This document shows positions 1 to 50,873 of a stretch of 50,873 nucleotides of DNA, in pieces. The notes under the pieces are model-generated. The model searched no databases. It was not told where the DNA came from and was given only the letters and a program-made list of their open reading frames with translations. Each line of letters begins with the position of its first letter. Positions within the stretch are counted from its first letter, which is position 1. Made by a program: the position numbers and the translations under genes. Origin of the DNA: a virus (lineage: Duplodnaviria > Caudoviricetes); the IMG/VR virus record IMGVR_UViG_3300048558_000003, positions 1 to 50,873 of that record; one strand, given 5' to 3'.

Positions 1-121
1 TTAGTGTACGAATGAGGGGCATTCGGAATATCAGCATGATGGGATGCTAGGCATAATGCTATGCTTACGAATATCAGTAGCGCCCAGGCGGGCACAAGTG
101 CATTCGGAATATCGGAAGGGG
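1..121 (+). repeat. Left arm of perfect 121-bp inverted repeat (partner 2010-2130)
   Basis: 1-121 is the exact reverse complement of 2010-2130; the match stops at 122/2009. The arm may be truncated by the window start. Confidence 0.97.
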
Positions 122-281
122 GCATTAGGGTAATCAGTAATTCGGTTTATCCCTCTCTTGTCTTACGAAAGACAGCAAATGAGAACGAAAGGTGAATCAT
201 ATGTTATCGTTCACTAGGCGTTCTCTTTCCTGCGACATGCTGTCACAGTGACAATGTAAGGGAAATAGGCGACAACTTCAT

Positions 282-310
282 TTGGTTTAAGTCTTGTTCC
301 GGTTTATACT
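282..310 (+). promoter_or_regulatory. Putative sigma70 promoter
   Basis: TTGGTT(282-287)-N17-TATACT(305-310), upstream of boxA and the structured leader. Confidence 0.55.
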
Positions 311-375
311 GTTTCAGTAAATCGGAATTCGGTTAATAGGAAGCACGGCACTTGTGCAACGCCTTCCTAACCTCT

Positions 376-388
376 GGCTCTTTGACAA
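376..388 (+). promoter_or_regulatory. boxA-like Nus antitermination site
   Basis: GGCTCTTTGACAA, close to the rrn/lambda boxA consensus GCTCTTTAACA; preceded by a hairpin (TAGGAAG..CTTCCTA, 337-369). Confidence 0.7.
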
Positions 389-394
389 GTGAAT

Positions 395-785
395 AACTGG
401 CAACGTAGCTTTCACCTATCCCGCCGAGGGAAAGGGCTAGGCTATGTTTAAAGACGTTCATAATAAACTACGTCAGGCATATGACGCTTGCGCCATAGGC
501 GATAAGTGTCACGCTCTAATGTTGATCTATGAAGCGCTAGAGATAGCGCGACTAACTGACAATCGAGTATTGCGCGCGCATATCGTGCAATGTTCGGAGC
601 GTGTGAAGGCAATCTAACTAACGTCAACTCTAACATGCGGGATAGATGCAAGCTTCGTTGCTGGAAAGCTAACCAACCGCCAACCGATATGACAGGTTGC
701 GGCGTTAGTTCCTACCGTTCCAAGATGCACGTTCATTCAATACTGATAATCAGCATTGGCGTGCATCTATAACGGTAAGGAGAAT
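395..785 (+). ncRNA. Structured 5' leader / cis-regulatory RNA
   Basis: No credible ORF; several hairpins (e.g. 669-708); a long stem 709-782 covers the SD of ORF 790. Confidence 0.55.
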
Positions 786-789
786 ACAA

Positions 790-1944
790 ATGGCTATCAA
801 TGCAACTCCGCGCATTCGTGACGCTGCTTTCCGCTTTGCGAAGATCATTCGCGAGGATGAACAGTTCATGGAAGATGTTACTAATAACATCATCGCGATT
901 GAAACGGGCAAGCGTAGTTCAATGACGCTTCTTTGGGACTTGAAGCATATCAAGGATATCGACACTTCCGCCTTTCCGAAAGTCGGCTCGGTTGAGCCAA
1001 AGGCGAAAGCTGATGTCAATATCTTGTATGACTGGTATCAGACTAGCGACAAGAAAGACGGTCGTTTCTATTACGATTTGTGCGAGGCACTTGATCCGGA
1101 CTTGTTCGCTCTTAATCGAGCGTTCACGGAATACAATCGCAGTAAGACTGATAACAAGGATGAACTAGCAAAGACTATCCCGAGCACCCGCTCTGAAAAT
1201 TTCTTCCGTTCATTCCAACATGCAACGGAAGATTTGGCAGCGATCACCAAGAAATATAATCGCCGCTGGTCTAGCTTCACTGACATGATTATCAAGGCGG
1301 CTGCGACGGAGCAGATTGTTGCTAGGTTGAATACCGAAACAACGAAATGCTTCATTCGTGAAAAGAAGGACAAAGACGGAAAGGTGATAGGTTACGACGA
1401 AAGCCCGTCTCCAATCTCGTTTAGCAATCAACCGGCAATGGTTAAGGACCCTGATAACGTAGCGTTCAAGTCCGTTATCTGGTCCGTCGGAACGCTTAAC
1501 ATTCTTGAGCGTGAAGTACGGAATGAGAAAGGCGAGGGAACGGGCTTCACGCAACTAGACGTTCTCTTTAACAAGGGTGAAGTTACCTTTGAGACTGTCA
1601 CGGGCTTGCTTAAGAGGCAGGCCCCAGAGAAAGAGAAGGTTGACCGCGCGTCAGTCCTCAAATCTCTTAAGGCTGAAAAGCCTGAGGAGGTTGAGACTGT
1701 GTTGAATGTGCTGGCAGGGTATTTCTTGGATTTCAAATCGGATGGCTCGATATCTGTTATCGAACGTGTTGAAACGAAATTCTTAGATTACCTGAAGCCT
1801 GCCACTCACGACGAAACCGTGGTGGTAGCGACTAAGCTTGCGGAAGTGTTTGACAGTATCGCAAGCAAGCTTGACGGGCGGTATGTTCGCATTCGTCCGC
1901 AGGGTGACGCTGCTACGCCTGGGCCTGAGGAGAAGGCAGCCTAA
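790..1944 (+). CDS. Hypothetical protein, 384 aa (sole gene of the IR-flanked cassette)
   Basis: Long ORF with strong SD TAAGGAGA, followed by an intrinsic terminator; no family recognised. Confidence 0.9.
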   Translation: MAINATPRIRDAAFRFAKIIREDEQFMEDVTNNIIAIETGKRSSMTLLWDLKHIKDIDTSAFPKVGSVEPKAKADVNILYDWYQTSDKKDGRFYYDLCEALDPDLFALNRAFTEYNRSKTDNKDELAKTIPSTRSENFFRSFQHATEDLAAITKKYNRRWSSFTDMIIKAAATEQIVARLNTETTKCFIREKKDKDGKVIGYDESPSPISFSNQPAMVKDPDNVAFKSVIWSVGTLNILEREVRNEKGEGTGFTQLDVLFNKGEVTFETVTGLLKRQAPEKEKVDRASVLKSLKAEKPEEVETVLNVLAGYFLDFKSDGSISVIERVETKFLDYLKPATHDETVVVATKLAEVFDSIASKLDGRYVRIRPQGDAATPGPEEKAA

Positions 1945-1960
1945 CGAGTAACGACTAATC

Positions 1961-1999
1961 AAACCCCAGTGGCTTAACCGCTACTGGGGTTTTTCTTTT
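1961..1999 (+). terminator. Rho-independent terminator
   Basis: AAACCCCAGTGGC-TTAACC-GCTACTGGGGTTT followed by a T-tract. Confidence 0.9.
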
Positions 2000-2009
2000 G
2001 CCCGCCTAG

Positions 2010-2130
2010 CCCCTTCCGATATTCCGAATGCACTTGTGCCCGCCTGGGCGCTACTGATATTCGTAAGCATAGCATTATGCCTAGCATCCCATCATGCTGA
2101 TATTCCGAATGCCCCTCATTCGTACACTAA
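2010..2130 (-). repeat. Right arm of perfect 121-bp inverted repeat
   Basis: Reverse complement of 1-121. Confidence 0.97.
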
Positions 2131-2730
2131 TGATGCTGCTAATCCGAACTGCCATCGTGCTACTGATTATCATCATGCACCCGCATCTAATCACTTCAAG
2201 CTTAAAACATTCTCAGGCTAGTCTATTCATCCGCCTGGGTCCCCCCTATGTGTGGGGGTGGGGGTGGGCCATAGGCTGCAGAAGTCACCTCATATATATC
2301 GTACAAAAATTATGAAAAACCAAAGTTGTATTCTAGTGGAGAATAAGCTAGGATACAGAAGTCACTCATATGTCAATAGATACCCTCTATGTACATTAGA
2401 TGCCACTATATACTGTATTCACCACCATTACAACCCTAATAATTCCTCCCTCCTCTATGTCTACTGGAAGTAATTAGGCTATCCAGAAGTACCTTATTGA
2501 CCCCCATGATGATAGGTTTTTACGAGCGCAGCGAGTATATCAGAAGCTGTAGATACCATACGGTGGGTGGTGTTGTGGGGGAGGGATGCAGAAGCTACCC
2601 ATACCCCTCTTTTAGATAGGCCCTAGGATTCAATTAGAAGCCCACTGGTGCGTTCTACAAGCTTTTGGCTACTAGGGTAGCTGAAAGTTGAATAAGCTCT
2701 CCACGGCCTTCCCTAGCCTTTTAAGGCCCT
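2131..2730. other. Non-coding control region (candidate origin / packaging-terminus region)
   Basis: No credible ORFs; G-run 2254-2268, five CAGAAG-centred repeats, CGAGCGCAGCGAGT motif. Confidence 0.45.
2620..2727. repeat. ~100-bp quasi-symmetric dispersed element, copy 1
   Basis: TAGAAGCCCACTGGTGCGTT..GCTACTAGGGTAGC..CCACGGCCTTC; related to copies at ~11900 and ~43400. Confidence 0.75.
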
Positions 2731-2737
2731 ACTCCAT

Positions 2738-2766
2738 TTGACTCAAGGACTTCCTCATGAGATAAT
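2738..2766 (+). promoter_or_regulatory. sigma70 early promoter
   Basis: TTGACT-N17-GATAAT upstream of the first early gene. Confidence 0.8.
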
Positions 2767-2829
2767 ACTTGAAGCTGGAAAAAGAAATGTTTCTTATTCA
2801 GCGGTTAACTGGAGAAGGGAGTTACCCAT

Positions 2830-3117
2830 ATGGAGAAACCTAAGGACATTCTAGCGGTGAACATGACCGGCCAGCCCATGAACCCTGAGGATTGGAAGAA
2901 GGGTACTAAGGCTATGGTCATAGGTGTAGCCTCATTCGTGGGGAATTACACTCAAAGTACCACGTGTGTCTCCAATACACATGATGGTGTCTACTTGATT
3001 GATTACGTGTTGGGTGGTCGCATCCAACCAACCATTCGCGTCGAGGGGAACAAGGTCATCATCCCTCGGGGTACAGACTTGGAACTCTCCCTGAGACTGC
3101 TTGAGGAGGGATTCTGA
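2830..3117 (+). CDS. Hypothetical early protein
   Basis: ORF with GGGAG SD. Confidence 0.75.
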   Translation: MEKPKDILAVNMTGQPMNPEDWKKGTKAMVIGVASFVGNYTQSTTCVSNTHDGVYLIDYVLGGRIQPTIRVEGNKVIIPRGTDLELSLRLLEEGF

Positions 3118-3119
3118 AC

Positions 3120-3344
3120 ATGATGGCATTCGTCGATTGGATTAATCCCAAGTGCCGTAGTTCCAGAGGTAGCTTCTACTTCTGCTGGTATGAAACCGTA
3201 GGCGGTAAGGTTTCATGCCAGACCTATGATGCCACTGTAATCTCCCCCAAGAGCTTGCAGAAGCATCAGATAACCGCCGCAGAAGCCAACCTTCCCTTGG
3301 TTGAGTTGGCTAAGATTTATCCGTACATAGGAGGGGAGGAGTGA
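3120..3344 (+). CDS. Hypothetical early protein
   Basis: ORF with GGAGG SD, tightly packed. Confidence 0.7.
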   Translation: MMAFVDWINPKCRSSRGSFYFCWYETVGGKVSCQTYDATVISPKSLQKHQITAAEANLPLVELAKIYPYIGGEE

Positions 3345-3432
3345 CGGAAATATTCATCAATCTCATGACAATATGGGCAATCGTAGTCATTGTGTGGATT
3401 GTCTATCGTTGTTTCTTGGAAGGAAGGTAACT

Positions 3433-3681
3433 ATGAAAAAGGTAAAACCTTTTAAGGGTTACATTCAAGATTGGAAATGGGTACACTTTCCGGATGGAAA
3501 GGTTGTGCAAGGAATGCCTATAGGACACCCTGACTTTTCAGGATGGATTAGGACTTCTAAGGTTGTGAAGGAAACTCCGTGTGAGAACGGGGTGGATACC
3601 GCAATCGAAACCCTGAACAGCCGGTATATCTTAATGGGCATGCCTATCCGGTTAACGCATACAAACTTGGAGACCTACTAG
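3433..3681 (+). CDS. Hypothetical early protein
   Basis: ATG 3433 after GGAAGG; RTS..ETLNSRY motif. Confidence 0.7.
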   Translation: MKKVKPFKGYIQDWKWVHFPDGKVVQGMPIGHPDFSGWIRTSKVVKETPCENGVDTAIETLNSRYILMGMPIRLTHTNLETY

Positions 3682-3683
3682 AT

Positions 3684-4079
3684 ATGGGCGACGTAACTGG
3701 ACCAATTTCAACGCTTCCCGGCCGCCGGCACGAATTGCCGGAAGGCACGATGTGCGACGTACATCCTGACCGCGCTGCCGTTGTGCGCGTGCAGGGAGAG
3801 ACGGATTCATTCGGCTGCGAAATGAACGATTGCTGCCAAGAATGCTTCGACAAAATCCGCGAATATGAGCGGTCGGATGAGGCCCGCACCGGCAAATGCG
3901 ACTGGTGTAAGAAGGATGCGACCGATTTAGCTGACAAGCGGGACATCGACGAAGGCATGTGCGGCCCTGTCTATCGGGTCTGCGGCGCCTGCCGTAAGCG
4001 ATACGACGACGAAATTCAAAAAGAGTTGGATTACTATGACAACGGCTATGACGATTGCGTCGAGGATGATCGGCCATGA
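3684..4079 (+). CDS. Cys-rich putative Zn-binding protein
   Basis: CxxH and three CxxC motifs; visibly higher GC than neighbouring genes. Confidence 0.75.
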   Translation: MGDVTGPISTLPGRRHELPEGTMCDVHPDRAAVVRVQGETDSFGCEMNDCCQECFDKIREYERSDEARTGKCDWCKKDATDLADKRDIDEGMCGPVYRVCGACRKRYDDEIQKELDYYDNGYDDCVEDDRP

Positions 4080-4157
4080 GCATCCAGCGATCGAACACAA
4101 GATGTAGGGCTGTATGTCTTAACCGGATAAGCATGTTAATGGGTAAAGGGGATATGT

Positions 4158-4403
4158 GTGGCGACATATCTAGCACTCTGTAGATGCGGTCAACGTGTCT
4201 ATACAATTCAGGACTTCAATACCCACTCTATGTCTCCCTCAAGTAATCATAGTTGGGTGGATGTTCCCGATACACTAATGGTTCACTATCCCAAGGGATG
4301 GAAACCAACACCAAAGCGTAGGCGTATTAGGGTATGTAGAAGCTGTAGTGCACCTTACGATTGTAAGGCATTCAGAAGATGTACTAGGAGGGAAGGGCTA
4401 TGA
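4158..4403 (+). CDS. Hypothetical protein (Cys-rich, basic)
   Basis: ORF coupled to the next gene by ATGA overlap. Confidence 0.5.
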   Translation: MATYLALCRCGQRVYTIQDFNTHSMSPSSNHSWVDVPDTLMVHYPKGWKPTPKRRRIRVCRSCSAPYDCKAFRRCTRREGL

Positions 4404-4720
4404 TCTACGTAGAACGACGGACTCAAACTAAGGACGGTGAGGTAATCGTCCGTGATCCTGTACCTAGTGTACGGGAAGCGTTGATAAAAATTTATGGGTT
4501 GATGTGCGATGGTTTCTACAACGCACGCAATCAGCACAGTCAGATCGTCTGTGCCCAAGAAGGTACTCTCTACCCACCAATCGTTAACCCTGCGTCGATG
4601 ATGTATCCCGCAGGGCTGTTCTTCTCCAATGATCTAGGTGGTCACACCCTAGTATGTTGGAATGAATATACCCATGACATGCCTGTGGGTGTGAGTGTCA
4701 AGAGAGGTGTCTCGCGATGA
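4400..4720 (+). CDS. Hypothetical protein
   Basis: SD GGAGGG, ATGA overlaps. Confidence 0.7.
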   Translation: MIYVERRTQTKDGEVIVRDPVPSVREALIKIYGLMCDGFYNARNQHSQIVCAQEGTLYPPIVNPASMMYPAGLFFSNDLGGHTLVCWNEYTHDMPVGVSVKRGVSR

Positions 4721-5007
4721 CTTTGGATTCGTTCCTGTTCCAATTCATAGGTACTGCTTTTATAGCAGTAGGCCTAATCTCAATAGGTGTAGGAGCTACC
4801 ATGATGAATTGCAAGAAGGTCACCTACGCAGGCAGAATGGTAGGCGTACAGAGTGATTCAGAAGCCTATTTGGAGTACCCATCTAAGGCCGTAGACTTCT
4901 ACCAAAATCTAGGTTGGGTAGTCGTCTCAGTGGAGTGGTGCGGTTATGGTCCCTACCAAAAATGTTATGCACGGCTGGTAGCCCCGAAATCCGAGAAGAA
5001 GGAGTAA
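4717..5007 (+). CDS. Hypothetical membrane protein
   Basis: N-terminal hydrophobic helix; SD GAGGT. Confidence 0.7.
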   Translation: MTLDSFLFQFIGTAFIAVGLISIGVGATMMNCKKVTYAGRMVGVQSDSEAYLEYPSKAVDFYQNLGWVVVSVEWCGYGPYQKCYARLVAPKSEKKE

Positions 5008-5023
5008 TAAGCTCTACCTTCAG

Positions 5024-5052
5024 TTGACTTAAGCGTTGTGTTGGCGTAATAT
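5024..5052 (+). promoter_or_regulatory. sigma70 promoter
   Basis: TTGACT-N17-TAATAT. Confidence 0.6.
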
Positions 5053-5083
5053 ATTAGGAATGGGAAAGCTATGGAGGGATTAA

Positions 5084-5563
5084 ATGAAGCGTCAAAAACG
5101 TATGAAGAAACACCACCTTAAACGGTGGAGTTCTTCCATCGTCAATGGGTATTACGGCGCTAAGAAGTACGAGATTGCAGACGCAATGCGTAGCTCAGGC
5201 TATAGAGAGTGTGCCAAATCTCTCGCCGTACACAATACCGATAAGTTCATATCTCTATTCATCACTAAGCCTCGTCAGCAATCCATAGACAGGGCTAAGA
5301 TCGAAGTGTTTAAGAACCGTCTGGAAGAGTTTGTTAGTATCTCCCAGATGGAACGTCAGATTGTCTTGCGTAATACCGTCGAAGAGCATTTGTCTCTTGT
5401 GTACGGACATACTGGATGTATTCTGGTACAGTCTGATAACAACGGTACCATCAAGCGATCCGTACTGTACCCCAGTAGCGTAGTAGCTATTGATCGCGTT
5501 AAAGATCACAGAATTATTTGGGTGGAAACAATCCACGCAACACCTCCTCCTGCTTGCACGTAG
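5084..5563 (+). CDS. Hypothetical protein
   Basis: SD GGAGGG; followed by a terminator. Confidence 0.8.
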   Translation: MKRQKRMKKHHLKRWSSSIVNGYYGAKKYEIADAMRSSGYRECAKSLAVHNTDKFISLFITKPRQQSIDRAKIEVFKNRLEEFVSISQMERQIVLRNTVEEHLSLVYGHTGCILVQSDNNGTIKRSVLYPSSVVAIDRVKDHRIIWVETIHATPPPACT

Positions 5564-5595
5564 TGCCCTCCCTTAGCCCCGCTACGTGTATAGAG

Positions 5596-5631
5596 AACCC
5601 CGGCAGCCTTAACTGGTTGTCGGGGGTTTTC
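5596..5631 (+). terminator. Intrinsic terminator-like hairpin
   Basis: CCCCGGCAGCC-TTAACT-GGTTGTCGGGG followed by GTTTT. Confidence 0.75.
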
Positions 5632-5656
5632 CTGTTGAGCGACGGAGGAATTCTTC

Positions 5657-6253
5657 ATGCAGGAGAAGGTAGCTATCTTCATTGATGCAGCTAATCTCAG
5701 TTACGTGTGTAAAGCCCTACAAGCTAATATCGACTTCAATAAATTTCTCCCCCACCTGCGTTCCGAGTATCAATGGGACATCGTGAACGCTTTCTTCTAC
5801 ACCGCCCTCGTCAAAGACGAGAAGAGCGGTTTCATCAGCCGTCACAACCAGATGGATTGGCTCAGATATCACGGCTTCACAACCAAGGTGAAGCAGGCCA
5901 AACAGTACACGCGTGCAGACGGTACAATCCGGACTAAAGGGAATATGGACATTGAGATAGCCGTAGGGATGATGCGCGCTGCTGAAAGCCGCAACATCCA
6001 ACGGCTCGTCCTCATGTCTGGTGACGGGGACTTCCGTGAGTTGATTGAGTACCTTCAGGAAACTAAAGGTATTCCGGTCACGGTCATGTCTACTAAACCT
6101 CTTGTCTCTAATGACCTTAGAGCAGTGTGCAATCAATACGTGGACATACGTTCCTTCATCCACCTCGTGGAAGAACGTAAGCAGCACGTGGAGGTTGTAA
6201 AGGCGAGTTCCATTGTAGATATGCTGCACTCTAAACGCAGGGGAGTTAAATGA
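5657..6253 (+). CDS. NYN-domain (LabA/DUF88, PIN-like) ribonuclease
   Basis: IFIDAAN, KGNMDIEIAV, SGDGDF and S..L...C..YVD motifs. Confidence 0.92.
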   Translation: MQEKVAIFIDAANLSYVCKALQANIDFNKFLPHLRSEYQWDIVNAFFYTALVKDEKSGFISRHNQMDWLRYHGFTTKVKQAKQYTRADGTIRTKGNMDIEIAVGMMRAAESRNIQRLVLMSGDGDFRELIEYLQETKGIPVTVMSTKPLVSNDLRAVCNQYVDIRSFIHLVEERKQHVEVVKASSIVDMLHSKRRGVK

Positions 6254-6735
6254 TCGAGGAGATTGATTGGAAGAACTGGTTCGACAAGTTCGATCACACG
6301 TTGATCGGTATGTTGTTCGGACTGGTTGTTGCGGTGTTGATCATAATGCTGTTCCACACCGTAGAGAAACTTACAGCATCTTGGAGGGGTGCGAGGAAAA
6401 TGCGCAGGGCAGAAGAAGAGCGAGTGAAGCGAGCCATCGCTACAATATTGGTAGATGGCTTCGATGAAGCATGTTTGAAAGACCCATCCGATCCGGACTA
6501 CATAGACCGTAAGACCGGGTGGGAATGGCTGCGTAGATTTGGCCATGTTCTGTCTATTAAAGACATTGTACCCAAGAATGAAGTAATGATGAAGGAGAGA
6601 CTTCAGGCTAAGTTTCTCCCTCCAGAGATCGCCGCTACGGCACCTAAAAACCTGTCATCAGGGGGTTCGGATGCGGCTAAGAATTCCATAGTCGAGCTTC
6701 TTGAGAGCATCAAAGCTCCACAGAAGGCCGCCTAG
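6250..6735 (+). CDS. Hypothetical membrane protein
   Basis: N-terminal TM helix LIGMLFGLVVAVLIIML. Confidence 0.8.
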   Translation: MIEEIDWKNWFDKFDHTLIGMLFGLVVAVLIIMLFHTVEKLTASWRGARKMRRAEEERVKRAIATILVDGFDEACLKDPSDPDYIDRKTGWEWLRRFGHVLSIKDIVPKNEVMMKERLQAKFLPPEIAATAPKNLSSGGSDAAKNSIVELLESIKAPQKAA

Positions 6736-6778
6736 GGAAACCACCGTCTATTAACATAGAAAGCAGGAGAACTAAACT

Positions 6779-8338
6779 ATGTATAACGGCGCAATTATTG
6801 CCATGAAGGCGAAGAACCAGATGATCCCGAATGCTTTTTGGGACAAGGTTCTCCCCGAATATGGCAAGGTATTGGGTGTGTCAGTGGTGGATGGCAAGAG
6901 CCTACTGGCTCTCCCCAATATCCCCAAGGGCAACATCAACAAGGATGCCTTGAACGGCTTGCAAGAGAAGTTCAAGTCCGCCTCAATCCTCTTCTTCTTG
7001 GGGGATTTCGAGGATGGTTTCCAGTCCTACAGCGTACAGCCCTTCACGGTGCTGTCCGATAAGGACAACAATCCCATTCTGTCTTGCTTCACAGAAGCTT
7101 CATTTAACAATTACAAGCAGGAGAAGGGTACTCACAGCCCTGCTTTCTACGCCTTCAACGAATTTATTATTGAGGAAATCAAGGATGCCTACGATAAGTG
7201 CAAGGGAGACCTTGACGCTCTCATGGGCATGCTCCGAGAGGACAAGCGACTGCGAACCAAGATGCAGGGTGTTCTGTCTCCCTCGGGAACTATGGTCTTC
7301 ATGGCTAATACCAGTGAGATCGTGAAGGTCTTTACTGGTGAGGACGGTCAACCGGAAGAGTTCTCCTTCGGTTGGGCTACTCAAAGCTGCGGCTACCGTG
7401 AGGACAAGGAAGAAGATGAGGAGAAGCTCGTCAAAGCCTTTTCAGGGGAAAAGGAAGAGAAAACCAAAGAGCCTTCTGTTATGGATAAGCTTTTTGGTGA
7501 TACCAAAGCTTCCGTTGAGCTGCCGCCTGCCATCCAAGAAGAAGAGGAGAAGCCGGAGGTTGAAGCTAAACCTGCGGAAGAAGAGCAGAAGCCTGAGGAA
7601 GAGTTTGAAGAAGTCAAGATAACCATTCCTGAGGCGATGAAGAGCAAGCAGCAGAAAAAGGACTGGTGGCGTGCTCAGCTCGGCTTCCTGCCGTCGAACT
7701 ATATTAAGCGCGAGACCTTCCTCGTGAAGCGGTATCCTAAGACGGGAGTACTGATCGGTGAAGACGACACCAAACTTGTCCACGGAAAGACATACAAGTC
7801 TTTCTATGACGCCGCTGTTGCTATGGCTAATAATCGTGGCGTTGGTAACGCTGGCAAGGATACTGCACCTCACCACATCCCCGCCACCGAAACTGCCGTC
7901 AAGCCCCCTGCAGTCGAGCCCAAGCAAGAAGAAGCTCCCGTCAAAGACCTTTCCAGCTCCATCAGCACCCTCTCAGCTGAGGATCGCAAGGCCATTGCCA
8001 AGGACTTCCTCGACAGCGCACCTGTGAAGAAGTCGTTGGATAACCACGCCAACGAGATCATGGACCCGGAGAAGATGAAGACCGAGTTGGCTAAGTACAA
8101 GACCTTCACCGAGGAAATGTCCATCAAGCTGACGGACACCTTCAAGTGGAATAAGGATGCTCTCAAGCATCTGGCTAAGGTTAATCTGGATGGGTTCATC
8201 CTTCTCTTCCTTGAGAACCAGATGGCCAATCCAGCATTCAAGAAATATCTTGCTGAGACCCGCAAGCCCGTAGACAAGCCCGCCGAAGCCCCCTCGGCAG
8301 AGCAGAAGCCGAAGCAACGAGTTCAGCTGCCGCTGTAA
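6779..8338 (+). CDS. Large protein with possible degenerate class-II glutamine amidotransferase (Ntn) N-domain and acidic linker
   Basis: N-terminus GAIIAMKAKNQMIP..LGVSVVDG and later VQPF echo phage GATase-II; no N-terminal Cys. Confidence 0.55.
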   Translation: MYNGAIIAMKAKNQMIPNAFWDKVLPEYGKVLGVSVVDGKSLLALPNIPKGNINKDALNGLQEKFKSASILFFLGDFEDGFQSYSVQPFTVLSDKDNNPILSCFTEASFNNYKQEKGTHSPAFYAFNEFIIEEIKDAYDKCKGDLDALMGMLREDKRLRTKMQGVLSPSGTMVFMANTSEIVKVFTGEDGQPEEFSFGWATQSCGYREDKEEDEEKLVKAFSGEKEEKTKEPSVMDKLFGDTKASVELPPAIQEEEEKPEVEAKPAEEEQKPEEEFEEVKITIPEAMKSKQQKKDWWRAQLGFLPSNYIKRETFLVKRYPKTGVLIGEDDTKLVHGKTYKSFYDAAVAMANNRGVGNAGKDTAPHHIPATETAVKPPAVEPKQEEAPVKDLSSSISTLSAEDRKAIAKDFLDSAPVKKSLDNHANEIMDPEKMKTELAKYKTFTEEMSIKLTDTFKWNKDALKHLAKVNLDGFILLFLENQMANPAFKKYLAETRKPVDKPAEAPSAEQKPKQRVQLPL

Positions 8339-8440
8339 AGCCCCTCCTCCCACGGCAGCTTAACTGAGGGAGGGAGAGTGTCGCCTTACCGTGCTCTCCC
8401 TCTCTCTTTCTTTCCAACCAACGCTTCGGAGACAACCCCC

Positions 8441-9184
8441 ATGAGTTTCTTTACTAGTCGAGATGCCCTCAAGAGAGCCATGCTCGATATCCAGACTACA
8501 GCTAGTGAATACAGCAAATGGACTCCGGATGTAGTTCATTTGGAGTCCCATGCCTTTCAACTCCTCTTTGTCTATGATCGTCTGCAACCTGATTTCCCTG
8601 ACTACGAAAAGGTGGTCAAAGAGCATGTGATCCATGCTGGCATTGCATTCACGAATGAGAAGTTTGTGATGCAGAAGTTCTGTCTGGGTAAGGACTCATA
8701 CCCGATTATCCAGCGGAAAGATAAGTACATCCTCACCCCACCACGCAGGATCAAAGGGCAGCTCTATTACATCCAGTCCGAGGTGATCAAAGAGCTTGAC
8801 TCGATGGCTCGGAATGGGATAGAGTTCAAGCGAGAGCTTCTTGAAATCTACATGCCCTACACCCATCTCAAGAAGCCTGCTCCCATGCTGTACGGCAAGG
8901 AGCGTGAAGAAGCGATGGCTAGGGGTGAGCCTGAGGGTCGAACGCGAGCTGAATATCTCGCAGTGTTCGGCACCGAACATCCTTCCTTCCACATTAAGAA
9001 GCATAAGATTTTGAAAGCCTACGGATATGTAGGTATCAATGATTACTGGGATGGAGTATCCAACCCAGAAGAATTCGAAGGGATCACCAACATGAGTTGG
9101 GGCAATGTGCAGGCATTCAAAGCACATGATCCTGGTATTGGAACCTACTACCATTTCACCAAGAGAGAGTTATTTGACAAATAG
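8441..9184 (+). CDS. Gamma-glutamylcyclotransferase (AIG2-like) fold protein, divergent
   Basis: LLFVYDRLQ (cf. FVYGTL); IKGQLYYI..IKELDSMARNGIEFKRELLEI. Confidence 0.7.
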   Translation: MSFFTSRDALKRAMLDIQTTASEYSKWTPDVVHLESHAFQLLFVYDRLQPDFPDYEKVVKEHVIHAGIAFTNEKFVMQKFCLGKDSYPIIQRKDKYILTPPRRIKGQLYYIQSEVIKELDSMARNGIEFKRELLEIYMPYTHLKKPAPMLYGKEREEAMARGEPEGRTRAEYLAVFGTEHPSFHIKKHKILKAYGYVGINDYWDGVSNPEEFEGITNMSWGNVQAFKAHDPGIGTYYHFTKRELFDK

Positions 9185-10745
9185 TAAAATTGTTCAAGCA
9201 CATTTACCATGCCCAGACGCCGAAGGTTGTGGCTCCTCTGATGCGTACGCAATCTGGGATGATGGGCATGGTTTCTGCTTTTCCTGTAATAAAGCATTCA
9301 ATAAAGAACGTAAGGGATATATTGAGCCAGAATTTACTTATGAATATTTACCTAGACGTAATATCTCAGCTGAGACATTTAGATTTTTCGAGACAAAGAC
9401 GAAGGTAAATGGCGACGGTAAACCTGTTGCAGTTGGGTATAAGTACCCCAACGGAAGTTATAAAATTAGAAACTTAGAGAAGAAAGAGTTCTACACCGAA
9501 GGTGACATCTCTAAGGCAGGACTGTTCGGCAGAGATAAGTTTGCCGCAGGCGGGTCACGCTATGTGACCGTAACAGAAGGGGAAGATGATGCTCACAGTC
9601 TTTACGAGGTCTTGCAAGGCCCTGTCGTCTCTGTTAAATCTGCTAGTAGTGCTGTTTCTGATTGTACTGCTGATTGGGAATGGCTCAATTCCTTTGAACG
9701 CATCTATCTCGCGTTCGACAGTGATGCAGCCGGTAGAGAAGCTCTGTCAAAAGTTGCAAGACTCTTCGATTATAACAAAATCTACCACGTCAAGTTCACC
9801 AATCGAAAAGACGCAACCGACTACCTCGAACACGGGGAGCGTCAGCAATTAAAGAACATTTGGTGGAATTCCAAGAAGTATCTGCCTGACAGCATCGTCT
9901 CGTCATTCAGCGACTTTAAGGACATTCTATCTAAGCCTGATCCCGTGGGTATCCCATACCCATTCCCCACGCTGACTAGAATGACGTATGGGATACGCCC
10001 CGGTGAGAGTGTACTGATCACTGCCCAAGAGGGCGTAGGTAAAACGGAGGTGATGCATGCTATCGAATACCAGCTTCTTAAATACACCGATGATGCGGTC
10101 GGTGCGATATTTTTGGAAGAGCCGAAGAAACGTCATCTACAAGCCATCGCTGGAATTGAGTTACAGAAGCCTGTCCGCCTGCCGAATTCTGGCGTCAGCG
10201 ATGAGGAAACATTCGATGCAGTACAGAGGGTTGTACGAGAAGATGATCGTCTTCATGTCTATTCTCATTTCGGGTCAGATGATCCAGAAGTTATTCTCGA
10301 CACTATACGATTTCTCGTCTCTGCGCGTAACTGTCGTTATATTCTTCTTGATCATATCACTATGGTTGTGTCGGGTCTTGCCGGAGAAGAAGAACGACGG
10401 GCCCTAGACTATCTTACGACTAGATTGGAGATGATGGTCCAAGAGTTAAACTTCTCTCTAATCTTTGTCTCTCATGTGAACGACCACGGACAGACTCGTG
10501 GGTCTCGTTACATCGGTAAGATATGTCACATTCGTATTGATCTAACCCGTGACGTGGAAAACGGTAGTAACGAAATCCACCTGTCTGTGCCGAAGAATAG
10601 ATTTGGAATGAAGACTGGACCGGCTGGTGTCATTGTATTCGATCCAGAGAAATATCAGTTCCGTGAGTTGGGTGATGAAGGTTTCGCAGCCAACGCAAAC
10701 GAAGAATACAATGGACACAAGGTACGAGCTGAAGATCAATCCTGA
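9174..10745 (+). CDS. T7 gp4-like DNA primase-helicase
   Basis: Zn ribbon CP..CGSSDA..FCFSC, TOPRIM TEGEDDA / FDSD, Walker A AQEGVGKT, ILLDHIT, KNRFG; TTG start inferred. Confidence 0.96.
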   Translation: MTNSKIVQAHLPCPDAEGCGSSDAYAIWDDGHGFCFSCNKAFNKERKGYIEPEFTYEYLPRRNISAETFRFFETKTKVNGDGKPVAVGYKYPNGSYKIRNLEKKEFYTEGDISKAGLFGRDKFAAGGSRYVTVTEGEDDAHSLYEVLQGPVVSVKSASSAVSDCTADWEWLNSFERIYLAFDSDAAGREALSKVARLFDYNKIYHVKFTNRKDATDYLEHGERQQLKNIWWNSKKYLPDSIVSSFSDFKDILSKPDPVGIPYPFPTLTRMTYGIRPGESVLITAQEGVGKTEVMHAIEYQLLKYTDDAVGAIFLEEPKKRHLQAIAGIELQKPVRLPNSGVSDEETFDAVQRVVREDDRLHVYSHFGSDDPEVILDTIRFLVSARNCRYILLDHITMVVSGLAGEEERRALDYLTTRLEMMVQELNFSLIFVSHVNDHGQTRGSRYIGKICHIRIDLTRDVENGSNEIHLSVPKNRFGMKTGPAGVIVFDPEKYQFRELGDEGFAANANEEYNGHKVRAEDQS

Positions 10746-10884
10746 TCGAAGTACGGGATTGTACAGAATTCATTTGGTTAAGAAATACGACTCAGGCTAC
10801 CAGCAAGAAGAGCTGGTGGAGTACGCCGATAACTTAGATGCAGGGCTGAGGCGGTGTGATGAACTCAATAAAACACTGGGATGA
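10711..10884 (+). CDS. Small hypothetical protein
   Basis: Short ORF overlapping both neighbours. Confidence 0.5.
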   Translation: MDTRYELKINPDRSTGLYRIHLVKKYDSGYQQEELVEYADNLDAGLRRCDELNKTLG

Positions 10885-11536
10885 TATGAACTACTGGTCG
10901 TCTGACGACTGGAGGAAAGTTCAGGAGAGACTTGATGAAGCTGGAGATCGTGTTCTGCCTGTTCGGGAGTGCCTATTTAGCGCTCTTGACCTATGCAGCC
11001 TTGAACGTACTAGGGTTGTTCTTCTAGGGCAGGACTCTTACTGCAGCAAAGAAGCAGCTACGGGTGTGGCATTTTCAGTGCCTAAAACCTGTCATAAGCC
11101 GCCCACGTTACGCAATATTTTAGCTGAGTTGAAGGCTGACCTTCACTATGAGGCACAGCACGGTGATCTCACCGGCTGGTGTGAGCAAGGGGTCTTGTTG
11201 TGGAATGTAATCCCTTCTGTACTCTGGCAATACGGCCCCTTGTCTTGCTCTCATTGGGAGTGGTCTTCTCTCACCAAGGAAATTCTGTTGACTTTGACCA
11301 CCAAACCTGTAGTATTCGTACTGATGGGGGTTAGAGCCAGAAGTTATAGTGATATAATTAATCACGAAGAAAGCTATGCCGAGATAATTGAGACGGGCCA
11401 TCCGTCTCCGTTAGCACAGAACAGCCGAAGTAAATCCACTGCTAAATTTATCGGTTCCCGCGTCTTTTCTAGAGTGAACGAACTACTTACTCTACATAGA
11501 ATGGAGCCGATAGACTGGTCAAAAGGACTAGTCTGA
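10856..11536 (+). CDS. ung: Uracil-DNA glycosylase, family 1
   Basis: LGQDSY, GVAFS, GVLLWN and HPSPL motifs. Confidence 0.93.
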   Translation: MMNSIKHWDDMNYWSSDDWRKVQERLDEAGDRVLPVRECLFSALDLCSLERTRVVLLGQDSYCSKEAATGVAFSVPKTCHKPPTLRNILAELKADLHYEAQHGDLTGWCEQGVLLWNVIPSVLWQYGPLSCSHWEWSSLTKEILLTLTTKPVVFVLMGVRARSYSDIINHEESYAEIIETGHPSPLAQNSRSKSTAKFIGSRVFSRVNELLTLHRMEPIDWSKGLV

Positions 11537-11556
11537 AACAAGAGCAGGGGAGAACC

Positions 11557-11757
11557 ATGAATGCTCTTTCATGGAAAAACTACAAGACCGTTCCGTGTCA
11601 GCATGGCCATGCGCATATTTGGATGCATGGGCGCTATGTTTGCATGGGCTGTGCTAGTCCAAACTATCGGTATGAGTTCTCGAAAGAAATTAGAATAATA
11701 ACAACAATGGGGATAACCCATGTCGAGGAAACGCCTTCCCAACCAGATACTGGATGA
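11557..11757 (+). CDS. Small Cys/His protein
   Basis: SD GGGGAG; CxxGH..CxxC. Confidence 0.55.
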   Translation: MNALSWKNYKTVPCQHGHAHIWMHGRYVCMGCASPNYRYEFSKEIRIITTMGITHVEETPSQPDTG

Positions 11758-11923
11758 CGAAGGACAACGGGCTCTAGCTGCTGCTGTCGTCGCCGGTAAG
11801 ATGGTGAAACAAGCAGCAGCGGAGTTCGGAATATCCGTCAGCCGGGCCTATGAAATCGTGAATAAACTCTGTATTACGCAGAGGGTGTTCAGGAAGCCAT
11901 TAGAAGCCCGTACAGAAGAGTAA
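11720..11923 (+). CDS. Small helix-turn-helix protein
   Basis: VKQAAAEFGISVSRAYEIV is a classic HTH. Confidence 0.75.
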   Translation: MSRKRLPNQILDDEGQRALAAAVVAGKMVKQAAAEFGISVSRAYEIVNKLCITQRVFRKPLEARTEE

Positions 11924-11993
11924 ATTCAAGGGCTACCCTAGTAGCTCCAATCAATAAAAACGCACCCACGGCCTTCTAATGGCGTTTAAAAGG
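11890..11993. repeat. ~100-bp dispersed element, copy 2
   Basis: TAGAAGCCCG..GCTACCCTAGTAGC (reverse complement of the copy 1 core)..AACGCACCCACGGCCTTCTA. Confidence 0.75.
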
Positions 11994-12016
11994 GTGTCTA
12001 GAAAGGATAGTCGATA

Positions 12017-12463
12017 ATGGAAGTTAAAACGGACGAGAAGGAGCAGGAAATGGTGCCTAAGGCTCCTTGGATACCCCGTGTAGTCACTGGGGGTAAGGAC
12101 GGTGGAAGTCATAAGTTTGGTGACGGTCCTGACTGGCTTAGGGACCTGCCTACCGGGTCTACTTTCTTAGCTCAGGACAAGCATTTCAATAATGTCCGTG
12201 AAGATAAGTATTGGGTGCTCGGTGGTCCATTCACTGTAACCTTCCGTACTCATAACGGTCGAGGTGTGGTACTGGCAGCTGAGAGCCCCACCGGACAACA
12301 TGCATTCATGCCTGTGGATAGCCTCAGGTTCAGCAGCAAGTACTCTCTGTTTGATATCCTTAATCTGGGTGACGGTAAAGCTATCGCACCTACAGAATTC
12401 AACGAAGAAGAAGCTCCAGAAGGAGACAAGAAAGATGGTAGTGAAGGGTCCGTACAGCCTTGA
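12017..12463 (+). CDS. Hypothetical protein
   Basis: ORF with AAGGA SD. Confidence 0.8.
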   Translation: MEVKTDEKEQEMVPKAPWIPRVVTGGKDGGSHKFGDGPDWLRDLPTGSTFLAQDKHFNNVREDKYWVLGGPFTVTFRTHNGRGVVLAAESPTGQHAFMPVDSLRFSSKYSLFDILNLGDGKAIAPTEFNEEEAPEGDKKDGSEGSVQP

Positions 12464-12608
12464 TGATTGGGAGACGATGTTGAACTATAAGTTCCGTTAT
12501 TTCCCTCACATGGAACGTCAGAACAAGAAGTTTAACGGTCGCTATGAAGATCGTATTAACCGCGAGAAAGAGCGATATAAAGAATATCTATTGAAAGAGG
12601 TAGCATAG
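12435..12608 (+). CDS. Small hypothetical protein
   Basis: ATG 12435 after AGGAG; fills the gap before the RlpA gene. Confidence 0.55.
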   Translation: MVVKGPYSLDDWETMLNYKFRYFPHMERQNKKFNGRYEDRINREKERYKEYLLKEVA

Positions 12609-12609
12609 C

Positions 12610-12915
12610 TTGATTAGTACAATTGCTGGATGCGTCATGATGGTGGCTTCCTATTATGGAGGTGGAGATGGACTCTGTGGAAGCAAAACTGCAAGCGGAC
12701 AAAGATTTGATTGTTCGCAACATACGGCAGCACATAGAAACCTGCCATTTGGAACTCGCCTTTCTGTCTCACGTAACGGGCAGACCGTTGACGTTCGCAT
12801 TAACGATAGAGGTCCTTTTATCCGCGGAAGGCATCTCGATTTGTCACTCAGCGCGGCTAAAGCCATCGGATTACACAAAGTAGGTGTAGGAAAGGTTATG
12901 GTGTGTCAGAAGTAG
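12610..12915 (+). CDS. RlpA-like double-psi beta-barrel (lytic transglycosylase family)
   Basis: ASYYG, TASG, TAAHRNLPFGT, VRINDRGPF, DLSLSAA motifs. Confidence 0.93.
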   Translation: MISTIAGCVMMVASYYGGGDGLCGSKTASGQRFDCSQHTAAHRNLPFGTRLSVSRNGQTVDVRINDRGPFIRGRHLDLSLSAAKAIGLHKVGVGKVMVCQK

Positions 12916-13256
12916 AAGAGTCCGAACCCGTTAATACTAAAACTAGAGGTGAGAATGCTCTCTGGAAACACTGGGCTATTGAGCTGGGCTATGAAGACAC
13001 AACCTATGAAGATAGTAATGGTGTTGTAGGACCCAAAGCGGGTTTTGTTCTAGATGCTTGGGAACAAGGCTACGTAGAAGCTTGGGAGACACAGCAGAAG
13101 AAGATTAGAGATATTGAATCTTATCATGCTCGTGAAATCCATGACCGAGGTATGCTTGATTACTATAAAGGTTATGAAGCTGGTCTAAAGAATGCTAAAA
13201 CACATTTGATTAAAATGATGGTTGAAGAGGATAAGTCCAATGAAGGACAGAACTAA
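12903..13256 (+). CDS. Hypothetical protein
   Basis: ORF tightly packed in the operon. Confidence 0.65.
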   Translation: MSEVEESEPVNTKTRGENALWKHWAIELGYEDTTYEDSNGVVGPKAGFVLDAWEQGYVEAWETQQKKIRDIESYHAREIHDRGMLDYYKGYEAGLKNAKTHLIKMMVEEDKSNEGQN

Positions 13257-13390
13257 AGAAATTATTTACGGATTGACTATGTATATGGCTGGTGGTATTA
13301 CTATGCTGATTATGTGTCTTGCATATGCCAGCTTCCATCTCCACGCTGTATGTTCTAGTCCTGAGCACTGCATTATTATTTGGAAATAAA

Positions 13391-13708
13391 ATGCCTTTTG
13401 TTGAACACAGGTTTGGTAAAAATTTACTGCTAAAAGCAGACGGCAATAAACACTATGTCTCTTGGTTGCCTCCTAAGACAAGCAACAGTCCTTATCCCGT
13501 CTTCTGTCAAGATGGAGATGAGGGAGGAGAGACAGCATTCTTTAATGGGGATAATTTTTTAATTCTTAATGGAGATCACCGTAAAGGATATGAAGAGTTG
13601 TATCCTGATTTAGATTTGTGTACTAAATATTTTTGGGATCATATAGATCAGGCATCTTCTTGGTCCGAGCATACAAGTAAAACCCCTAACCGTTTTGATA
13701 AAGCTTGA
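13391..13708 (+). CDS. Hypothetical protein
   Basis: ORF coupled to the polymerase start; start codon uncertain. Confidence 0.6.
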   Translation: MPFVEHRFGKNLLLKADGNKHYVSWLPPKTSNSPYPVFCQDGDEGGETAFFNGDNFLILNGDHRKGYEELYPDLDLCTKYFWDHIDQASSWSEHTSKTPNRFDKA

Positions 13709-15663
13709 GAGTAATCTGTGACATAGAAGCTAACGGGTTAGAGAACCCAACGGAAATCTGGTGTGTAGTCTGTAAAGACATAGACACTGGAGAGATACAC
13801 ATATTTAGAAATGTAACAAATGATGCAAATGATAAAAGACGTTTTCATAGCTTCTGCACTTGTGTGGACTATATTGTTGGCCACAATTGGCTCGGTTACG
13901 ACGGGCCTGTACTTCGCAAACTACTTGGGTGGGATACCATCTCAGGCAGTGTGCAGGTCATCGACACCTTAATCATAAGTAAACTTGTAGACTATTCCAG
14001 ACCCAATGGACATTCAATTGAAGCTTATGGACTTGAGTTTGGTTATCCAAAGGGAGTATTTACAGACTTCTCTCACTACTCAGATGCTATGGTGGAATAC
14101 TGCCAGAGAGACGTGGAAATCACAGAGAAAGTCTATAAGAAATACAGACGCATTATTGAAGATGCCGCTTGGCAACCATCCATTAAGGTAGAACATGATT
14201 TCCAGCTTATTGTTAATGATCTGCATGATAATGGTTTTGCTTTCAATTCCATCAAAGCCCAGAAAATATTAGATGAAGTGACTGCTTCTCTAACGTCTCT
14301 AGACAAAGAGATTGCAGATGCGTTCCCTGAAAGACTTAAACTTATTAAGGAAATTCACCCTAAGCTCACTAAGCACGGTACTCTATCGCGTACTGACTTT
14401 AGATGGGTGGCAGATGGTGACTTGTCTATTTATAATGGGGGTCCTTTTAGTCGTTGTGAATGGACTGCTTTTAATCCATCTAGTCCTAAGCAGATCATTG
14501 AAATTCTTAATAACGCTGGCTGGTCTCCAATAAACAAAACTAAAACTCATATTACAACTGAAAGAGAGTACAATCGTCTCAAGCGTTCTCGACAAGCCGA
14601 TGCCTTAGTTGACTTAAGGCTTAAAGAGTTGTATATTAAAATGGAAGGGTTGAGAAAGACCGGCTGGAAAGTTGATGAAGAAAACCTTTCCACCCTCCCC
14701 CCCTCCGCTCCTGCTCCCTCCCGCCTCTTGGCTAAGCGTATTCTGCTGGAGTCCCGACGAAGGACTCTCACAGAATGGCTTAGCCTTGTAGGGGAAGATG
14801 GACGCATCCACGGGCGCTTCTTCGGTATCGGGGCATGGACCCACCGAATGGCCCACCAAAATCCCAATACAGCTAACATTCCCAATGAATATGATACGAA
14901 TGGGAATAAGAAGCTCTACGGGAAAGAGATGCGCTCCCTATGGGTAGCCCCCCGAAATAGATTGCTGATTGGTGTTGATGCAGAAGGCATTCAGCTACGC
15001 ATCTTCGCCCACTACATAAATGACGCTGAGTTCACTCAATCATTGGTAGAAGGGAAGAAGGATGACAAAACCGATCCACATTCGCTCAACCAAAGGATAC
15101 TTGGTAGTGCGTGTAAGTCTAGAGCCGCTGCTAAACGATTTATCTACGCTCTGCTCTTGGGAGCGGGAATGCAGAAATTATCTGAAATTCTTGCAGCATC
15201 AAATACCGAAACCCAACAAGCTCTTGATCGTTTACTTACCCGATACACTGGATGGGCTGTTCTTAAGGAACAGGTATTTCCGAAGGATGCGACGCGCGGC
15301 TATTTCGTTGGGTTGGACGGTAGAAAGGTCAGTATACCGGGAGAAACGGAAGGTACCCGAAGACATCTGGCAATGTCGGGATACCTCCAGTCTGGAGAAG
15401 CGGTTTGCATGAAGCTGGCCACTCTCAAATTCTACCCGGAGATGCAGGCACTAGGAGGCAAGTTAGTTAATTTTGTTCACGACGAATGGCAGTCTGAATG
15501 CAAGAATAATATGGAGGTCGCAATCCACATAGCAAAACTAAAAGCAGATGCCCTACGACAAGTAGGGGAAGATTTAAAACTTAATTGTCCTCTAGCAGGT
15601 AGCTATTGGAACGATGACCTGAAAGATTATACAATCGGTACGAATTGGAGTGTAACACATTGA
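13705..15663 (+). CDS. Family A DNA polymerase with 3'-5' exonuclease (T7 gp5-like)
   Basis: DIEANGL, GHNWLGYD, YCQRDV (exo); GVDAEGIQLR, RAAAKRFIYALLLG, VHDEWQ (pol motifs A, B, C). Confidence 0.97.
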   Translation: MRVICDIEANGLENPTEIWCVVCKDIDTGEIHIFRNVTNDANDKRRFHSFCTCVDYIVGHNWLGYDGPVLRKLLGWDTISGSVQVIDTLIISKLVDYSRPNGHSIEAYGLEFGYPKGVFTDFSHYSDAMVEYCQRDVEITEKVYKKYRRIIEDAAWQPSIKVEHDFQLIVNDLHDNGFAFNSIKAQKILDEVTASLTSLDKEIADAFPERLKLIKEIHPKLTKHGTLSRTDFRWVADGDLSIYNGGPFSRCEWTAFNPSSPKQIIEILNNAGWSPINKTKTHITTEREYNRLKRSRQADALVDLRLKELYIKMEGLRKTGWKVDEENLSTLPPSAPAPSRLLAKRILLESRRRTLTEWLSLVGEDGRIHGRFFGIGAWTHRMAHQNPNTANIPNEYDTNGNKKLYGKEMRSLWVAPRNRLLIGVDAEGIQLRIFAHYINDAEFTQSLVEGKKDDKTDPHSLNQRILGSACKSRAAAKRFIYALLLGAGMQKLSEILAASNTETQQALDRLLTRYTGWAVLKEQVFPKDATRGYFVGLDGRKVSIPGETEGTRRHLAMSGYLQSGEAVCMKLATLKFYPEMQALGGKLVNFVHDEWQSECKNNMEVAIHIAKLKADALRQVGEDLKLNCPLAGSYWNDDLKDYTIGTNWSVTH

Positions 15664-15799
15664 ATATTAATAAGATTGAAAATGGCTTCACAGTAAGTTT
15701 TTATGACGGTGAAGACTCTTGGAAAGAGAATGAAAAGGTTTATGCATTCACTACTTGGAGTGATGCAGTTAATTGGCTAAAAGATAATGGATATAAAGT

Positions 15800-15967
15800 A
15801 TGACGTTGTATGAAGTTGATTATTCAATGTTAGTGCCTGAGTACGGTGTACTAAATATTGAGGCTGTAGATGCGAACGACGCTGAGATGAAGGCTCTGAA
15901 CCAACTGACTTCAGACGCCCCTCACGCAAATAATGTAGAAATTGAAGCTGTGAAAGAAATTTCCTAA
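15800..15967 (+). CDS. Small acidic hypothetical protein (55 aa)
   Basis: ORF read manually, ends directly before the ssb ATG. Confidence 0.55.
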   Translation: MTLYEVDYSMLVPEYGVLNIEAVDANDAEMKALNQLTSDAPHANNVEIEAVKEIS

Positions 15968-16390
15968 ATGGCTATTATTGAACTAGAAGGTGAGTTGTCT
16001 TGGGTCAAGGCAGTTACTCCCGATGAGTACGAGGGTAAGCGTAACTGGTCTGCCTGTACGACACTCAGCCCCGATGCCCTACAGACTATTATGGAACTGA
16101 AGGCAGAAGGTGTTAAGAACGTCCTTAAGAAGGACGATCAGAACCGTTGGTATATTAAGGTCTCTCGCCGTGACGGCATTTATAAGGGAGACAAGATGAC
16201 TAAGGTGCTTAGCCCGCCTGTAGTCACAGACATCGAAGGTAACATCATCGATGGTGATACCATCGGTAATGGTTCTAAGGGTATCCTGAGAGTGGATGTG
16301 TACGAGCATCCAGTTAAGGGTGGCTCTAAGGCTAAAGCCATGCGTCTTGAGAGTATCAAGATCACTGAGCTTAAGAAACGCGGGGAGTAG
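15968..16390 (+). CDS. ssDNA-binding protein (T7 gp2.5-like OB fold)
   Basis: PPVVTD..IGNGSKG..RLESIKITEL motifs; position after the polymerase. Confidence 0.8.
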   Translation: MAIIELEGELSWVKAVTPDEYEGKRNWSACTTLSPDALQTIMELKAEGVKNVLKKDDQNRWYIKVSRRDGIYKGDKMTKVLSPPVVTDIEGNIIDGDTIGNGSKGILRVDVYEHPVKGGSKAKAMRLESIKITELKKRGE

Positions 16391-16399
16391 CGGCGCGGC

Positions 16400-17700
16400 G
16401 TAGCTCCCTACGGCTTGGACTGAGGAATCCATCCAAGTGTTACTAGGCTGAAGGCTCAGATAAAGCCTAGTTTCAATTATAAATTAGGTACTAGTGGAAA
16501 CCACTCGTCTTTCCCCCTGAAGGAAAGCGTAACAGCCACCATCCATCCGAATATCTATGCACTCGGGTTGTGCGTCAGAAAAAGGTTGGGTCCCAGAGTT
16601 GTGAACTGGTAGTGCTGAGGAGATCGCTGCATCCTTCCAACGGTTGATCTGCGAACCCTCCCACCTCACTCAGACTTGAGGAAGTAGTTTGGGGTGCAGC
16701 TTCGGTTGCGAAGCAAACTGGCCGTTTGCCACTTTCCACCAGTCTAAGATGGAGAAAGCTCAATAACCCTCCTAACGGTGAGGTTATGGCAACCAGACCG
16801 TCCCGCATCTATGCCGGAGACCACCGGCAGCTCATTTCTGATTCGGAAATGAGCAGCAAATAGCAAGTCGCTAAAACTAAACGGTGGGCATGACACCTAG
16901 TAGGTTTGGCAGATAGATGCCGAGGTCAATCCTTCCTCAGAAGGATATTCAACCGACTAAACGTCCTATCCCTAGAGGGTATGAAAGCGTAGTACGTAGC
17001 GGGTGGTGCTGCCATCGGTTATCTACTACTGCCTCCCGTCAAAGTGCTCCGGCAGGAAGGCTTGACGAACCTCTGCCGTCGAAAAGACCTAACGCACGAA
17101 TACACCTACATGTTGGCCGAAAGTTACAGATGCCTGTGAACAGTACCACCGGATGGTATAGTGGCGGTTCGATCCCTCCAACGCTTGGTAGCAGACCAGC
17201 GGAGCTGTTCGGAAGTATGGGCAAGTCTGAGCGGAGGCAGCCTCCTGCAAAGAGGTAAATTCTGGGGTGACGACCAGAACATGTTCTTACTGGGTGGAAA
17301 GGGCCGGTTCGAGTACCATAAGGTGGTGACAACCGACTTAACGCGAGACTGTTGATGCGAATATGCGTCCCATTAGCGCAGAAAGCTCTCAGGTGTCGGC
17401 AAGTGCCTAACTCTGTCTCGGACGCCGCGGACACTTCCCAGAGTGGAATACATGCCGGGATGTCCTACACACCGCTAAACCTAGGTTTTTAGTACCCCAA
17501 CTAATATCGACCGTTACATGGTTGAAAACGAAGGTGGGAATTCACTAGACAGGTTGACAGAGCAGATTACCAACCCTTCGCGCAACCTACACGCCGTGTC
17601 GAAAGCGTGTCCAAACTCCATAGGAGTATAGCTGTGAAGAAGACGTACTCAGTCAGCGGAGTAGCACTTCACAAAGTAGGAGCAGGGATTTTCTCTGTCT
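16400..17700 (+). ncRNA. Large (~1.1-1.3 kb) highly structured non-coding RNA, class unknown
   Basis: No credible ORF in a gene-dense genome; nested long-range helices (16639-48/17506-15, 16685-97/17492-503, 16882-92/17451-74, 16892-98/17391-97) plus many local hairpins; strand assumed from operon context. Confidence 0.8.
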
Positions 17701-17786
17701 CTCTATTAGCTTATCACAACTGGAGGCCCCCTTAACCTCCCCTGTATGTGGGGAGATAAATTAATAAGAACAATGGAGCATCACCC

Positions 17787-18083
17787 ATGTGGCCGTACAC
17801 TCAACCATTCATCATGATGCCCGGTCAAACTCAATCGGGTAATAACTACTCGACCAAAGATATGAAGAAATTCTACAAAGCTTTTATTCAGGCACAGCGC
17901 GAACTGGACGCAGCTAAGAAGCCTGAGGAAAAGAAGAAGGAAGAGAACAAAGCACCGTCCATGACTGCCAAGGAAATGTTGGCTTGGACTACCCTCTTCT
18001 CCCCAATCGTCGGATTGGGAATGATTAATCTCTACATCGTTTGTTATAACCAGATGAAGGTGGCGCTACAGACGCTACATTGA
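17787..18083 (+). CDS. Hypothetical membrane protein
   Basis: SD GGAG; C-terminal hydrophobic segment. Confidence 0.75.
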   Translation: MWPYTQPFIMMPGQTQSGNNYSTKDMKKFYKAFIQAQRELDAAKKPEEKKKEENKAPSMTAKEMLAWTTLFSPIVGLGMINLYIVCYNQMKVALQTLH

Positions 18084-18092
18084 GAGGGCATT

Positions 18093-18626
18093 ATGGCAGA
18101 TATTTGGTTTATCTCAGACACACACTTCTTCCACGAAAACATTATTCAATACTGTGGGCGTCCTTTTAAAGATGCTGAATTTATGAATGAATACCTGATC
18201 CAGATGTGGAATGAGACTGTAAAGCCTCAGGATAAAATTTACCATCTGGGAGATGTTGGTTTAGGATTTGGTGGGGACGACGATAAACTCATGCGCCTTC
18301 TCTCTCGTTTGAATGGGCATAAGAGATTGATTGTCGGTAACCACGACAATCTTAAATCCAAAGCTCTTCAGAATAATTTTGAGAGGATTGAACTGTGGGC
18401 TGGCCGTAAGGAATGGGATTTCACTTGCACACACGTCCCTATGGACCAGAGGCATCTCAGAGATGGGTGGATCAATGTCCACGGACATCTCCACAATAAC
18501 CCCAGTCCAGAATTCTATCAAATCTCTGTTTGTGTAGAACAGATTGACTATAAACCCATCCATTTGGATGACATTAAAGCTAAGATTAAGAAAATTGCAA
18601 AAACACATCCATCAATTAATCCCTGA
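18093..18626 (+). CDS. Calcineurin-like metallophosphoesterase
   Basis: SDTHF, HLGD, GNHD, THVP, HGHLH motifs. Confidence 0.93.
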   Translation: MADIWFISDTHFFHENIIQYCGRPFKDAEFMNEYLIQMWNETVKPQDKIYHLGDVGLGFGGDDDKLMRLLSRLNGHKRLIVGNHDNLKSKALQNNFERIELWAGRKEWDFTCTHVPMDQRHLRDGWINVHGHLHNNPSPEFYQISVCVEQIDYKPIHLDDIKAKIKKIAKTHPSINP

Positions 18627-19476
18627 CGTTCAGGGACTATTAAAGACAAAAGGTTGGTTCGGTGACGAACTCAGACAAGGATTTTCTACTGAAATTGTTG
18701 GACGCCTTGAAGGACAGTTCAGACAACGTGATTTTTCACCTAGCCTCAGACTCTCCCAAATGGGACGAAAGTGTCCGAGAGCTTTGTGGTATTCTATTCG
18801 CCACCCTGAGCAGGCTGAGGAGTTGCCTCCATGGGCAGAATTCAAATTCTCCTTCGGACACATAATCGAAGCACTCGCCATATCATTTGCTAAAGCTGCA
18901 GGTCACGAAGTCGTAGGAGAACAGGATGCAGTTTCTGTCGATGGGGTCGTGGGTCATAGGGATTGCATCATTGATGGCTGTCTCGTGGATGTCAAATCTG
19001 CTTCTAGTCCGAGTTTTGAGAAGTTCAAGACTGGGCGTATCGCAGAAGAGGACAGCTTTGGCTATCTGGATCAACTGGATGGCTATCTTGTGGGGTCTCA
19101 TTCAGACCCTCTGTTACGTGTAAAAGACAGAGCGTATTTACTTGCAATTGATAAACAACTAGGACATATGTGTTTATATGAGCACAGACTCAGAGAAGAA
19201 AGTATTAGACAGAGAATTCGAGAATATAAGCAGGTGGTTGAACAATCGTCTCCACCAGCTTGCGAGTGCGGAACTCTCGCCCCAGACGCGAGCGGAAATA
19301 CGCGCCTCGACGTTAAGAGCAGTTACAATCCTTACAAGTTCTGTTGCTTTCCGGAGCTAAGAATATTCATTTATTCTAAAGGCCCCCAGTATTTTACCAA
19401 GGTGGTCAAGACACCTACGTATAAAGGGGTTCCTTTAATGGAGATTGACCGTGCAGGTAATCCAGTCTTTCCTTAG
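18544..19476 (+). CDS. PD-(D/E)XK (Cas4-like) exonuclease
   Basis: LRLSQMG..CPRALWY, GHRD..VDVKS, QLDGY, C-terminal Cys cluster; true start probably ~18596. Confidence 0.85.
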   Translation: MTINPSIWMTLKLRLRKLQKHIHQLIPDVQGLLKTKGWFGDELRQGFSTEIVGRLEGQFRQRDFSPSLRLSQMGRKCPRALWYSIRHPEQAEELPPWAEFKFSFGHIIEALAISFAKAAGHEVVGEQDAVSVDGVVGHRDCIIDGCLVDVKSASSPSFEKFKTGRIAEEDSFGYLDQLDGYLVGSHSDPLLRVKDRAYLLAIDKQLGHMCLYEHRLREESIRQRIREYKQVVEQSSPPACECGTLAPDASGNTRLDVKSSYNPYKFCCFPELRIFIYSKGPQYFTKVVKTPTYKGVPLMEIDRAGNPVFP

Positions 19477-19605
19477 ACAAGAGATTAAGAGTGCAGAAAT
19501 GGTTATAAATTACTACCACATGCGTATGAGACAGTGGGAAGAGAGACGACGTGAAGCTCTTAAGAAACTAATTGCTGAACAAATTAAAGATTTTAACCGT
19601 AATTC

Positions 19606-19634
19606 TTGACCATTTATGAAAGATAATGTATAAT
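19606..19634 (+). promoter_or_regulatory. sigma70 promoter
   Basis: TTGACC-N17-TATAAT with TG just upstream of the -10. Confidence 0.7.
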
Positions 19635-19950
19635 GAAGTTGGGTTTAGACGAAACTAAATTCGCATTAAAGCAACGTATTGACGAATTAACGAAGTGGTT
19701 AGGGCGATATCCCAGTAGTCCAGAGACTTCTAGACGACAGATTGAGCTAGAGACCGCTAAAGAACAGTTGGGATTTATTGAGAAGAAGTAATGTCTGAAG
19801 ATGATAACTGCACTTGTGACAACCCCTTTCGTCCCGGACATAAGCTATTTCTTTGTGGTTCTGACCTTTGTGGTCGCATTAAGCATCTTATGGTTGATAC
19901 CTTGAAGACTACGAAAGGTTTCGATCCAGAACGTAAAGTTATAATCTTAA

Positions 19951-20292
19951 GTGAAGAAGATAAAGACTAGAAATAAGTTTGAGACTAAGCTGGTAAAGCA
20001 AGCTCAATCTTCTCCACATGAAGTGACGTATGAGTCTGAGAAGCTTCCCTACGTAATAGAAGGGAACTACATTCCAGACATAATCATACACAAGAAGCAG
20101 AAGATATACATTGAAGCTAAAGGACATTTCCGTCCAGAGGCTAAACGTAAGATGGTTGCTGTTAAGAAGCAACATCCTGAATTAGACATACGTATTGTCT
20201 TCTATAGTTATAACAAGAAATATATACGATGGGCCACTAAACATGGCTTCACGTTTGCAATTGGTGATATTCCCGATGAATGGCTTCTCTGA
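19951..20292 (+). CDS. Endonuclease I / Holliday junction resolvase (T7 gp3-like)
   Basis: YIPD..YIEAKG.F, HPELDIRIVF, WA.KHGF, IPDEWL motifs. Confidence 0.93.
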   Translation: MKKIKTRNKFETKLVKQAQSSPHEVTYESEKLPYVIEGNYIPDIIIHKKQKIYIEAKGHFRPEAKRKMVAVKKQHPELDIRIVFYSYNKKYIRWATKHGFTFAIGDIPDEWLL

Positions 20293-20372
20293 CCGTGATG
20301 TGTATTCCTTTGTTGCCGGACTAGGTATGGGCTGGTTTACAGCCGGTACGTTTATTTACTTCGTATTTACAT

Positions 20373-20513
20373 TTGTTAAGTAAGTTATTAGAGATTTACA
20401 CTCTAGAAGAAATATTAGAATACAATGATCTGTCTCCTGAGGACTGTCTACAGTTCTTAGTTGAGAATGAGTTCATTGAACTACCTGAAATAAAGCCGTT
20501 GGATTATGACTAA
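20373..20513 (+). CDS. Small acidic hypothetical protein
   Basis: Manually read ORF LLEIYTLEEILEYNDL.., TAATG-coupled to the NUDIX gene. Confidence 0.5.
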   Translation: MLSKLLEIYTLEEILEYNDLSPEDCLQFLVENEFIELPEIKPLDYD

Positions 20514-20938
20514 TGTATAATGTAGCAACTACAGCTATTATTTTTAACGACGATAATCAAGTTCTCCTTACTAAAAGAAGCAAATCAAAAAATAAATGGC
20601 CCGGTAAGTGGACGGTCCCCGGAGGCAGGTTGGAAGATGTTGATTTTATTGGGACTCCGACTGCGATTAACAATCAGTGGTACCATACCTTAGAAAATTC
20701 TCTTCGTAGAGAAGTGATGGAAGAAACTGGGGTTAAGATTACCGATATTCAGTATTTGTGTAATATAGCCATTCCTGATACAATTATTATCTCCTACACT
20801 GCCAGATATGCAGGAGGCATCATCGACCCTCAACCAGAAGAAGTAGAAGCTTACGCGTGGGCGTGGGAAAGCGATCTAGATGATTTCGACCTAATTGATG
20901 GGATCAAAGAAGAAATTATATTAGCATTTTATAAATGA
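20513..20938 (+). CDS. NUDIX hydrolase
   Basis: PGG..E and RREVMEETG Nudix box (with an insertion). Confidence 0.92.
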   Translation: MYNVATTAIIFNDDNQVLLTKRSKSKNKWPGKWTVPGGRLEDVDFIGTPTAINNQWYHTLENSLRREVMEETGVKITDIQYLCNIAIPDTIIISYTARYAGGIIDPQPEEVEAYAWAWESDLDDFDLIDGIKEEIILAFYK

Positions 20939-21186
20939 CTAAACACCCTAGGAATAAAGCCGAGAGGCGATTAATCGAAGCTAAGAAAAAGAAGAAGAGA
21001 GTCCCTATGACCCGTGCAGTTGAACTTTCTCAAGGACATGCCTGCAGTGCTGTGGAAGCATATCTGTTTTCTATGCGTTTGATTGATGCTGATGAGCGTG
21101 TAGTGTTCATCGCTAATGCTCCAAATGGATTGGACTATTTTATCTCCTTGGAGAAAATGAAAGAGCAGGAAGGAAGTGTAAATTAA
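20935..21186 (+). CDS. Hypothetical protein
   Basis: ATGA-coupled ORF. Confidence 0.6.
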   Translation: MTKHPRNKAERRLIEAKKKKKRVPMTRAVELSQGHACSAVEAYLFSMRLIDADERVVFIANAPNGLDYFISLEKMKEQEGSVN

Positions 21187-21441
21187 TTGGTTCGTAAAGA
21201 TAGAAATTATAAACAGGAAGCTGAGTGGGCTAGCTCTCCTGAACAAATAGCGCGACGTGTAGCTCGTAACCGTGCCCGTAGGAAGGCTATCCGAGAGGGT
21301 AGAGTTCGTAAGGGTGATGGTAAAGAGCTAGATCACGTCGGTTATCATCGGACTGGCAGTCTCGATAATGTCCCTACCCGTGTGACTACTCGTCGTGCGA
21401 ATAGGGAAAGACAACCTCCAACTAAAACTAAACGAAAGTAA
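21187..21441 (+). CDS. Small basic HNH-like protein
   Basis: RNRARR..KGDGKELDH..G..N..ANR pattern seen in podovirus HNH-like proteins. Confidence 0.7.
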   Translation: MVRKDRNYKQEAEWASSPEQIARRVARNRARRKAIREGRVRKGDGKELDHVGYHRTGSLDNVPTRVTTRRANRERQPPTKTKRK

Positions 21442-21482
21442 TATATTATACTCTGCATGACCAAGACAGAGAGGAAAGAAAA

Positions 21483-21659
21483 ATGGAAAATATCAATGTT
21501 CAAGAAAATCCTGAAGTGGCTGACATGGCCCTTCCGCAAGCTCTGGAGGCTGGTGAAGCCTTCTTCCAAACCGACGCAGAAGTCGGCGGTGACCCCATCG
21601 AAGCGGGGACGGCCGAGGAAGACGCCGACGGCACCCCAGACGGTGTGACAATTCACTAA
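21483..21659 (+). CDS. Small highly acidic protein (58 aa); overlaps basic ORF 21457-21648
   Basis: MENINVQENPEVAD..DGVTIH read manually; SD GAGGA. Confidence 0.55.
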   Translation: MENINVQENPEVADMALPQALEAGEAFFQTDAEVGGDPIEAGTAEEDADGTPDGVTIH

Positions 21660-21749
21660 ATCACGTATGCCTTACTCTACGAGACCCATTGCGTAACAAC
21701 AGATATCCCAAAGGCGTGCAGGCAAGTCCCGTAGTTGGACGTGATGTTG

Positions 21750-21781
21750 AAGGAGGTCTGAAAGGGCCTCCTTCTTTATTT
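21750..21781 (+). terminator. Intrinsic terminator-like hairpin
   Basis: GAAGGAGG..CCTCCTTC followed by TTTATTT. Confidence 0.7.
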
Positions 21782-21793
21782 GGAGTATAATAT

Positions 21794-22384
21794 ATGGAAA
21801 CTATTACCTACTATAATGGTAGTCCTACTATGACACTTGCAGCTTCAAACAGTACTATTAGTCAATATAAAGTATGCTCTCCTCTGAACCATTGGGGGAT
21901 TGGTATTATTGACGAACCAAAACAAGAGCCAGTAAAGGAAACTGCCATGTCTATCGAACAGAGCCAGATCGACTACCTCATTGTCCGTGCTCGTAACGTC
22001 AAGAGCAATCTCGACTACAAGCTGTGGGATCAGTTCAACATGTATGCGGACAACACTCCTAAGACTTACAAGGAGCTGATTGATGCCATCAAGGGTGGCA
22101 AGTACAAGTTGAACGAGAAGCGCACCAAGCAGATTGATGCGCGAATTGCTGCCGATGCTGATGAAGAATTTGATGACGACCGTTTCTACTTCAACGGTCC
22201 GTTTGATGGAATCATCTTCGATGGCCCTCGGCCTGATCGGAAAGGCAGGGACGCTGCGAGCGACGAGCTTGGTAAGGCGTTCACCAAGACTATGGATGCT
22301 ATCAAGGTTCTCCCCGCTACCGAGGGTCTGAAGGCCCTGCAGGAGTTCGAGAACTGGGTGCCGTCGAACCTGCCCAAGAACTAA
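21794..22384 (+). CDS. Hypothetical protein
   Basis: SD GGAG; strongly biased codons in the 3' part; a second start is possible near 21947. Confidence 0.8.
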   Translation: METITYYNGSPTMTLAASNSTISQYKVCSPLNHWGIGIIDEPKQEPVKETAMSIEQSQIDYLIVRARNVKSNLDYKLWDQFNMYADNTPKTYKELIDAIKGGKYKLNEKRTKQIDARIAADADEEFDDDRFYFNGPFDGIIFDGPRPDRKGRDAASDELGKAFTKTMDAIKVLPATEGLKALQEFENWVPSNLPKN

Positions 22385-22477
22385 TTCCAATACAGAGTAA
22401 GCTGCCGAAAGAGCAGCACTCTCCGAACCCTACGGTTCCTCAGACGCCCTCCGCTTCCGGAAACCGTAGGTAAACTT

Positions 22478-22512
22478 GACCCCTAGGTGTAAAAGCCTAG
22501 GGGTTCTTTTTT
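22478..22512 (+). terminator. Rho-independent terminator
   Basis: GACCCCTAGG-TGTAAAAG-CCTAGGGGTT followed by CTTTTTT. Confidence 0.9.
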
Positions 22513-22521
22513 GTCTTTTTG

Positions 22522-22550
22522 TTGATTAATATCTTATTTTATGGTATAAT
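22522..22550 (+). promoter_or_regulatory. sigma70-type promoter heading the lysis/morphogenesis operon
   Basis: TTGATT-N17-TATAAT with extended TGn. Confidence 0.75.
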
Positions 22551-22560
22551 GAGGCTACGT

Positions 22561-22812
22561 ATGACAGGTTTTTTCCTAGCCATTAGCTTATTCATTCAGA
22601 TACACAGTTGGTATGACTACGAATGTTGTCATGATAACGACTGCAAACCAGTACCTTGTGAACAAATAGAAGAGACTAAGCAAGGTTTCAAATATGACGG
22701 TCTGTTCTTCAGTAAGATTAAACCTAGCAAAGACAACCAGTGTCACGCTTGTATTTTGAAGTATGATGGAGGTAGAACTCCAATGTGTCTCTACCTTCAG
22801 ATGGGTGTCTGA
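22561..22812 (+). CDS. Small secreted Cys-rich protein
   Basis: Hydrophobic N-terminus; HSWYDYECCHDNDC..CHAC..CLY. Confidence 0.65.
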   Translation: MTGFFLAISLFIQIHSWYDYECCHDNDCKPVPCEQIEETKQGFKYDGLFFSKIKPSKDNQCHACILKYDGGRTPMCLYLQMGV

Positions 22813-23204
22813 TGAAAGCATCTGAACTTAAAGGTCTCTACGAGGACTATCTACGTATAGCAGACCCTACTGAATATAGATTCGCTGTAAGATGTATTGG
22901 CAGTTGGTCCCAATGGGAAGCTCTCCTCCAAGAAGAACCTCTTAAGACCGACATAGTTAAGTGGCGTCGTGAGCTTGAGGTTAAGCTTCGCTCAGAAGCC
23001 CTGCAGAGGATTATGGATGTCGCTTCTAACGAAGGGACTAGAGACAGCCTTCAGGCTAACCGTTATCTGCTGGAAGCTAACTATGGTAACAAAGATAAAG
23101 CTGGCAGACCTAGTACAAAAGCTATCGAACAAAAAGCAAAAGAATTAGTCGCCCACAATGAACAAGTGAAGGCAGACTTCCAGAGAGTTTTTAATAATGA
23201 ATGA
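22812..23204 (+). CDS. Probable terminase small subunit
   Basis: DPTEY.FA..W..W..WRRELEVKLRSEAL..GRP pattern; position at the head of the late operon. Confidence 0.65.
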   Translation: MKASELKGLYEDYLRIADPTEYRFAVRCIGSWSQWEALLQEEPLKTDIVKWRRELEVKLRSEALQRIMDVASNEGTRDSLQANRYLLEANYGNKDKAGRPSTKAIEQKAKELVAHNEQVKADFQRVFNNE

Positions 23205-23928
23205 TAATATGCGTCTCTCTCGTAAGGGAGCGAAATTTGTACAGAGCTTTGAAGGGTACTTCCCCAAAGCTTACCTAGACCCCATCGGTGTCCTAACCAT
23301 TGGTTGGGGACATACTAATCACCACGAGCCTAAGTTCTCTGCTGGTGAAGTATGGTCTAGAGAGAAGTGTGAAGAAGTATTCCGCAAGGATATGCGCATC
23401 TTTGAAGATGCTGTAATTCGTAACGTAAGAGTTCCACTAACCCAAGGACAGTTCGATGCACTCGTATCGTTTACTTATAATTGCGGAGAAGGAAACCTTA
23501 GGAAATCTTCTCTCCTACGTCGCCTCAATGCCGGAGACTATGAAGGAGCGGCTGCTCAATTTGCCTACTGGAACAAAGCTGGAGGTAGGGTACTTCCGGG
23601 GCTCACCCGTAGACGTACAGCTGAAGCCCTCATGTTCCGAGACACCTCCCTCTCCGTCTCTCCTAGAGCGGATGAGCCGATGGCTCAAGAGGTTGATGAC
23701 CCTAAACCTTCACTCTTCAAATCCAAGATAGTCCAGACCGCAACCACTGTAGGTGTAGCTGATGCGGCTAGTACCTTGCAGAGTGCTGCAGACGCCAAGG
23801 GTGCCGTTAAGGACCTAGGCTTCTGGGATCAATTAATCCACATTATGTCCATGCCCAGTGTATGGGCTGGCATTGCCATTCTAGTGGCTGTGGGTGCGAT
23901 TATCTACTGGCGCTGGAGAGATCACTAA
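23197..23928 (+). CDS. Endolysin, GH24 (T4-lysozyme-like) with C-terminal TM segment
   Basis: FEG..YLDPIGVLTIGWGHT, QFDALVSFTYN.G, GLTRRR..E; hydrophobic C-terminus. Confidence 0.93.
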   Translation: MNDNMRLSRKGAKFVQSFEGYFPKAYLDPIGVLTIGWGHTNHHEPKFSAGEVWSREKCEEVFRKDMRIFEDAVIRNVRVPLTQGQFDALVSFTYNCGEGNLRKSSLLRRLNAGDYEGAAAQFAYWNKAGGRVLPGLTRRRTAEALMFRDTSLSVSPRADEPMAQEVDDPKPSLFKSKIVQTATTVGVADAASTLQSAADAKGAVKDLGFWDQLIHIMSMPSVWAGIAILVAVGAIIYWRWRDH

Positions 23929-24342
23929 GTGTTGTGGCTCCTAGGCCTATTAGGCTCTAAAGGCATTACACTGGCTGTTGTTCTATCCCTCCTCGGCTCT
24001 GCCGCAGGTGGAGCATACGCAATGCGTAGGTGGGATAATGCAACTAAGTACAAAGAGCAGGTTAGTGCTCTTCAACATCAACTAGCCAAAGAACGACAGA
24101 TGCGTGCCGACGAGCAGAAAGCTCGTGAGCAAGATAATACTCAAGCGATCCAAGACGCAGCTGATTTAAAATCACTACAAGGAGTTATAGATGACATCAC
24201 TAGGAAAATTGGGAACCCTAGCAGTGTGTGCTTTTCTAAGCTTGAGTCTGATGAACTGCGCAGGCTCTGGAGCAATGGACAAGGTGGACACCGGGGCACC
24301 AAAGCAGGTTCGTTCCTTACCCGCAATTCCAGCAGACGTTAA
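23929..24342 (+). CDS. Putative i-spanin (Rz-like)
   Basis: N-terminal TM then coiled coil, directly after the endolysin. Confidence 0.7.
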   Translation: MLWLLGLLGSKGITLAVVLSLLGSAAGGAYAMRRWDNATKYKEQVSALQHQLAKERQMRADEQKAREQDNTQAIQDAADLKSLQGVIDDITRKIGNPSSVCFSKLESDELRRLWSNGQGGHRGTKAGSFLTRNSSRR

Positions 24343-24499
24343 GGTCTGCATCTTCACCGTTGTACCCGATCCGGGTGCAATCCAAACCAAAGAACAAATC
24401 GTAAAGGTCATGACTGACCTAAAGAAGTCCGAAGCCGCCAAGACCCGTTGTGGTAAGAGACTGATTAACTTCTACGAAGCTAATAAGCAGTATCTATGA
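24191..24499 (+). CDS. Putative o-spanin (Rz1-like lipoprotein)
   Basis: Signal peptide ending LSLMNC, Pro-rich segment, overlaps the i-spanin in another frame. Confidence 0.65.
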   Translation: MTSLGKLGTLAVCAFLSLSLMNCAGSGAMDKVDTGAPKQVRSLPAIPADVKVCIFTVVPDPGAIQTKEQIVKVMTDLKKSEAAKTRCGKRLINFYEANKQYL

Positions 24500-24500
24500 A

Positions 24501-24701
24501 ATGACTCACGACGAGAACGATCATTCTAAAGTTATTCTCACGGAAGATGACGTGAAGAATGCCCTCAAAGAAGCCATCAAGGAATGGCTCGAAGAGAAGT
24601 ATGCTCAGTTTGGTAAATGGACTATTAGAGCCCTATTGGCATCTCTACTGTCTGCTGTAATCACCGTTATCATCTATTCCAATTGGATTAAATTACACTA
24701 A
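24501..24701 (+). CDS. Small membrane protein (holin candidate)
   Basis: Single C-terminal TM helix within the lysis cassette. Confidence 0.55.
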   Translation: MTHDENDHSKVILTEDDVKNALKEAIKEWLEEKYAQFGKWTIRALLASLLSAVITVIIYSNWIKLH

Positions 24702-24895
24702 TGCCTCGGATTGAATACGAAAAAGATGAATACAACCCGATTGATGCGAATGCTCAATTCGAAGAGTATTCAGTGGCTAAGAAACAGTTGGAACGTAATC
24801 TTAGGACGGATAACCGTACCCGCGGACTTATTTCGACTGCCTCCGGTTCCGTAGCGCAGTCAGTAATAGAACAAGTTAGAAAGAAAAGAGATTAA
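24701..24895 (+). CDS. Hypothetical protein
   Basis: TAATG-coupled. Confidence 0.65.
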   Translation: MPRIEYEKDEYNPIDANAQFEEYSVAKKQLERNLRTDNRTRGLISTASGSVAQSVIEQVRKKRD

Positions 24896-24897
24896 TA

Positions 24898-25155
24898 ATG
24901 GGAAGCCCCATTGCAGTTAAAGACGAAGCAGCTCCTGCCTATGGTGCAGCGGCTCTCACCCTACACGATACAGACGAATTAACCAACTATTCCCGATGGC
25001 TCTATGTCGGTGGTACTGGTAACTTGAAGGTTACTACAATTGATGGTTCAGTCGTAACATTCAGTTCAATTCCCGCAGGAACCCTTCTGCCCATTCGTGT
25101 TAAGCTCGCGTGGTCTACTGGCTCTACTGCAACTAACGTAGTGGCACTATTCTAA
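24898..25155 (+). CDS. Small virion beta-protein (spike-base-like)
   Basis: LYVGGTGNL.V..F..PAGTLLPIRV..TG.TAT..VAL pattern typical of small capsid accessory proteins. Confidence 0.65.
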   Translation: MGSPIAVKDEAAPAYGAAALTLHDTDELTNYSRWLYVGGTGNLKVTTIDGSVVTFSSIPAGTLLPIRVKLAWSTGSTATNVVALF

Positions 25156-25334
25156 TGGCACGTACAGCTTATAACGACCCTCAGGCAGAAGCTCTATACC
25201 AGCATGGAGCTGGCAATAGCAAACGTATGCCTGATTCTCTGCAGAACCTTCCCTATGGACCCGGCAAGAAGTCTGGAACTAAGGAAGCTACATCTGGTCA
25301 CGATCAGAAGAAGTTCAAGCCCAAGACTAAGTAA
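25155..25334 (+). CDS. Small basic hypothetical protein (59 aa)
   Basis: TAATG-coupled on both sides. Confidence 0.6.
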   Translation: MARTAYNDPQAEALYQHGAGNSKRMPDSLQNLPYGPGKKSGTKEATSGHDQKKFKPKTK

Positions 25335-26878
25335 TGCCCCCCATTAAAGACGTAGACCAAATACGTCTAGCTGCCGAGAATGATTTCGAGACCTTCGTAA
25401 GACTCGTTCTCCCCCTCAGAGTATTAGGGCATTGCCACAGTGAGGTAATGCGTTGGTTTCAAAATGAAGAAACGAAAAGACACAAACTCCTACTCTTCCC
25501 AAGAGACCATCAAAAATCTTTTCTCGCAGCCGCATATGTTGCGTGGAGAATTACCAAGTACCCTCCAATCAGAGTTCTCTATATATCTGCTACCTCCACT
25601 CTTGCTACTAAGCAGCTTCATCTTATTAAAAGTATTATAACTTCTGACATCTACAGGCGTTATTGGCCTGAGATGGTTAATCTAGAAGAAGCTAAGAGAG
25701 AGAAGTGGACTGAAAGAGAAATAGCCGTAGACCATCCCCTACGTAAACAAGAGATGGTCAGAGACGCTACGGTATTCACAGCTGGTCTCACAACTACAGT
25801 TACTGGTCTACACTTTGACCTACACATCCTAGATGACATTGTAATTAAAGATAATGCATATACAGATGAAGGTAGAGAGAAGGTAGGATCACAGTATTCA
25901 CTACTAGCCTCAGTAGCTGGTACCAATTCAGAAGAGTTGGTCGTAGGAACTAGATACCATCCCAAAGACCTATATGGCACTATGTCAGCAATGAAATATA
26001 AGAAATATGACGAACGTGGCCAATACCTAGGTGATGAAGAGGTCTTCGATGTATGGGAACGTCCCGTAGAAGACAGAGGTGATGGTACTGGACAGTTCTT
26101 ATGGCCAGTTCAATATAGACATGATGGTAAGCAGTTCGGTTTCGACGCTAACATCTTATCTATGAAAGAAGCTCTATACATAGATAAACTACAGTTTAGA
26201 GCACAGTACTATAATAATCCGAATGACATATCGACCTCAACTATCGTCCCGGAATACTTTCAATACTACAATACCGTCTTCTTGTCTAACACAGGGAACA
26301 ACTGGTTCTTCAAAGGAGCAAGACTAAATGTATTTGCTTCTATCGACTTTGCTTATTCTCTTTCTAAGAGAGCGGACTACACCTGCATCGTCGTCGTGGG
26401 TGTCGATGCCTATAACAACTATTATATCCTCGATATCGACCGCTTTAAGACAGACAAGATCAGTGAATATTACGACCACATTCTTAAGCTCCATTCTAAA
26501 TGGCGGTTCCCCAAGATCAGGGCAGAAGTAACAGCTGCTCAAGAGATCATCGTTAAAGACTTAAAAGAAAACTACATCCGTAAGGATGGTCTATTACTTT
26601 CTGTAGAGGAGTACAGACCCTCTAGGAATGAAGGTACTAAGATGGAGAGAGTAGAAGCCACTCTTCAACCTAGATACGCTAATAGACAGATGTGGCACTA
26701 CCGTGGTGGTAATTGCCAGACACTAGAAGAAGAATTGGTATTGGCTGCACCTCCTCACGATGACATTAAGGATTGCTTAGCATCCTGTGTTGAAATCTGT
26801 CGGGCTCCTACCATACAGAGATTTAGTAATACAATGAACAAAGATTTATATCATCCTCGTTTCGGTGGCATTCAGTAA
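25334..26878 (+). CDS. Terminase large subunit
   Basis: Walker A-like PRDHQKS, GLHFDLHILDD, GTRYH, nuclease IDFA..ADYT, HDDIKD. Confidence 0.95.
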   Translation: MPPIKDVDQIRLAAENDFETFVRLVLPLRVLGHCHSEVMRWFQNEETKRHKLLLFPRDHQKSFLAAAYVAWRITKYPPIRVLYISATSTLATKQLHLIKSIITSDIYRRYWPEMVNLEEAKREKWTEREIAVDHPLRKQEMVRDATVFTAGLTTTVTGLHFDLHILDDIVIKDNAYTDEGREKVGSQYSLLASVAGTNSEELVVGTRYHPKDLYGTMSAMKYKKYDERGQYLGDEEVFDVWERPVEDRGDGTGQFLWPVQYRHDGKQFGFDANILSMKEALYIDKLQFRAQYYNNPNDISTSTIVPEYFQYYNTVFLSNTGNNWFFKGARLNVFASIDFAYSLSKRADYTCIVVVGVDAYNNYYILDIDRFKTDKISEYYDHILKLHSKWRFPKIRAEVTAAQEIIVKDLKENYIRKDGLLLSVEEYRPSRNEGTKMERVEATLQPRYANRQMWHYRGGNCQTLEEELVLAAPPHDDIKDCLASCVEICRAPTIQRFSNTMNKDLYHPRFGGIQ

Positions 26879-27099
26879 TGCCTAGGTTGGAATATTCATA
26901 TCAACCTGCTGAAAGACAGTACCAAGGAAGCTTGCCTAGAGTTTCAGTAGAAACTGATGAGTACCGTAAAGGCTCTACAAAATTTTCTTCAGAAGCTGAT
27001 GTAACAGACAGCCTTTCTGTCTCAGGTAGTTACAAGAAAAATACAGATGGTGGTAAAGACGAATACGGCGCTAGACTCACCTTTAGGAAATCATTTTAA
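26878..27099 (+). CDS. Small beta-rich hypothetical protein
   Basis: TAATG-coupled on both sides. Confidence 0.7.
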   Translation: MPRLEYSYQPAERQYQGSLPRVSVETDEYRKGSTKFSSEADVTDSLSVSGSYKKNTDGGKDEYGARLTFRKSF

Positions 27100-28907
27100 T
27101 GGCCGGTAAGACACTAGACCTCAAAGATATTATCGTCGAGGATAGATTAGGTTGTGAGATAGCTCGTAAGTGGATGGAATGGAATATGTTCCGTCAACCC
27201 ATCATGCAACGGTGGGATGAGCTACGTAGATATGTATACGCAACAGATACTACCACGACTACCAATTCTTCCTTGCCTTGGAGGAATAAGACTACTCTAC
27301 CCAAGCTCTGTCAGATCAGAGATAACTTGTACGCTAATTATGTAGCTACTGTCTTCCCCAAGAGGAAGTGGTTGCGTTGGCAAGCATCCAGTGAAGCATC
27401 TGCCGATAAGGCTTCTTCAATCATGCAGTACATGACTTGGGTGATTGGTCAGGAGAAGTTTAAGGCAGAAGCCTACAAGATGATCCTAGACGATATCGAC
27501 TACGGCAATGCCTTCGGTATGGTCGAATGGATCGACGAGAGAGTCGATCAAGGAGACAAAGAGCAGGTTGGTTACGTAGGTCCTATGATCGTTCGTATCA
27601 ATCCTCTCGATATTGTCTTCAATCCAATCTCTCCCTCTTTCTCCCAAGCCCCTAAGATCATACGTTCAATCGTAACTCTAGGAGAGTTGAAAGAGATTAT
27701 CGGGCGTCTGTCTAACGACGATAACAAGGAAGAGTACGAACAGATTTATGATTACGTTAAGAGAATTCGTACGGAAGTACGTCTTGGAGGTACTACTGCT
27801 TCCGGGACTACTGATCTCGCTGCTCATGACTCGATCTATCAAGTCGATGGTTTCGGAACATTCAGACAATACTTAGACTCTGACTACGTAGAGATTCTAA
27901 CTTTCTACGGTGATCTATACGACAGAGAAGGTGATGAGTTCTATAAGAACCATCAAATCATGGTCATTGATCGACATAAGGTAATCTCTAAGAAACCTAA
28001 TCCCTCTATCTTCGGACACTCCCCCATCTTCCACACTAGCTGGAGGAAGCGTCAAGATAATCTGTGGGGTATGGGTCCTCTAGAGAACTTGATCGGTATG
28101 CAATACCGTATCGACCACATTGAGAATGCTAAGGCTGATTGCCTAGACCTAATCATGGTTCCTCCTCTCGCAGTTAAGGGAGTGATGGATGACTTTGAAT
28201 GGGGACCATTCGTAAAGATCATGCTTGGTGATGAAGGAAGTGTTGAGCCTCTGATGGTTCCCTTCCAAGTCCTACAAGCTAATGGTGAACTGCAATTCTA
28301 CATGAATGTGATGGAGGAGTCTGCAGGTGCACCTAAGGAAGCTATGGGCTTCCGTTCTCCCGGTGAGAAGACAAAGTATGAGATACAGAGACTAGAGAAT
28401 GCTAGTGCCCGTATCTTCCAGAACAAGTGTTCTCAACTAGAAGAAGAACTGTTTGAACCCCTACTGAACTCTTGCCTAGAGATGGCTAGACGTAAGTTGA
28501 CTGGTATGCAGACCATCCCAGTGTTCAATGATGAGTTCTCCTTCACTACGTTCACAACTCTAACTGCCGCAGATATAACTGGAGCGGGCACTCTGAAACC
28601 TATTGGTGCCAGACACTTCGCTGAGAAGGCAGATACAGTTCAGAACTTAACCCAATTCTTCGGCTCACCCATTGGTCAAGACCCTTCAGTCAGAGTTCAC
28701 TTCTCTGGCAAGGTACTGGCCAAGAGCTTTGAGGACTTATTGGATATCACTGATTATCAGATGGTCCAACCCTACATCCGACTGGACGAAGATGCCGAGG
28801 GCCAGAGATTGGCTCAGCAGCATCAAGTACAGAATCAGATGCAAATTCAGACCCCAACAGGTCTGACACCTGATGACGCTGCACAACCCTATGCAGGTCT
28901 ACAATGA
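27099..28907 (+). CDS. Portal protein
   Basis: 602 aa after TerL; YGNAF, GPLENL, PGEKT motifs; synteny. Confidence 0.9.
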   Translation: MAGKTLDLKDIIVEDRLGCEIARKWMEWNMFRQPIMQRWDELRRYVYATDTTTTTNSSLPWRNKTTLPKLCQIRDNLYANYVATVFPKRKWLRWQASSEASADKASSIMQYMTWVIGQEKFKAEAYKMILDDIDYGNAFGMVEWIDERVDQGDKEQVGYVGPMIVRINPLDIVFNPISPSFSQAPKIIRSIVTLGELKEIIGRLSNDDNKEEYEQIYDYVKRIRTEVRLGGTTASGTTDLAAHDSIYQVDGFGTFRQYLDSDYVEILTFYGDLYDREGDEFYKNHQIMVIDRHKVISKKPNPSIFGHSPIFHTSWRKRQDNLWGMGPLENLIGMQYRIDHIENAKADCLDLIMVPPLAVKGVMDDFEWGPFVKIMLGDEGSVEPLMVPFQVLQANGELQFYMNVMEESAGAPKEAMGFRSPGEKTKYEIQRLENASARIFQNKCSQLEEELFEPLLNSCLEMARRKLTGMQTIPVFNDEFSFTTFTTLTAADITGAGTLKPIGARHFAEKADTVQNLTQFFGSPIGQDPSVRVHFSGKVLAKSFEDLLDITDYQMVQPYIRLDEDAEGQRLAQQHQVQNQMQIQTPTGLTPDDAAQPYAGLQ

Positions 28908-29149
28908 AGATAAACTGGACCCGTGGTCTAGAAGGCCAAGAGAAGGAAGACATGGTTAGAGCCATACGTGGTTCTAGGATGGCCCTAGGAAGGCTAGAGA
29001 AGGTCACTGGTGAGTTTATTTCAGAATTAGGTACCACCCTACCGGGCGACTTTGACACCCCTCAGTGGGCTTTAAAACGAGCCTATGAGGATGGTCAGGT
29101 ATACGCCTACAAAAAGATATTGACCCTCTTACAAGATACAAAAGAATGA
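28904..29149 (+). CDS. Conserved small head-region protein
   Basis: DFDTPQWALKRAYEDG; between portal and scaffold. Confidence 0.75.
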   Translation: MKINWTRGLEGQEKEDMVRAIRGSRMALGRLEKVTGEFISELGTTLPGDFDTPQWALKRAYEDGQVYAYKKILTLLQDTKE

Positions 29150-29904
29150 GTGAACAAGACCTATTCACACCCGCCGAAGTAGAGTTCGACCCAAACTCGA
29201 ATTACGTTGACCAACTTGTCGGTGACGGGAAGAAATTCTCCGACCCTAACAAGCTAGCTTTCGGCAAGCTACAATCCGACCGTTTCATCGAACGTCTTAA
29301 GACGGAGAATGAAAGAATGCGGGAGGAGTTGAATACCCGTCAACGAATGGAAGAGCTAGTAACCAAGCTGGCATCCATTGAACCCAAGCAGTCTGCTAGT
29401 AGCGAGAATAATCAAGGTAGTGAACGAGACGGTGATAACAGGCCCCCTATGACAGGTTCTGGCCTTTCCCCCGAGGAGGCAGAAGCCCTATTCAATAGAA
29501 AGCTTCGAGAGACGAAGAACTTTGAGAAGTCTCTTGAAGGATTGAAATCGGCCTATGGCTCCGACTATCAAACCAAGCTGGACGAAGAAGCCAAGCGTTT
29601 AGGTATGGATAGTACAGAAGTGAATAGTTTAGCTAAAGCTAATCCTGAACTCTTCTTACGTATATTCAGTGGTACTAATGTAACTCCTTCGGATAACCAT
29701 TATACACCACCCCCTACTAATAGTATTAATTCTAATTCTCTTGTCTCCTTAAAGAATAACCATATGGTTAATGGAGTAAGGACACAAGCGTACTATAATG
29801 ATCTAAAGGCAAGGGACCCTAAGACTTACTGGTCTGTCTCCGTACAGCAACAAGAAATGAAAGATGCCACCAAGCTCGGTGAAGCTTGGTTTAACGCATC
29901 ATAA
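29146..29904 (+). CDS. Scaffolding protein
   Basis: Acidic, helical/coiled-coil, immediately before the MCP. Confidence 0.8.
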   Translation: MSEQDLFTPAEVEFDPNSNYVDQLVGDGKKFSDPNKLAFGKLQSDRFIERLKTENERMREELNTRQRMEELVTKLASIEPKQSASSENNQGSERDGDNRPPMTGSGLSPEEAEALFNRKLRETKNFEKSLEGLKSAYGSDYQTKLDEEAKRLGMDSTEVNSLAKANPELFLRIFSGTNVTPSDNHYTPPPTNSINSNSLVSLKNNHMVNGVRTQAYYNDLKARDPKTYWSVSVQQQEMKDATKLGEAWFNAS

Positions 29905-29921
29905 CTAGGAGATTGACTTAA

Positions 29922-30872
29922 GTGTTTTCAGTAAGCACTAACGACCATCTCATTCGTTCCAATATTTGGAGCCCAAAACTCAAGGAAATCCTAGAGGATG
30001 AATTGATGGGCTGGAAGTACGTTGACATGCTCAGCGGCTTCCCGGATGGTGATACCTTTAACATCCCTTCTATCGGTCAGGCGCAAGTTCATAACTTCGT
30101 CGAAGGTCAGAAGGCCATCTACAATGCAATGGATACTGGTAACTTCACGTTCTCCATCACGGAGTACCTGCAGTCTGGTATGTACATCTCGGAGAAGATG
30201 AAGCAAGATTCGTTCTATACTGGACGCCTCGTGTCTTCGTTCATCCCCAAGATGCACCGTGCTATTGCAGCGCGAATTGAAGCCGACATTCTGTCGATTG
30301 GTCCTCTGGGCCAGACGGCCTCGAATGCCAATACTATTTTCGGTGGTGACCACCGTTGGGTTGCCTCTGGCACCAGCGAGACTATGGATATCACGGACTT
30401 CGCTAAGGCTCGTTATTCCCTCAAGAAGGCTAACGTACCTGATACGAACCTGATCGCCATTGTCGATCCTACCGTTGAGTATAAGCTCAACACCCTGACG
30501 AACCTCGTCAACATGTCCTATAACCCCATGTGGGAAGGCATTGTGACTTCTGGTGTCGCTACGGGTCTGAAGTTTATCCGCAACATCTACGGTTTCGACG
30601 TTTACGTTTCTAACCACCTCTACGCCCTCCCCACCTCTGAGACCATTGGTACGAAGACGGCTGCGGCTGGTGTGTGTAACCTGTTCTTCTCTGCGGCTCC
30701 GGACGTTCTGCCCTTCATCGGTGCAATCCGTCAGGCTCCCAAGGTTGACTCAGAATACAACAAGGATGAGCAGCGTGAAGAGTACGTTGTGACCTGCCGG
30801 TATGGCACTGGTTTCTATCGCCCTGAGAACTTTGTCTGTGTCATTTCTGACACCGATCAGGTCTCTTTCTAA
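29922..30872 (+). CDS. Major capsid protein
   Basis: 316 aa, strong codon bias, IYGFDVYVSN and C-terminal YGTGFYRPE; synteny. Confidence 0.9.
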   Translation: MFSVSTNDHLIRSNIWSPKLKEILEDELMGWKYVDMLSGFPDGDTFNIPSIGQAQVHNFVEGQKAIYNAMDTGNFTFSITEYLQSGMYISEKMKQDSFYTGRLVSSFIPKMHRAIAARIEADILSIGPLGQTASNANTIFGGDHRWVASGTSETMDITDFAKARYSLKKANVPDTNLIAIVDPTVEYKLNTLTNLVNMSYNPMWEGIVTSGVATGLKFIRNIYGFDVYVSNHLYALPTSETIGTKTAAAGVCNLFFSAAPDVLPFIGAIRQAPKVDSEYNKDEQREEYVVTCRYGTGFYRPENFVCVISDTDQVSF

Positions 30873-30889
30873 TATAGGAGATATGAACT

Positions 30890-31408
30890 ATGGTTAATAC
30901 TTGGCTAAACTCCGACGGTCTTTATCTTAAGACTGGTACTCAGCAGTCCGTTCTGTCCACTGCCGGTGAATACCGTAACGATGGCAACTACCACGTCGTG
31001 GAAGTTACCATTCATGACATGACTGATCTCGGCACCTCTGCTGCTATTCAAGACGATGTGACCTTCATTCCGAAGAACGCTCGTATTGAGAAGCTGGAGC
31101 TGGTGACTGAGACGGCCTGTACTTCGGGTGGCTCTGCCGCTCTGAACGTCGGCCTTCAGCGTCGTGACCGTTCCACCGAACTGGACTACGATGGTCTGAT
31201 TGCTGCGGCTGCTCTTTCCACTTTCAACGCTGCGGGTGAAACCGTGACGTTCACTGCTGGTTCGACTGCTGCTGGTGCCCTTCTGGGTACTACGTTGGCT
31301 AACAACGGCTATCTGACCGCTGACTACGATACCGCAGCCTTTACCGCCGGTAAGGTTGTGATCCGCGTTTTCTACAGGTTCCCTGTAACTGACGCGTTCG
31401 TAAGCTAA
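30890..31408 (+). CDS. Capsid decoration / minor capsid protein
   Basis: Follows the MCP, strong SD, biased codons. Confidence 0.65.
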   Translation: MVNTWLNSDGLYLKTGTQQSVLSTAGEYRNDGNYHVVEVTIHDMTDLGTSAAIQDDVTFIPKNARIEKLELVTETACTSGGSAALNVGLQRRDRSTELDYDGLIAAAALSTFNAAGETVTFTAGSTAAGALLGTTLANNGYLTADYDTAAFTAGKVVIRVFYRFPVTDAFVS

Positions 31409-31419
31409 GGAGGTAGATT

Positions 31420-32040
31420 ATGGCTACTACTAGCCTCCCTAACTCCCAACAGTTGGATTGGACCGGAAACGCTCTACTCGTAACTGATCTGGATGCATCA
31501 GGTTCACTTTTTGTCGGTGGCGTCGAATTCGCCGGTGCCGACTTAACCTACGTGAATGACCTGACTGCAACTGCTGCTGAAGTAAACCGTGTCGCTGATG
31601 TGTCCGGTCGTGTTGTATCCGCTACGGGTGCAACGCTGACCGTCACAGAAGCTCTCCACGACAGCAAGACTATCCTACTGAACCGTGCTGGAGGTATTGC
31701 GATTACGCTGCCTGCAGCTACGGCAAGTGGTATGCGTCTCCGCTTTGTTGTGGGTACAGTATCAACTACGGGCTATGTGATTAGCTCTGTGGTCGGAACA
31801 GACTTGATGGAGGGCATCATTATTGGTGCTTCCACCACTGACTCCGCTACAGACGCTGCACGTACGTGGCTTTCTGGAGCTACTGACGATACCATCACTC
31901 TCAACGGTACTACCACTGGTGGTGCTGCTGTAGGTGACTGGATTGAGTTGGAAGACCTCTCCGCCACTGGTTGGTATGTACGCGGTATGGTAACTCAAAG
32001 TGGAACTGAGGCGACTCCGTTCTCGGATGCTGTTACCTAA
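31420..32040 (+). CDS. Virion structural protein (fibre-like)
   Basis: Thr/Ala/Gly-rich; ITLPAATASG motif. Confidence 0.65.
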   Translation: MATTSLPNSQQLDWTGNALLVTDLDASGSLFVGGVEFAGADLTYVNDLTATAAEVNRVADVSGRVVSATGATLTVTEALHDSKTILLNRAGGIAITLPAATASGMRLRFVVGTVSTTGYVISSVVGTDLMEGIIIGASTTDSATDAARTWLSGATDDTITLNGTTTGGAAVGDWIELEDLSATGWYVRGMVTQSGTEATPFSDAVT

Positions 32041-32822
32041 TGCCACAAAACGACAAAGCATCTGGTCTCAAGAAATACCACGGTATTACCTCAGGTACTG
32101 TTGGGACCTCTAAAGCTGTAGTCGTTGATGCTAACAAAGACGTAGCGGGTTTCCGTCACGTCGGACTTACGGGCAATCTGGTGGTGGGGTCTGGGTTATC
32201 TCAGGCTACCATCACCTCTGCTCAAGCTGCTGTGCTCGCGAGTGTTACTCCGGGCACAGTAGCTGCATCTAAAGCTATGGTCGTAGACGCCAATAGAGAC
32301 ATAGCTACTGTACGTAATCTTACTATAGACGGTAACTTTGTAACTGGCTCTACCACTCTAACGGAAACAGAATTACAGAAACTAGATGGCGTAACAGCCG
32401 GGACTGTAACTGCTTCTAAAGCCCTAGTTGTTGGTGCCAATAGGGATATATCTACTCTACGTAACGTCACTATGGACGGTACGTTAACTTTTAGTGCTGG
32501 TGGTCTGTTTAACTCAGACTCAAGCACAGCTACTGCTACTGCTGGTACAGCTACTCTGAACAAGATGGCTGGTAAAGTTACAACTAACTCTATGACAACC
32601 AGCCCACTGAATGCCTTCGTACTAACCATCAACAACAGTACGATAGCTTCCACAGACATGGTATTTGCTTCTGTCGCAGCTGGTACAATCACAACCGGAA
32701 TTCCATTAATTGGATATATAACTCCCGGTTCTGGTTCCGTTGTAATCAGAATATTTAATGCCGACACTATCAATTCTTTCAATGGAACCGTCGTGGTTTC
32801 CTTCTTTGTTGTAAAGGCTTAA
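32040..32822 (+). CDS. Virion fibre protein with 3 internal repeats
   Basis: Three copies of (I/V)TxGTVxxSKAxVVxANxD. Confidence 0.7.
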   Translation: MPQNDKASGLKKYHGITSGTVGTSKAVVVDANKDVAGFRHVGLTGNLVVGSGLSQATITSAQAAVLASVTPGTVAASKAMVVDANRDIATVRNLTIDGNFVTGSTTLTETELQKLDGVTAGTVTASKALVVGANRDISTLRNVTMDGTLTFSAGGLFNSDSSTATATAGTATLNKMAGKVTTNSMTTSPLNAFVLTINNSTIASTDMVFASVAAGTITTGIPLIGYITPGSGSVVIRIFNADTINSFNGTVVVSFFVVKA

Positions 32823-32826
32823 TAAC

Positions 32827-33474
32827 ATGCCGAATGTAGAACATTCCGCAATTACCGATCCTAATATTCACGAACCTAAAGGTATCGCAGCAGCCACGGC
32901 CGACCAAATCTATGTCTCAGATGGCGCAGGTTCCGGAGACTGGACTGATGTTGCAGACGTTCTAGATGCCAGTGCTAGCTGGACTATGAACGATCTAATC
33001 CACGTAAAATACGAAAGTAATACTGCCACCAGTATTGATGCTGTTACTTGGACACAAATACCTCTCAATCAAGTTAAGACAAATAATCTAGCTTCGGTTA
33101 CTCTGTCTGCTAATAGAATTTCACTGCCAGCTGGAACGTATTTTATAGACGCTTCAGTGCCATTTGAGATTGTGCCAACAAACGGTGTTGACCCTAACAA
33201 CTATAAGGCAAAATTATATAATGTTACAGGCTCTGCCGATCTGGTTATAGGTACTTGTGAAACCTCTGATGGTGATGATGATATTACAGCTTCTTCTGCC
33301 TTCCCGACTGTACGCTCCTTAGTTAAGGGAGTATTCACAGTAGCCTCTACTTCAAGTATAGAGCTTCGTGGATGGGTTTCTAGAGCAAGCTCTACTACTG
33401 GTGGAGAAAACACTGGAACAGATGACTCCGCAGTTCACGTTCAATCTGAACTGACTATCTGGCGGATTGCCTAA
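32827..33474 (+). CDS. Virion structural protein
   Basis: N-terminal HEPKG motif; beta-sandwich-like C-terminus. Confidence 0.65.
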
Positions 33475-35417
33475 TGGCTAAACTCACACTAACCGATCTA
33501 ACCAATCTCTCTAATGAACAGTCTGTTGTTAGTTCAATTAACAGCAACAACACTGCTATTGAGACAGTGTTAGAAAATACTCTGTCTAGAGACGGCACCT
33601 CTCCCAATACGATGAGTGCCGATCTAGATATGAATTCCAATCAAATTCTGAACCTGCCTGCTGCTACTGTAGACACAGAACCAGTACGTAAGGCAGAATT
33701 TGATGAAGCTATTGAAAGCTTAACCGCAGCAGGCATAGCTCTAAGTTCTTCTGGACTTATTGCCTATGACTACGATACTGCAACTGTAAATGCTAGAACC
33801 TTCGTTGCTGCAGATGGTTCCGGTATTACCATTACCAATGGTGATGGTGCAGATGGTAATCCTACCTTTGACTTCGATAGCGATACCATATCTTTCGCAG
33901 ATGCCATTGACGCTCTAGTACCTTTGACCCCCGCTGCAAATAAGATGGCCTATTATACTAGTGCCTCTGCTGCAGCAATGACTGACCTAACTGCATTCGC
34001 AAGGACCATACTTGATGACTCAGACGCTAGCACAGCCCGAGCTACCCTCGGTCTCACAATCGGAACTCACGTTCAAGCTTATGACGCTGAACTCGCAGCT
34101 CTTGCAGGGCTTACTTCAGCTGCAGACAAACTGCCATACTTCACAGGAAGTGGCACGGCTTCGGTCGCTGATCTCTCTTCTTTTGGAAGAACTCTCATTG
34201 ACGACGCAGATGCTTCGACGGCTAGAGCGACACTTGGTCTTACAATCGGGACCAACGTACAGGCGTACGATGCAGAGCTTGCTGCCCTCGCAGGAACAAC
34301 CTCAGCAGCCGATAAGCTCCCATACTACACCGGATCAGGAACAGCCACTACAGCCGATTTCACTTCCTTCGGAAGAAGCTTAGTAGATGACGCTAACGCA
34401 GCTGCTGCTCTAACCACTCTAGGCGTATCTGTATTTGCACAGACTCTGCTTGATGATGTGGCTGCTACCAATGCCAGAACAACTCTTGGTTTGGTGATTG
34501 GAACAGACGTACAAGCTCAAGATGCTGAACTCTCCGCCCTCGCAGGACTCACCTCCGCTGCAGACAGCCTCCCCTACTTCACTGGATCAGGCACAGCTGC
34601 CGTCACAACTTTCACGAGCTTTGGAAGAAGCTTGGTGGATGACGCCGATGCCTCGGCAGGACGCACCACACTAGGTGTTGTAATTGGTACGGATGTTCAA
34701 GCTCAGAATGCCATCCTAAGTGATTTAGCTGGCCTCACACAAGCTTCGAATAAACTCCCGTATTTCGATAGCTCCACTACAGCAGCTACCACAGACCTCT
34801 CTAGCTTCGGTAGAAGCCTGATTGATGACGCTGATGCTAGTGCTGCTAGGACTACTCTCGGATTGGTAATTGGCACCAATGTTCAAGCCTATGATGCTGA
34901 ACTGGCTGCCCTAGCTGGATTAACCTCTGCTGCCGATGCTCTACCCTATTTTACTGGTTCTGGTACTGCTGCTACGACTACACTCTCAAGTTTCGCTAGA
35001 ACTTATCTAGACGATAGTACTGCGATAGCTTTTAGAGCTACAACTGGCACTGAGCCTGAGTATAATATTAAGGTTACATCCGATACAACTGCATTAACAA
35101 CTGGTGACGGTAAGATATACTTCACTATCCCGTCCTCTCTAAACGGACTAACCATTAAAGCTGCACATGCCTCTGTGGGCTCTGTCTCCTCCTCTGGAGC
35201 AATTACAGTGCAGATTAGAAACGTAACTGATGCTGTAGATGTCCTGTCTACCGCTATTACAATTGATCAGAGTGAGTTTACCTCCTACACAGCTGCTACC
35301 CCTCCTGTTATCAACACTGCTAATGACGATGTTGCTACTGGCGATATAATTGCAGTAGACGTTGATGGAGCAGGTGTATCTGCTGCTGGTCTAAGTGTTC
35401 ATCTAACCTTCGGATAA
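33474..35417 (+). CDS. Tail fibre protein with ~63-aa tandem repeats
   Basis: N-terminal [19 protein letters not shown] anchor; about five ARxTLGLxIGTxVQAxDAELx[12 protein letters not shown] repeats. Confidence 0.85.
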
Positions 35418-35421
35418 TCAA

Positions 35422-35697
35422 ATGGCTATTACCCTCAAGACTGATACCGTAACTAACAAAGAACGTACTAAACAAATCATCATCTCCACTCCTACTGGAG
35501 AAGCCCCCACTATTACTGTCTTCCGCGAACTAGTTTGGGAAGATGCTGGTGGCAATGTTATCCGTAAACAGGATGATAAAGTAATCACTAAACTATACCC
35601 TGCTATTGCAGGCATGACATTCCCCAGTATTACTGACGGTGCAGGGCTATACGCTTTCCTGTCGGCTACTGCTGATACTTGGAGCCAAGAGCCCTAA
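35422..35697 (+). CDS. Small protein following tail fibre (chaperone?)
   Basis: Position and tight coupling. Confidence 0.6.
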   Translation: MAITLKTDTVTNKERTKQIIISTPTGEAPTITVFRELVWEDAGGNVIRKQDDKVITKLYPAIAGMTFPSITDGAGLYAFLSATADTWSQEP

Positions 35698-35808
35698 TGC
35701 CCCATTTCTTCATCGTTAATCCAGCTATCTTTGATACCGGAGGCGGTGGAACTGGCACACCAATTGGACTTCTCTTGTCTCTAACATATGTTCCCTAAGG
35801 ATTAATTA

Positions 35809-36843
35809 ATGGTCGATAATATTGCAGTTACCGCAGGCGCAGGCACCACTATTGCTGCCGATGACGTTGGCGGTGCTCTACACCAGCGTGTAAAGGTTAC
35901 ATGGGGTCCTGACGGGACTGGTAATGATACTGATACCGCTACAGGTAAACCCCTCCCAGTACAGCTCAGAAGCTCTACAGGCACCGATCTAATCGGTACT
36001 GCTGGTTCTTCTTCTGCAGCTGTTCTCTCCGTTCAAGGCATTGCTTCTGGCACTGCTCTACCTATTTCAGTAGCTTCTATCCCTTCACACGCAGTTACCA
36101 ATGCTGGTACCTTTGCTGTACAAATAGATAGCAGTGCTATTACAGCTCTACAACTCATTGATGATGTTGTATACGCAGAAGACGTAGCTGCCCAAGCTGG
36201 TGATAAAGGTGTCCACGTACTATCCAGACGTTCTGACACAGCTGCGGCCACTGCAGGCACTGACGGAGATTATCAATCTCTAATATCAGACTCTACAGGT
36301 AAACTGCACGTCAATGTCGGAAACACTGTTACAGTAGGTGCTCATGCCCTCACCGCCGGTGAAACACACATTGGTGAAGTAGGCGGTAAGACTGTCGTAA
36401 AGACAATCACCATGACTGCAACAACCACTATCCTAGCCGCTGCAGATATTATCGCTGATACTCAGCAGATGGATGCTGCTCTGAGGGTAACTGATGGTAC
36501 TGGTGTAATCCAGAGTATGACCGTCTTTGACCCAGACGACAATGCTGCCTTTGCTTTCGATGTTTATATCCACAACACTTCCACCTCTATGGGTACGGAG
36601 AATGCGGCTATATCCATCTCAGATGCAAACGCTGCAGCTGGTATCCTAGGTGTTGTATCCTTTGCCACCACTGATGCTAAGGACCTGATTAACGGCCGTA
36701 TGTACCACAAAGCTAATCTGGGTATCCCAGTTACAGCTGTATCTGGTACTGATGACCTCTACTTCTCAGTAGTCAACGGTTCTGGTACTCCTACTTTTGC
36801 AGGTGGTAGTATGCCCATTCGTGTTGGGATATTGCAAGACTAA
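35809..36843 (+). CDS. Virion structural / fibre-like protein
   Basis: SD AAGGA; Ala/Thr/Asp-rich. Confidence 0.7.
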   Translation: MVDNIAVTAGAGTTIAADDVGGALHQRVKVTWGPDGTGNDTDTATGKPLPVQLRSSTGTDLIGTAGSSSAAVLSVQGIASGTALPISVASIPSHAVTNAGTFAVQIDSSAITALQLIDDVVYAEDVAAQAGDKGVHVLSRRSDTAAATAGTDGDYQSLISDSTGKLHVNVGNTVTVGAHALTAGETHIGEVGGKTVVKTITMTATTTILAAADIIADTQQMDAALRVTDGTGVIQSMTVFDPDDNAAFAFDVYIHNTSTSMGTENAAISISDANAAAGILGVVSFATTDAKDLINGRMYHKANLGIPVTAVSGTDDLYFSVVNGSGTPTFAGGSMPIRVGILQD

Positions 36844-37472
36844 TGCCCCTATTTGTAGGAACACGTAGAATACTAAGACCTGTACCTTCAGGTTCAGCGG
36901 CAATATCCGATCAAACCATTTGGAATTCTGCAGATAAAAACGCCTCTATAACGCTATCTGCTTCAGACAGGACCGCAACTTGTGGTTCAGGCGGCACTGC
37001 ACAAGGTGTTAGAAGCGTCGGATTTAAAAGTGGAGCTAGTGGAAAATACTACTTTGAAGTTGTTGTTTCATTTACTGTTGGAGACTGTTGGGTAGGAATT
37101 ACTCAGAGCAGTCAGTCTTTGAGCGCTTACCCAACCTCTTCTGATACAGATGCTTTAATCCTATACGCAGGTCTTCCTACCACCACAGAAGGTATCGTAT
37201 CTTCCGGGTCTTCATACGCGTCTCCGTCTCTCAGTTCTGGAGATAGTATGATGGTTGCTATAGATTTTGATAACAGTCGAGCATATTACGGGGCTGAAGG
37301 AAGTTGGTGGGATGGGGCTAATCCCGCCGGAAATACAGGAGGACTTGATATCTCCAGTAGAGTAGCAGGTAACTACTATATTTTTGGAGGAGGATCGATC
37401 AACACTGACGTAATAAATCTCCCCCAAACAGTAACATATACTCCTCCCTCCGGCTTCTCCGTATGGTCTTAA
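36843..37472 (+). CDS. SPRY/B30.2-like domain protein
   Basis: WNSADK..ITLS, SGKYYFEV, GD..MVAIDFD, YTPPSGF motifs. Confidence 0.75.
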   Translation: MPLFVGTRRILRPVPSGSAAISDQTIWNSADKNASITLSASDRTATCGSGGTAQGVRSVGFKSGASGKYYFEVVVSFTVGDCWVGITQSSQSLSAYPTSSDTDALILYAGLPTTTEGIVSSGSSYASPSLSSGDSMMVAIDFDNSRAYYGAEGSWWDGANPAGNTGGLDISSRVAGNYYIFGGGSINTDVINLPQTVTYTPPSGFSVWS

Positions 37473-37473
37473 A

Positions 37474-38271
37474 ATGAAATACACTCTACTCGAAATGGTT
37501 CAGGACGTACTCTCATCTTCTGATGGAGATGAGGTAAACAGTATTACTGATACTATCGAAGCAGATCAGGTCGCTAGAATTATCAGAGCTTGTTACTTTG
37601 ATATACATAGTACTTCTATGCCAGAAGCTACTACACTATATCAGTTAGAAGCATCAGGTAACTCTGCTAAACCTGTTATGATGACTAGACCATCAGACGT
37701 ACATAGCCTTATTACCCTTAAGTATAATAAAGCTACAGAAGACGATACTGATCCTCAGTTTGTAACACTTACTCCTCTGTCTATTGAAGAATTCTTCGAT
37801 AGAACTCATATGCTTAATCTCTCAGAAGATTATGTATCTAGTATGACACATACTATTGATGGAGATGACTTTACCTTCCTATATAGGACAGATAAAGCTC
37901 CTGATTGGTATACATGTATAGATGATCATACCTTCTTCTTCGACAGTATAGATACTGAAGTAGATACTACTCTACAGAAGTCTAAGACTTGGTGTCTAGG
38001 AGAGAAGGAAACTACTTTCCTACTTGAAGATGACTATGAGATTGATCTCGATGAGAGACAACACGTATGGCTATTGAATGAAGCTAAAGCTCTTGCATAC
38101 CAAGAACTTAAGCAACAGACACATGCATACGCAGAGAGAGCTGCTAAGAGACAGAGAATTAGAGCGCAGAAGACTAAGTACGTAAATAACGATGTAGGAG
38201 TTTACTATAACTCCCTACCCATCTTTGGTCGTAGGACCCCTGTTAATACTAACGCAGTTAAGATGCATTAA
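37474..38271 (+). CDS. Tail tubular protein A / adaptor
   Basis: TLLEMVQDVLS..DEVNSITDT.EA N-terminus; synteny. Confidence 0.8.
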   Translation: MKYTLLEMVQDVLSSSDGDEVNSITDTIEADQVARIIRACYFDIHSTSMPEATTLYQLEASGNSAKPVMMTRPSDVHSLITLKYNKATEDDTDPQFVTLTPLSIEEFFDRTHMLNLSEDYVSSMTHTIDGDDFTFLYRTDKAPDWYTCIDDHTFFFDSIDTEVDTTLQKSKTWCLGEKETTFLLEDDYEIDLDERQHVWLLNEAKALAYQELKQQTHAYAERAAKRQRIRAQKTKYVNNDVGVYYNSLPIFGRRTPVNTNAVKMH

Positions 38272-40382
38272 TGCCTAGACAGCTTGCTGTAGAAGCTGAG
38301 AATAACTTTTCTGGTGGCTTGGTAACTCAAGGCACTGGTCTCAACTTCCCTCCGAACTCTTGTACGGAGACAATCAATTGTATCCACCATGAACTGGGCA
38401 ACATTAAACGTAGACCCGGTTTTGATTTTGAGGATAACTTCACAGTAAAAACAATCGACAGGACTTCTTCAGCAGTATCTAACTTCTTCTGGAGGAACGT
38501 CTCTGGAGACGGTACAGTCAACCTTGAAGTACTCCAAGTAGGTGAAACTCTATACTTTTACCTACCCAGTAGTGCTGGTTTCTCTGCTGGTGCTCTAGCT
38601 ACTACAGTAGACTTAACTGACTTCATGCCCGCAGGAGCCCCTTCTCCGGGTACTTCTGAGTGTCAGTATGCTCCCGGTCTAGGACATCTATTCGTAACTC
38701 ACCCCACTCTAGAACCTTTCTACATAACTTATGATGAAGCTTTAGAGACCGTATCTACAGTACAGATCACAGTTAAGATCAGAGATACTGAAGGTATTGA
38801 CGATAGTCTCGATATAGATGAACGTCCTACTGTAGAAACTAACGCTCACAAGTATAATCTATATAACCAAGGATGGTATGCTAGTACATACTATGCCCAA
38901 TGGTTTGCATCTAGAGCAGACTATCCCAGTAATGCCGATACATGGTGGCTATTCAAGAACTTCGACGACCAGTTCGATCTAACCACTGTCTCCTCAGTAT
39001 TATACGATAGAGGTACTACTCAATCTGCTAGAGGCCACTACATCTTAGAAGCGTTCAATCAAGATCGCTCAACTGTATCTGGCATTGCCTCCTTAACTGT
39101 CGTAGACTCAGGCTACCAACGTCCCTCTGCCTGTGCATTCTATTCAGGTAGAATTTGGTACGCTGGTGTAGCTTCCAATGGTTTCGAGAGTAAGCTTTAC
39201 TTCTCCCAGATACTTCTGAACATAGAAGACGCTGGTAACTGCTATTCCAGAGAAGACCCTAGTTCTGAGAACTACGATCAACTACAGGCTGATGATGGTG
39301 GATGGTTAATCATTCCCGGTATCGGTCTAATCCGTAAACTAGTTCCCCTAGGTTCTAGTCTAATTGTATTTGGTTCCCAAGGTATATTCCAGATCACTGG
39401 TTCCACTGGTATAGGCTTCACTGCCCTAGACTACTCAGTCAACCAGATATCTTCTGTGAAATGTCTATCTGCCTCTTCCTTCGTAGACGTAGATGGCTTC
39501 CCCTCTTTCTGGACTATCGAAGGTATCTACGCAGTTCTACCCGGACAGAGTGGTAATAATCTACAAGTCCAAAGTCTGACTGACCAGAAAATCAAAGAGT
39601 ATTATCTTGACATCCCCCTTAATTGTAAACGTCTGGCCAGAGGGGCATATGATCCCAGAAGCCATACTATCCAATGGCTCTTTAGATCAGCTGAACCAGC
39701 ATCTCTCACACAAGCCTATGAGTTCACAGACGTACTCAACTTCAATACCATTGCAGGAGGCTTCTACCCTTGGACTCTTCCTGACTCAGACGTTACAGTC
39801 AATGGAATATTCCTCTCAGAAGGATTTGGAGCAGACCCTGATATACGTCAGGTAGTCGTAGGAGCTAACAACGTAGTTGTAGGTGCTAATAACGTAGCTA
39901 CAATTAGCTTCGGTGATCTAGTCCTAGAGTTCTCTAATAAGTTCATTGTCTCTTACCCAGAGAGTAGTACGTATAAGTTTACCTTCGCAGACTTCGCTAA
40001 CACAAGCTTCCTAGACTGGTTGTCTTATGATGACGTAGGTGAAGACGCTGAAGCTACCTTTACAGTAGGCTATAAGATACCTACTCAAGGGGCTAAGAGA
40101 TTTAACCCCACTTATCTATACCTCTTCTCAGATTTGAGAGACATAGATGAGACTGACTTCTACTTCCAATCCGTCTGGAACTTCTCTAATTCTGGGAATA
40201 GTGGTAAGGAAAGCTCTAGACAACGTATTACACACACCACGGGTAACTTCGATATAGTTCGTAATAGACTTAAGGTACGAGGTTCTGGCTACGTAGTGCA
40301 ATACAGATATACTTCTATTCCCAGTAAACCTTTTAATATCCTTGGATGGACAGTAAGTGACACCCTCGCAACCAGAGATTAA
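38271..40382 (+). CDS. Tail tubular protein B / nozzle
   Basis: NNFSGGL N-terminus, FYSGRIWYAG, LYFSQ; beta-propeller-like; synteny. Confidence 0.85.
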   Translation: MPRQLAVEAENNFSGGLVTQGTGLNFPPNSCTETINCIHHELGNIKRRPGFDFEDNFTVKTIDRTSSAVSNFFWRNVSGDGTVNLEVLQVGETLYFYLPSSAGFSAGALATTVDLTDFMPAGAPSPGTSECQYAPGLGHLFVTHPTLEPFYITYDEALETVSTVQITVKIRDTEGIDDSLDIDERPTVETNAHKYNLYNQGWYASTYYAQWFASRADYPSNADTWWLFKNFDDQFDLTTVSSVLYDRGTTQSARGHYILEAFNQDRSTVSGIASLTVVDSGYQRPSACAFYSGRIWYAGVASNGFESKLYFSQILLNIEDAGNCYSREDPSSENYDQLQADDGGWLIIPGIGLIRKLVPLGSSLIVFGSQGIFQITGSTGIGFTALDYSVNQISSVKCLSASSFVDVDGFPSFWTIEGIYAVLPGQSGNNLQVQSLTDQKIKEYYLDIPLNCKRLARGAYDPRSHTIQWLFRSAEPASLTQAYEFTDVLNFNTIAGGFYPWTLPDSDVTVNGIFLSEGFGADPDIRQVVVGANNVVVGANNVATISFGDLVLEFSNKFIVSYPESSTYKFTFADFANTSFLDWLSYDDVGEDAEATFTVGYKIPTQGAKRFNPTYLYLFSDLRDIDETDFYFQSVWNFSNSGNSGKESSRQRITHTTGNFDIVRNRLKVRGSGYVVQYRYTSIPSKPFNILGWTVSDTLATRD

Positions 40383-40833
40383 TATCAGAGAAGCTACGGC
40401 AGAAGACGTTAACTCCATCCTGTTGATGGCAGAACGCTTCTATGTCTCTACAGCTTACGCTAAAGTATCTGATTGGGAGGCCACCAGAGCCGCAGAAACA
40501 GCCCTCCAGTACATTAATTCGGATGCCCACCTACTTCTACTAGCTACTGTCAATGACCTACCAGTGGGCTTTATAATGGCTTTTAGAACCATTCCAATGT
40601 GGTCTAACACTCCTATGGGCATAGAGACTATCTTCTGGGTAGAACCTGAAGTACGTAACCTAGGTCTAGGACGCTTACTCAAAGCTAGTTATCTACAATG
40701 GTGCATTTTGAATGGTTGTGAACTCTGGTGTCTAGGTAATGCTCTCGACATTGAAACTACAGAAGAATTAGATAAAAGTTTGAAGAAAATGAATATGCTC
40801 CCCGCAGAAGCTATGTATGTAGGTAAAATCTAA
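40357..40833 (+). CDS. GNAT-family acetyltransferase
   Basis: IREAT.ED, FWVEPEVRNLGLGRLL acetyl-CoA motif. Confidence 0.85.
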   Translation: MTPSQPEINIREATAEDVNSILLMAERFYVSTAYAKVSDWEATRAAETALQYINSDAHLLLLATVNDLPVGFIMAFRTIPMWSNTPMGIETIFWVEPEVRNLGLGRLLKASYLQWCILNGCELWCLGNALDIETTEELDKSLKKMNMLPAEAMYVGKI

Positions 40834-42194
40834 TGCCCGCAGCACTACCCGCAGCATCTGTGGCAATATCAGCCGCAGGACTTGGACTTCAAATCTTCGG
40901 TGCTTCTGAAGCTGCTAATGCAGCTCGGGACAAAGCCGCGGCTGAGAAGCTAATCCAACAGGCTCAGATAGCTAAAATACTTGCCGAGCAAAAGGGGCAG
41001 GCAACACTGGCTGAAGTACAGAAAAACATGTACGAAATCCAGACTGCCCAGTCTAATCTGCAGAGCACAACTCAGAGACAACTGTTCGGACTGCAAGTCC
41101 AAGGTATTGACCTCTCTAAACAAGCTAACCAAGTTCAGAGAGGATTGAACCAAGTTAAGGCTGATGCTAATGCTCAGCTACAAGCTCTGAACAATCAGAA
41201 TGCAGCTCTAAACAATCAGGCATTCCAGATTGGTCAGCAGAACTACGGTCTGCAGATTGACCAGCTAGGTATACAGCAACAGCAAGTTGGTGTACAACAG
41301 GCTCAAGTTGGTGTACAGTCTCAGAGAGTAGACATACAAGCTAGAGTAGCTAAACTAGCTAATATACAGAACCAACGTAATGCCATTAGACAAGGACTAG
41401 CTGCACAAGCTGTAGGTACACAAGCCGCTACTAACCAAGGTGCCCTACAGTCGTCCAGAACGTCTCAGGTACGTGGCAATGCGGTTAACCAAGCTTACCA
41501 AGCAGTAGCTGCCTCTAACCAACAGAACCAAGCTCAACAGGCTGACTTCTCCCTGCAGCAACAGAACCTTGCCCTACAGAACCAGAACCTAGGACTACAA
41601 TCCCAGTACTACGGCGTACAGCAACAGATTGTAGGCAACCAAGCCTCTATCGCTGCTCTAGGCAATCAATCCTACAACCTAGGTGTACAAGCTAAGAATA
41701 TCCAATACGGAGTTAACCAAGCACAATTCGCTGCTGCTGATCAGCTCTATGGAATTCAAGATCAACAGTATGATCTAAGTAAACAGGGAATTGGAATACA
41801 GATACAAGCTTCTGCCATTAACGAAGATTTTGTTAATATGGCACGTAGCTGGAATACCCATCTAATCAACAGTAACCTGCAGACTTCTCAAGAAGTTGCC
41901 GCAGCTCAAGCTGCTGCTATCGCAGCTGGTGGGCAAATCTCTGACGCTAACTACGCTATGGCTCAGGCTGGAAGCTTAAGTGCAATTGGGGCTGGTGTAT
42001 CGTCATTCGGTAATCTAGCCGCATCAAGTAACTTCCAGACAGGTGTAAATAACATCAGTGGAGGTATCAGTAATGTCTTCTCAGGAAGCACTTCTGTAGG
42101 ACAACCTTTGAATATCTTACCTGCTGCAGCTCAATCTACTGTACCGTCTACATATGATCCCTATAACTCTACTTCCGCTGGATTTGTCTATTAA
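40833..42194 (+). CDS. Internal virion (ejection) protein, Gln-rich coiled coil
   Basis: Hydrophobic Ala/Gly N-terminus, long Q/N-rich helical tract. Confidence 0.75.
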   Translation: MPAALPAASVAISAAGLGLQIFGASEAANAARDKAAAEKLIQQAQIAKILAEQKGQATLAEVQKNMYEIQTAQSNLQSTTQRQLFGLQVQGIDLSKQANQVQRGLNQVKADANAQLQALNNQNAALNNQAFQIGQQNYGLQIDQLGIQQQQVGVQQAQVGVQSQRVDIQARVAKLANIQNQRNAIRQGLAAQAVGTQAATNQGALQSSRTSQVRGNAVNQAYQAVAASNQQNQAQQADFSLQQQNLALQNQNLGLQSQYYGVQQQIVGNQASIAALGNQSYNLGVQAKNIQYGVNQAQFAAADQLYGIQDQQYDLSKQGIGIQIQASAINEDFVNMARSWNTHLINSNLQTSQEVAAAQAAAIAAGGQISDANYAMAQAGSLSAIGAGVSSFGNLAASSNFQTGVNNISGGISNVFSGSTSVGQPLNILPAAAQSTVPSTYDPYNSTSAGFVY

Positions 42195-45100
42195 TGGATA
42201 CTATTACTCAAGATAACGAACCAGTCAGTCTACAGGAGGCACCTCCTCCAGTAACAGTAACCTTTGGTGATGAAGCTGTTCCAGCCATCAACATATCTGA
42301 TCCTTCTGCTCAAAGTCCTGACGACAATGTTCCCGTAATCAGTATTAGAAATTTAAATGAAGCTCCTGCTCTGACTGCCAATGGCATTCAACAGAAAGCT
42401 AAGACACTCCACTATGCCTTACAAGATAAGTCCCCCGGAGTAGCTAATCTAGAATCAGCCGTACAGTCTAATAAAGAAAATGAAATTAGAGTGTCAATGG
42501 CTTTTGCTGAGAAATATAAACAACAGCAAATTGCCGAAGGAATTATCAGAGAAGTAATCCGTACTCGGCAGGGAGAAGGACTTACCCCAGATGATGAAAC
42601 TCAAATTAAAACCCTAGTACAATCCGCAGGTCAAGTAGACCCTGAGACTGTCGTAGAGAAGGTCTGGGGCAGTAACTACGTACGAGAGCTTATGGGCTCT
42701 CCCTCTAAACTAGTAGCTGCTGGTATGGCTGCTGGCCCAGTTCCTGCTGCTGTAAGTGCTGGTACTGCTTCTAAGGTAGTAAGCACTCAACAGGTAGCTC
42801 TAGCTCTGAAACAGAAGCTGGATAAGAAGTGGGAAGACACTCCAATCCTAGGAAGCACTCAAGATGGACCGGACAAGCTTACTGCTTGGATACGTCCGAT
42901 TATACTTCCCGGTTCTGATTTATACCTCTTACACAATGTTATTGAAGAAGCCAAACCCTTCCTCAGAAGCTTCCTCCCCGGAAGCAATCTGAAGGAGATT
43001 AGAGATTACCTTTACTTAATTGGTCCTGAGAGGGCTAAACCTCTTATGGAGAAGGCTACAGACTATCTTTGGTCTGTATCCCCTAGTGCTGCCCGTAAGT
43101 TTGTAGATGCTGTGGTTCACTATCCTTCGGATGGTGCTGTAGTAGACAACATGTTCGGTGTGGTTGAGGTTGGTACTGCCATCCCCGGTAGTTGGCTAGC
43201 AAGAGGTCTACGTGGTGAGGCGGCTACTGCCAGAAAGATCATAGATACCTCCGTACCAGTCAAACTGTCCAAAGAGTTCGTAGAGTCCAACGTAAACACC
43301 CTATTCACCCACCAACAGAAGGAAGACCTCTTCAAATACGGTAAAATCACCGTCCGTGGTCCCGGTGGAAGATATGCTCCTTCTAAGGGTAGCGTATATG
43401 AGCTAGAGAAGGCCGCTGGTGCGTTTCCAGAGGATGGGAGCTACCTACCTAGCGGGCTAACGGAAGGCCGCTCAGTGGGCTTCCCTGAGGCTTCTAGAGG
43501 CATTCCAGAAGGGACCGTATCTGGCTTCAAAACTAGCAAGGGTTCTACCTATGAAATTGGAGAGGGTGGAGTAACCACAAGGAACAAAGCTCCTCGCAAT
43601 GAACCCGGCCATGAAGGTGATGCAGGACTGAAGGAAACTTCCGTCAGAACCATCTATGTGGACAAGGACAATCTGGGAAGGTTTGCTGTTCCTGATGGTG
43701 CAAACTTCAGAGTATTTGAGAACAAGGATGGCACCGTAGGTGTAGCCATCAAACCTAAGGATGGAAAGATGGGACCCACTCCCTCTTCTAAATCCATCCC
43801 AGTCAGTACTGAGCCTAAGGAAGGTCTCCACCCAATTGAACTGTGGGGACGTAAGAAAGAGTTCGGGACTGTAACCTACAACAACATGCATCCCGGTTCT
43901 GAGATTACAGAACTAACCCGTAAGGGTGGGTATAAGCCCTCCTACGGCTATAATCTCAATGTTCAGTTTGATACTGAAGCTTTCAAGGAATCTACTGCTA
44001 AAGTTGCTAAAGCCAGAGAGAACCTAGCTAATGCTAAGCAAGGTTTGAATGAAGCTGATGAAGCTGGAATGGCTAAAGCTCAGGATAAGATTTATAAAGC
44101 TCAGAAGGAATACGACGAGGCTCTAGCAGCTCGCGACAGTGTTTCAGTATATCGCTTTGATCCTGCAGTTAATAGAGCTACCCAAGGTCTCAAATCGTAT
44201 CTATCCGCTGGTGTACAGGCTCTTAAGACTGCTCCTACTGGTAATGGTACTGAGATTGTAAATGACATTCAAGCTACACTAACCACTCTCGGTAGAGCTG
44301 AGGAAGGTATCCGTGCAGGAGCTATGAGACGTACAGCAGAGATGCTGAATAAGAGTCCTAGTCCTGATCCTGCTCAAGCAATTAATTCCCTCAGTAAAGA
44401 CTTACCCTCTTACACTAGACCTAATAATATTGATGAACCCAATCCTTCCGCGCTCACGCGTGAAGGTTCTCTACGTATGTCTGAAGAGCTTCAGTACAAT
44501 GAAGATTTGCTTAATAAGACACTAGGTGGAGTTAGGGTTCAACGTCTCACAGAAGAAGACTTAGCTAAGGCATATAATCAGACTAAAGCTAAAGTAGTTT
44601 CTAAATATGCTGGAGATTTCCACAACTCAGTTCTAGACCAAGAGATGATCTACAATGCTGAGCAAAATGTCTATTATGTTAAGACAAAACTAGGTAAGAC
44701 AGACGCCACTGGATTTGCAGACGAATTCTCTGCTCGTAATACTTTGGCTATGCAATACGGCATTCCTATGAAGGATTTTGCCATTATCCAGCAAGGAGAC
44801 AGTTTCTATGGATTTATCCTCACCCCTCTAGATGAAACTGGAACTATTGCTTCTACACTAATCCCCACTAATAACTTAACTCCCTCTTTCATGGGAGAGA
44901 GTAACTTCTTCAAGAACTTCCGTAGCGCTGCTGATGAAACATCGCCACTGCAGATGCAGGCTAGATACGTTGCTTCTCATGCTCCCCAGAGAGTTAACAA
45001 GGTAGTCCAAGATATTGCTAACAGTGTTAATCTGACTGGCACAGAAAACAAACATCTTAATATGATGTTGAAGCAGTCTGAGCTAGACTTCGATGCCGCT

Positions 45101-48100
45101 GGCAATAAGGGTGTATGGTGGACACCTGCTAAACTAGAATTAGAATATGCCAAGAGGTTTGGAAACCTACCTTCTGCTGAGCTGATTAAAGGATACTATA
45201 CCTTCAAACAGTTGATGGACTTCGATTATGCCATTCGCAGTAACTACGTCTACTCCTACTGGACTAGATGGGGTGCTGAGAACTTCAGCTTTAAATGGGC
45301 TGAAGGACAATCGAACTCTTTCATGGGTAAGGTTGTAGATAAGATCGACTTCTCTAAGCAACGTGACCGTGGCATGCTGTTCATTGATGAACAGGGTAAA
45401 CCACATTACAAATGGACTAATAGTCAATACAGAATTGATGAGGACGGCTTCAGAACTAAGGTAGACACCCTCGTAAAGGAGAATGGCTATCAGATCATTG
45501 AACTCGCTCAACCTCTACGTCACCCTCTAAAAGACCTTAAGGGTGGTGATATCTACTATGTAGTCACTAGAAATGCTGAACGTACTCAGCTTAATCCCGG
45601 AGATATGCTACCCTACCGTGGTGGCCCTCACGTAGTCTATACTCACCCTCACTTCGTAGGACAGATGAAACTGTCTAAGGACGCTAAGGGGCAGTTAACC
45701 TACAACGGTGACACTACCTTCAGAGGTGGGTTTGTAACTGAAGAAGCTGCTAAAGCTTGGGCTATTAAGTACGATACTGCGCGTAAGATTATGAATACCG
45801 GAGATGACGCAGCACTAGCTGACTTCCTCCGAAATAACCTCCCTGAAGATGTAGACAGCTTTAAGAAACTATTCACTGGTGAAGATGGTCTGAACCAAGA
45901 CCTCCCTATTGCTTATCACGGTAATGGTAAGAATATTCTAGATAGGAATGAAGGACTATCTAGTGGAGACTACAACGGAGTTAACTATAACTACGGGGAC
46001 TATAAAGACTACTTTAACGACCATTCTAATCCTGAACAAGGATTGAATGCCGCATTCCTACAGGACCGTGCCAATCAATCGGTGATGGTTCCTAAAGATA
46101 TGGGGGTAAATGTTCCTCAGAGATTTGTTCTCGAAACTGCTGCTACACTCGATCCTTATATATCCATGCAACGTGGTATCGGACAAGCAATACGTCTCCG
46201 GTACATGGAAGATTATAAGGTACTTGCTGCTGAGAGCTATATTAAAGAGTTTAAGGATCACATCCACAACGCAAGTCCAGAAGCTCTACAACGTAATCCA
46301 ATCCACTATCTCTACGAAGGGCAAATCTCCACAGGAACCCCACACGAAGTAGCTGGACGTATGAAGGCTTACCAAGCGAATGTTAAGAGCTTCATTGGCA
46401 TGCAGTCAGAAATTGGACAAGACATTGCCCACTATGAAGCTAAAGCTGTGGAATTCCTCACCCGTAGATTTGGTGAGAATCGTGTAGCGAGCTTCATGGA
46501 GAAGCCTTTCGTCTCTGAGTATCTTCTGCCAATCATTAAAGACCCTGCAGCCTACGCCCGTGCTGCTGCGTTTAAACTACGTCTGGGACTGTTTAACCCA
46601 GTACAGTACTTCCAACAGGGACAGGCTGCTGTAGCTGTTCTGGCCATCTCTCCTAGAGCTGGTATGGAAGGTATTAAGATTGCTTCGTATATCCATACTG
46701 GAGGTAAATGGGCTTTAGATGATCCTGCTAAGTTTGATCACTATGTAAATATGATTACTAAGTCTTCTAAATGGACAAGAGATGAAGCTAGAGATGCTTT
46801 ACAAGCCTATAAAGACTCTGGCTATGGTATCGTAGGTTCAGAAGCTTCTCTGAAGAAGAATATGTTTGCTGATCCTAAACTCTTCCAGACACAAGCTGGT
46901 AAATGGTTGGATAAGGGAGACCTGTTCTTCAACGCTGGTGAAGGTTTTACTAGAGATACTGCCTTCTTTACTTCGTATCGTGAATGGTTGACCAACAACG
47001 TAGGACAGAAGCCTAATCAATATGATCTAGGTGAGATTATGCGTAGAGCTAGTGATATGAACTTCAATATGACTAGAGCCGCTAATTCAGCCATGCAAAG
47101 TAACTCTTATGCCTCTATTCCACTCCAATTCCAGACCTTTAGGTTTAGACAGATGGAGCTGATGCTCGGCGGTCTGTGGGGAGGTCTCACTGGTAAACCG
47201 GGGAGAATTACAGGCAAAGAGGCTGCTAGACTTTGGGCAACTTACTCAGTGCTCTATGGAATTCCCACAGGAACTTCCGCATGGGCAGGCTATAACTTCT
47301 ACGAAGATATACGGGTTAAAGCTAAAGAGTACGGCTTTAACTTCGATGATAATAAATTCGCTAAAGCTATGAACGAAGGTATTATTGCCTTCTCAGCATA
47401 CTTAGCAACAGGAAAGAACCTGAGCGTAGCTTCTTCTTGGGGTCCCGGTGCTTCTACACTTCCTAAGGATGTGTGGGATAGCTGGCACGATAAGGAAGGT
47501 GCTAAGACATGGGCAGAACTTATTACCGGACCTTCTGGTAGCAGTATTAAAGCTATCTACGAAAGCATGAAGCCTGTAGCTCGATGGGGTATTGGTAAGA
47601 TCACTGGTGAAGAATACCCACTCATGCCAGAAGACTACTCCAGATTTACTTCTATTGCAGCCACTACAGACAATGTACGTAAAGCTTGGCAAGCATACAA
47701 TCTACAGAAAGAGTTCACTAAAAATGGAACTCTGGTAGGTTCAGCTACCACTTGGGATGGTATTCTTAAGGCAGTGTTCGGTTTAAATAACCAAGACTAC
47801 CAAGATGCACTATTCAAGATTAAGAGTGATAAAGTAATCAGAGGATACCAAGAAGACGCTAAGAAAGAGATGCGCCCTCTATACCAGAAAGCTAAAGAAG
47901 CTTTGGCAGCTAATGAGACTGCTAGAGCTAAAGAATACATGGATCAAGCCAGAGTAATTAAACAGAAGAACGACATTTCAGATGCAGATGCTGCACAACT
48001 ATACCTAGAACAAGGAACACAAGGATTGAACGATACCGTTAACAGTTTGCTCTATAGGGCTCCTAAGGCATCTGAAAGAGAGCGTAACTACAATAGACTT

Positions 48101-48118
48101 TTGAAGGATAACCAATAA
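42194..48118 (+). CDS. Giant internal virion (ejection) protein, 1974 aa
   Basis: Size and position among the ejection proteins. Confidence 0.8.
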   Translation: MDTITQDNEPVSLQEAPPPVTVTFGDEAVPAINISDPSAQSPDDNVPVISIRNLNEAPALTANGIQQKAKTLHYALQDKSPGVANLESAVQSNKENEIRVSMAFAEKYKQQQIAEGIIREVIRTRQGEGLTPDDETQIKTLVQSAGQVDPETVVEKVWGSNYVRELMGSPSKLVAAGMAAGPVPAAVSAGTASKVVSTQQVALALKQKLDKKWEDTPILGSTQDGPDKLTAWIRPIILPGSDLYLLHNVIEEAKPFLRSFLPGSNLKEIRDYLYLIGPERAKPLMEKATDYLWSVSPSAARKFVDAVVHYPSDGAVVDNMFGVVEVGTAIPGSWLARGLRGEAATARKIIDTSVPVKLSKEFVESNVNTLFTHQQKEDLFKYGKITVRGPGGRYAPSKGSVYELEKAAGAFPEDGSYLPSGLTEGRSVGFPEASRGIPEGTVSGFKTSKGSTYEIGEGGVTTRNKAPRNEPGHEGDAGLKETSVRTIYVDKDNLGRFAVPDGANFRVFENKDGTVGVAIKPKDGKMGPTPSSKSIPVSTEPKEGLHPIELWGRKKEFGTVTYNNMHPGSEITELTRKGGYKPSYGYNLNVQFDTEAFKESTAKVAKARENLANAKQGLNEADEAGMAKAQDKIYKAQKEYDEALAARDSVSVYRFDPAVNRATQGLKSYLSAGVQALKTAPTGNGTEIVNDIQATLTTLGRAEEGIRAGAMRRTAEMLNKSPSPDPAQAINSLSKDLPSYTRPNNIDEPNPSALTREGSLRMSEELQYNEDLLNKTLGGVRVQRLTEEDLAKAYNQTKAKVVSKYAGDFHNSVLDQEMIYNAEQNVYYVKTKLGKTDATGFADEFSARNTLAMQYGIPMKDFAIIQQGDSFYGFILTPLDETGTIASTLIPTNNLTPSFMGESNFFKNFRSAADETSPLQMQARYVASHAPQRVNKVVQDIANSVNLTGTENKHLNMMLKQSELDFDAAGNKGVWWTPAKLELEYAKRFGNLPSAELIKGYYTFKQLMDFDYAIRSNYVYSYWTRWGAENFSFKWAEGQSNSFMGKVVDKIDFSKQRDRGMLFIDEQGKPHYKWTNSQYRIDEDGFRTKVDTLVKENGYQIIELAQPLRHPLKDLKGGDIYYVVTRNAERTQLNPGDMLPYRGGPHVVYTHPHFVGQMKLSKDAKGQLTYNGDTTFRGGFVTEEAAKAWAIKYDTARKIMNTGDDAALADFLRNNLPEDVDSFKKLFTGEDGLNQDLPIAYHGNGKNILDRNEGLSSGDYNGVNYNYGDYKDYFNDHSNPEQGLNAAFLQDRANQSVMVPKDMGVNVPQRFVLETAATLDPYISMQRGIGQAIRLRYMEDYKVLAAESYIKEFKDHIHNASPEALQRNPIHYLYEGQISTGTPHEVAGRMKAYQANVKSFIGMQSEIGQDIAHYEAKAVEFLTRRFGENRVASFMEKPFVSEYLLPIIKDPAAYARAAAFKLRLGLFNPVQYFQQGQAAVAVLAISPRAGMEGIKIASYIHTGGKWALDDPAKFDHYVNMITKSSKWTRDEARDALQAYKDSGYGIVGSEASLKKNMFADPKLFQTQAGKWLDKGDLFFNAGEGFTRDTAFFTSYREWLTNNVGQKPNQYDLGEIMRRASDMNFNMTRAANSAMQSNSYASIPLQFQTFRFRQMELMLGGLWGGLTGKPGRITGKEAARLWATYSVLYGIPTGTSAWAGYNFYEDIRVKAKEYGFNFDDNKFAKAMNEGIIAFSAYLATGKNLSVASSWGPGASTLPKDVWDSWHDKEGAKTWAELITGPSGSSIKAIYESMKPVARWGIGKITGEEYPLMPEDYSRFTSIAATTDNVRKAWQAYNLQKEFTKNGTLVGSATTWDGILKAVFGLNNQDYQDALFKIKSDKVIRGYQEDAKKEMRPLYQKAKEALAANETARAKEYMDQARVIKQKNDISDADAAQLYLEQGTQGLNDTVNSLLYRAPKASERERNYNRLLKDNQ
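43400..43500. repeat. ~100-bp dispersed element, copy 3 (inside CDS)
   Basis: AGAAGGCCGCTGGTGCGTTT..GCTACCTACCTAGC..CAGTGGGCTTCCCT, same spacing as copy 1. Confidence 0.65.
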
Positions 48119-50649
48119 TGCCATTCGCTGATCCCGCAGGTGGATTCTTCTCCCCTAATATGCCTTCAGGAGGTCCTGTAGACATCCCCCGCCTACCTCT
48201 ACAACCTCTACCAGATACTCAGAACATTGGCTCTCCACGTTCTCAACCCTTTGAGCTTGTAAGGCCAGTCAGCTATGAAGCTGATAAAACAGCTGGAATA
48301 GCTCTCAGAGGTACTGCAGAGGCTCTAGGCAATGCTGTCGAAGGTATTGATAATGCTGTTAAGATTAGTGCTGTAAATGAAGTCCGTAAGGAACTTGGAG
48401 CACTCTTCAACAAGCAGATACAGGCAGGTCTGGAAGAGAAGCAAGAACTTCTATCTGAACGTACAGACAATCAAGACAGACTTGCTAATACTCCAGTAGG
48501 ATTATCCCAAGGTCTAGGCCGTCTATCTGCACTGGAGAAAGCAGCTAGAAGCGGTCCTATTTCCGATAGTGGACTACAAGCCAGAGCTAGTGAAATCATA
48601 GCCGGACTTAAGACACGCTATCCCGGATATGGACACGTCATTGAAGACGCTGGTGAACGTCTGTTCGGTGTATCCGCTGAGAAGCAAAGGTCTGCTGTCC
48701 AAAAGGATATTGATGCTATTCGTAAAGCTCAGGTAGATAGGATTGATCAGAGGGAGAAATTCCTTCTCTCCAACATCAACGATCTCCCCAGTGACTGGAG
48801 AGACAGATCGTATCTTGAGAATGAAAAGATCATTCACTCTAAGCAGGTTGCAAGACAGAAGTATAAAGATGATGAGCTGAAGATTAAAGCTGAGGCAGAA
48901 GCTGGAATACTTCCTTGGCAGAAAGCTGGTAACAGTCTCTCTTGGCAAGGAACTCTTAAAAGCTCTGAGATGATTAATGAAGTGACCAGAGCTTTAGAGA
49001 AAAAGGGTTATAAGCTAGAAGATATTACAGCCGGTCGAATTGATCCTACTGAGCTACAATTTGTAGTTACTTCTTTAGGCTCTATGAATGATGCCTATAA
49101 ACGGCATATGAGTTTAGCTGCTACTACTCAAAGTTTTGATTCTACTAATCCCGGACTAACTCCCTACAACATTATGCGTAATGCTAATAAAGGGGATGAA
49201 GTAGATAAGATTATTCAACAGTCCAATAACATTGAACGTCTGTTAACGGCTATTACCAACAAAGAGTGGGGAGCTGTTGGTTCTATTGCCAGAGAATTAA
49301 AGTCAATAGAAACAGCTAGAGAAGCTGAGATTATGAAAAATAATCCAGAAATTCTAGATCACTCTATTCTTAATCAAAGGTTAGGACCTACTTATGCAGC
49401 AGTAGCTTCAGTAAATACTAAATTACAAGGTTCTATTGCTAATGCTGTAAGTCAATTAGGTAAAAGACGTATGCTTTCCACTGGATTTTTCAGTGATAAA
49501 CTACGATCTATCCAAGAACAGCATAAAAATGAATATGGTATGGACCTTTCTTCTGGGGCTGTGAATGAATATATCAGCGATGCTACGACCGTTCTAGCTG
49601 CTCAAGATATTCCAGATAAACAGTATCATGCCCAATTCTTTAAGAGTGTGTATTTAGACCCTAATAATACTTATTTACTAACTGGTATTGCTAAATCAGG
49701 TGGTGGTATTAATGATGCCATAAGTGTTTATAATAGGTTTATCTCTCCTGAAATTACTCAGAACGTAATTAAACGTATGCCTGAGGATATTAAGCAGGGG
49801 TATACTGCATGGGCAGAAAATAACTTCGCTAAACTAGCTCCTAGACTTGGTGAGGATATTAATTCTATGGTCACTAAGAACCCTTATTATAATGTAGTTT
49901 ATGATGAAGCTACCAGTAAGTTTGTTACTGTAGCTACTCAAGCGGGTAAGGATAGACCTGATCTATACGCCCAAGCTATAGGGATGCATGGTAAAGCAGT
50001 ACCTAGTAACTTAGATAAGCTTAATACCTCTCTAGGGCTCTTAAAACCGATTATAGAGGCATCTGGCAGAGACTTTAACGAATACGTTAAGACTCTACCG
50101 TATCTACAACCTTCTGATATGAAGAAGGAAGATAGTTTCCTCAATAAAAGACAGCAGCACCTAGACCGTAAAGGATACGGGAAGACGGCTAGTGATGTTG
50201 AAGTAGCTCCTGTTCTGAACCTAATTAGGAGAGGAGAGGCTTCTGGTGGCTATGATATTATGTTCGGAGATAGTAACTTCAAAGCTACTAGTATGACTGT
50301 AGGTGAAGTTCTATCTGAACAGCAGAAGAGAATAGCTGGTGGAGCTAAGTCTGTAGCTGTAGGTGGGTATCAGTTCATTAATGAAACTCTAAAAGGTCTT
50401 GTTAAAGACATGAAGATAGACATGAATGAACAGTTCAGCCCTCAACTACAAGACAGACTAGCCACTGAACTACTCAATCGCAGAGGCTACCAAGATTATA
50501 AAGCAGGAAAGCTCCCTAAGTCAAAGCTGATTGACAACTTATCTAAGGAATGGGCAGCTCTACCTAATATGTCTGGTAAGGGAAGTTACGATGGAGATGG
50601 TCTAAACAAGGCTAATGTCACCTTAGCAGAGCTAATAGACATACTATAG
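48118..50649 (+). CDS. Internal virion protein with C-terminal lambda-lysozyme-like (GH104-type) muralytic domain
   Basis: LIRRGEASGGYD..AVGGYQF..TL..FSPQLQD..LSKEWAALP. Confidence 0.85.
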   Translation: MPFADPAGGFFSPNMPSGGPVDIPRLPLQPLPDTQNIGSPRSQPFELVRPVSYEADKTAGIALRGTAEALGNAVEGIDNAVKISAVNEVRKELGALFNKQIQAGLEEKQELLSERTDNQDRLANTPVGLSQGLGRLSALEKAARSGPISDSGLQARASEIIAGLKTRYPGYGHVIEDAGERLFGVSAEKQRSAVQKDIDAIRKAQVDRIDQREKFLLSNINDLPSDWRDRSYLENEKIIHSKQVARQKYKDDELKIKAEAEAGILPWQKAGNSLSWQGTLKSSEMINEVTRALEKKGYKLEDITAGRIDPTELQFVVTSLGSMNDAYKRHMSLAATTQSFDSTNPGLTPYNIMRNANKGDEVDKIIQQSNNIERLLTAITNKEWGAVGSIARELKSIETAREAEIMKNNPEILDHSILNQRLGPTYAAVASVNTKLQGSIANAVSQLGKRRMLSTGFFSDKLRSIQEQHKNEYGMDLSSGAVNEYISDATTVLAAQDIPDKQYHAQFFKSVYLDPNNTYLLTGIAKSGGGINDAISVYNRFISPEITQNVIKRMPEDIKQGYTAWAENNFAKLAPRLGEDINSMVTKNPYYNVVYDEATSKFVTVATQAGKDRPDLYAQAIGMHGKAVPSNLDKLNTSLGLLKPIIEASGRDFNEYVKTLPYLQPSDMKKEDSFLNKRQQHLDRKGYGKTASDVEVAPVLNLIRRGEASGGYDIMFGDSNFKATSMTVGEVLSEQQKRIAGGAKSVAVGGYQFINETLKGLVKDMKIDMNEQFSPQLQDRLATELLNRRGYQDYKAGKLPKSKLIDNLSKEWAALPNMSGKGSYDGDGLNKANVTLAELIDIL

Positions 50650-50761
50650 TATATAAGATTAAACACATACATAGAATAACTCTTATATCCTAACGATAAG
50701 CTAACGTCTATTATGTGTTATCACTCTTATAATACACCATAACCAACACAAACTACCATAT

Positions 50762-50824
50762 GACCCTCTTATATATGTATACTATAGTAACCATGGTTAC
50801 TATGTAATACATGGTAAGAGGGTC
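50762..50824. repeat. Long imperfect palindrome (cruciform) with a perfect 20-bp core
   Basis: GACCCTCTTA/TAAGAGGGTC arms; core ATAGTAACCATGGTTACTAT at 50784-50803. Confidence 0.85.
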
Positions 50825-50873
50825 GTCTCTGTTAAGGAGACAGGAGAAGGAGTCTCTGTAAGGAGACATAGAG

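Follow-up and report, generated by a model that had tools for sequence, protein, structure and literature searches.

The window analyzed here, 50,873 bases long, is the entire IMG/VR virus record IMGVR_UViG_3300048558_000003 of an uncultured phage, and all genes of this 51-kb record lie on the + strand. The phage is a podovirus, distant kin of SIO1, VpV262 and ICP2, with a T7-type replication module. Its terminase is 52 to 59% identical to those of P12053L, ICBM1-3, SIO1 and ICP2, and it encodes a primase-helicase, a family A polymerase of the T7/PolA type (phrog_17) and a gp2.5-like annealing protein, alongside a Cas4-domain exonuclease. The left end of the record is made of two inverted copies of a 121-bp repeat, between which lie ORF384, the stretch before it and its terminator, and the core genome follows (Table 1). 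A blastn search of positions 1 to 2400 against GenBank phages gave 0 matches. The sequencing runs X1 to X6 contain 98 to 100% of the sampled words of the window, and wastewater, sludge and drinking-water runs contain small shares of its words.

Table 1. Features of the left end, the adjoining core and the right end of the record
Feature	Position	Strand	Remarks
Outer (terminal) repeat copy	1-121		Exact reverse complement of 2010-2130; record starts here
Dyad motif ATTCNGAAT, candidate protein-binding sites	21-29, 102-110, 2021-2029, 2102-2110		Two per arm
Non-coding structured stretch upstream of ORF384 (leader or DNA-level element)	122-789	+	668 nt
Weak sigma-70-like promoter candidate	282-310	+	TTGGTT-17-TATACT, 8 of 12 positions, relaxed scan
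boxA-like 12-mer GCTCTTTGACAA (candidate)	377-388	+	One exact occurrence
57-aa ORF in the leader (putative)	444-617	+	Enclosed by the 400-424/637-661 stem
ORF384	790-1944	+	384 aa; AAGGAG 7 nt upstream of ATG
Intrinsic terminator of ORF384	1961-1992	+	13-pair stem, 7 G-C pairs, 6-nt loop, TTCTTTT
Inner repeat copy	2010-2130		Continuous with the core genome
Non-coding stretch, repeat to first core gene	2131-2829	+	Holds the region's best promoter match
Core genome	2131 onwards	+	About 48.7-48.9 kb; first core ORF from 2830
Right-terminal non-coding stretch, other genome end	50650-50873		DNA fold z -5.31

The inverted repeat reported by the first-pass annotation is confirmed: the arms are 121 nt long, lie 1,888 nt apart and are 100% complementary, as read from contigs, in which de Bruijn assembly may merge near-identical arms and hide single-base differences. 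A perfect 121-mer match is far above chance expectation, and two scans of the whole window (50,873 bases) detected no second long inverted repeat. The segment is a unique stretch with the same sequence on either side, in opposite orientations, and it occurs as a single copy in the record. Both arms are non-coding. All four matches of the dyad motif ATTCNGAAT in the window fall within the arms (1.13 expected; four were reached in 2 of 100 shuffles); the motif is embedded in the 16-mer GCATTCGGAATATCRG, which, at up to three mismatches, has five matches in the window, four of them in the arms, versus 0.42 expected. In IMG/VR, the 16-mer of the arms was found at 49 loci, with one match apiece, which we took as chance. 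The 40-mer across the repeat-core junction had 0 matches in IMG/VR, in a searched set that may leave out the record itself and near-identical ones. A 30-nt unit at 1995-2024 recurs at 2033-2062 (80%), so that a local repeat array spans the inner edge of the inner arm.

The structured leader and the terminator proposed earlier are both borne out. The 668 nt preceding ORF384 fold far better than shuffled sequences (-228.3 kcal/mol as RNA; z of -6.92 on the + strand and -4.70 on the - strand), with long-range pairing between 400-424 and 637-661, and the intrinsic terminator is strong. The 57-aa ORF enclosed by the long-range stem has no match in Pfam or PHROGs, and no Rfam family was detected in positions 1 to 3000, where the terminator hairpin alone matched NsiR1, below the threshold. 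The promoter and the boxA assigned to the same stretch fared less well. A consensus scan of positions 1 to 790 returned no sigma-70-like promoter; candidates in a relaxed scan reach 8 of 12 positions at most, the best placed being the one in Table 1. Within the region, the highest-scoring promoter match lies at 2738-2766 (TTGACT-17-GATAAT with TG, 10 of 12 positions). A second candidate promoter motif, CAGAAGTCACYCATAT, showed no enrichment. The boxA is a lone 12-mer whose pattern is not significantly enriched (three in the window at up to one mismatch, against 0.56 expected; 3 of 100 shuffles reach three), labeled according to what we take to be the boxA consensus. Among 94 windows of 1,888 nt, the middle between the arms deviates most in tetranucleotide make-up (L1 distance of 0.402; mean of 0.271, sd of 0.046, maximum of 0.392).

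ORF384 is the one ORF named between the arms, with a ribosome-binding site before it and the terminator after it. It had been described as an orphan, which holds insofar as it belongs to no Pfam, PHROGs or NCBIfam family, but not with regard to relatives, of which there are 15 at an E value of at most 0.001 among 1.84 billion representative proteins. Conservation indicates that ORF384 is a real gene of an uncharacterized family of about 12 proteins. In an alignment of 12 sequences, E38, K41, P63, D81, Y83, D96, R159 and S232 are invariant, and the family has a conserved C-terminal Ala-Ala. No Pfam, PHROGs or NCBIfam family is consistently found for ORF384 and 11 relatives. Six of the 11 family members lie on contigs of 1,981 to 2,376 nt, the loop contig described below being 1,948 nt long, and three others are on longer contigs (7,206, 4,516 and 10,875 nt). 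The AlphaFold2 model built from the 12 sequences has a pLDDT of 79.7 and a pTM of 0.65; a model from three sequences (pLDDT of 42.9) was unusable. Foldseek searches with the whole chain returned nothing at an E value of at most 0.001 in the PDB and BFVD, and the best VIA-align hit among 48,161 chains (Z of 5.8) covers helices 97-175 only. ORF384 matched no PDB sequence (the best E value in a PDB profile search was 0.093) and gave no usable match in the ESM Atlas. DNA of its relatives was found neither in IMG/VR nor in two scans of JGI metagenome contigs, and tblastn of ORF384, P0014, P0009 and P0006 against GenBank phages gave 0 matches. A single 27-residue match in species-representative genomes was judged spurious.

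Conservation of the repeat in related phages had been put forward as a check, and its absence from them as grounds for refutation; in the relatives examined, it is absent. None of seven whole related records has a perfect inverted repeat of at least 30 nt, and the ORF384 gene is missing from all 10 related records, the relatives examined having only 52 to 65% terminase identity to this record. The structure is therefore not ancestral to the group, which does not prove that it is an artifact. Likewise, 16 end stretches from eight related records contain no comparable repeat, and the ends of the relatives have no sequence in common with those of this record. Direct end repeats are present in five of the seven related records, and exact 127-nt end overlaps in three of the seven. 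The right end of one relative (G003) seemed syntenic and was dropped; both of its ends lie in coding sequence and are thus uninformative on the true ends. The cobaviruses ICBM1-3 have direct terminal repeats of 159 to 173 bp and T7-like packaging (PMC6775973). The phage described here is of the same type as the cobaviruses and Zobellviridae and has a short non-coding terminal repeat of similar length (the direct repeat of relative G004, about 122 nt, is close to the 121 bp found here). In contrast to theirs, this repeat is inverted, both copies are at one end, and the record has no direct end repeat.

Consistent with the first-pass annotation, the record encodes no recombinase or transposase of a known family. 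Searched over its full length in six frames, it gave 0 matches at an E value of at most 1 for Resolvase, Phage_integrase, ResT/TelK and rve; control genomes matched in the Resolvase and Phage_integrase searches. Neither the 39 ORFs scored with PHROGs nor the 27 scored with Pfam include a recombinase or transposase. Since there is no dedicated recombinase of a known family, inversion, if any, would need homologous recombination, as previously argued. The segment differs from Gin/Cin/Hin-type site-specific segments in that no serine or tyrosine recombinase (PF00239, PF00589) was found and in its position, the record beginning at the outer arm. It also departs from the phi29/PRD1 type of protein-primed ends, both copies lying at the left end and none at the right, with a polymerase of the T7/PolA type, and from the N15 type of hairpin telomeres, the protelomerase family PF16684 having 0 matches at an E value of at most 1 in six frames.

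The same searches bear on whether the segment might be a mobile element of the transposon kind, bounded by the 121-bp inverted repeats, that landed at, or captured, the genome end. ORF384 would then be an unrecognized transposase, or a protein binding the ends, with the ATTCNGAAT sites as its target. Such an element would account for inverted repeats at both outer edges, dyad motifs present nowhere else in the genome, a deviant composition, the absence from 10 of 10 related records and the frequency of family members on contigs of about 2 kb, and the residues that are invariant in the family (E, K, D, Y, D, R and S) might be those of an enzyme. We nevertheless find it improbable: no recognizable transposase is encoded (rve is absent in six frames), ORF384 has no transposase-family likeness in Pfam, PHROGs or NCBIfam and no fold match in the whole-chain searches, and the segment exists in one copy. 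Moreover, insertion sequences do not usually have repeats as long as 121 bp or a leader of 668 nt.

The right-terminal stretch holds a 63-nt near-palindrome (50762-50824) and two GTCTC...GAGAC hairpins. Compared with the left end (positions 1 to 3000), it yields direct or inverted matches of only 8 to 14 nt. A direct terminal repeat of the T7 type joining the two genome ends is absent from the record, according to both the repeat scan and the end-versus-end comparison, and the right end dead-ends in the runs described below. The true genome ends may extend some tens of bases past the record.

The organization of the left end was followed in Logan k=31 contigs of four public runs (X1, X2, X7 and X8), which are bioreactor metagenomes, maybe of one campaign, X1 and X2 possibly being the sample of origin. 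These data are contigs rather than reads; contigs omit rare variants, and absence from them is no proof. In all four runs, the graph of the region is a "lollipop." The middle forms its own contig, exactly 92-2039, in three runs and is in two pieces with the same outer limits in X8; the 1,948 nt of this contig correspond to the 1,888-bp middle plus k-1 = 30 nt of repeat per side. In every run, a contig starts exactly at 2010 and crosses 2130/2131. The contig comprising the repeat and core measures 48,904 nt in X1 and 48,798 nt in X2, which makes the repeat plus core a single unbranched path, and it dead-ends near the right end of the window, 40 nt past it (X1) or 66 nt short of it (X2). The k=31 contigs of the four runs contain no joint, loose end or contig tying position 1 to other sequence, no sequence left of the outer arm and no junction of the right end with the left end. 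In these graphs, the two ends of the middle attach to one and the same side of the repeat, so that a path through either orientation is equally valid, in agreement with the earlier claim that the orientation of the cassette is ambiguous.

It had also been proposed that the contig starts at the repeat edge because the assembler broke at an ambiguous segment. This does not match the graphs, where the repeat runs unbranched into the core in four of four runs; most likely, the contig begins there because the molecule ends there. The structure could otherwise lie inside a genome that is circular, permuted or terminally redundant, as an invertible segment or one bounded by repeats. Assemblers do stop at unresolved repeats, the graphs of the relatives are circular or of the direct-repeat type, and cobaviruses have direct terminal repeats (PMC6775973). 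An internal segment is made quite doubtful, however, by the lack of a second outer neighbor of the repeat in all four runs, by the dead end on the right and by the lack of any repeat common to both ends.

Least probable to us is that one arm is an assembly or library artifact (a chimera or fold-back). There is a precedent in this phage group: Bischoff et al. judged the inverted repeats of the Roseophage SIO1 record (NC_002519.1), 125-1415 versus 3249-4539, to be a misassembly (PMC6775973). As in that record of a related podovirus, two inverted copies lie at one end. However, the SIO1 repeats are blocks of 84 to 637 nt that duplicate terminase coding sequence, whereas the arms here are non-coding and were reproduced in four runs, both middle-repeat junctions being present in separate k=31 assemblies, with 0 differing letters between the contigs and positions 1 to 2686. 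Depth is even, and fold-backs would be expected to yield short-loop palindromes, not a full-depth 1.9-kb loop.

The depths of the middle and the core are 28.3/29.8, 19.4/17.5, 14.2/12.7 and 8.4/9.4 in the four runs (ratio of 0.89 to 1.12), which fits one middle per genome. In X7, a 456-nt contig (2010-2465) has a depth of 15.8, compared with 12.7 to 14.2 alongside, which fits a two-copy stretch of about 80 to 135 nt. In X8, the contig 2010-2290 has a depth of 16.2, compared with 8.4 to 9.4, which fits a repeat of about 210 to 260 nt or three copies and does not fit 121 nt in two copies; the depths of X1 and X2 cannot resolve the repeat. If the record comes from a k=127 assembly, reads spanned the 121-nt repeat and its length is no assembler overlap. 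If the last k was 121, the repeat length is an overlap artifact and the true repeat is longer; a 127-bp overlap of this type is described for the draft genome of the phage Matilda (bioRxiv 10.64898/2026.10.21.760668).

These depths also bear on the idea that the 2,130 bp form a linear element of their own, like a small satellite or plasmid, which carries a single gene and ends in 121-bp inverted repeats. Its terminal 121 bp would be common with the true left end of the phage at 2010, and the join in the record would be a graph walk rather than a covalent link. A k=31 lollipop would look identical in this case, the X8 depth fits the three repeat copies expected, the middle stands out in tetranucleotide make-up, and six of the 11 family members are on contigs near the loop contig in length. 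On the other hand, the middle/core ratio in four of four runs is unexpected for two replicons, and the X7 depth fits two repeat copies, not three. If the assembly was made at k=127, as those of three of seven siblings seem to be, the path from the middle through the repeat to the core needs repeat-spanning reads. Finally, the three family members on 4,516- to 10,875-nt contigs suggest that the gene can belong to larger genomes. A separate element is thus unlikely in our view.

We favor, with a probability of roughly 0.55, the reading that the phage genome is linear, lacks direct terminal repeats and physically ends on the left in the 2,130-bp structure, in which a 1,888-bp segment with one gene of early type lies between inner and terminal 121-bp inverted copies, the core following. 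Most likely, the repeat caps the left end and is not an internal switch that interrupted the assembly. The DNA molecule probably starts at the outer repeat copy, its end coinciding with position 1 or being no more than a few tens of bases away, which would explain why the repeat halts exactly at the start of the record. Homologous recombination during replication would keep both copies identical and flip the middle, giving rise to two genome isomers, and might be carried out by the gp2.5-like annealing protein and the Cas4-type exonuclease or by the host RecA. With its own ribosome-binding site and terminator, ORF384 could be expressed whichever way the segment lies. Being the first gene to lie at the leading end, it would probably have an early role (host takeover or anti-defense), perhaps a transient one; this step is the least supported of the proposal. 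The direct terminal repeats of the cultured relatives and the lack of the repeat in the seven related whole records speak against a left end of this kind, as do the inverted repeats of the SIO1 record that were judged a misassembly, the depth of the X8 contig and a possible last k of 121. Replication and packaging by a T7-type system in the absence of direct terminal repeats is a further difficulty.

A more specific version of a repeat-capped left end, to which we give little credence, is that it serves as a working telomere of a T7-type podovirus, the 121-nt 3' fold-back priming end replication. Rolling-hairpin-like replication would then flip the 1.9-kb segment each round, direct terminal repeats having been given up, a scheme that is similarly speculative. 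It is just as doubtful that the ORF384 family is an end-binding or end-resolving protein at the ATTCNGAAT dyads; the residues cited for this role are the invariant Tyr, Ser, Arg, Lys, Asp and Glu and the C-terminal Ala-Ala. No better are the odds that the same 2-kb repeat-bounded module caps other uncultured phage genomes, which, if true, would be the reason why half of the ORF384 relatives are on contigs of about 2 kb.

A left end of the kind we favor would correspond, on a small scale and at one end only, to the terminal "bidirectional segments" of Matilda, an analogy that we hold at the same strength as that reading itself. This Burkholderia jumbo phage has a terminal "small bidirectional segment" (SBS) with short inverted repeats (SIR), and hints of an SBS-type end are mentioned for BcepSaruman and BcepSauron (bioRxiv 10.64898/2026.10.21.760668). 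The 1.3-kb segment of Matilda was found in both orientations by PCR and PacBio sequencing, and the genome always ended at the repeat (bioRxiv 10.64898/2026.10.21.760668). The two phages have in common a unique end segment of 1 to 2 kb (1.3 kb there and 1.9 kb here) with an inner and a terminal inverted repeat, a loop-on-a-stick graph, hypothetical segment genes and, probably in the case of the present phage, a linear genome that ends at the repeat. A recombinase is unreported in the text of the preprint, where the word is absent, and none of a known family is present here. The two differ in genome size (267 kb there and 51 kb here) and belong to unrelated lineages. As described in the preprint, both ends of Matilda are capped, giving a dumbbell graph, whereas one end would be capped here; its repeats are 1.5 and 18 kb long, compared with about 121 bp; and several small genes span its repeat junctions, in place of one 384-aa gene with its own terminator. 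Both orientations are demonstrated there and may occur here.

Other known arrangements resemble this end in part. In class D herpesvirus genomes (varicella-zoster and pseudorabies viruses), a unique short region lies between internal and terminal inverted repeats, and isomers arise by recombination, with no dedicated invertase. The phage end is reminiscent of them in its terminal unique segment with internal and terminal inverted copies, and both groups package via a terminase; class D genomes are, however, those of eukaryotic viruses, with kilobase gene-bearing repeats and known packaging signals. The G segment of Mu (Gin) and the C segment of P1 (Cin) are internal invertible segments with an adjacent serine invertase, which switch tail-fiber genes. 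They are likewise phage-genome segments of 2 to 4 kb with an inverted repeat on either side. Unlike them, the segment described here lies at the end of the record, no Resolvase domain is present in six frames, and its gene is not a tail-fiber gene.

In the preprint of October 2026, the flip-flopping end segment of Matilda is presented as the first in any organism, and it is suggested that such ends have been overlooked since assemblies simplify them (bioRxiv 10.64898/2026.10.21.760668). The end structure has otherwise been described so far for one giant phage only, and the segment could flip here as well. The window would represent a second, independent case, from public metagenome data, in a genome one fifth the size and in a lineage of which the cultured phages have direct terminal repeats of the ordinary kind. 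If confirmed, this architecture would be no peculiarity of jumbo phages. It would also provide a compact system, with a 121-bp repeat and one gene, for studying end replication, packaging and flipping, and it would flag a small uncharacterized protein family as tied to such ends. Records classified as "linear, no terminal repeat" that open with an inverted internal copy may, in turn, possess true ends.

The first-pass annotation had reported a perfect 121-bp inverted repeat at the left end of this phage, and that observation is real: the two arms are 100% complementary over 121 nt, 1,888 nt lie between them, and a scan of the whole window returned them as its sole long inverted repeat. The 16-mer GCATTCGGAATATCRG is present twice in each arm; its core is the dyad ATTCNGAAT, which occurs 4 times in 50.9 kb (1.13 expected), every time inside the arms. 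A 30-nt unit straddles the inner boundary of the right arm and comes back within it, which suggests that the inner arm copy stands in its original context and that the terminal copy is derived.

Features at the two ends and in the early region of the window
Feature	Position	Remarks
Outer arm	1-121	
Stretch without convincing gene	122-789	668 nt between left arm and ORF384; folds far better than shuffles
Best-placed promoter candidate within the middle	282-310	match 8/12
boxA-like 12-mer	377-388	statistically unremarkable match
Long-range stem	400-424 with 637-661	88% complementary; in ORF384 leader
57-aa ORF	444-617	surrounded by the stem
ORF384	790-1944, +	384 aa
Terminator	1961-1992	13-pair stem, strong
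30-nt unit	1995-2024	comes back at 2033-2062 (80%)
Inner arm	2010-2130	exact reverse complement of 1-121
C-run/G-run element CCCCCCTATGTGTGGGGGTGGGGGTGGG	2240-2275	non-coding stretch past inner arm
Top sigma-70 match in this region	2738-2766	10/12, with TG; outside the structure, ahead of first core gene
NYN-domain protein	5657-6253	PF01936, E 4.8e-31; predicted RNase domain
519-aa ORF	6779-8338	no family; deviant codon usage
Protein with gamma-glutamyl cyclotransferase-like domain	8378-9184	PF06094, E 1.5e-6
Right end	50650-50873	224 nt, non-coding; strongly structured as DNA, z -5.3
Near-perfect palindrome	50762-50824	63 nt; then two GTCTC...GAGAC mini-hairpins, no T run behind

The start of the record at the repeat edge had been ascribed to an assembler break at an ambiguous segment, but the assembly graph speaks against this. 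Logan contigs (k=31) of four bioreactor metagenome runs were placed on positions 1-4000; X1 and X2 possibly represent the source sample, X7 and X8 other samples. In three of the four runs, a separate 1,948-nt contig covers exactly 92-2039. It consists of the 1,888 unique bases between the arms (the middle) plus 30 (k-1) repeat bases on either side; in X8, this contig is split by low depth, its outer limits being unchanged. All four runs also hold a contig that starts exactly at 2010 and crosses 2130/2131 unbroken, reaching 48,904 nt in X1 (40 nt past the window end) and 48,798 nt in X2 (66 nt short). The graph has the shape of a lollipop: both ends of the middle join the same side of the repeat, while on its other side the core, the rest of the genome, is the only neighbor and has a dead end at its far side. 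No joints or loose ends were reported among the k=31 contigs of the four runs. We consider the left end to be most likely the physical terminus of a linear genome, capped by the repeat, with a probability of roughly 0.55. An internal position of the structure within a circular genome appears improbable. In a genome that is circular, permuted, or terminally redundant, the repeat would have a second outer neighbor and the contig would break at 2130/2131, neither of which is seen; the left and right ends of the record also have no common sequence.

Middle and core have similar depths in the four runs (28.3/29.8, 19.4/17.5, 14.2/12.7, and 8.4/9.4; ratio, 0.89 to 1.12), which fits one middle per genome. 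These values speak against a giant palindrome, for which a ratio of 0.5 is expected. The least unlikely of the competing explanations is a separate 2.1-kb element having the terminal sequence of the phage in common. In the shallow runs, contigs break close to CCCCCCTATGTGTGGGGGTGGGGGTGGG (X8 at 2290, X7 at 2465), perhaps owing to sequencing dropout or strain variation.

The lollipop hides how far the outer arm extends outward, its words being the same as those of the inner arm and its flank. An apparent repeat of 127 bp in the draft genome of the Burkholderia jumbo phage Matilda was assembler overlap; the true repeat measures 1.5 kb (bioRxiv 10.64898/2026.10.21.760668). G005, G007, and G008, three of the seven related IMG/VR records, have direct overlaps of exactly 127 nt at their ends or close to them, a hallmark of assembly that finished at k = 127. 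If the window was assembled likewise, its 121 nt are shorter than k and were therefore spanned by reads, with no overlap artifact, and the record would begin where the reads stop. In X7, contig 2010-2465 has a depth of 15.8 versus 12.7 to 14.2 alongside, which fits a two-copy stretch of ~80 to 135 nt; in X8, which is shallow and patchy here, contig 2010-2290 (16.2 versus 8.4 to 9.4) would fit ~210 to 260 nt or a third copy. A repeat of 121 nt is certainly a lower bound and probably the right length, and the physical end probably lies at position 1 or within some tens of bases. The structured right end of the record may be part of the right genome end rather than a terminator.

The middle carries a single ORF, ORF384, with a strong Shine-Dalgarno sequence. 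Its description as an orphan is half right: it has no family match in Pfam, PHROGs, or NCBIfam and no relative among PDB sequences or GenBank phages, but a profile search of 1.84 billion representatives recovered 15 relatives at E ≤ 0.001, ~11 of them full length. Residues E38, K41, P63, D81, Y83, D96, R159, and S232 are invariant across 12 aligned sequences (members 20 to 67% identical to ORF384). The AlphaFold2 model built on this alignment (pLDDT 79.7, pTM 0.65), searched as a whole, found no relative with Foldseek (PDB and BFVD) or with VIA-align, whose best hit (Z 5.8) covers a helical stretch only. Ten of 12 full-length members end in Ala-Ala and one more in Val-Ala, behind ~20 variable residues; this ending resembles ClpX degrons and, judging from sequence, may be a C-terminal degradation signal. 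Contigs of 1,981 to 2,376 nt, similar to the 1,948-nt loop contig here, carry 6 of 11 family members, and contigs of 4.5 to 10.9 kb carry three; contigs of ~2 kb are what a frequent location of the gene in a repeat-bounded module of that size would produce, although short metagenome contigs are common anyway.

Among the expression signals attributed to the middle, the terminator and the structured leader (z -6.9 on the + strand and -4.7 on the - strand against shuffled sequence) are borne out. A consensus scan lends no support to the promoter, and boxA comes down to a single 12-mer resembling the consensus. The long-range stem in the leader and its 57-aa ORF have no match in Rfam, Pfam, or PHROGs and could represent either a small gene or an RNA domain with a regulatory role. 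In tetranucleotide makeup, the middle deviates more than any other of 94 equal-sized windows, and the ORF384 gene is missing from all 10 related records; the module thus appears to have been acquired. As an alternative reading of the structure, a transposon-like element at the genome end, which overlaps with the repeat-capped end as to origin, is unlikely.

The window makes up one complete IMG/VR record. The phage, found in bioreactor metagenomes, is classed there as "linear" (no end repeats) with a CheckV completeness estimate of 100%, and its real genes are all on the + strand. PHROGs matches include a T7-type primase-helicase, a family A DNA polymerase, a gp2.5-like single-strand-binding/annealing protein, a Cas4-domain exonuclease, endolysin, large terminase, portal, major head protein, tail fibers, an SIO1-type "tail appendage," and internal virion proteins. 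A phage RNA polymerase was not among the genes recognized. Identities of 52 to 59% for the terminase (Celeribacter phage P12053L, Lentibacter phages ICBM1-3, Roseophage SIO1, and Vibrio phage ICP2) and of 28 to 33% for the tail appendage (best matches) mark it, at the protein level, as a distant uncultured relative of SIO1/VpV262-type podoviruses.

Direct end repeats are present in five of the seven related IMG/VR records, and none has an inverted repeat of at least 30 nt. Four related records labeled "linear" carry such repeats (G004, ~122 nt with one mismatch; G006, ~414 nt, imperfect; G005 and G007, exact 127 nt, offset from one end), so that this label under-calls terminal repeats in this phage group. 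Cultured relatives have direct terminal repeats of 159 to 173 bp, and misassembly was held responsible for the inverted repeats in the SIO1 record (PMC6775973). In NC_002519.1 (Roseophage SIO1), a 1.3-kb inverted duplication (125-1415/3249-4539) copies part of the terminase gene and a further 251-nt inverted copy lies at 39640-39890, which fits the published view of misassembled record ends. An artifact is very improbable for our phage, whose arms are non-coding and reproducible, unlike the SIO1-record repeats, which copy terminase coding sequence.

As the first-pass annotation had stated, no recombinase or transposase is evident: neither a six-frame search nor the annotated ORFs of the window revealed a serine/tyrosine recombinase, protelomerase, or rve-type transposase domain. 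Any inversion would thus have to rely on homologous recombination of the two arms, which the annealing protein and exonuclease of the phage, or the host, could supply. We infer that the middle would flip in this manner; k=31 contigs cannot span the repeat. With a ribosome-binding site of its own and a terminator that works in one direction, ORF384 would stay a self-contained unit whichever way the middle points. Herpesvirus class D genomes are laid out in the same way as this left end. Mu G and P1 C are segments with a different position, invertase, and cargo. The closest known system is the terminal "small bidirectional segment" of Matilda, 1.3 kb between 1.5-kb inverted repeats, the other end having 25 kb between 18-kb repeats. 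The preprint describes a graph with the shape of a dumbbell, a genome that terminates at the repeat, and two orientations, both within single plaques; it proposes a recombination-driven flip-flop and presents the architecture as the first of its kind (bioRxiv 10.64898/2026.10.21.760668). We found no other phage case of such ends in the literature, with thin coverage of subscription journals. The repeat-capped end proposed here would be a new and much smaller form of this very recently described type of end.

Follow-up and report, generated by a model that had tools for sequence, protein, structure and literature searches.

To our knowledge, few bacterial and phage RNAs above about 500 nt in length have been found to possess a conserved structure (among them GOLLD, ROOL and OLE), and their functions are not established. 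According to PMC12286853, GOLLD is a large folded noncoding RNA of phages and prophages that occurs near tRNA islands, with one conserved and one variable part, "many exceeding 800 nt", and a linker that may carry tRNAs. ROOL is presented in that paper as a highly abundant RNA of phages or prophages that has several pseudoknots and no known protein partner. A second kind of system that bears on this locus is the short stalling leader peptide. PMC3985003 states that a C-terminal Pro-Pro slows termination, that TnaC acts by stalling at a Pro-stop, and that Pro-Pro-stop is a favoured site of tmRNA action.

The window, meaning the whole 50,873-nt stretch of Caudoviricetes DNA that was analyzed, contains a gap of 1,396 nt (16391-17786) that runs from the stop codon of the SSB gene (16390) to the ATG of ORF 17787. 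The gap is set among primase-helicase, polymerase, SSB and exonuclease genes and lies with its neighbours on one strand in one operon. A first-pass annotation had proposed that this stretch of about 1.4 kb is free of genes and holds a giant folded RNA on the + strand. The first part was borne out, as the gap is non-coding: each of the six frames has 18-25 stops of all three kinds. Because all three stops are present in every frame, recoding (one stop read as sense) was ruled out. The two longest ORFs in the gap (113 aa on +, 131 aa on -) had no Pfam match, and a minus-strand protein was also ruled out, a 220-aa minus-strand ORF of the related locus L084 having no counterpart in the window. We read the gap as two linked + strand elements, namely a giant structured noncoding RNA gene, for which a role as scaffold or decoy is a guess, followed by a stalling-leader attenuator; we assign this reading a probability of roughly 0.55. 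The features are listed in Table 1.

Table 1. Features of the SSB-exonuclease interval and the basis on which each was placed
Feature	Position	Strand	Basis or remark
Gp2.5-like ssDNA-binding protein gene (SSB)	15968..16390	+	PHROG 112, E 1.5e-8
Spacer, not conserved, two small hairpins	16391..16473	+	L082/L083/L084 similarity begins only at ~16474-16480
Conserved body of the putative giant structured RNA	16474..17345 (~870 nt)	+	Homologues L082, L083, L084, L123; alignments A1, A2, A5; covariation; RNA contigs
5' hairpins	16493..16530	+	Helices 1-3 of the covariation set, changes on both sides
Core block	16683..16798	+	Alignment A4, model R1, covariation helices 9-12
Core-block hairpin	16699-16702/16711-16714	+	Covarying stem; single-sequence fold extends to 16699-704/16709-14
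Possible pseudoknot CTGG/CCAG	16718-21 with 16739-42	+	Alignment inspected by eye
Core-block helix	16727-31/16787-91	+	
Core-block CTTTC/GAAAG, invariant	16732-36/16754-58	+	
Core-block hairpin	16764-86	+	
Diverged counterpart of family motif CCGGTGRCAGACGA...GCTTAGTC	16822..16880	+	Alignments
Mid-domain	17131..17325	+	Alignments A3, A6; model R2; closing helix TGCCT/AGGTG 17131-35/17321-25
T-arm-like hairpin GGCGG-TTCGATC-CCTCC	17163-17179	+	In mid-domain; one C.T mismatch
Mid-domain hairpin CCTC-loop-GAGG	17241-44/17252-55	+	Covaries
Mid-domain hairpin TTCTGG-GGTGACGA-CCAGAA	17260-79	+	
Variable 3' region of the RNA	17346..17621	+	Unalignable with homologues; deeper RNA contigs stop at 17506 and 17574
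Shine-Dalgarno AGGAG	17622-26	+	5' of leader mini-ORF
Leader mini-ORF, 33 codons	GTG 17634 to TAA 17735	+	Translation; ends ...NWRPP-stop (Trp-Arg-Pro-Pro-stop)
Hairpin CTCCCC/GGGGAG	17737..17755	+	Begins 2 nt past leader stop
Downstream ORF, 98 aa	17787..18083	+	No family match
Phosphoesterase	18093-18626		Downstream of ORF 17787
Cas4-domain exonuclease	18544-19476		Downstream of phosphoesterase

Searches with models of known RNAs were negative. Rfam 15 gave no match at gathering score in the whole window, and at E<=10 over 16200-17900 the only match was SNORD104 (15.6 bits, E 1.7). The GOLLD (RF01998), ROOL (RF03087), OLE, HEARO and raiA models had no match in the window, in 11 related loci or in the gap of locus L053. 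ARAGORN called no tRNA or tmRNA, permuted or not, in the window and none in the gap in a relaxed run, and Rfam found no RNase P RNA in the window; these results agree with the first-pass annotation, which could not place the element among tRNA, tmRNA, RNase P or group I/II introns. Nothing was found in favour of its suggestion of a ribozyme. The window SSB itself is 140 aa long and lacks the C-terminal tail of 20-40 aa with an aromatic end present in six relatives (seven aligned), which could point to a self-splicing intron without an ORF, or another mobile RNA element, having inserted behind or within the SSB gene. However, group I and II models had no match at E<=10, an acidic tail with an aromatic end is encoded by none of the open frames of the gap, and the gap is also found in relatives with a full SSB tail. 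The element also looks syntenic and vertically inherited across the clade, and no splice joints were seen in RNA contigs (weak evidence), so that we find an intron barely credible.

Evidence for a conserved RNA came from the alignment of homologues. In the covariation test, 95.5% of cells were paired and 25 of 55 predicted pairs had changes on both sides, compared to 15.4 ± 2.1 in shuffles (0 of 500 reached 25) and 1-5 in slid controls, for a set of 4-5 sequences from about three lineages with the structure predicted from the same alignment. A large conserved RNA on the + strand, as proposed in the first-pass annotation, is supported by this covariation. All six pairs of the mid-domain hairpin at 17241-55 covaried among 10 distinct sequences. 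The compensatory changes retain G-U pairs, which is to be expected of an RNA and makes no sense for a DNA element. The position among replication genes would suit a DNA-level origin, recombination or packaging site, but that explanation is very unlikely given these changes, the presence of the element in RNA libraries, a G+C content of 0.50-0.54 in the gap compared to 0.36-0.46 around it, and the absence from the gap of iterons or an A+T-rich stretch (a single direct repeat of 14 nt was found).

For AGTGG/CCACT of the 5' hairpins there is a second, more distal pairing partner at 16536-39, and CTTTCC/GGAAAG (16509-14/16522-27) closes a conserved loop, CCCTGAA. A strain variant in DNA run X17 carries 16510 T>C together with A>G at its partner, 16526; X17 also has 16511 T>C, with the partner 16525 unchanged among the rows listed. 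CTGG and CCAG of the core block may form a pseudoknot, judging from the aligned sequences. The mid-domain has the T-arm-like hairpin, a GTGGTAACA box and the covarying hairpin, whose loop is G/A-TG-A/C-AA. Four gapless stems were found to be common to all three full-length sequences, none with two covarying pairs, and the mid-domain closing helix alone looks usable among them. Long-range pairs called by RNAalifold from the three-sequence full-length alignment were mostly broken or in unalignable columns and were discarded.

The long-range architecture drawn by eye in the first-pass annotation fared less well than the RNA itself. Its complementarities all exist where it placed them, and the helix 16685-97/17492-503 was favoured in the partition function (pair probability 0.3-1.0), but H2, H3 and H5-H8 had pair probabilities of about 0 among the eight helices scored (H2-H8, with H4 counted as two parts). 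The outermost helix, H1 (16491-16513/17524-48), which like the ninth pairing (16901-13/17072-91) was checked as a duplex only, competes with covarying local hairpins. The long-range helices fell outside the covariation test because the homologue sequences either stop short of the 3' part or cannot be aligned there. The single closed, nested fold of 1.1-1.3 kb is unsupported in the form proposed; it consists of putative helices drawn by eye, one of them in conflict with covarying hairpins. Locally, the proposed hairpin GCAGC-TTCG-GTTGC gave way to the conserved, covarying core-block stem, and the hairpin at 16830-16854 is real but is an insertion unique to this phage (inverted repeat I1) that interrupts the family-motif counterpart.

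Folding energy did not help. The MFE z-score of the gap was -4.66 on the + strand and -2.86 on the - strand (30 shuffles), and five coding controls of 1,396 nt from the same genome gave -4.50, -2.44, -2.64, -5.89 and -1.09 (12 shuffles each). Since coding sequence scores alike, folding energy fails to distinguish the gap, which counts against the first-pass annotation, and the z-score was dropped as evidence for an RNA. An indistinct z-score and long-range helices that are mostly unfavoured in the ensemble could also be produced by a functionless decayed gene or junk spacer with structure arising by chance. We consider that extremely improbable in view of the conserved blocks with covariation, the raised depth in RNA libraries, and the retention of an ORF-free gap of at least 700 nt in the slot of 55 of the 68 distinct loci with polA at least 50% identical (1 of 13 loci with polA below 50%).

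Homologues were sought among 160 related loci, where three sequence matches were found by nhmmer/blastn (L082, E 5.5e-26; L084, 8e-17; L083, 4.3e-8); these and a fourth homologue, L123, are metagenome contigs. L123 was recovered by a profile (2.5e-9) and by the covariance model R1 of the core block (E 0.0019), with the same block order as the window; R1 scores 113-124 bits on its four training sequences. Iterated nhmmer with the 5' blocks added just one short match, in L037, beyond L082-L084. Model R2 of the mid-domain scores 115.8 bits on the window, itself a training sequence, and gave eight further matches representing five distinct sequences, all on the + strand. The independent members (L030, L011, L012, L027 and L127) had E values of 0.001-0.08, and the three that were checked (L011, L012 and L027) lie within their gaps. 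The mid-domain with its T-arm-like hairpin is thereby present also in phages more distant from the window. A profile of the core motif CCGGTGRCAGACGA...ATCAGYC...GCTTAGTC made without window-type sequences did not match the window but did match L084 (1.9e-5), L083 (6e-5) and L123 (1.9e-3). The window is tied to the wider family through L083, L084 and L123 plus the mid-domain.

Outside this set, a blastn search of 50,697 phage records with the gap sequence gave no match, a core-block pattern scan of IMG/VR gave 0, and a search of IMG/VR for the SSB protein gave 17 pattern matches with no relative among them. SSB homologues P0001-P0008 show 63-94% identity. The core-block scan of 185,579 species' genomes returned two stretches (a Planctomycetia MAG and Psychrobacter) without extended similarity, which were taken as chance and rejected as homologues. 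The slot itself is recognizable in the window as a Gp2.5-like SSB gene, at least 700 nt without ORFs, and a Cas4-domain exonuclease gene. A related phage with a locus of the L061/L062 type has T-arm look-alikes in the same slot after polA and SSB, with no Rfam match, and the L061 locus ends in a Pro-Pro-stop mini-ORF, MGITLDMRDEITVKQPWSTGPP followed by the stop. No sequence similarity between the L061-type RNA and the window RNA was detectable, and neither R1 nor R2 matched L061.

The motif CCGGTGGCAGACGA has 26 copies within the intervals of the family and 8 outside. Among tRNA-like features, the T-arm-like sequence GGTTCRANNC occurs 167 times in 302 kb within compared to 60 times in 1,576 kb outside (about 15-fold), and relaxed ARAGORN made 12.3 compared to 1.9 tRNA-like calls per 100 kb (6.5-fold). 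A few relatives appear to have real tRNAs in their intervals (L010, Ile; L150, Cys; L065, Trp), and gap content differs strongly among relatives. The tRNA-like features and the varied gap content could indicate an island of several small RNAs, or of decayed or unusual tRNA-like genes side by side, in place of one RNA. In the window, however, there is a single T-arm-like hairpin and no tRNA call, block order and spacing are constant in L084, L123 and L006, and single RNA contigs of 1,007-1,053 nt cross the RNA body. We regard an island as unlikely and retain one giant RNA as the preferred reading.

The element is present in RNA libraries. The evidence consists of assembled contigs, strandless and without true ends and with DNA carry-over possible, from runs picked for holding this stretch, of which 6 of 20 were metatranscriptomes. 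In X14 a contig covers 16522-17574 at a depth of 8.8 (2.5-4.4 flanking), and in X15 a contig covers 16500-17506 at 19.8 (2.0-4.3 flanking); these were the longest and deepest of the 10-kb stretch in their runs. In X8 a contig covers 15861-17793 at 14.1 (3.2-9.3 flanking). Altogether, three metatranscriptome assemblies had contigs of about 1 kb over the RNA, and these were 2-5 times as deep as the contigs on either side. Depth was also somewhat raised over the RNA in DNA run X17 (5.9-7.1 compared to 3.2-5.7). Part of the 10-kb stretch has no RNA contigs and is uninformative in this respect. With a conserved part of about 870 nt and RNA contigs of about 1.0-1.05 kb, the RNA is in or above the GOLLD size class to which the first-pass annotation had assigned it.

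The same annotation had placed its folded RNA at 16400-17700. Positions 17622-17755 instead hold a Shine-Dalgarno sequence, a mini-ORF and a hairpin, and the last ~150 nt are a leader and not folded RNA. The 5' arm of the hairpin overlaps CCTCC, which has an alternative partner, GGAGG, at 17722-26. Of 69 related loci, 68 have a mini-ORF with a Pro-Pro-stop end behind the gap, compared to 1 of 13 loci of the sister clade, which also lacks the gap. The stop is TAA in 65 of 68 and the C-terminus is QPP or RPP in 56 of 68, and mini-ORF density is 28.3 compared to 0.60 per 100 kb. Over the 60 nt past the stop in 73 loci, the median folding energy was -17.9 kcal/mol compared to -11.6 in control windows. 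An X14 contig ends at 17741, 6 nt past the leader stop, and contigs prove nothing here. The short ORF, ribosome-binding site, C-terminal Pro and RNA structure beside the stop are features of TnaC, and from these sequence characters the mini-ORF probably stalls ribosomes.

The close association of RNA and leader could mean that the whole 1.2 kb is a single cis device, a giant sensory leader resembling a T-box or riboswitch that acts through the mini-ORF and hairpin and has no role in trans. T-loop elements dock tRNA elbows in T-box leaders, RNase P and the ribosome, and 115 T-arm motifs of the family lie upstream of the leader compared to 2 downstream. The co-occurrence of RNA and leader, the shared strand and operon, and the lack of a promoter or terminator between them would all be accounted for. 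Within the gap as a whole, the promoter/terminator scan gave no promoter on the + strand, and the terminator-like hairpins that it returned, the spacer hairpin at 16452-16468 among them, were weak. The conserved 5' box AAATTAGGTACTAGTGG is present once in the genome and is therefore not a repeated phage promoter. On the other hand, RNA-body contigs are 2-7 times deeper than the leader region (8.8 compared to 4.4 in X14, 19.8 compared to 2.7 in X15), and the deep contigs break ahead of the leader, fitting a separately stable RNA. The size and domain turnover are also far beyond those of known cis regulators, and T-box and riboswitch models had no match, even at E<=10. A purely cis-acting device is conceivable but, on balance, improbable.

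Under the two-element reading, the RNA gene would extend on the + strand from about 16474 to about 17575-17620. The giant RNA would most likely be transcribed with the replication genes and persist as a stable, more abundant piece. Its fold would comprise numerous local helices, a hairpin like the T-arm of a tRNA and probably one or more pseudoknots. The RNA would belong to a fast-evolving, undescribed family located between Gp2.5-like SSB and Cas4-like exonuclease genes in a large clade of uncultured phages of about 50 kb with a T7-like replication module. The leader would come next, with its own Shine-Dalgarno sequence, an Arg-Pro-Pro-TAA end and a G+C-rich hairpin 2 nt past the stop. We infer that a ribosome terminating slowly at Pro-Pro-stop occupies the 5' arm of this hairpin and thereby sets the extent to which transcription or translation, following more than 1 kb of untranslated RNA, reaches the genes downstream. 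Our guess for the giant RNA is a trans-acting scaffold or decoy of the GOLLD/ROOL kind, in which T-loop and tRNA-like modules may either shape the tertiary fold or interact with tRNA-binding machinery of the host.

A more speculative reading, to which we give little weight, joins the giant RNA and the mini-ORF into one ribosome-engaging machine that acts on the translation apparatus. The mini-ORF would park a slowly terminating ribosome at the RNA 3' end and thereby tether to it more than 1 kb of folded RNA with T-arm modules. Possible targets are tRNA, tmRNA-SmpB and release factors, which this RNA might imitate, bind up or monitor for availability; in this way it could set when the phage moves from early to middle or late genes. 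If true, such RNA-ribosome regulatory particles would form a class not described before, exceeding in size the known cis- and trans-acting bacterial regulatory RNAs.

Returning to the two-element reading, the family would add an RNA with a conserved body at least as long as GOLLD, present in most members of a widespread clade from soil, wastewater and bioreactor habitats, in which the RNA slot is constant in the T7-like replication operon. Its fast sequence turnover with helices preserved suits structural work by covariation and cryo-EM. Given the pairing with a leader, giant phage RNAs may be tied to the translation apparatus. In the literature covered (full text of articles, with supplements, which may list unnamed motifs, outside that coverage), neither this RNA nor a Pro-Pro-stop leader linked to a phage RNA is described.

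The leader resembles TnaC as described in PMC3985003: each is a short ORF behind a ribosome-binding site of its own, with Arg/Gln-Pro-Pro-stop as its end here and Arg-Pro-stop in TnaC, and the locus has a putative regulatory RNA structure beside the stop and candidate controlled genes downstream. The similarity is confined to the C-terminal residues, many relatives have a hairpin past the stop and not a Rho site, and the leader stands behind 1 kb of structured RNA. Like tmRNA, the locus would unite tRNA-like elements, at least one probable pseudoknot and a short reading frame in a single RNA; unlike in tmRNA, the mini-ORF, located 3' of the T-arm elements, has a Shine-Dalgarno sequence and a start codon of its own. 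ROOL is about half the size of the window RNA and is found in rumen or Firmicutes prophages, whereas the window RNA belongs to uncultured soil and wastewater phages. GOLLD and ROOL form homo-oligomeric RNA-only cages. Like GOLLD, the window RNA is very large, folded and phage-encoded, with one conserved and one variable part, and may have a link to tRNA, in the form of T-arm look-alikes enriched across the family and an occasional real tRNA; the window itself has one T-arm-like hairpin and no tRNA. It differs from GOLLD in its greater length (a body of ~870 nt and RNA contigs of ~1.0-1.05 kb) and in its location within a replication operon and not a tRNA island, with a Pro-Pro-stop leader behind it. 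Unlike GOLLD and ROOL, it has in this mini-ORF and hairpin a nearly invariant and mechanistically readable partner, which offers an experimental handle. We read the locus as representing a hitherto undescribed family of giant RNAs of phages, similar in kind to GOLLD and ROOL and joined to an attenuator with a stalling leader.

Nearly all long ORFs of the window, a complete IMG/VR virus record of 50,873 bp, were found on the + strand, and 1,396 nt separate the stop codon of the single-stranded DNA-binding protein (SSB) gene from the ATG at 17787. This gap contains 18-25 stops per frame, of all three kinds, in the six frames of both strands, and its two longest ORFs had no Pfam match. Its G+C content was 0.50-0.54, compared to 0.36-0.46 in several neighbouring windows. 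Rfam 15, a check proposed in the first-pass annotation, gave zero matches at the gathering score over the whole window, so that the giant RNA matches no family model at that score; over 16200-17900 the sole match at E ≤ 10 was a meaningless snoRNA. ARAGORN found neither tRNA nor tmRNA in the window. At 140-143 aa, the SSB of the window and the closely related P0001-P0008 end without the 20-40-residue C-terminal tail, closed by an aromatic residue, that is present in six aligned relatives, and no frame of the gap encodes a tail of this type. An intron is very improbable here, since no intron model matched and the missing SSB tail is without a downstream exon.

Features of the replication module and of the proposed leader 3' of the giant RNA
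Feature	Position	Remarks
Primase-helicase	9105-10745	Replication module
Family A DNA polymerase (polA)	13705-15663	Replication module
Gp2.5-like ssDNA-binding protein	15968-16390	Replication module
Cas4-domain exonuclease	18544-19476	Replication module
Phosphoesterase, endonuclease		Also in replication module
Shine-Dalgarno AGGAG	From 17622	Precedes the mini-ORF
Mini-ORF	GTG 17634 to TAA 17735	33 codons, ends Trp-Arg-Pro-Pro-TAA
Hairpin CTCCCC/GGGGAG		Starts 2 nt after leader stop

Related loci were gathered via the polymerase (80 from IMG/VR and 80 from metagenomes). Among these 160, only L082, L083 and L084 matched the gap in sequence, and their polymerases are the most similar to that of the window (76, 69 and 67%). 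Contig ends truncate L082 and L083, and L084 is almost whole. A mid-domain profile (17131-17325) brought in one more locus, L123, which covariance model R1, covering the core block (16683-16798), also identified (E 0.0019, a rough value); the blocks of L123 follow the same order as in the window. RNAalifold on the 5' 350 nt predicted 55 pairs, with 95.5% of cells paired. Changes on both sides were seen in 25 of the 55 pairs, compared to 15.4 ± 2.1 in shuffles (0 of 500 reached 25) and 1-5 in slid-partner controls, in a set of four sequences that represent about three lineages, with the structure derived from the same alignment. A strain in the public DNA run X17 carries 16510 T>C together with A>G at the partner, 16526, which is independent support for the covariation; the same strain has 16511 T>C without a listed change at 16525. 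Chance is a scarcely credible explanation beside these counts.

Two side observations concern the same sequences. The direct repeat CAACCGACT(A/T)AACG occurs within the RNA at 16950-16963 and 17330-17343, 380 nt apart, and the X17 strain differences at 16960 and 16962 both fall in the first copy of CAACCGACT(A/T)AACG. Antisense to the RNA homologue, L084 has a 220-aa open frame (4339-5004, minus strand) that matches nothing in Pfam and that the window lacks; it probably opened by chance in G+C-rich DNA that codes for RNA, and annotation could mistake it for a gene.

The complementarities that the first-pass annotation had listed for the gap by eye are all present in the sequence. An argument from folding energy did not hold: the gap had z-scores of -4.66 (+ strand) and -2.86 (- strand), and five coding windows as long as the gap, taken elsewhere in this genome, had -4.50, -2.44, -2.64, -5.89 and -1.09. 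Windows 6800-8195 (z -4.5) and 33500-34895 (z -5.9) were about as low as the RNA gap, or lower, with 12 shuffles; this may reflect strong mRNA structure throughout the genome, or else noise from so few shuffles. Among the proposed long-range helices, only 16685-97/17492-503 was strongly favoured in the partition function, and H2, H3 and H5-H8 had probabilities of about 0. The outermost, H1, shares its bases with covarying local hairpins. Where L083 and L084 align with the 5' strand of 16685-97/17492-503, their sequence pairs with a local insertion instead, as read from the alignment, and compensatory differences between the two back this local pairing. The helix is therefore not conserved across the subfamily.

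Twenty public runs, from bioreactor and wastewater metagenomes, hold the stretch, and six of them are metatranscriptomes. Three RNA runs, chosen because they hold it, were compared over 12000-22000. The longest and deepest contigs of that region were those over the RNA: 16522-17574 at depth 8.8 in X14 (others 2.5-4.4), 16500-17506 at 19.8 in X15 (others 2.0-4.3), and 15861-17793 at 14.1 in X8 (others 3.2-9.3). Assembled contigs show neither strand nor true ends, and these hint at a stable RNA of about 1.0-1.1 kb but do not prove it. That the gap is a DNA element is highly unlikely.

Among distinct loci holding both anchor genes, an ORF-free gap of at least 700 nt lies in this slot, between the SSB and Cas4-domain exonuclease genes, in 55 of 68 with polymerases at least 50% identical (median 988 nt), and in 1 of 13 below 50%. 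A web of partial similarities interlinks the gaps of the relatives. The motif CCGGTGRCAGACGA...ATCAGYC...GCTTAGTC, in which GRC-GYC pairing covaries as read from the alignment, occurs 26 times inside these intervals and 8 times outside. Model R2 of the mid-domain, trained on the window, L084, L123, L006 and L088, also matched L030, L011, L012/L100, L027/L142/L143 and L127 (E 0.001-0.08, all + strand); one hairpin of this domain, looped by G/A-TG-A/C-AA, occurs with ten different stems that covary. Within the family the window is divergent: it carries the mid-domain and a single, imperfect T-arm-like hairpin, and a core-motif profile built without window-type sequences misses it and matches L084, L083 and L123. 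A hairpin with the loop CCCTGAA lies at the RNA 5' end in the window, L083 and L084, and 500-800 nt downstream of the core motif in other members (L123 5024-5041; L004 3866; L020 7373; L051 14001; L132 7913), a shift that could reflect rearranged or duplicated modules. The nearest cultured phages by polymerase, Roseobacter phage CRP-5 and Lentibacter phage ICBM2, are at most 41% identical, and none of the bacterial genomes in the species collection has the core block.

Look-alikes of the tRNA T-arm (GGTTCRANNC) numbered 167 in 302 kb inside the intervals and 60 in 1,576 kb outside. With relaxed ARAGORN settings, tRNA-like calls were 6.5-fold enriched across all loci. ARAGORN found no tRNAs in the gaps of 20 loci, and Rfam had no match in 11 related loci; over the full set of loci a few real-looking tRNAs are present. 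A rival in which the gap is an array of separate small or tRNA-like RNAs, which the enrichment speaks for, is unlikely. ARAGORN called ordinary tRNAs in the same interval of L010 (13425-13496), L150 (4861-4932) and L065 (12822-12897) (Ile-GAT, Cys-GCA, Trp-CCA); most relatives have T-arm look-alikes only, not callable as tRNAs.

Directly 3' of the giant RNA, at 17622-17755, the mini-ORF and its G+C-rich hairpin look like a stalling-leader attenuator, as we infer from sequence, which would control read-through to ORF 17787 and the genes that follow. A like arrangement recurs in this slot among loci L002-L161. The 5' arm of the hairpin overlaps CCTCC, for which GGAGG at 17722-26 is an alternative partner. 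Out of 127 distinct intervals, a good number of them truncated, 74 had one mini-ORF each of at most 45 codons with a preceding Shine-Dalgarno site and a Pro-Pro-stop end; the density was 28.3 per 100 kb inside intervals and 0.60 outside. Such mini-ORFs were present in 68 of 69 loci with both anchors and polymerases at least 50% identical; below that identity the count was 1 of 13, namely L064, the only gap-bearing locus of its group. The stop was TAA in 65 of the 68, and 56 end in QPP or RPP. The leader peptides are alike within subgroups (e.g. ...SxQQKPRPP), and T-arm motifs lie upstream of the mini-ORF in 115 cases and downstream in 2. The 60 nt 3' of the leader stop had a median fold of -17.9 vs -11.6 kcal/mol for control windows, with pairing beginning a median of 5 nt on. 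The Pro-Pro-stop nucleotides themselves are nearly fixed, as CCNCCTTAA at 17727-17735 and in relatives (e.g. L006 9612, L014 6638, L051 14317). CCTCCTTA also forms the 3' terminus of 16S rRNA, known as the anti-Shine-Dalgarno sequence, and the motif may act at the RNA level too, via pairing with nearby GGAGG-like sequences. C-terminal Pro-Pro slows termination, attracts tmRNA and is avoided at bacterial C-termini, and TnaC regulates through arrest at Pro-stop (PMC3985003).

Taken together, these data favour, at a probability of roughly 0.55, a previously undescribed family of giant structured phage RNAs that are probably cut out of the operon transcript, would act in trans and are coupled to a Pro-Pro-stop attenuator. 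The main rival, in which the RNA and the mini-ORF device are parts of a single giant cis-regulatory leader, is a possible but clearly less probable reading. A search of article full texts yielded no account of the window RNA. The models defining GOLLD and ROOL did not match it, and it is therefore not a member of either. In general kind it resembles GOLLD and ROOL, which are likewise phage-borne, very large and ornate (PMC12286853); these two are also tRNA-linked, a trait that the family of the window RNA may share through its T-arm look-alikes and occasional tRNAs.
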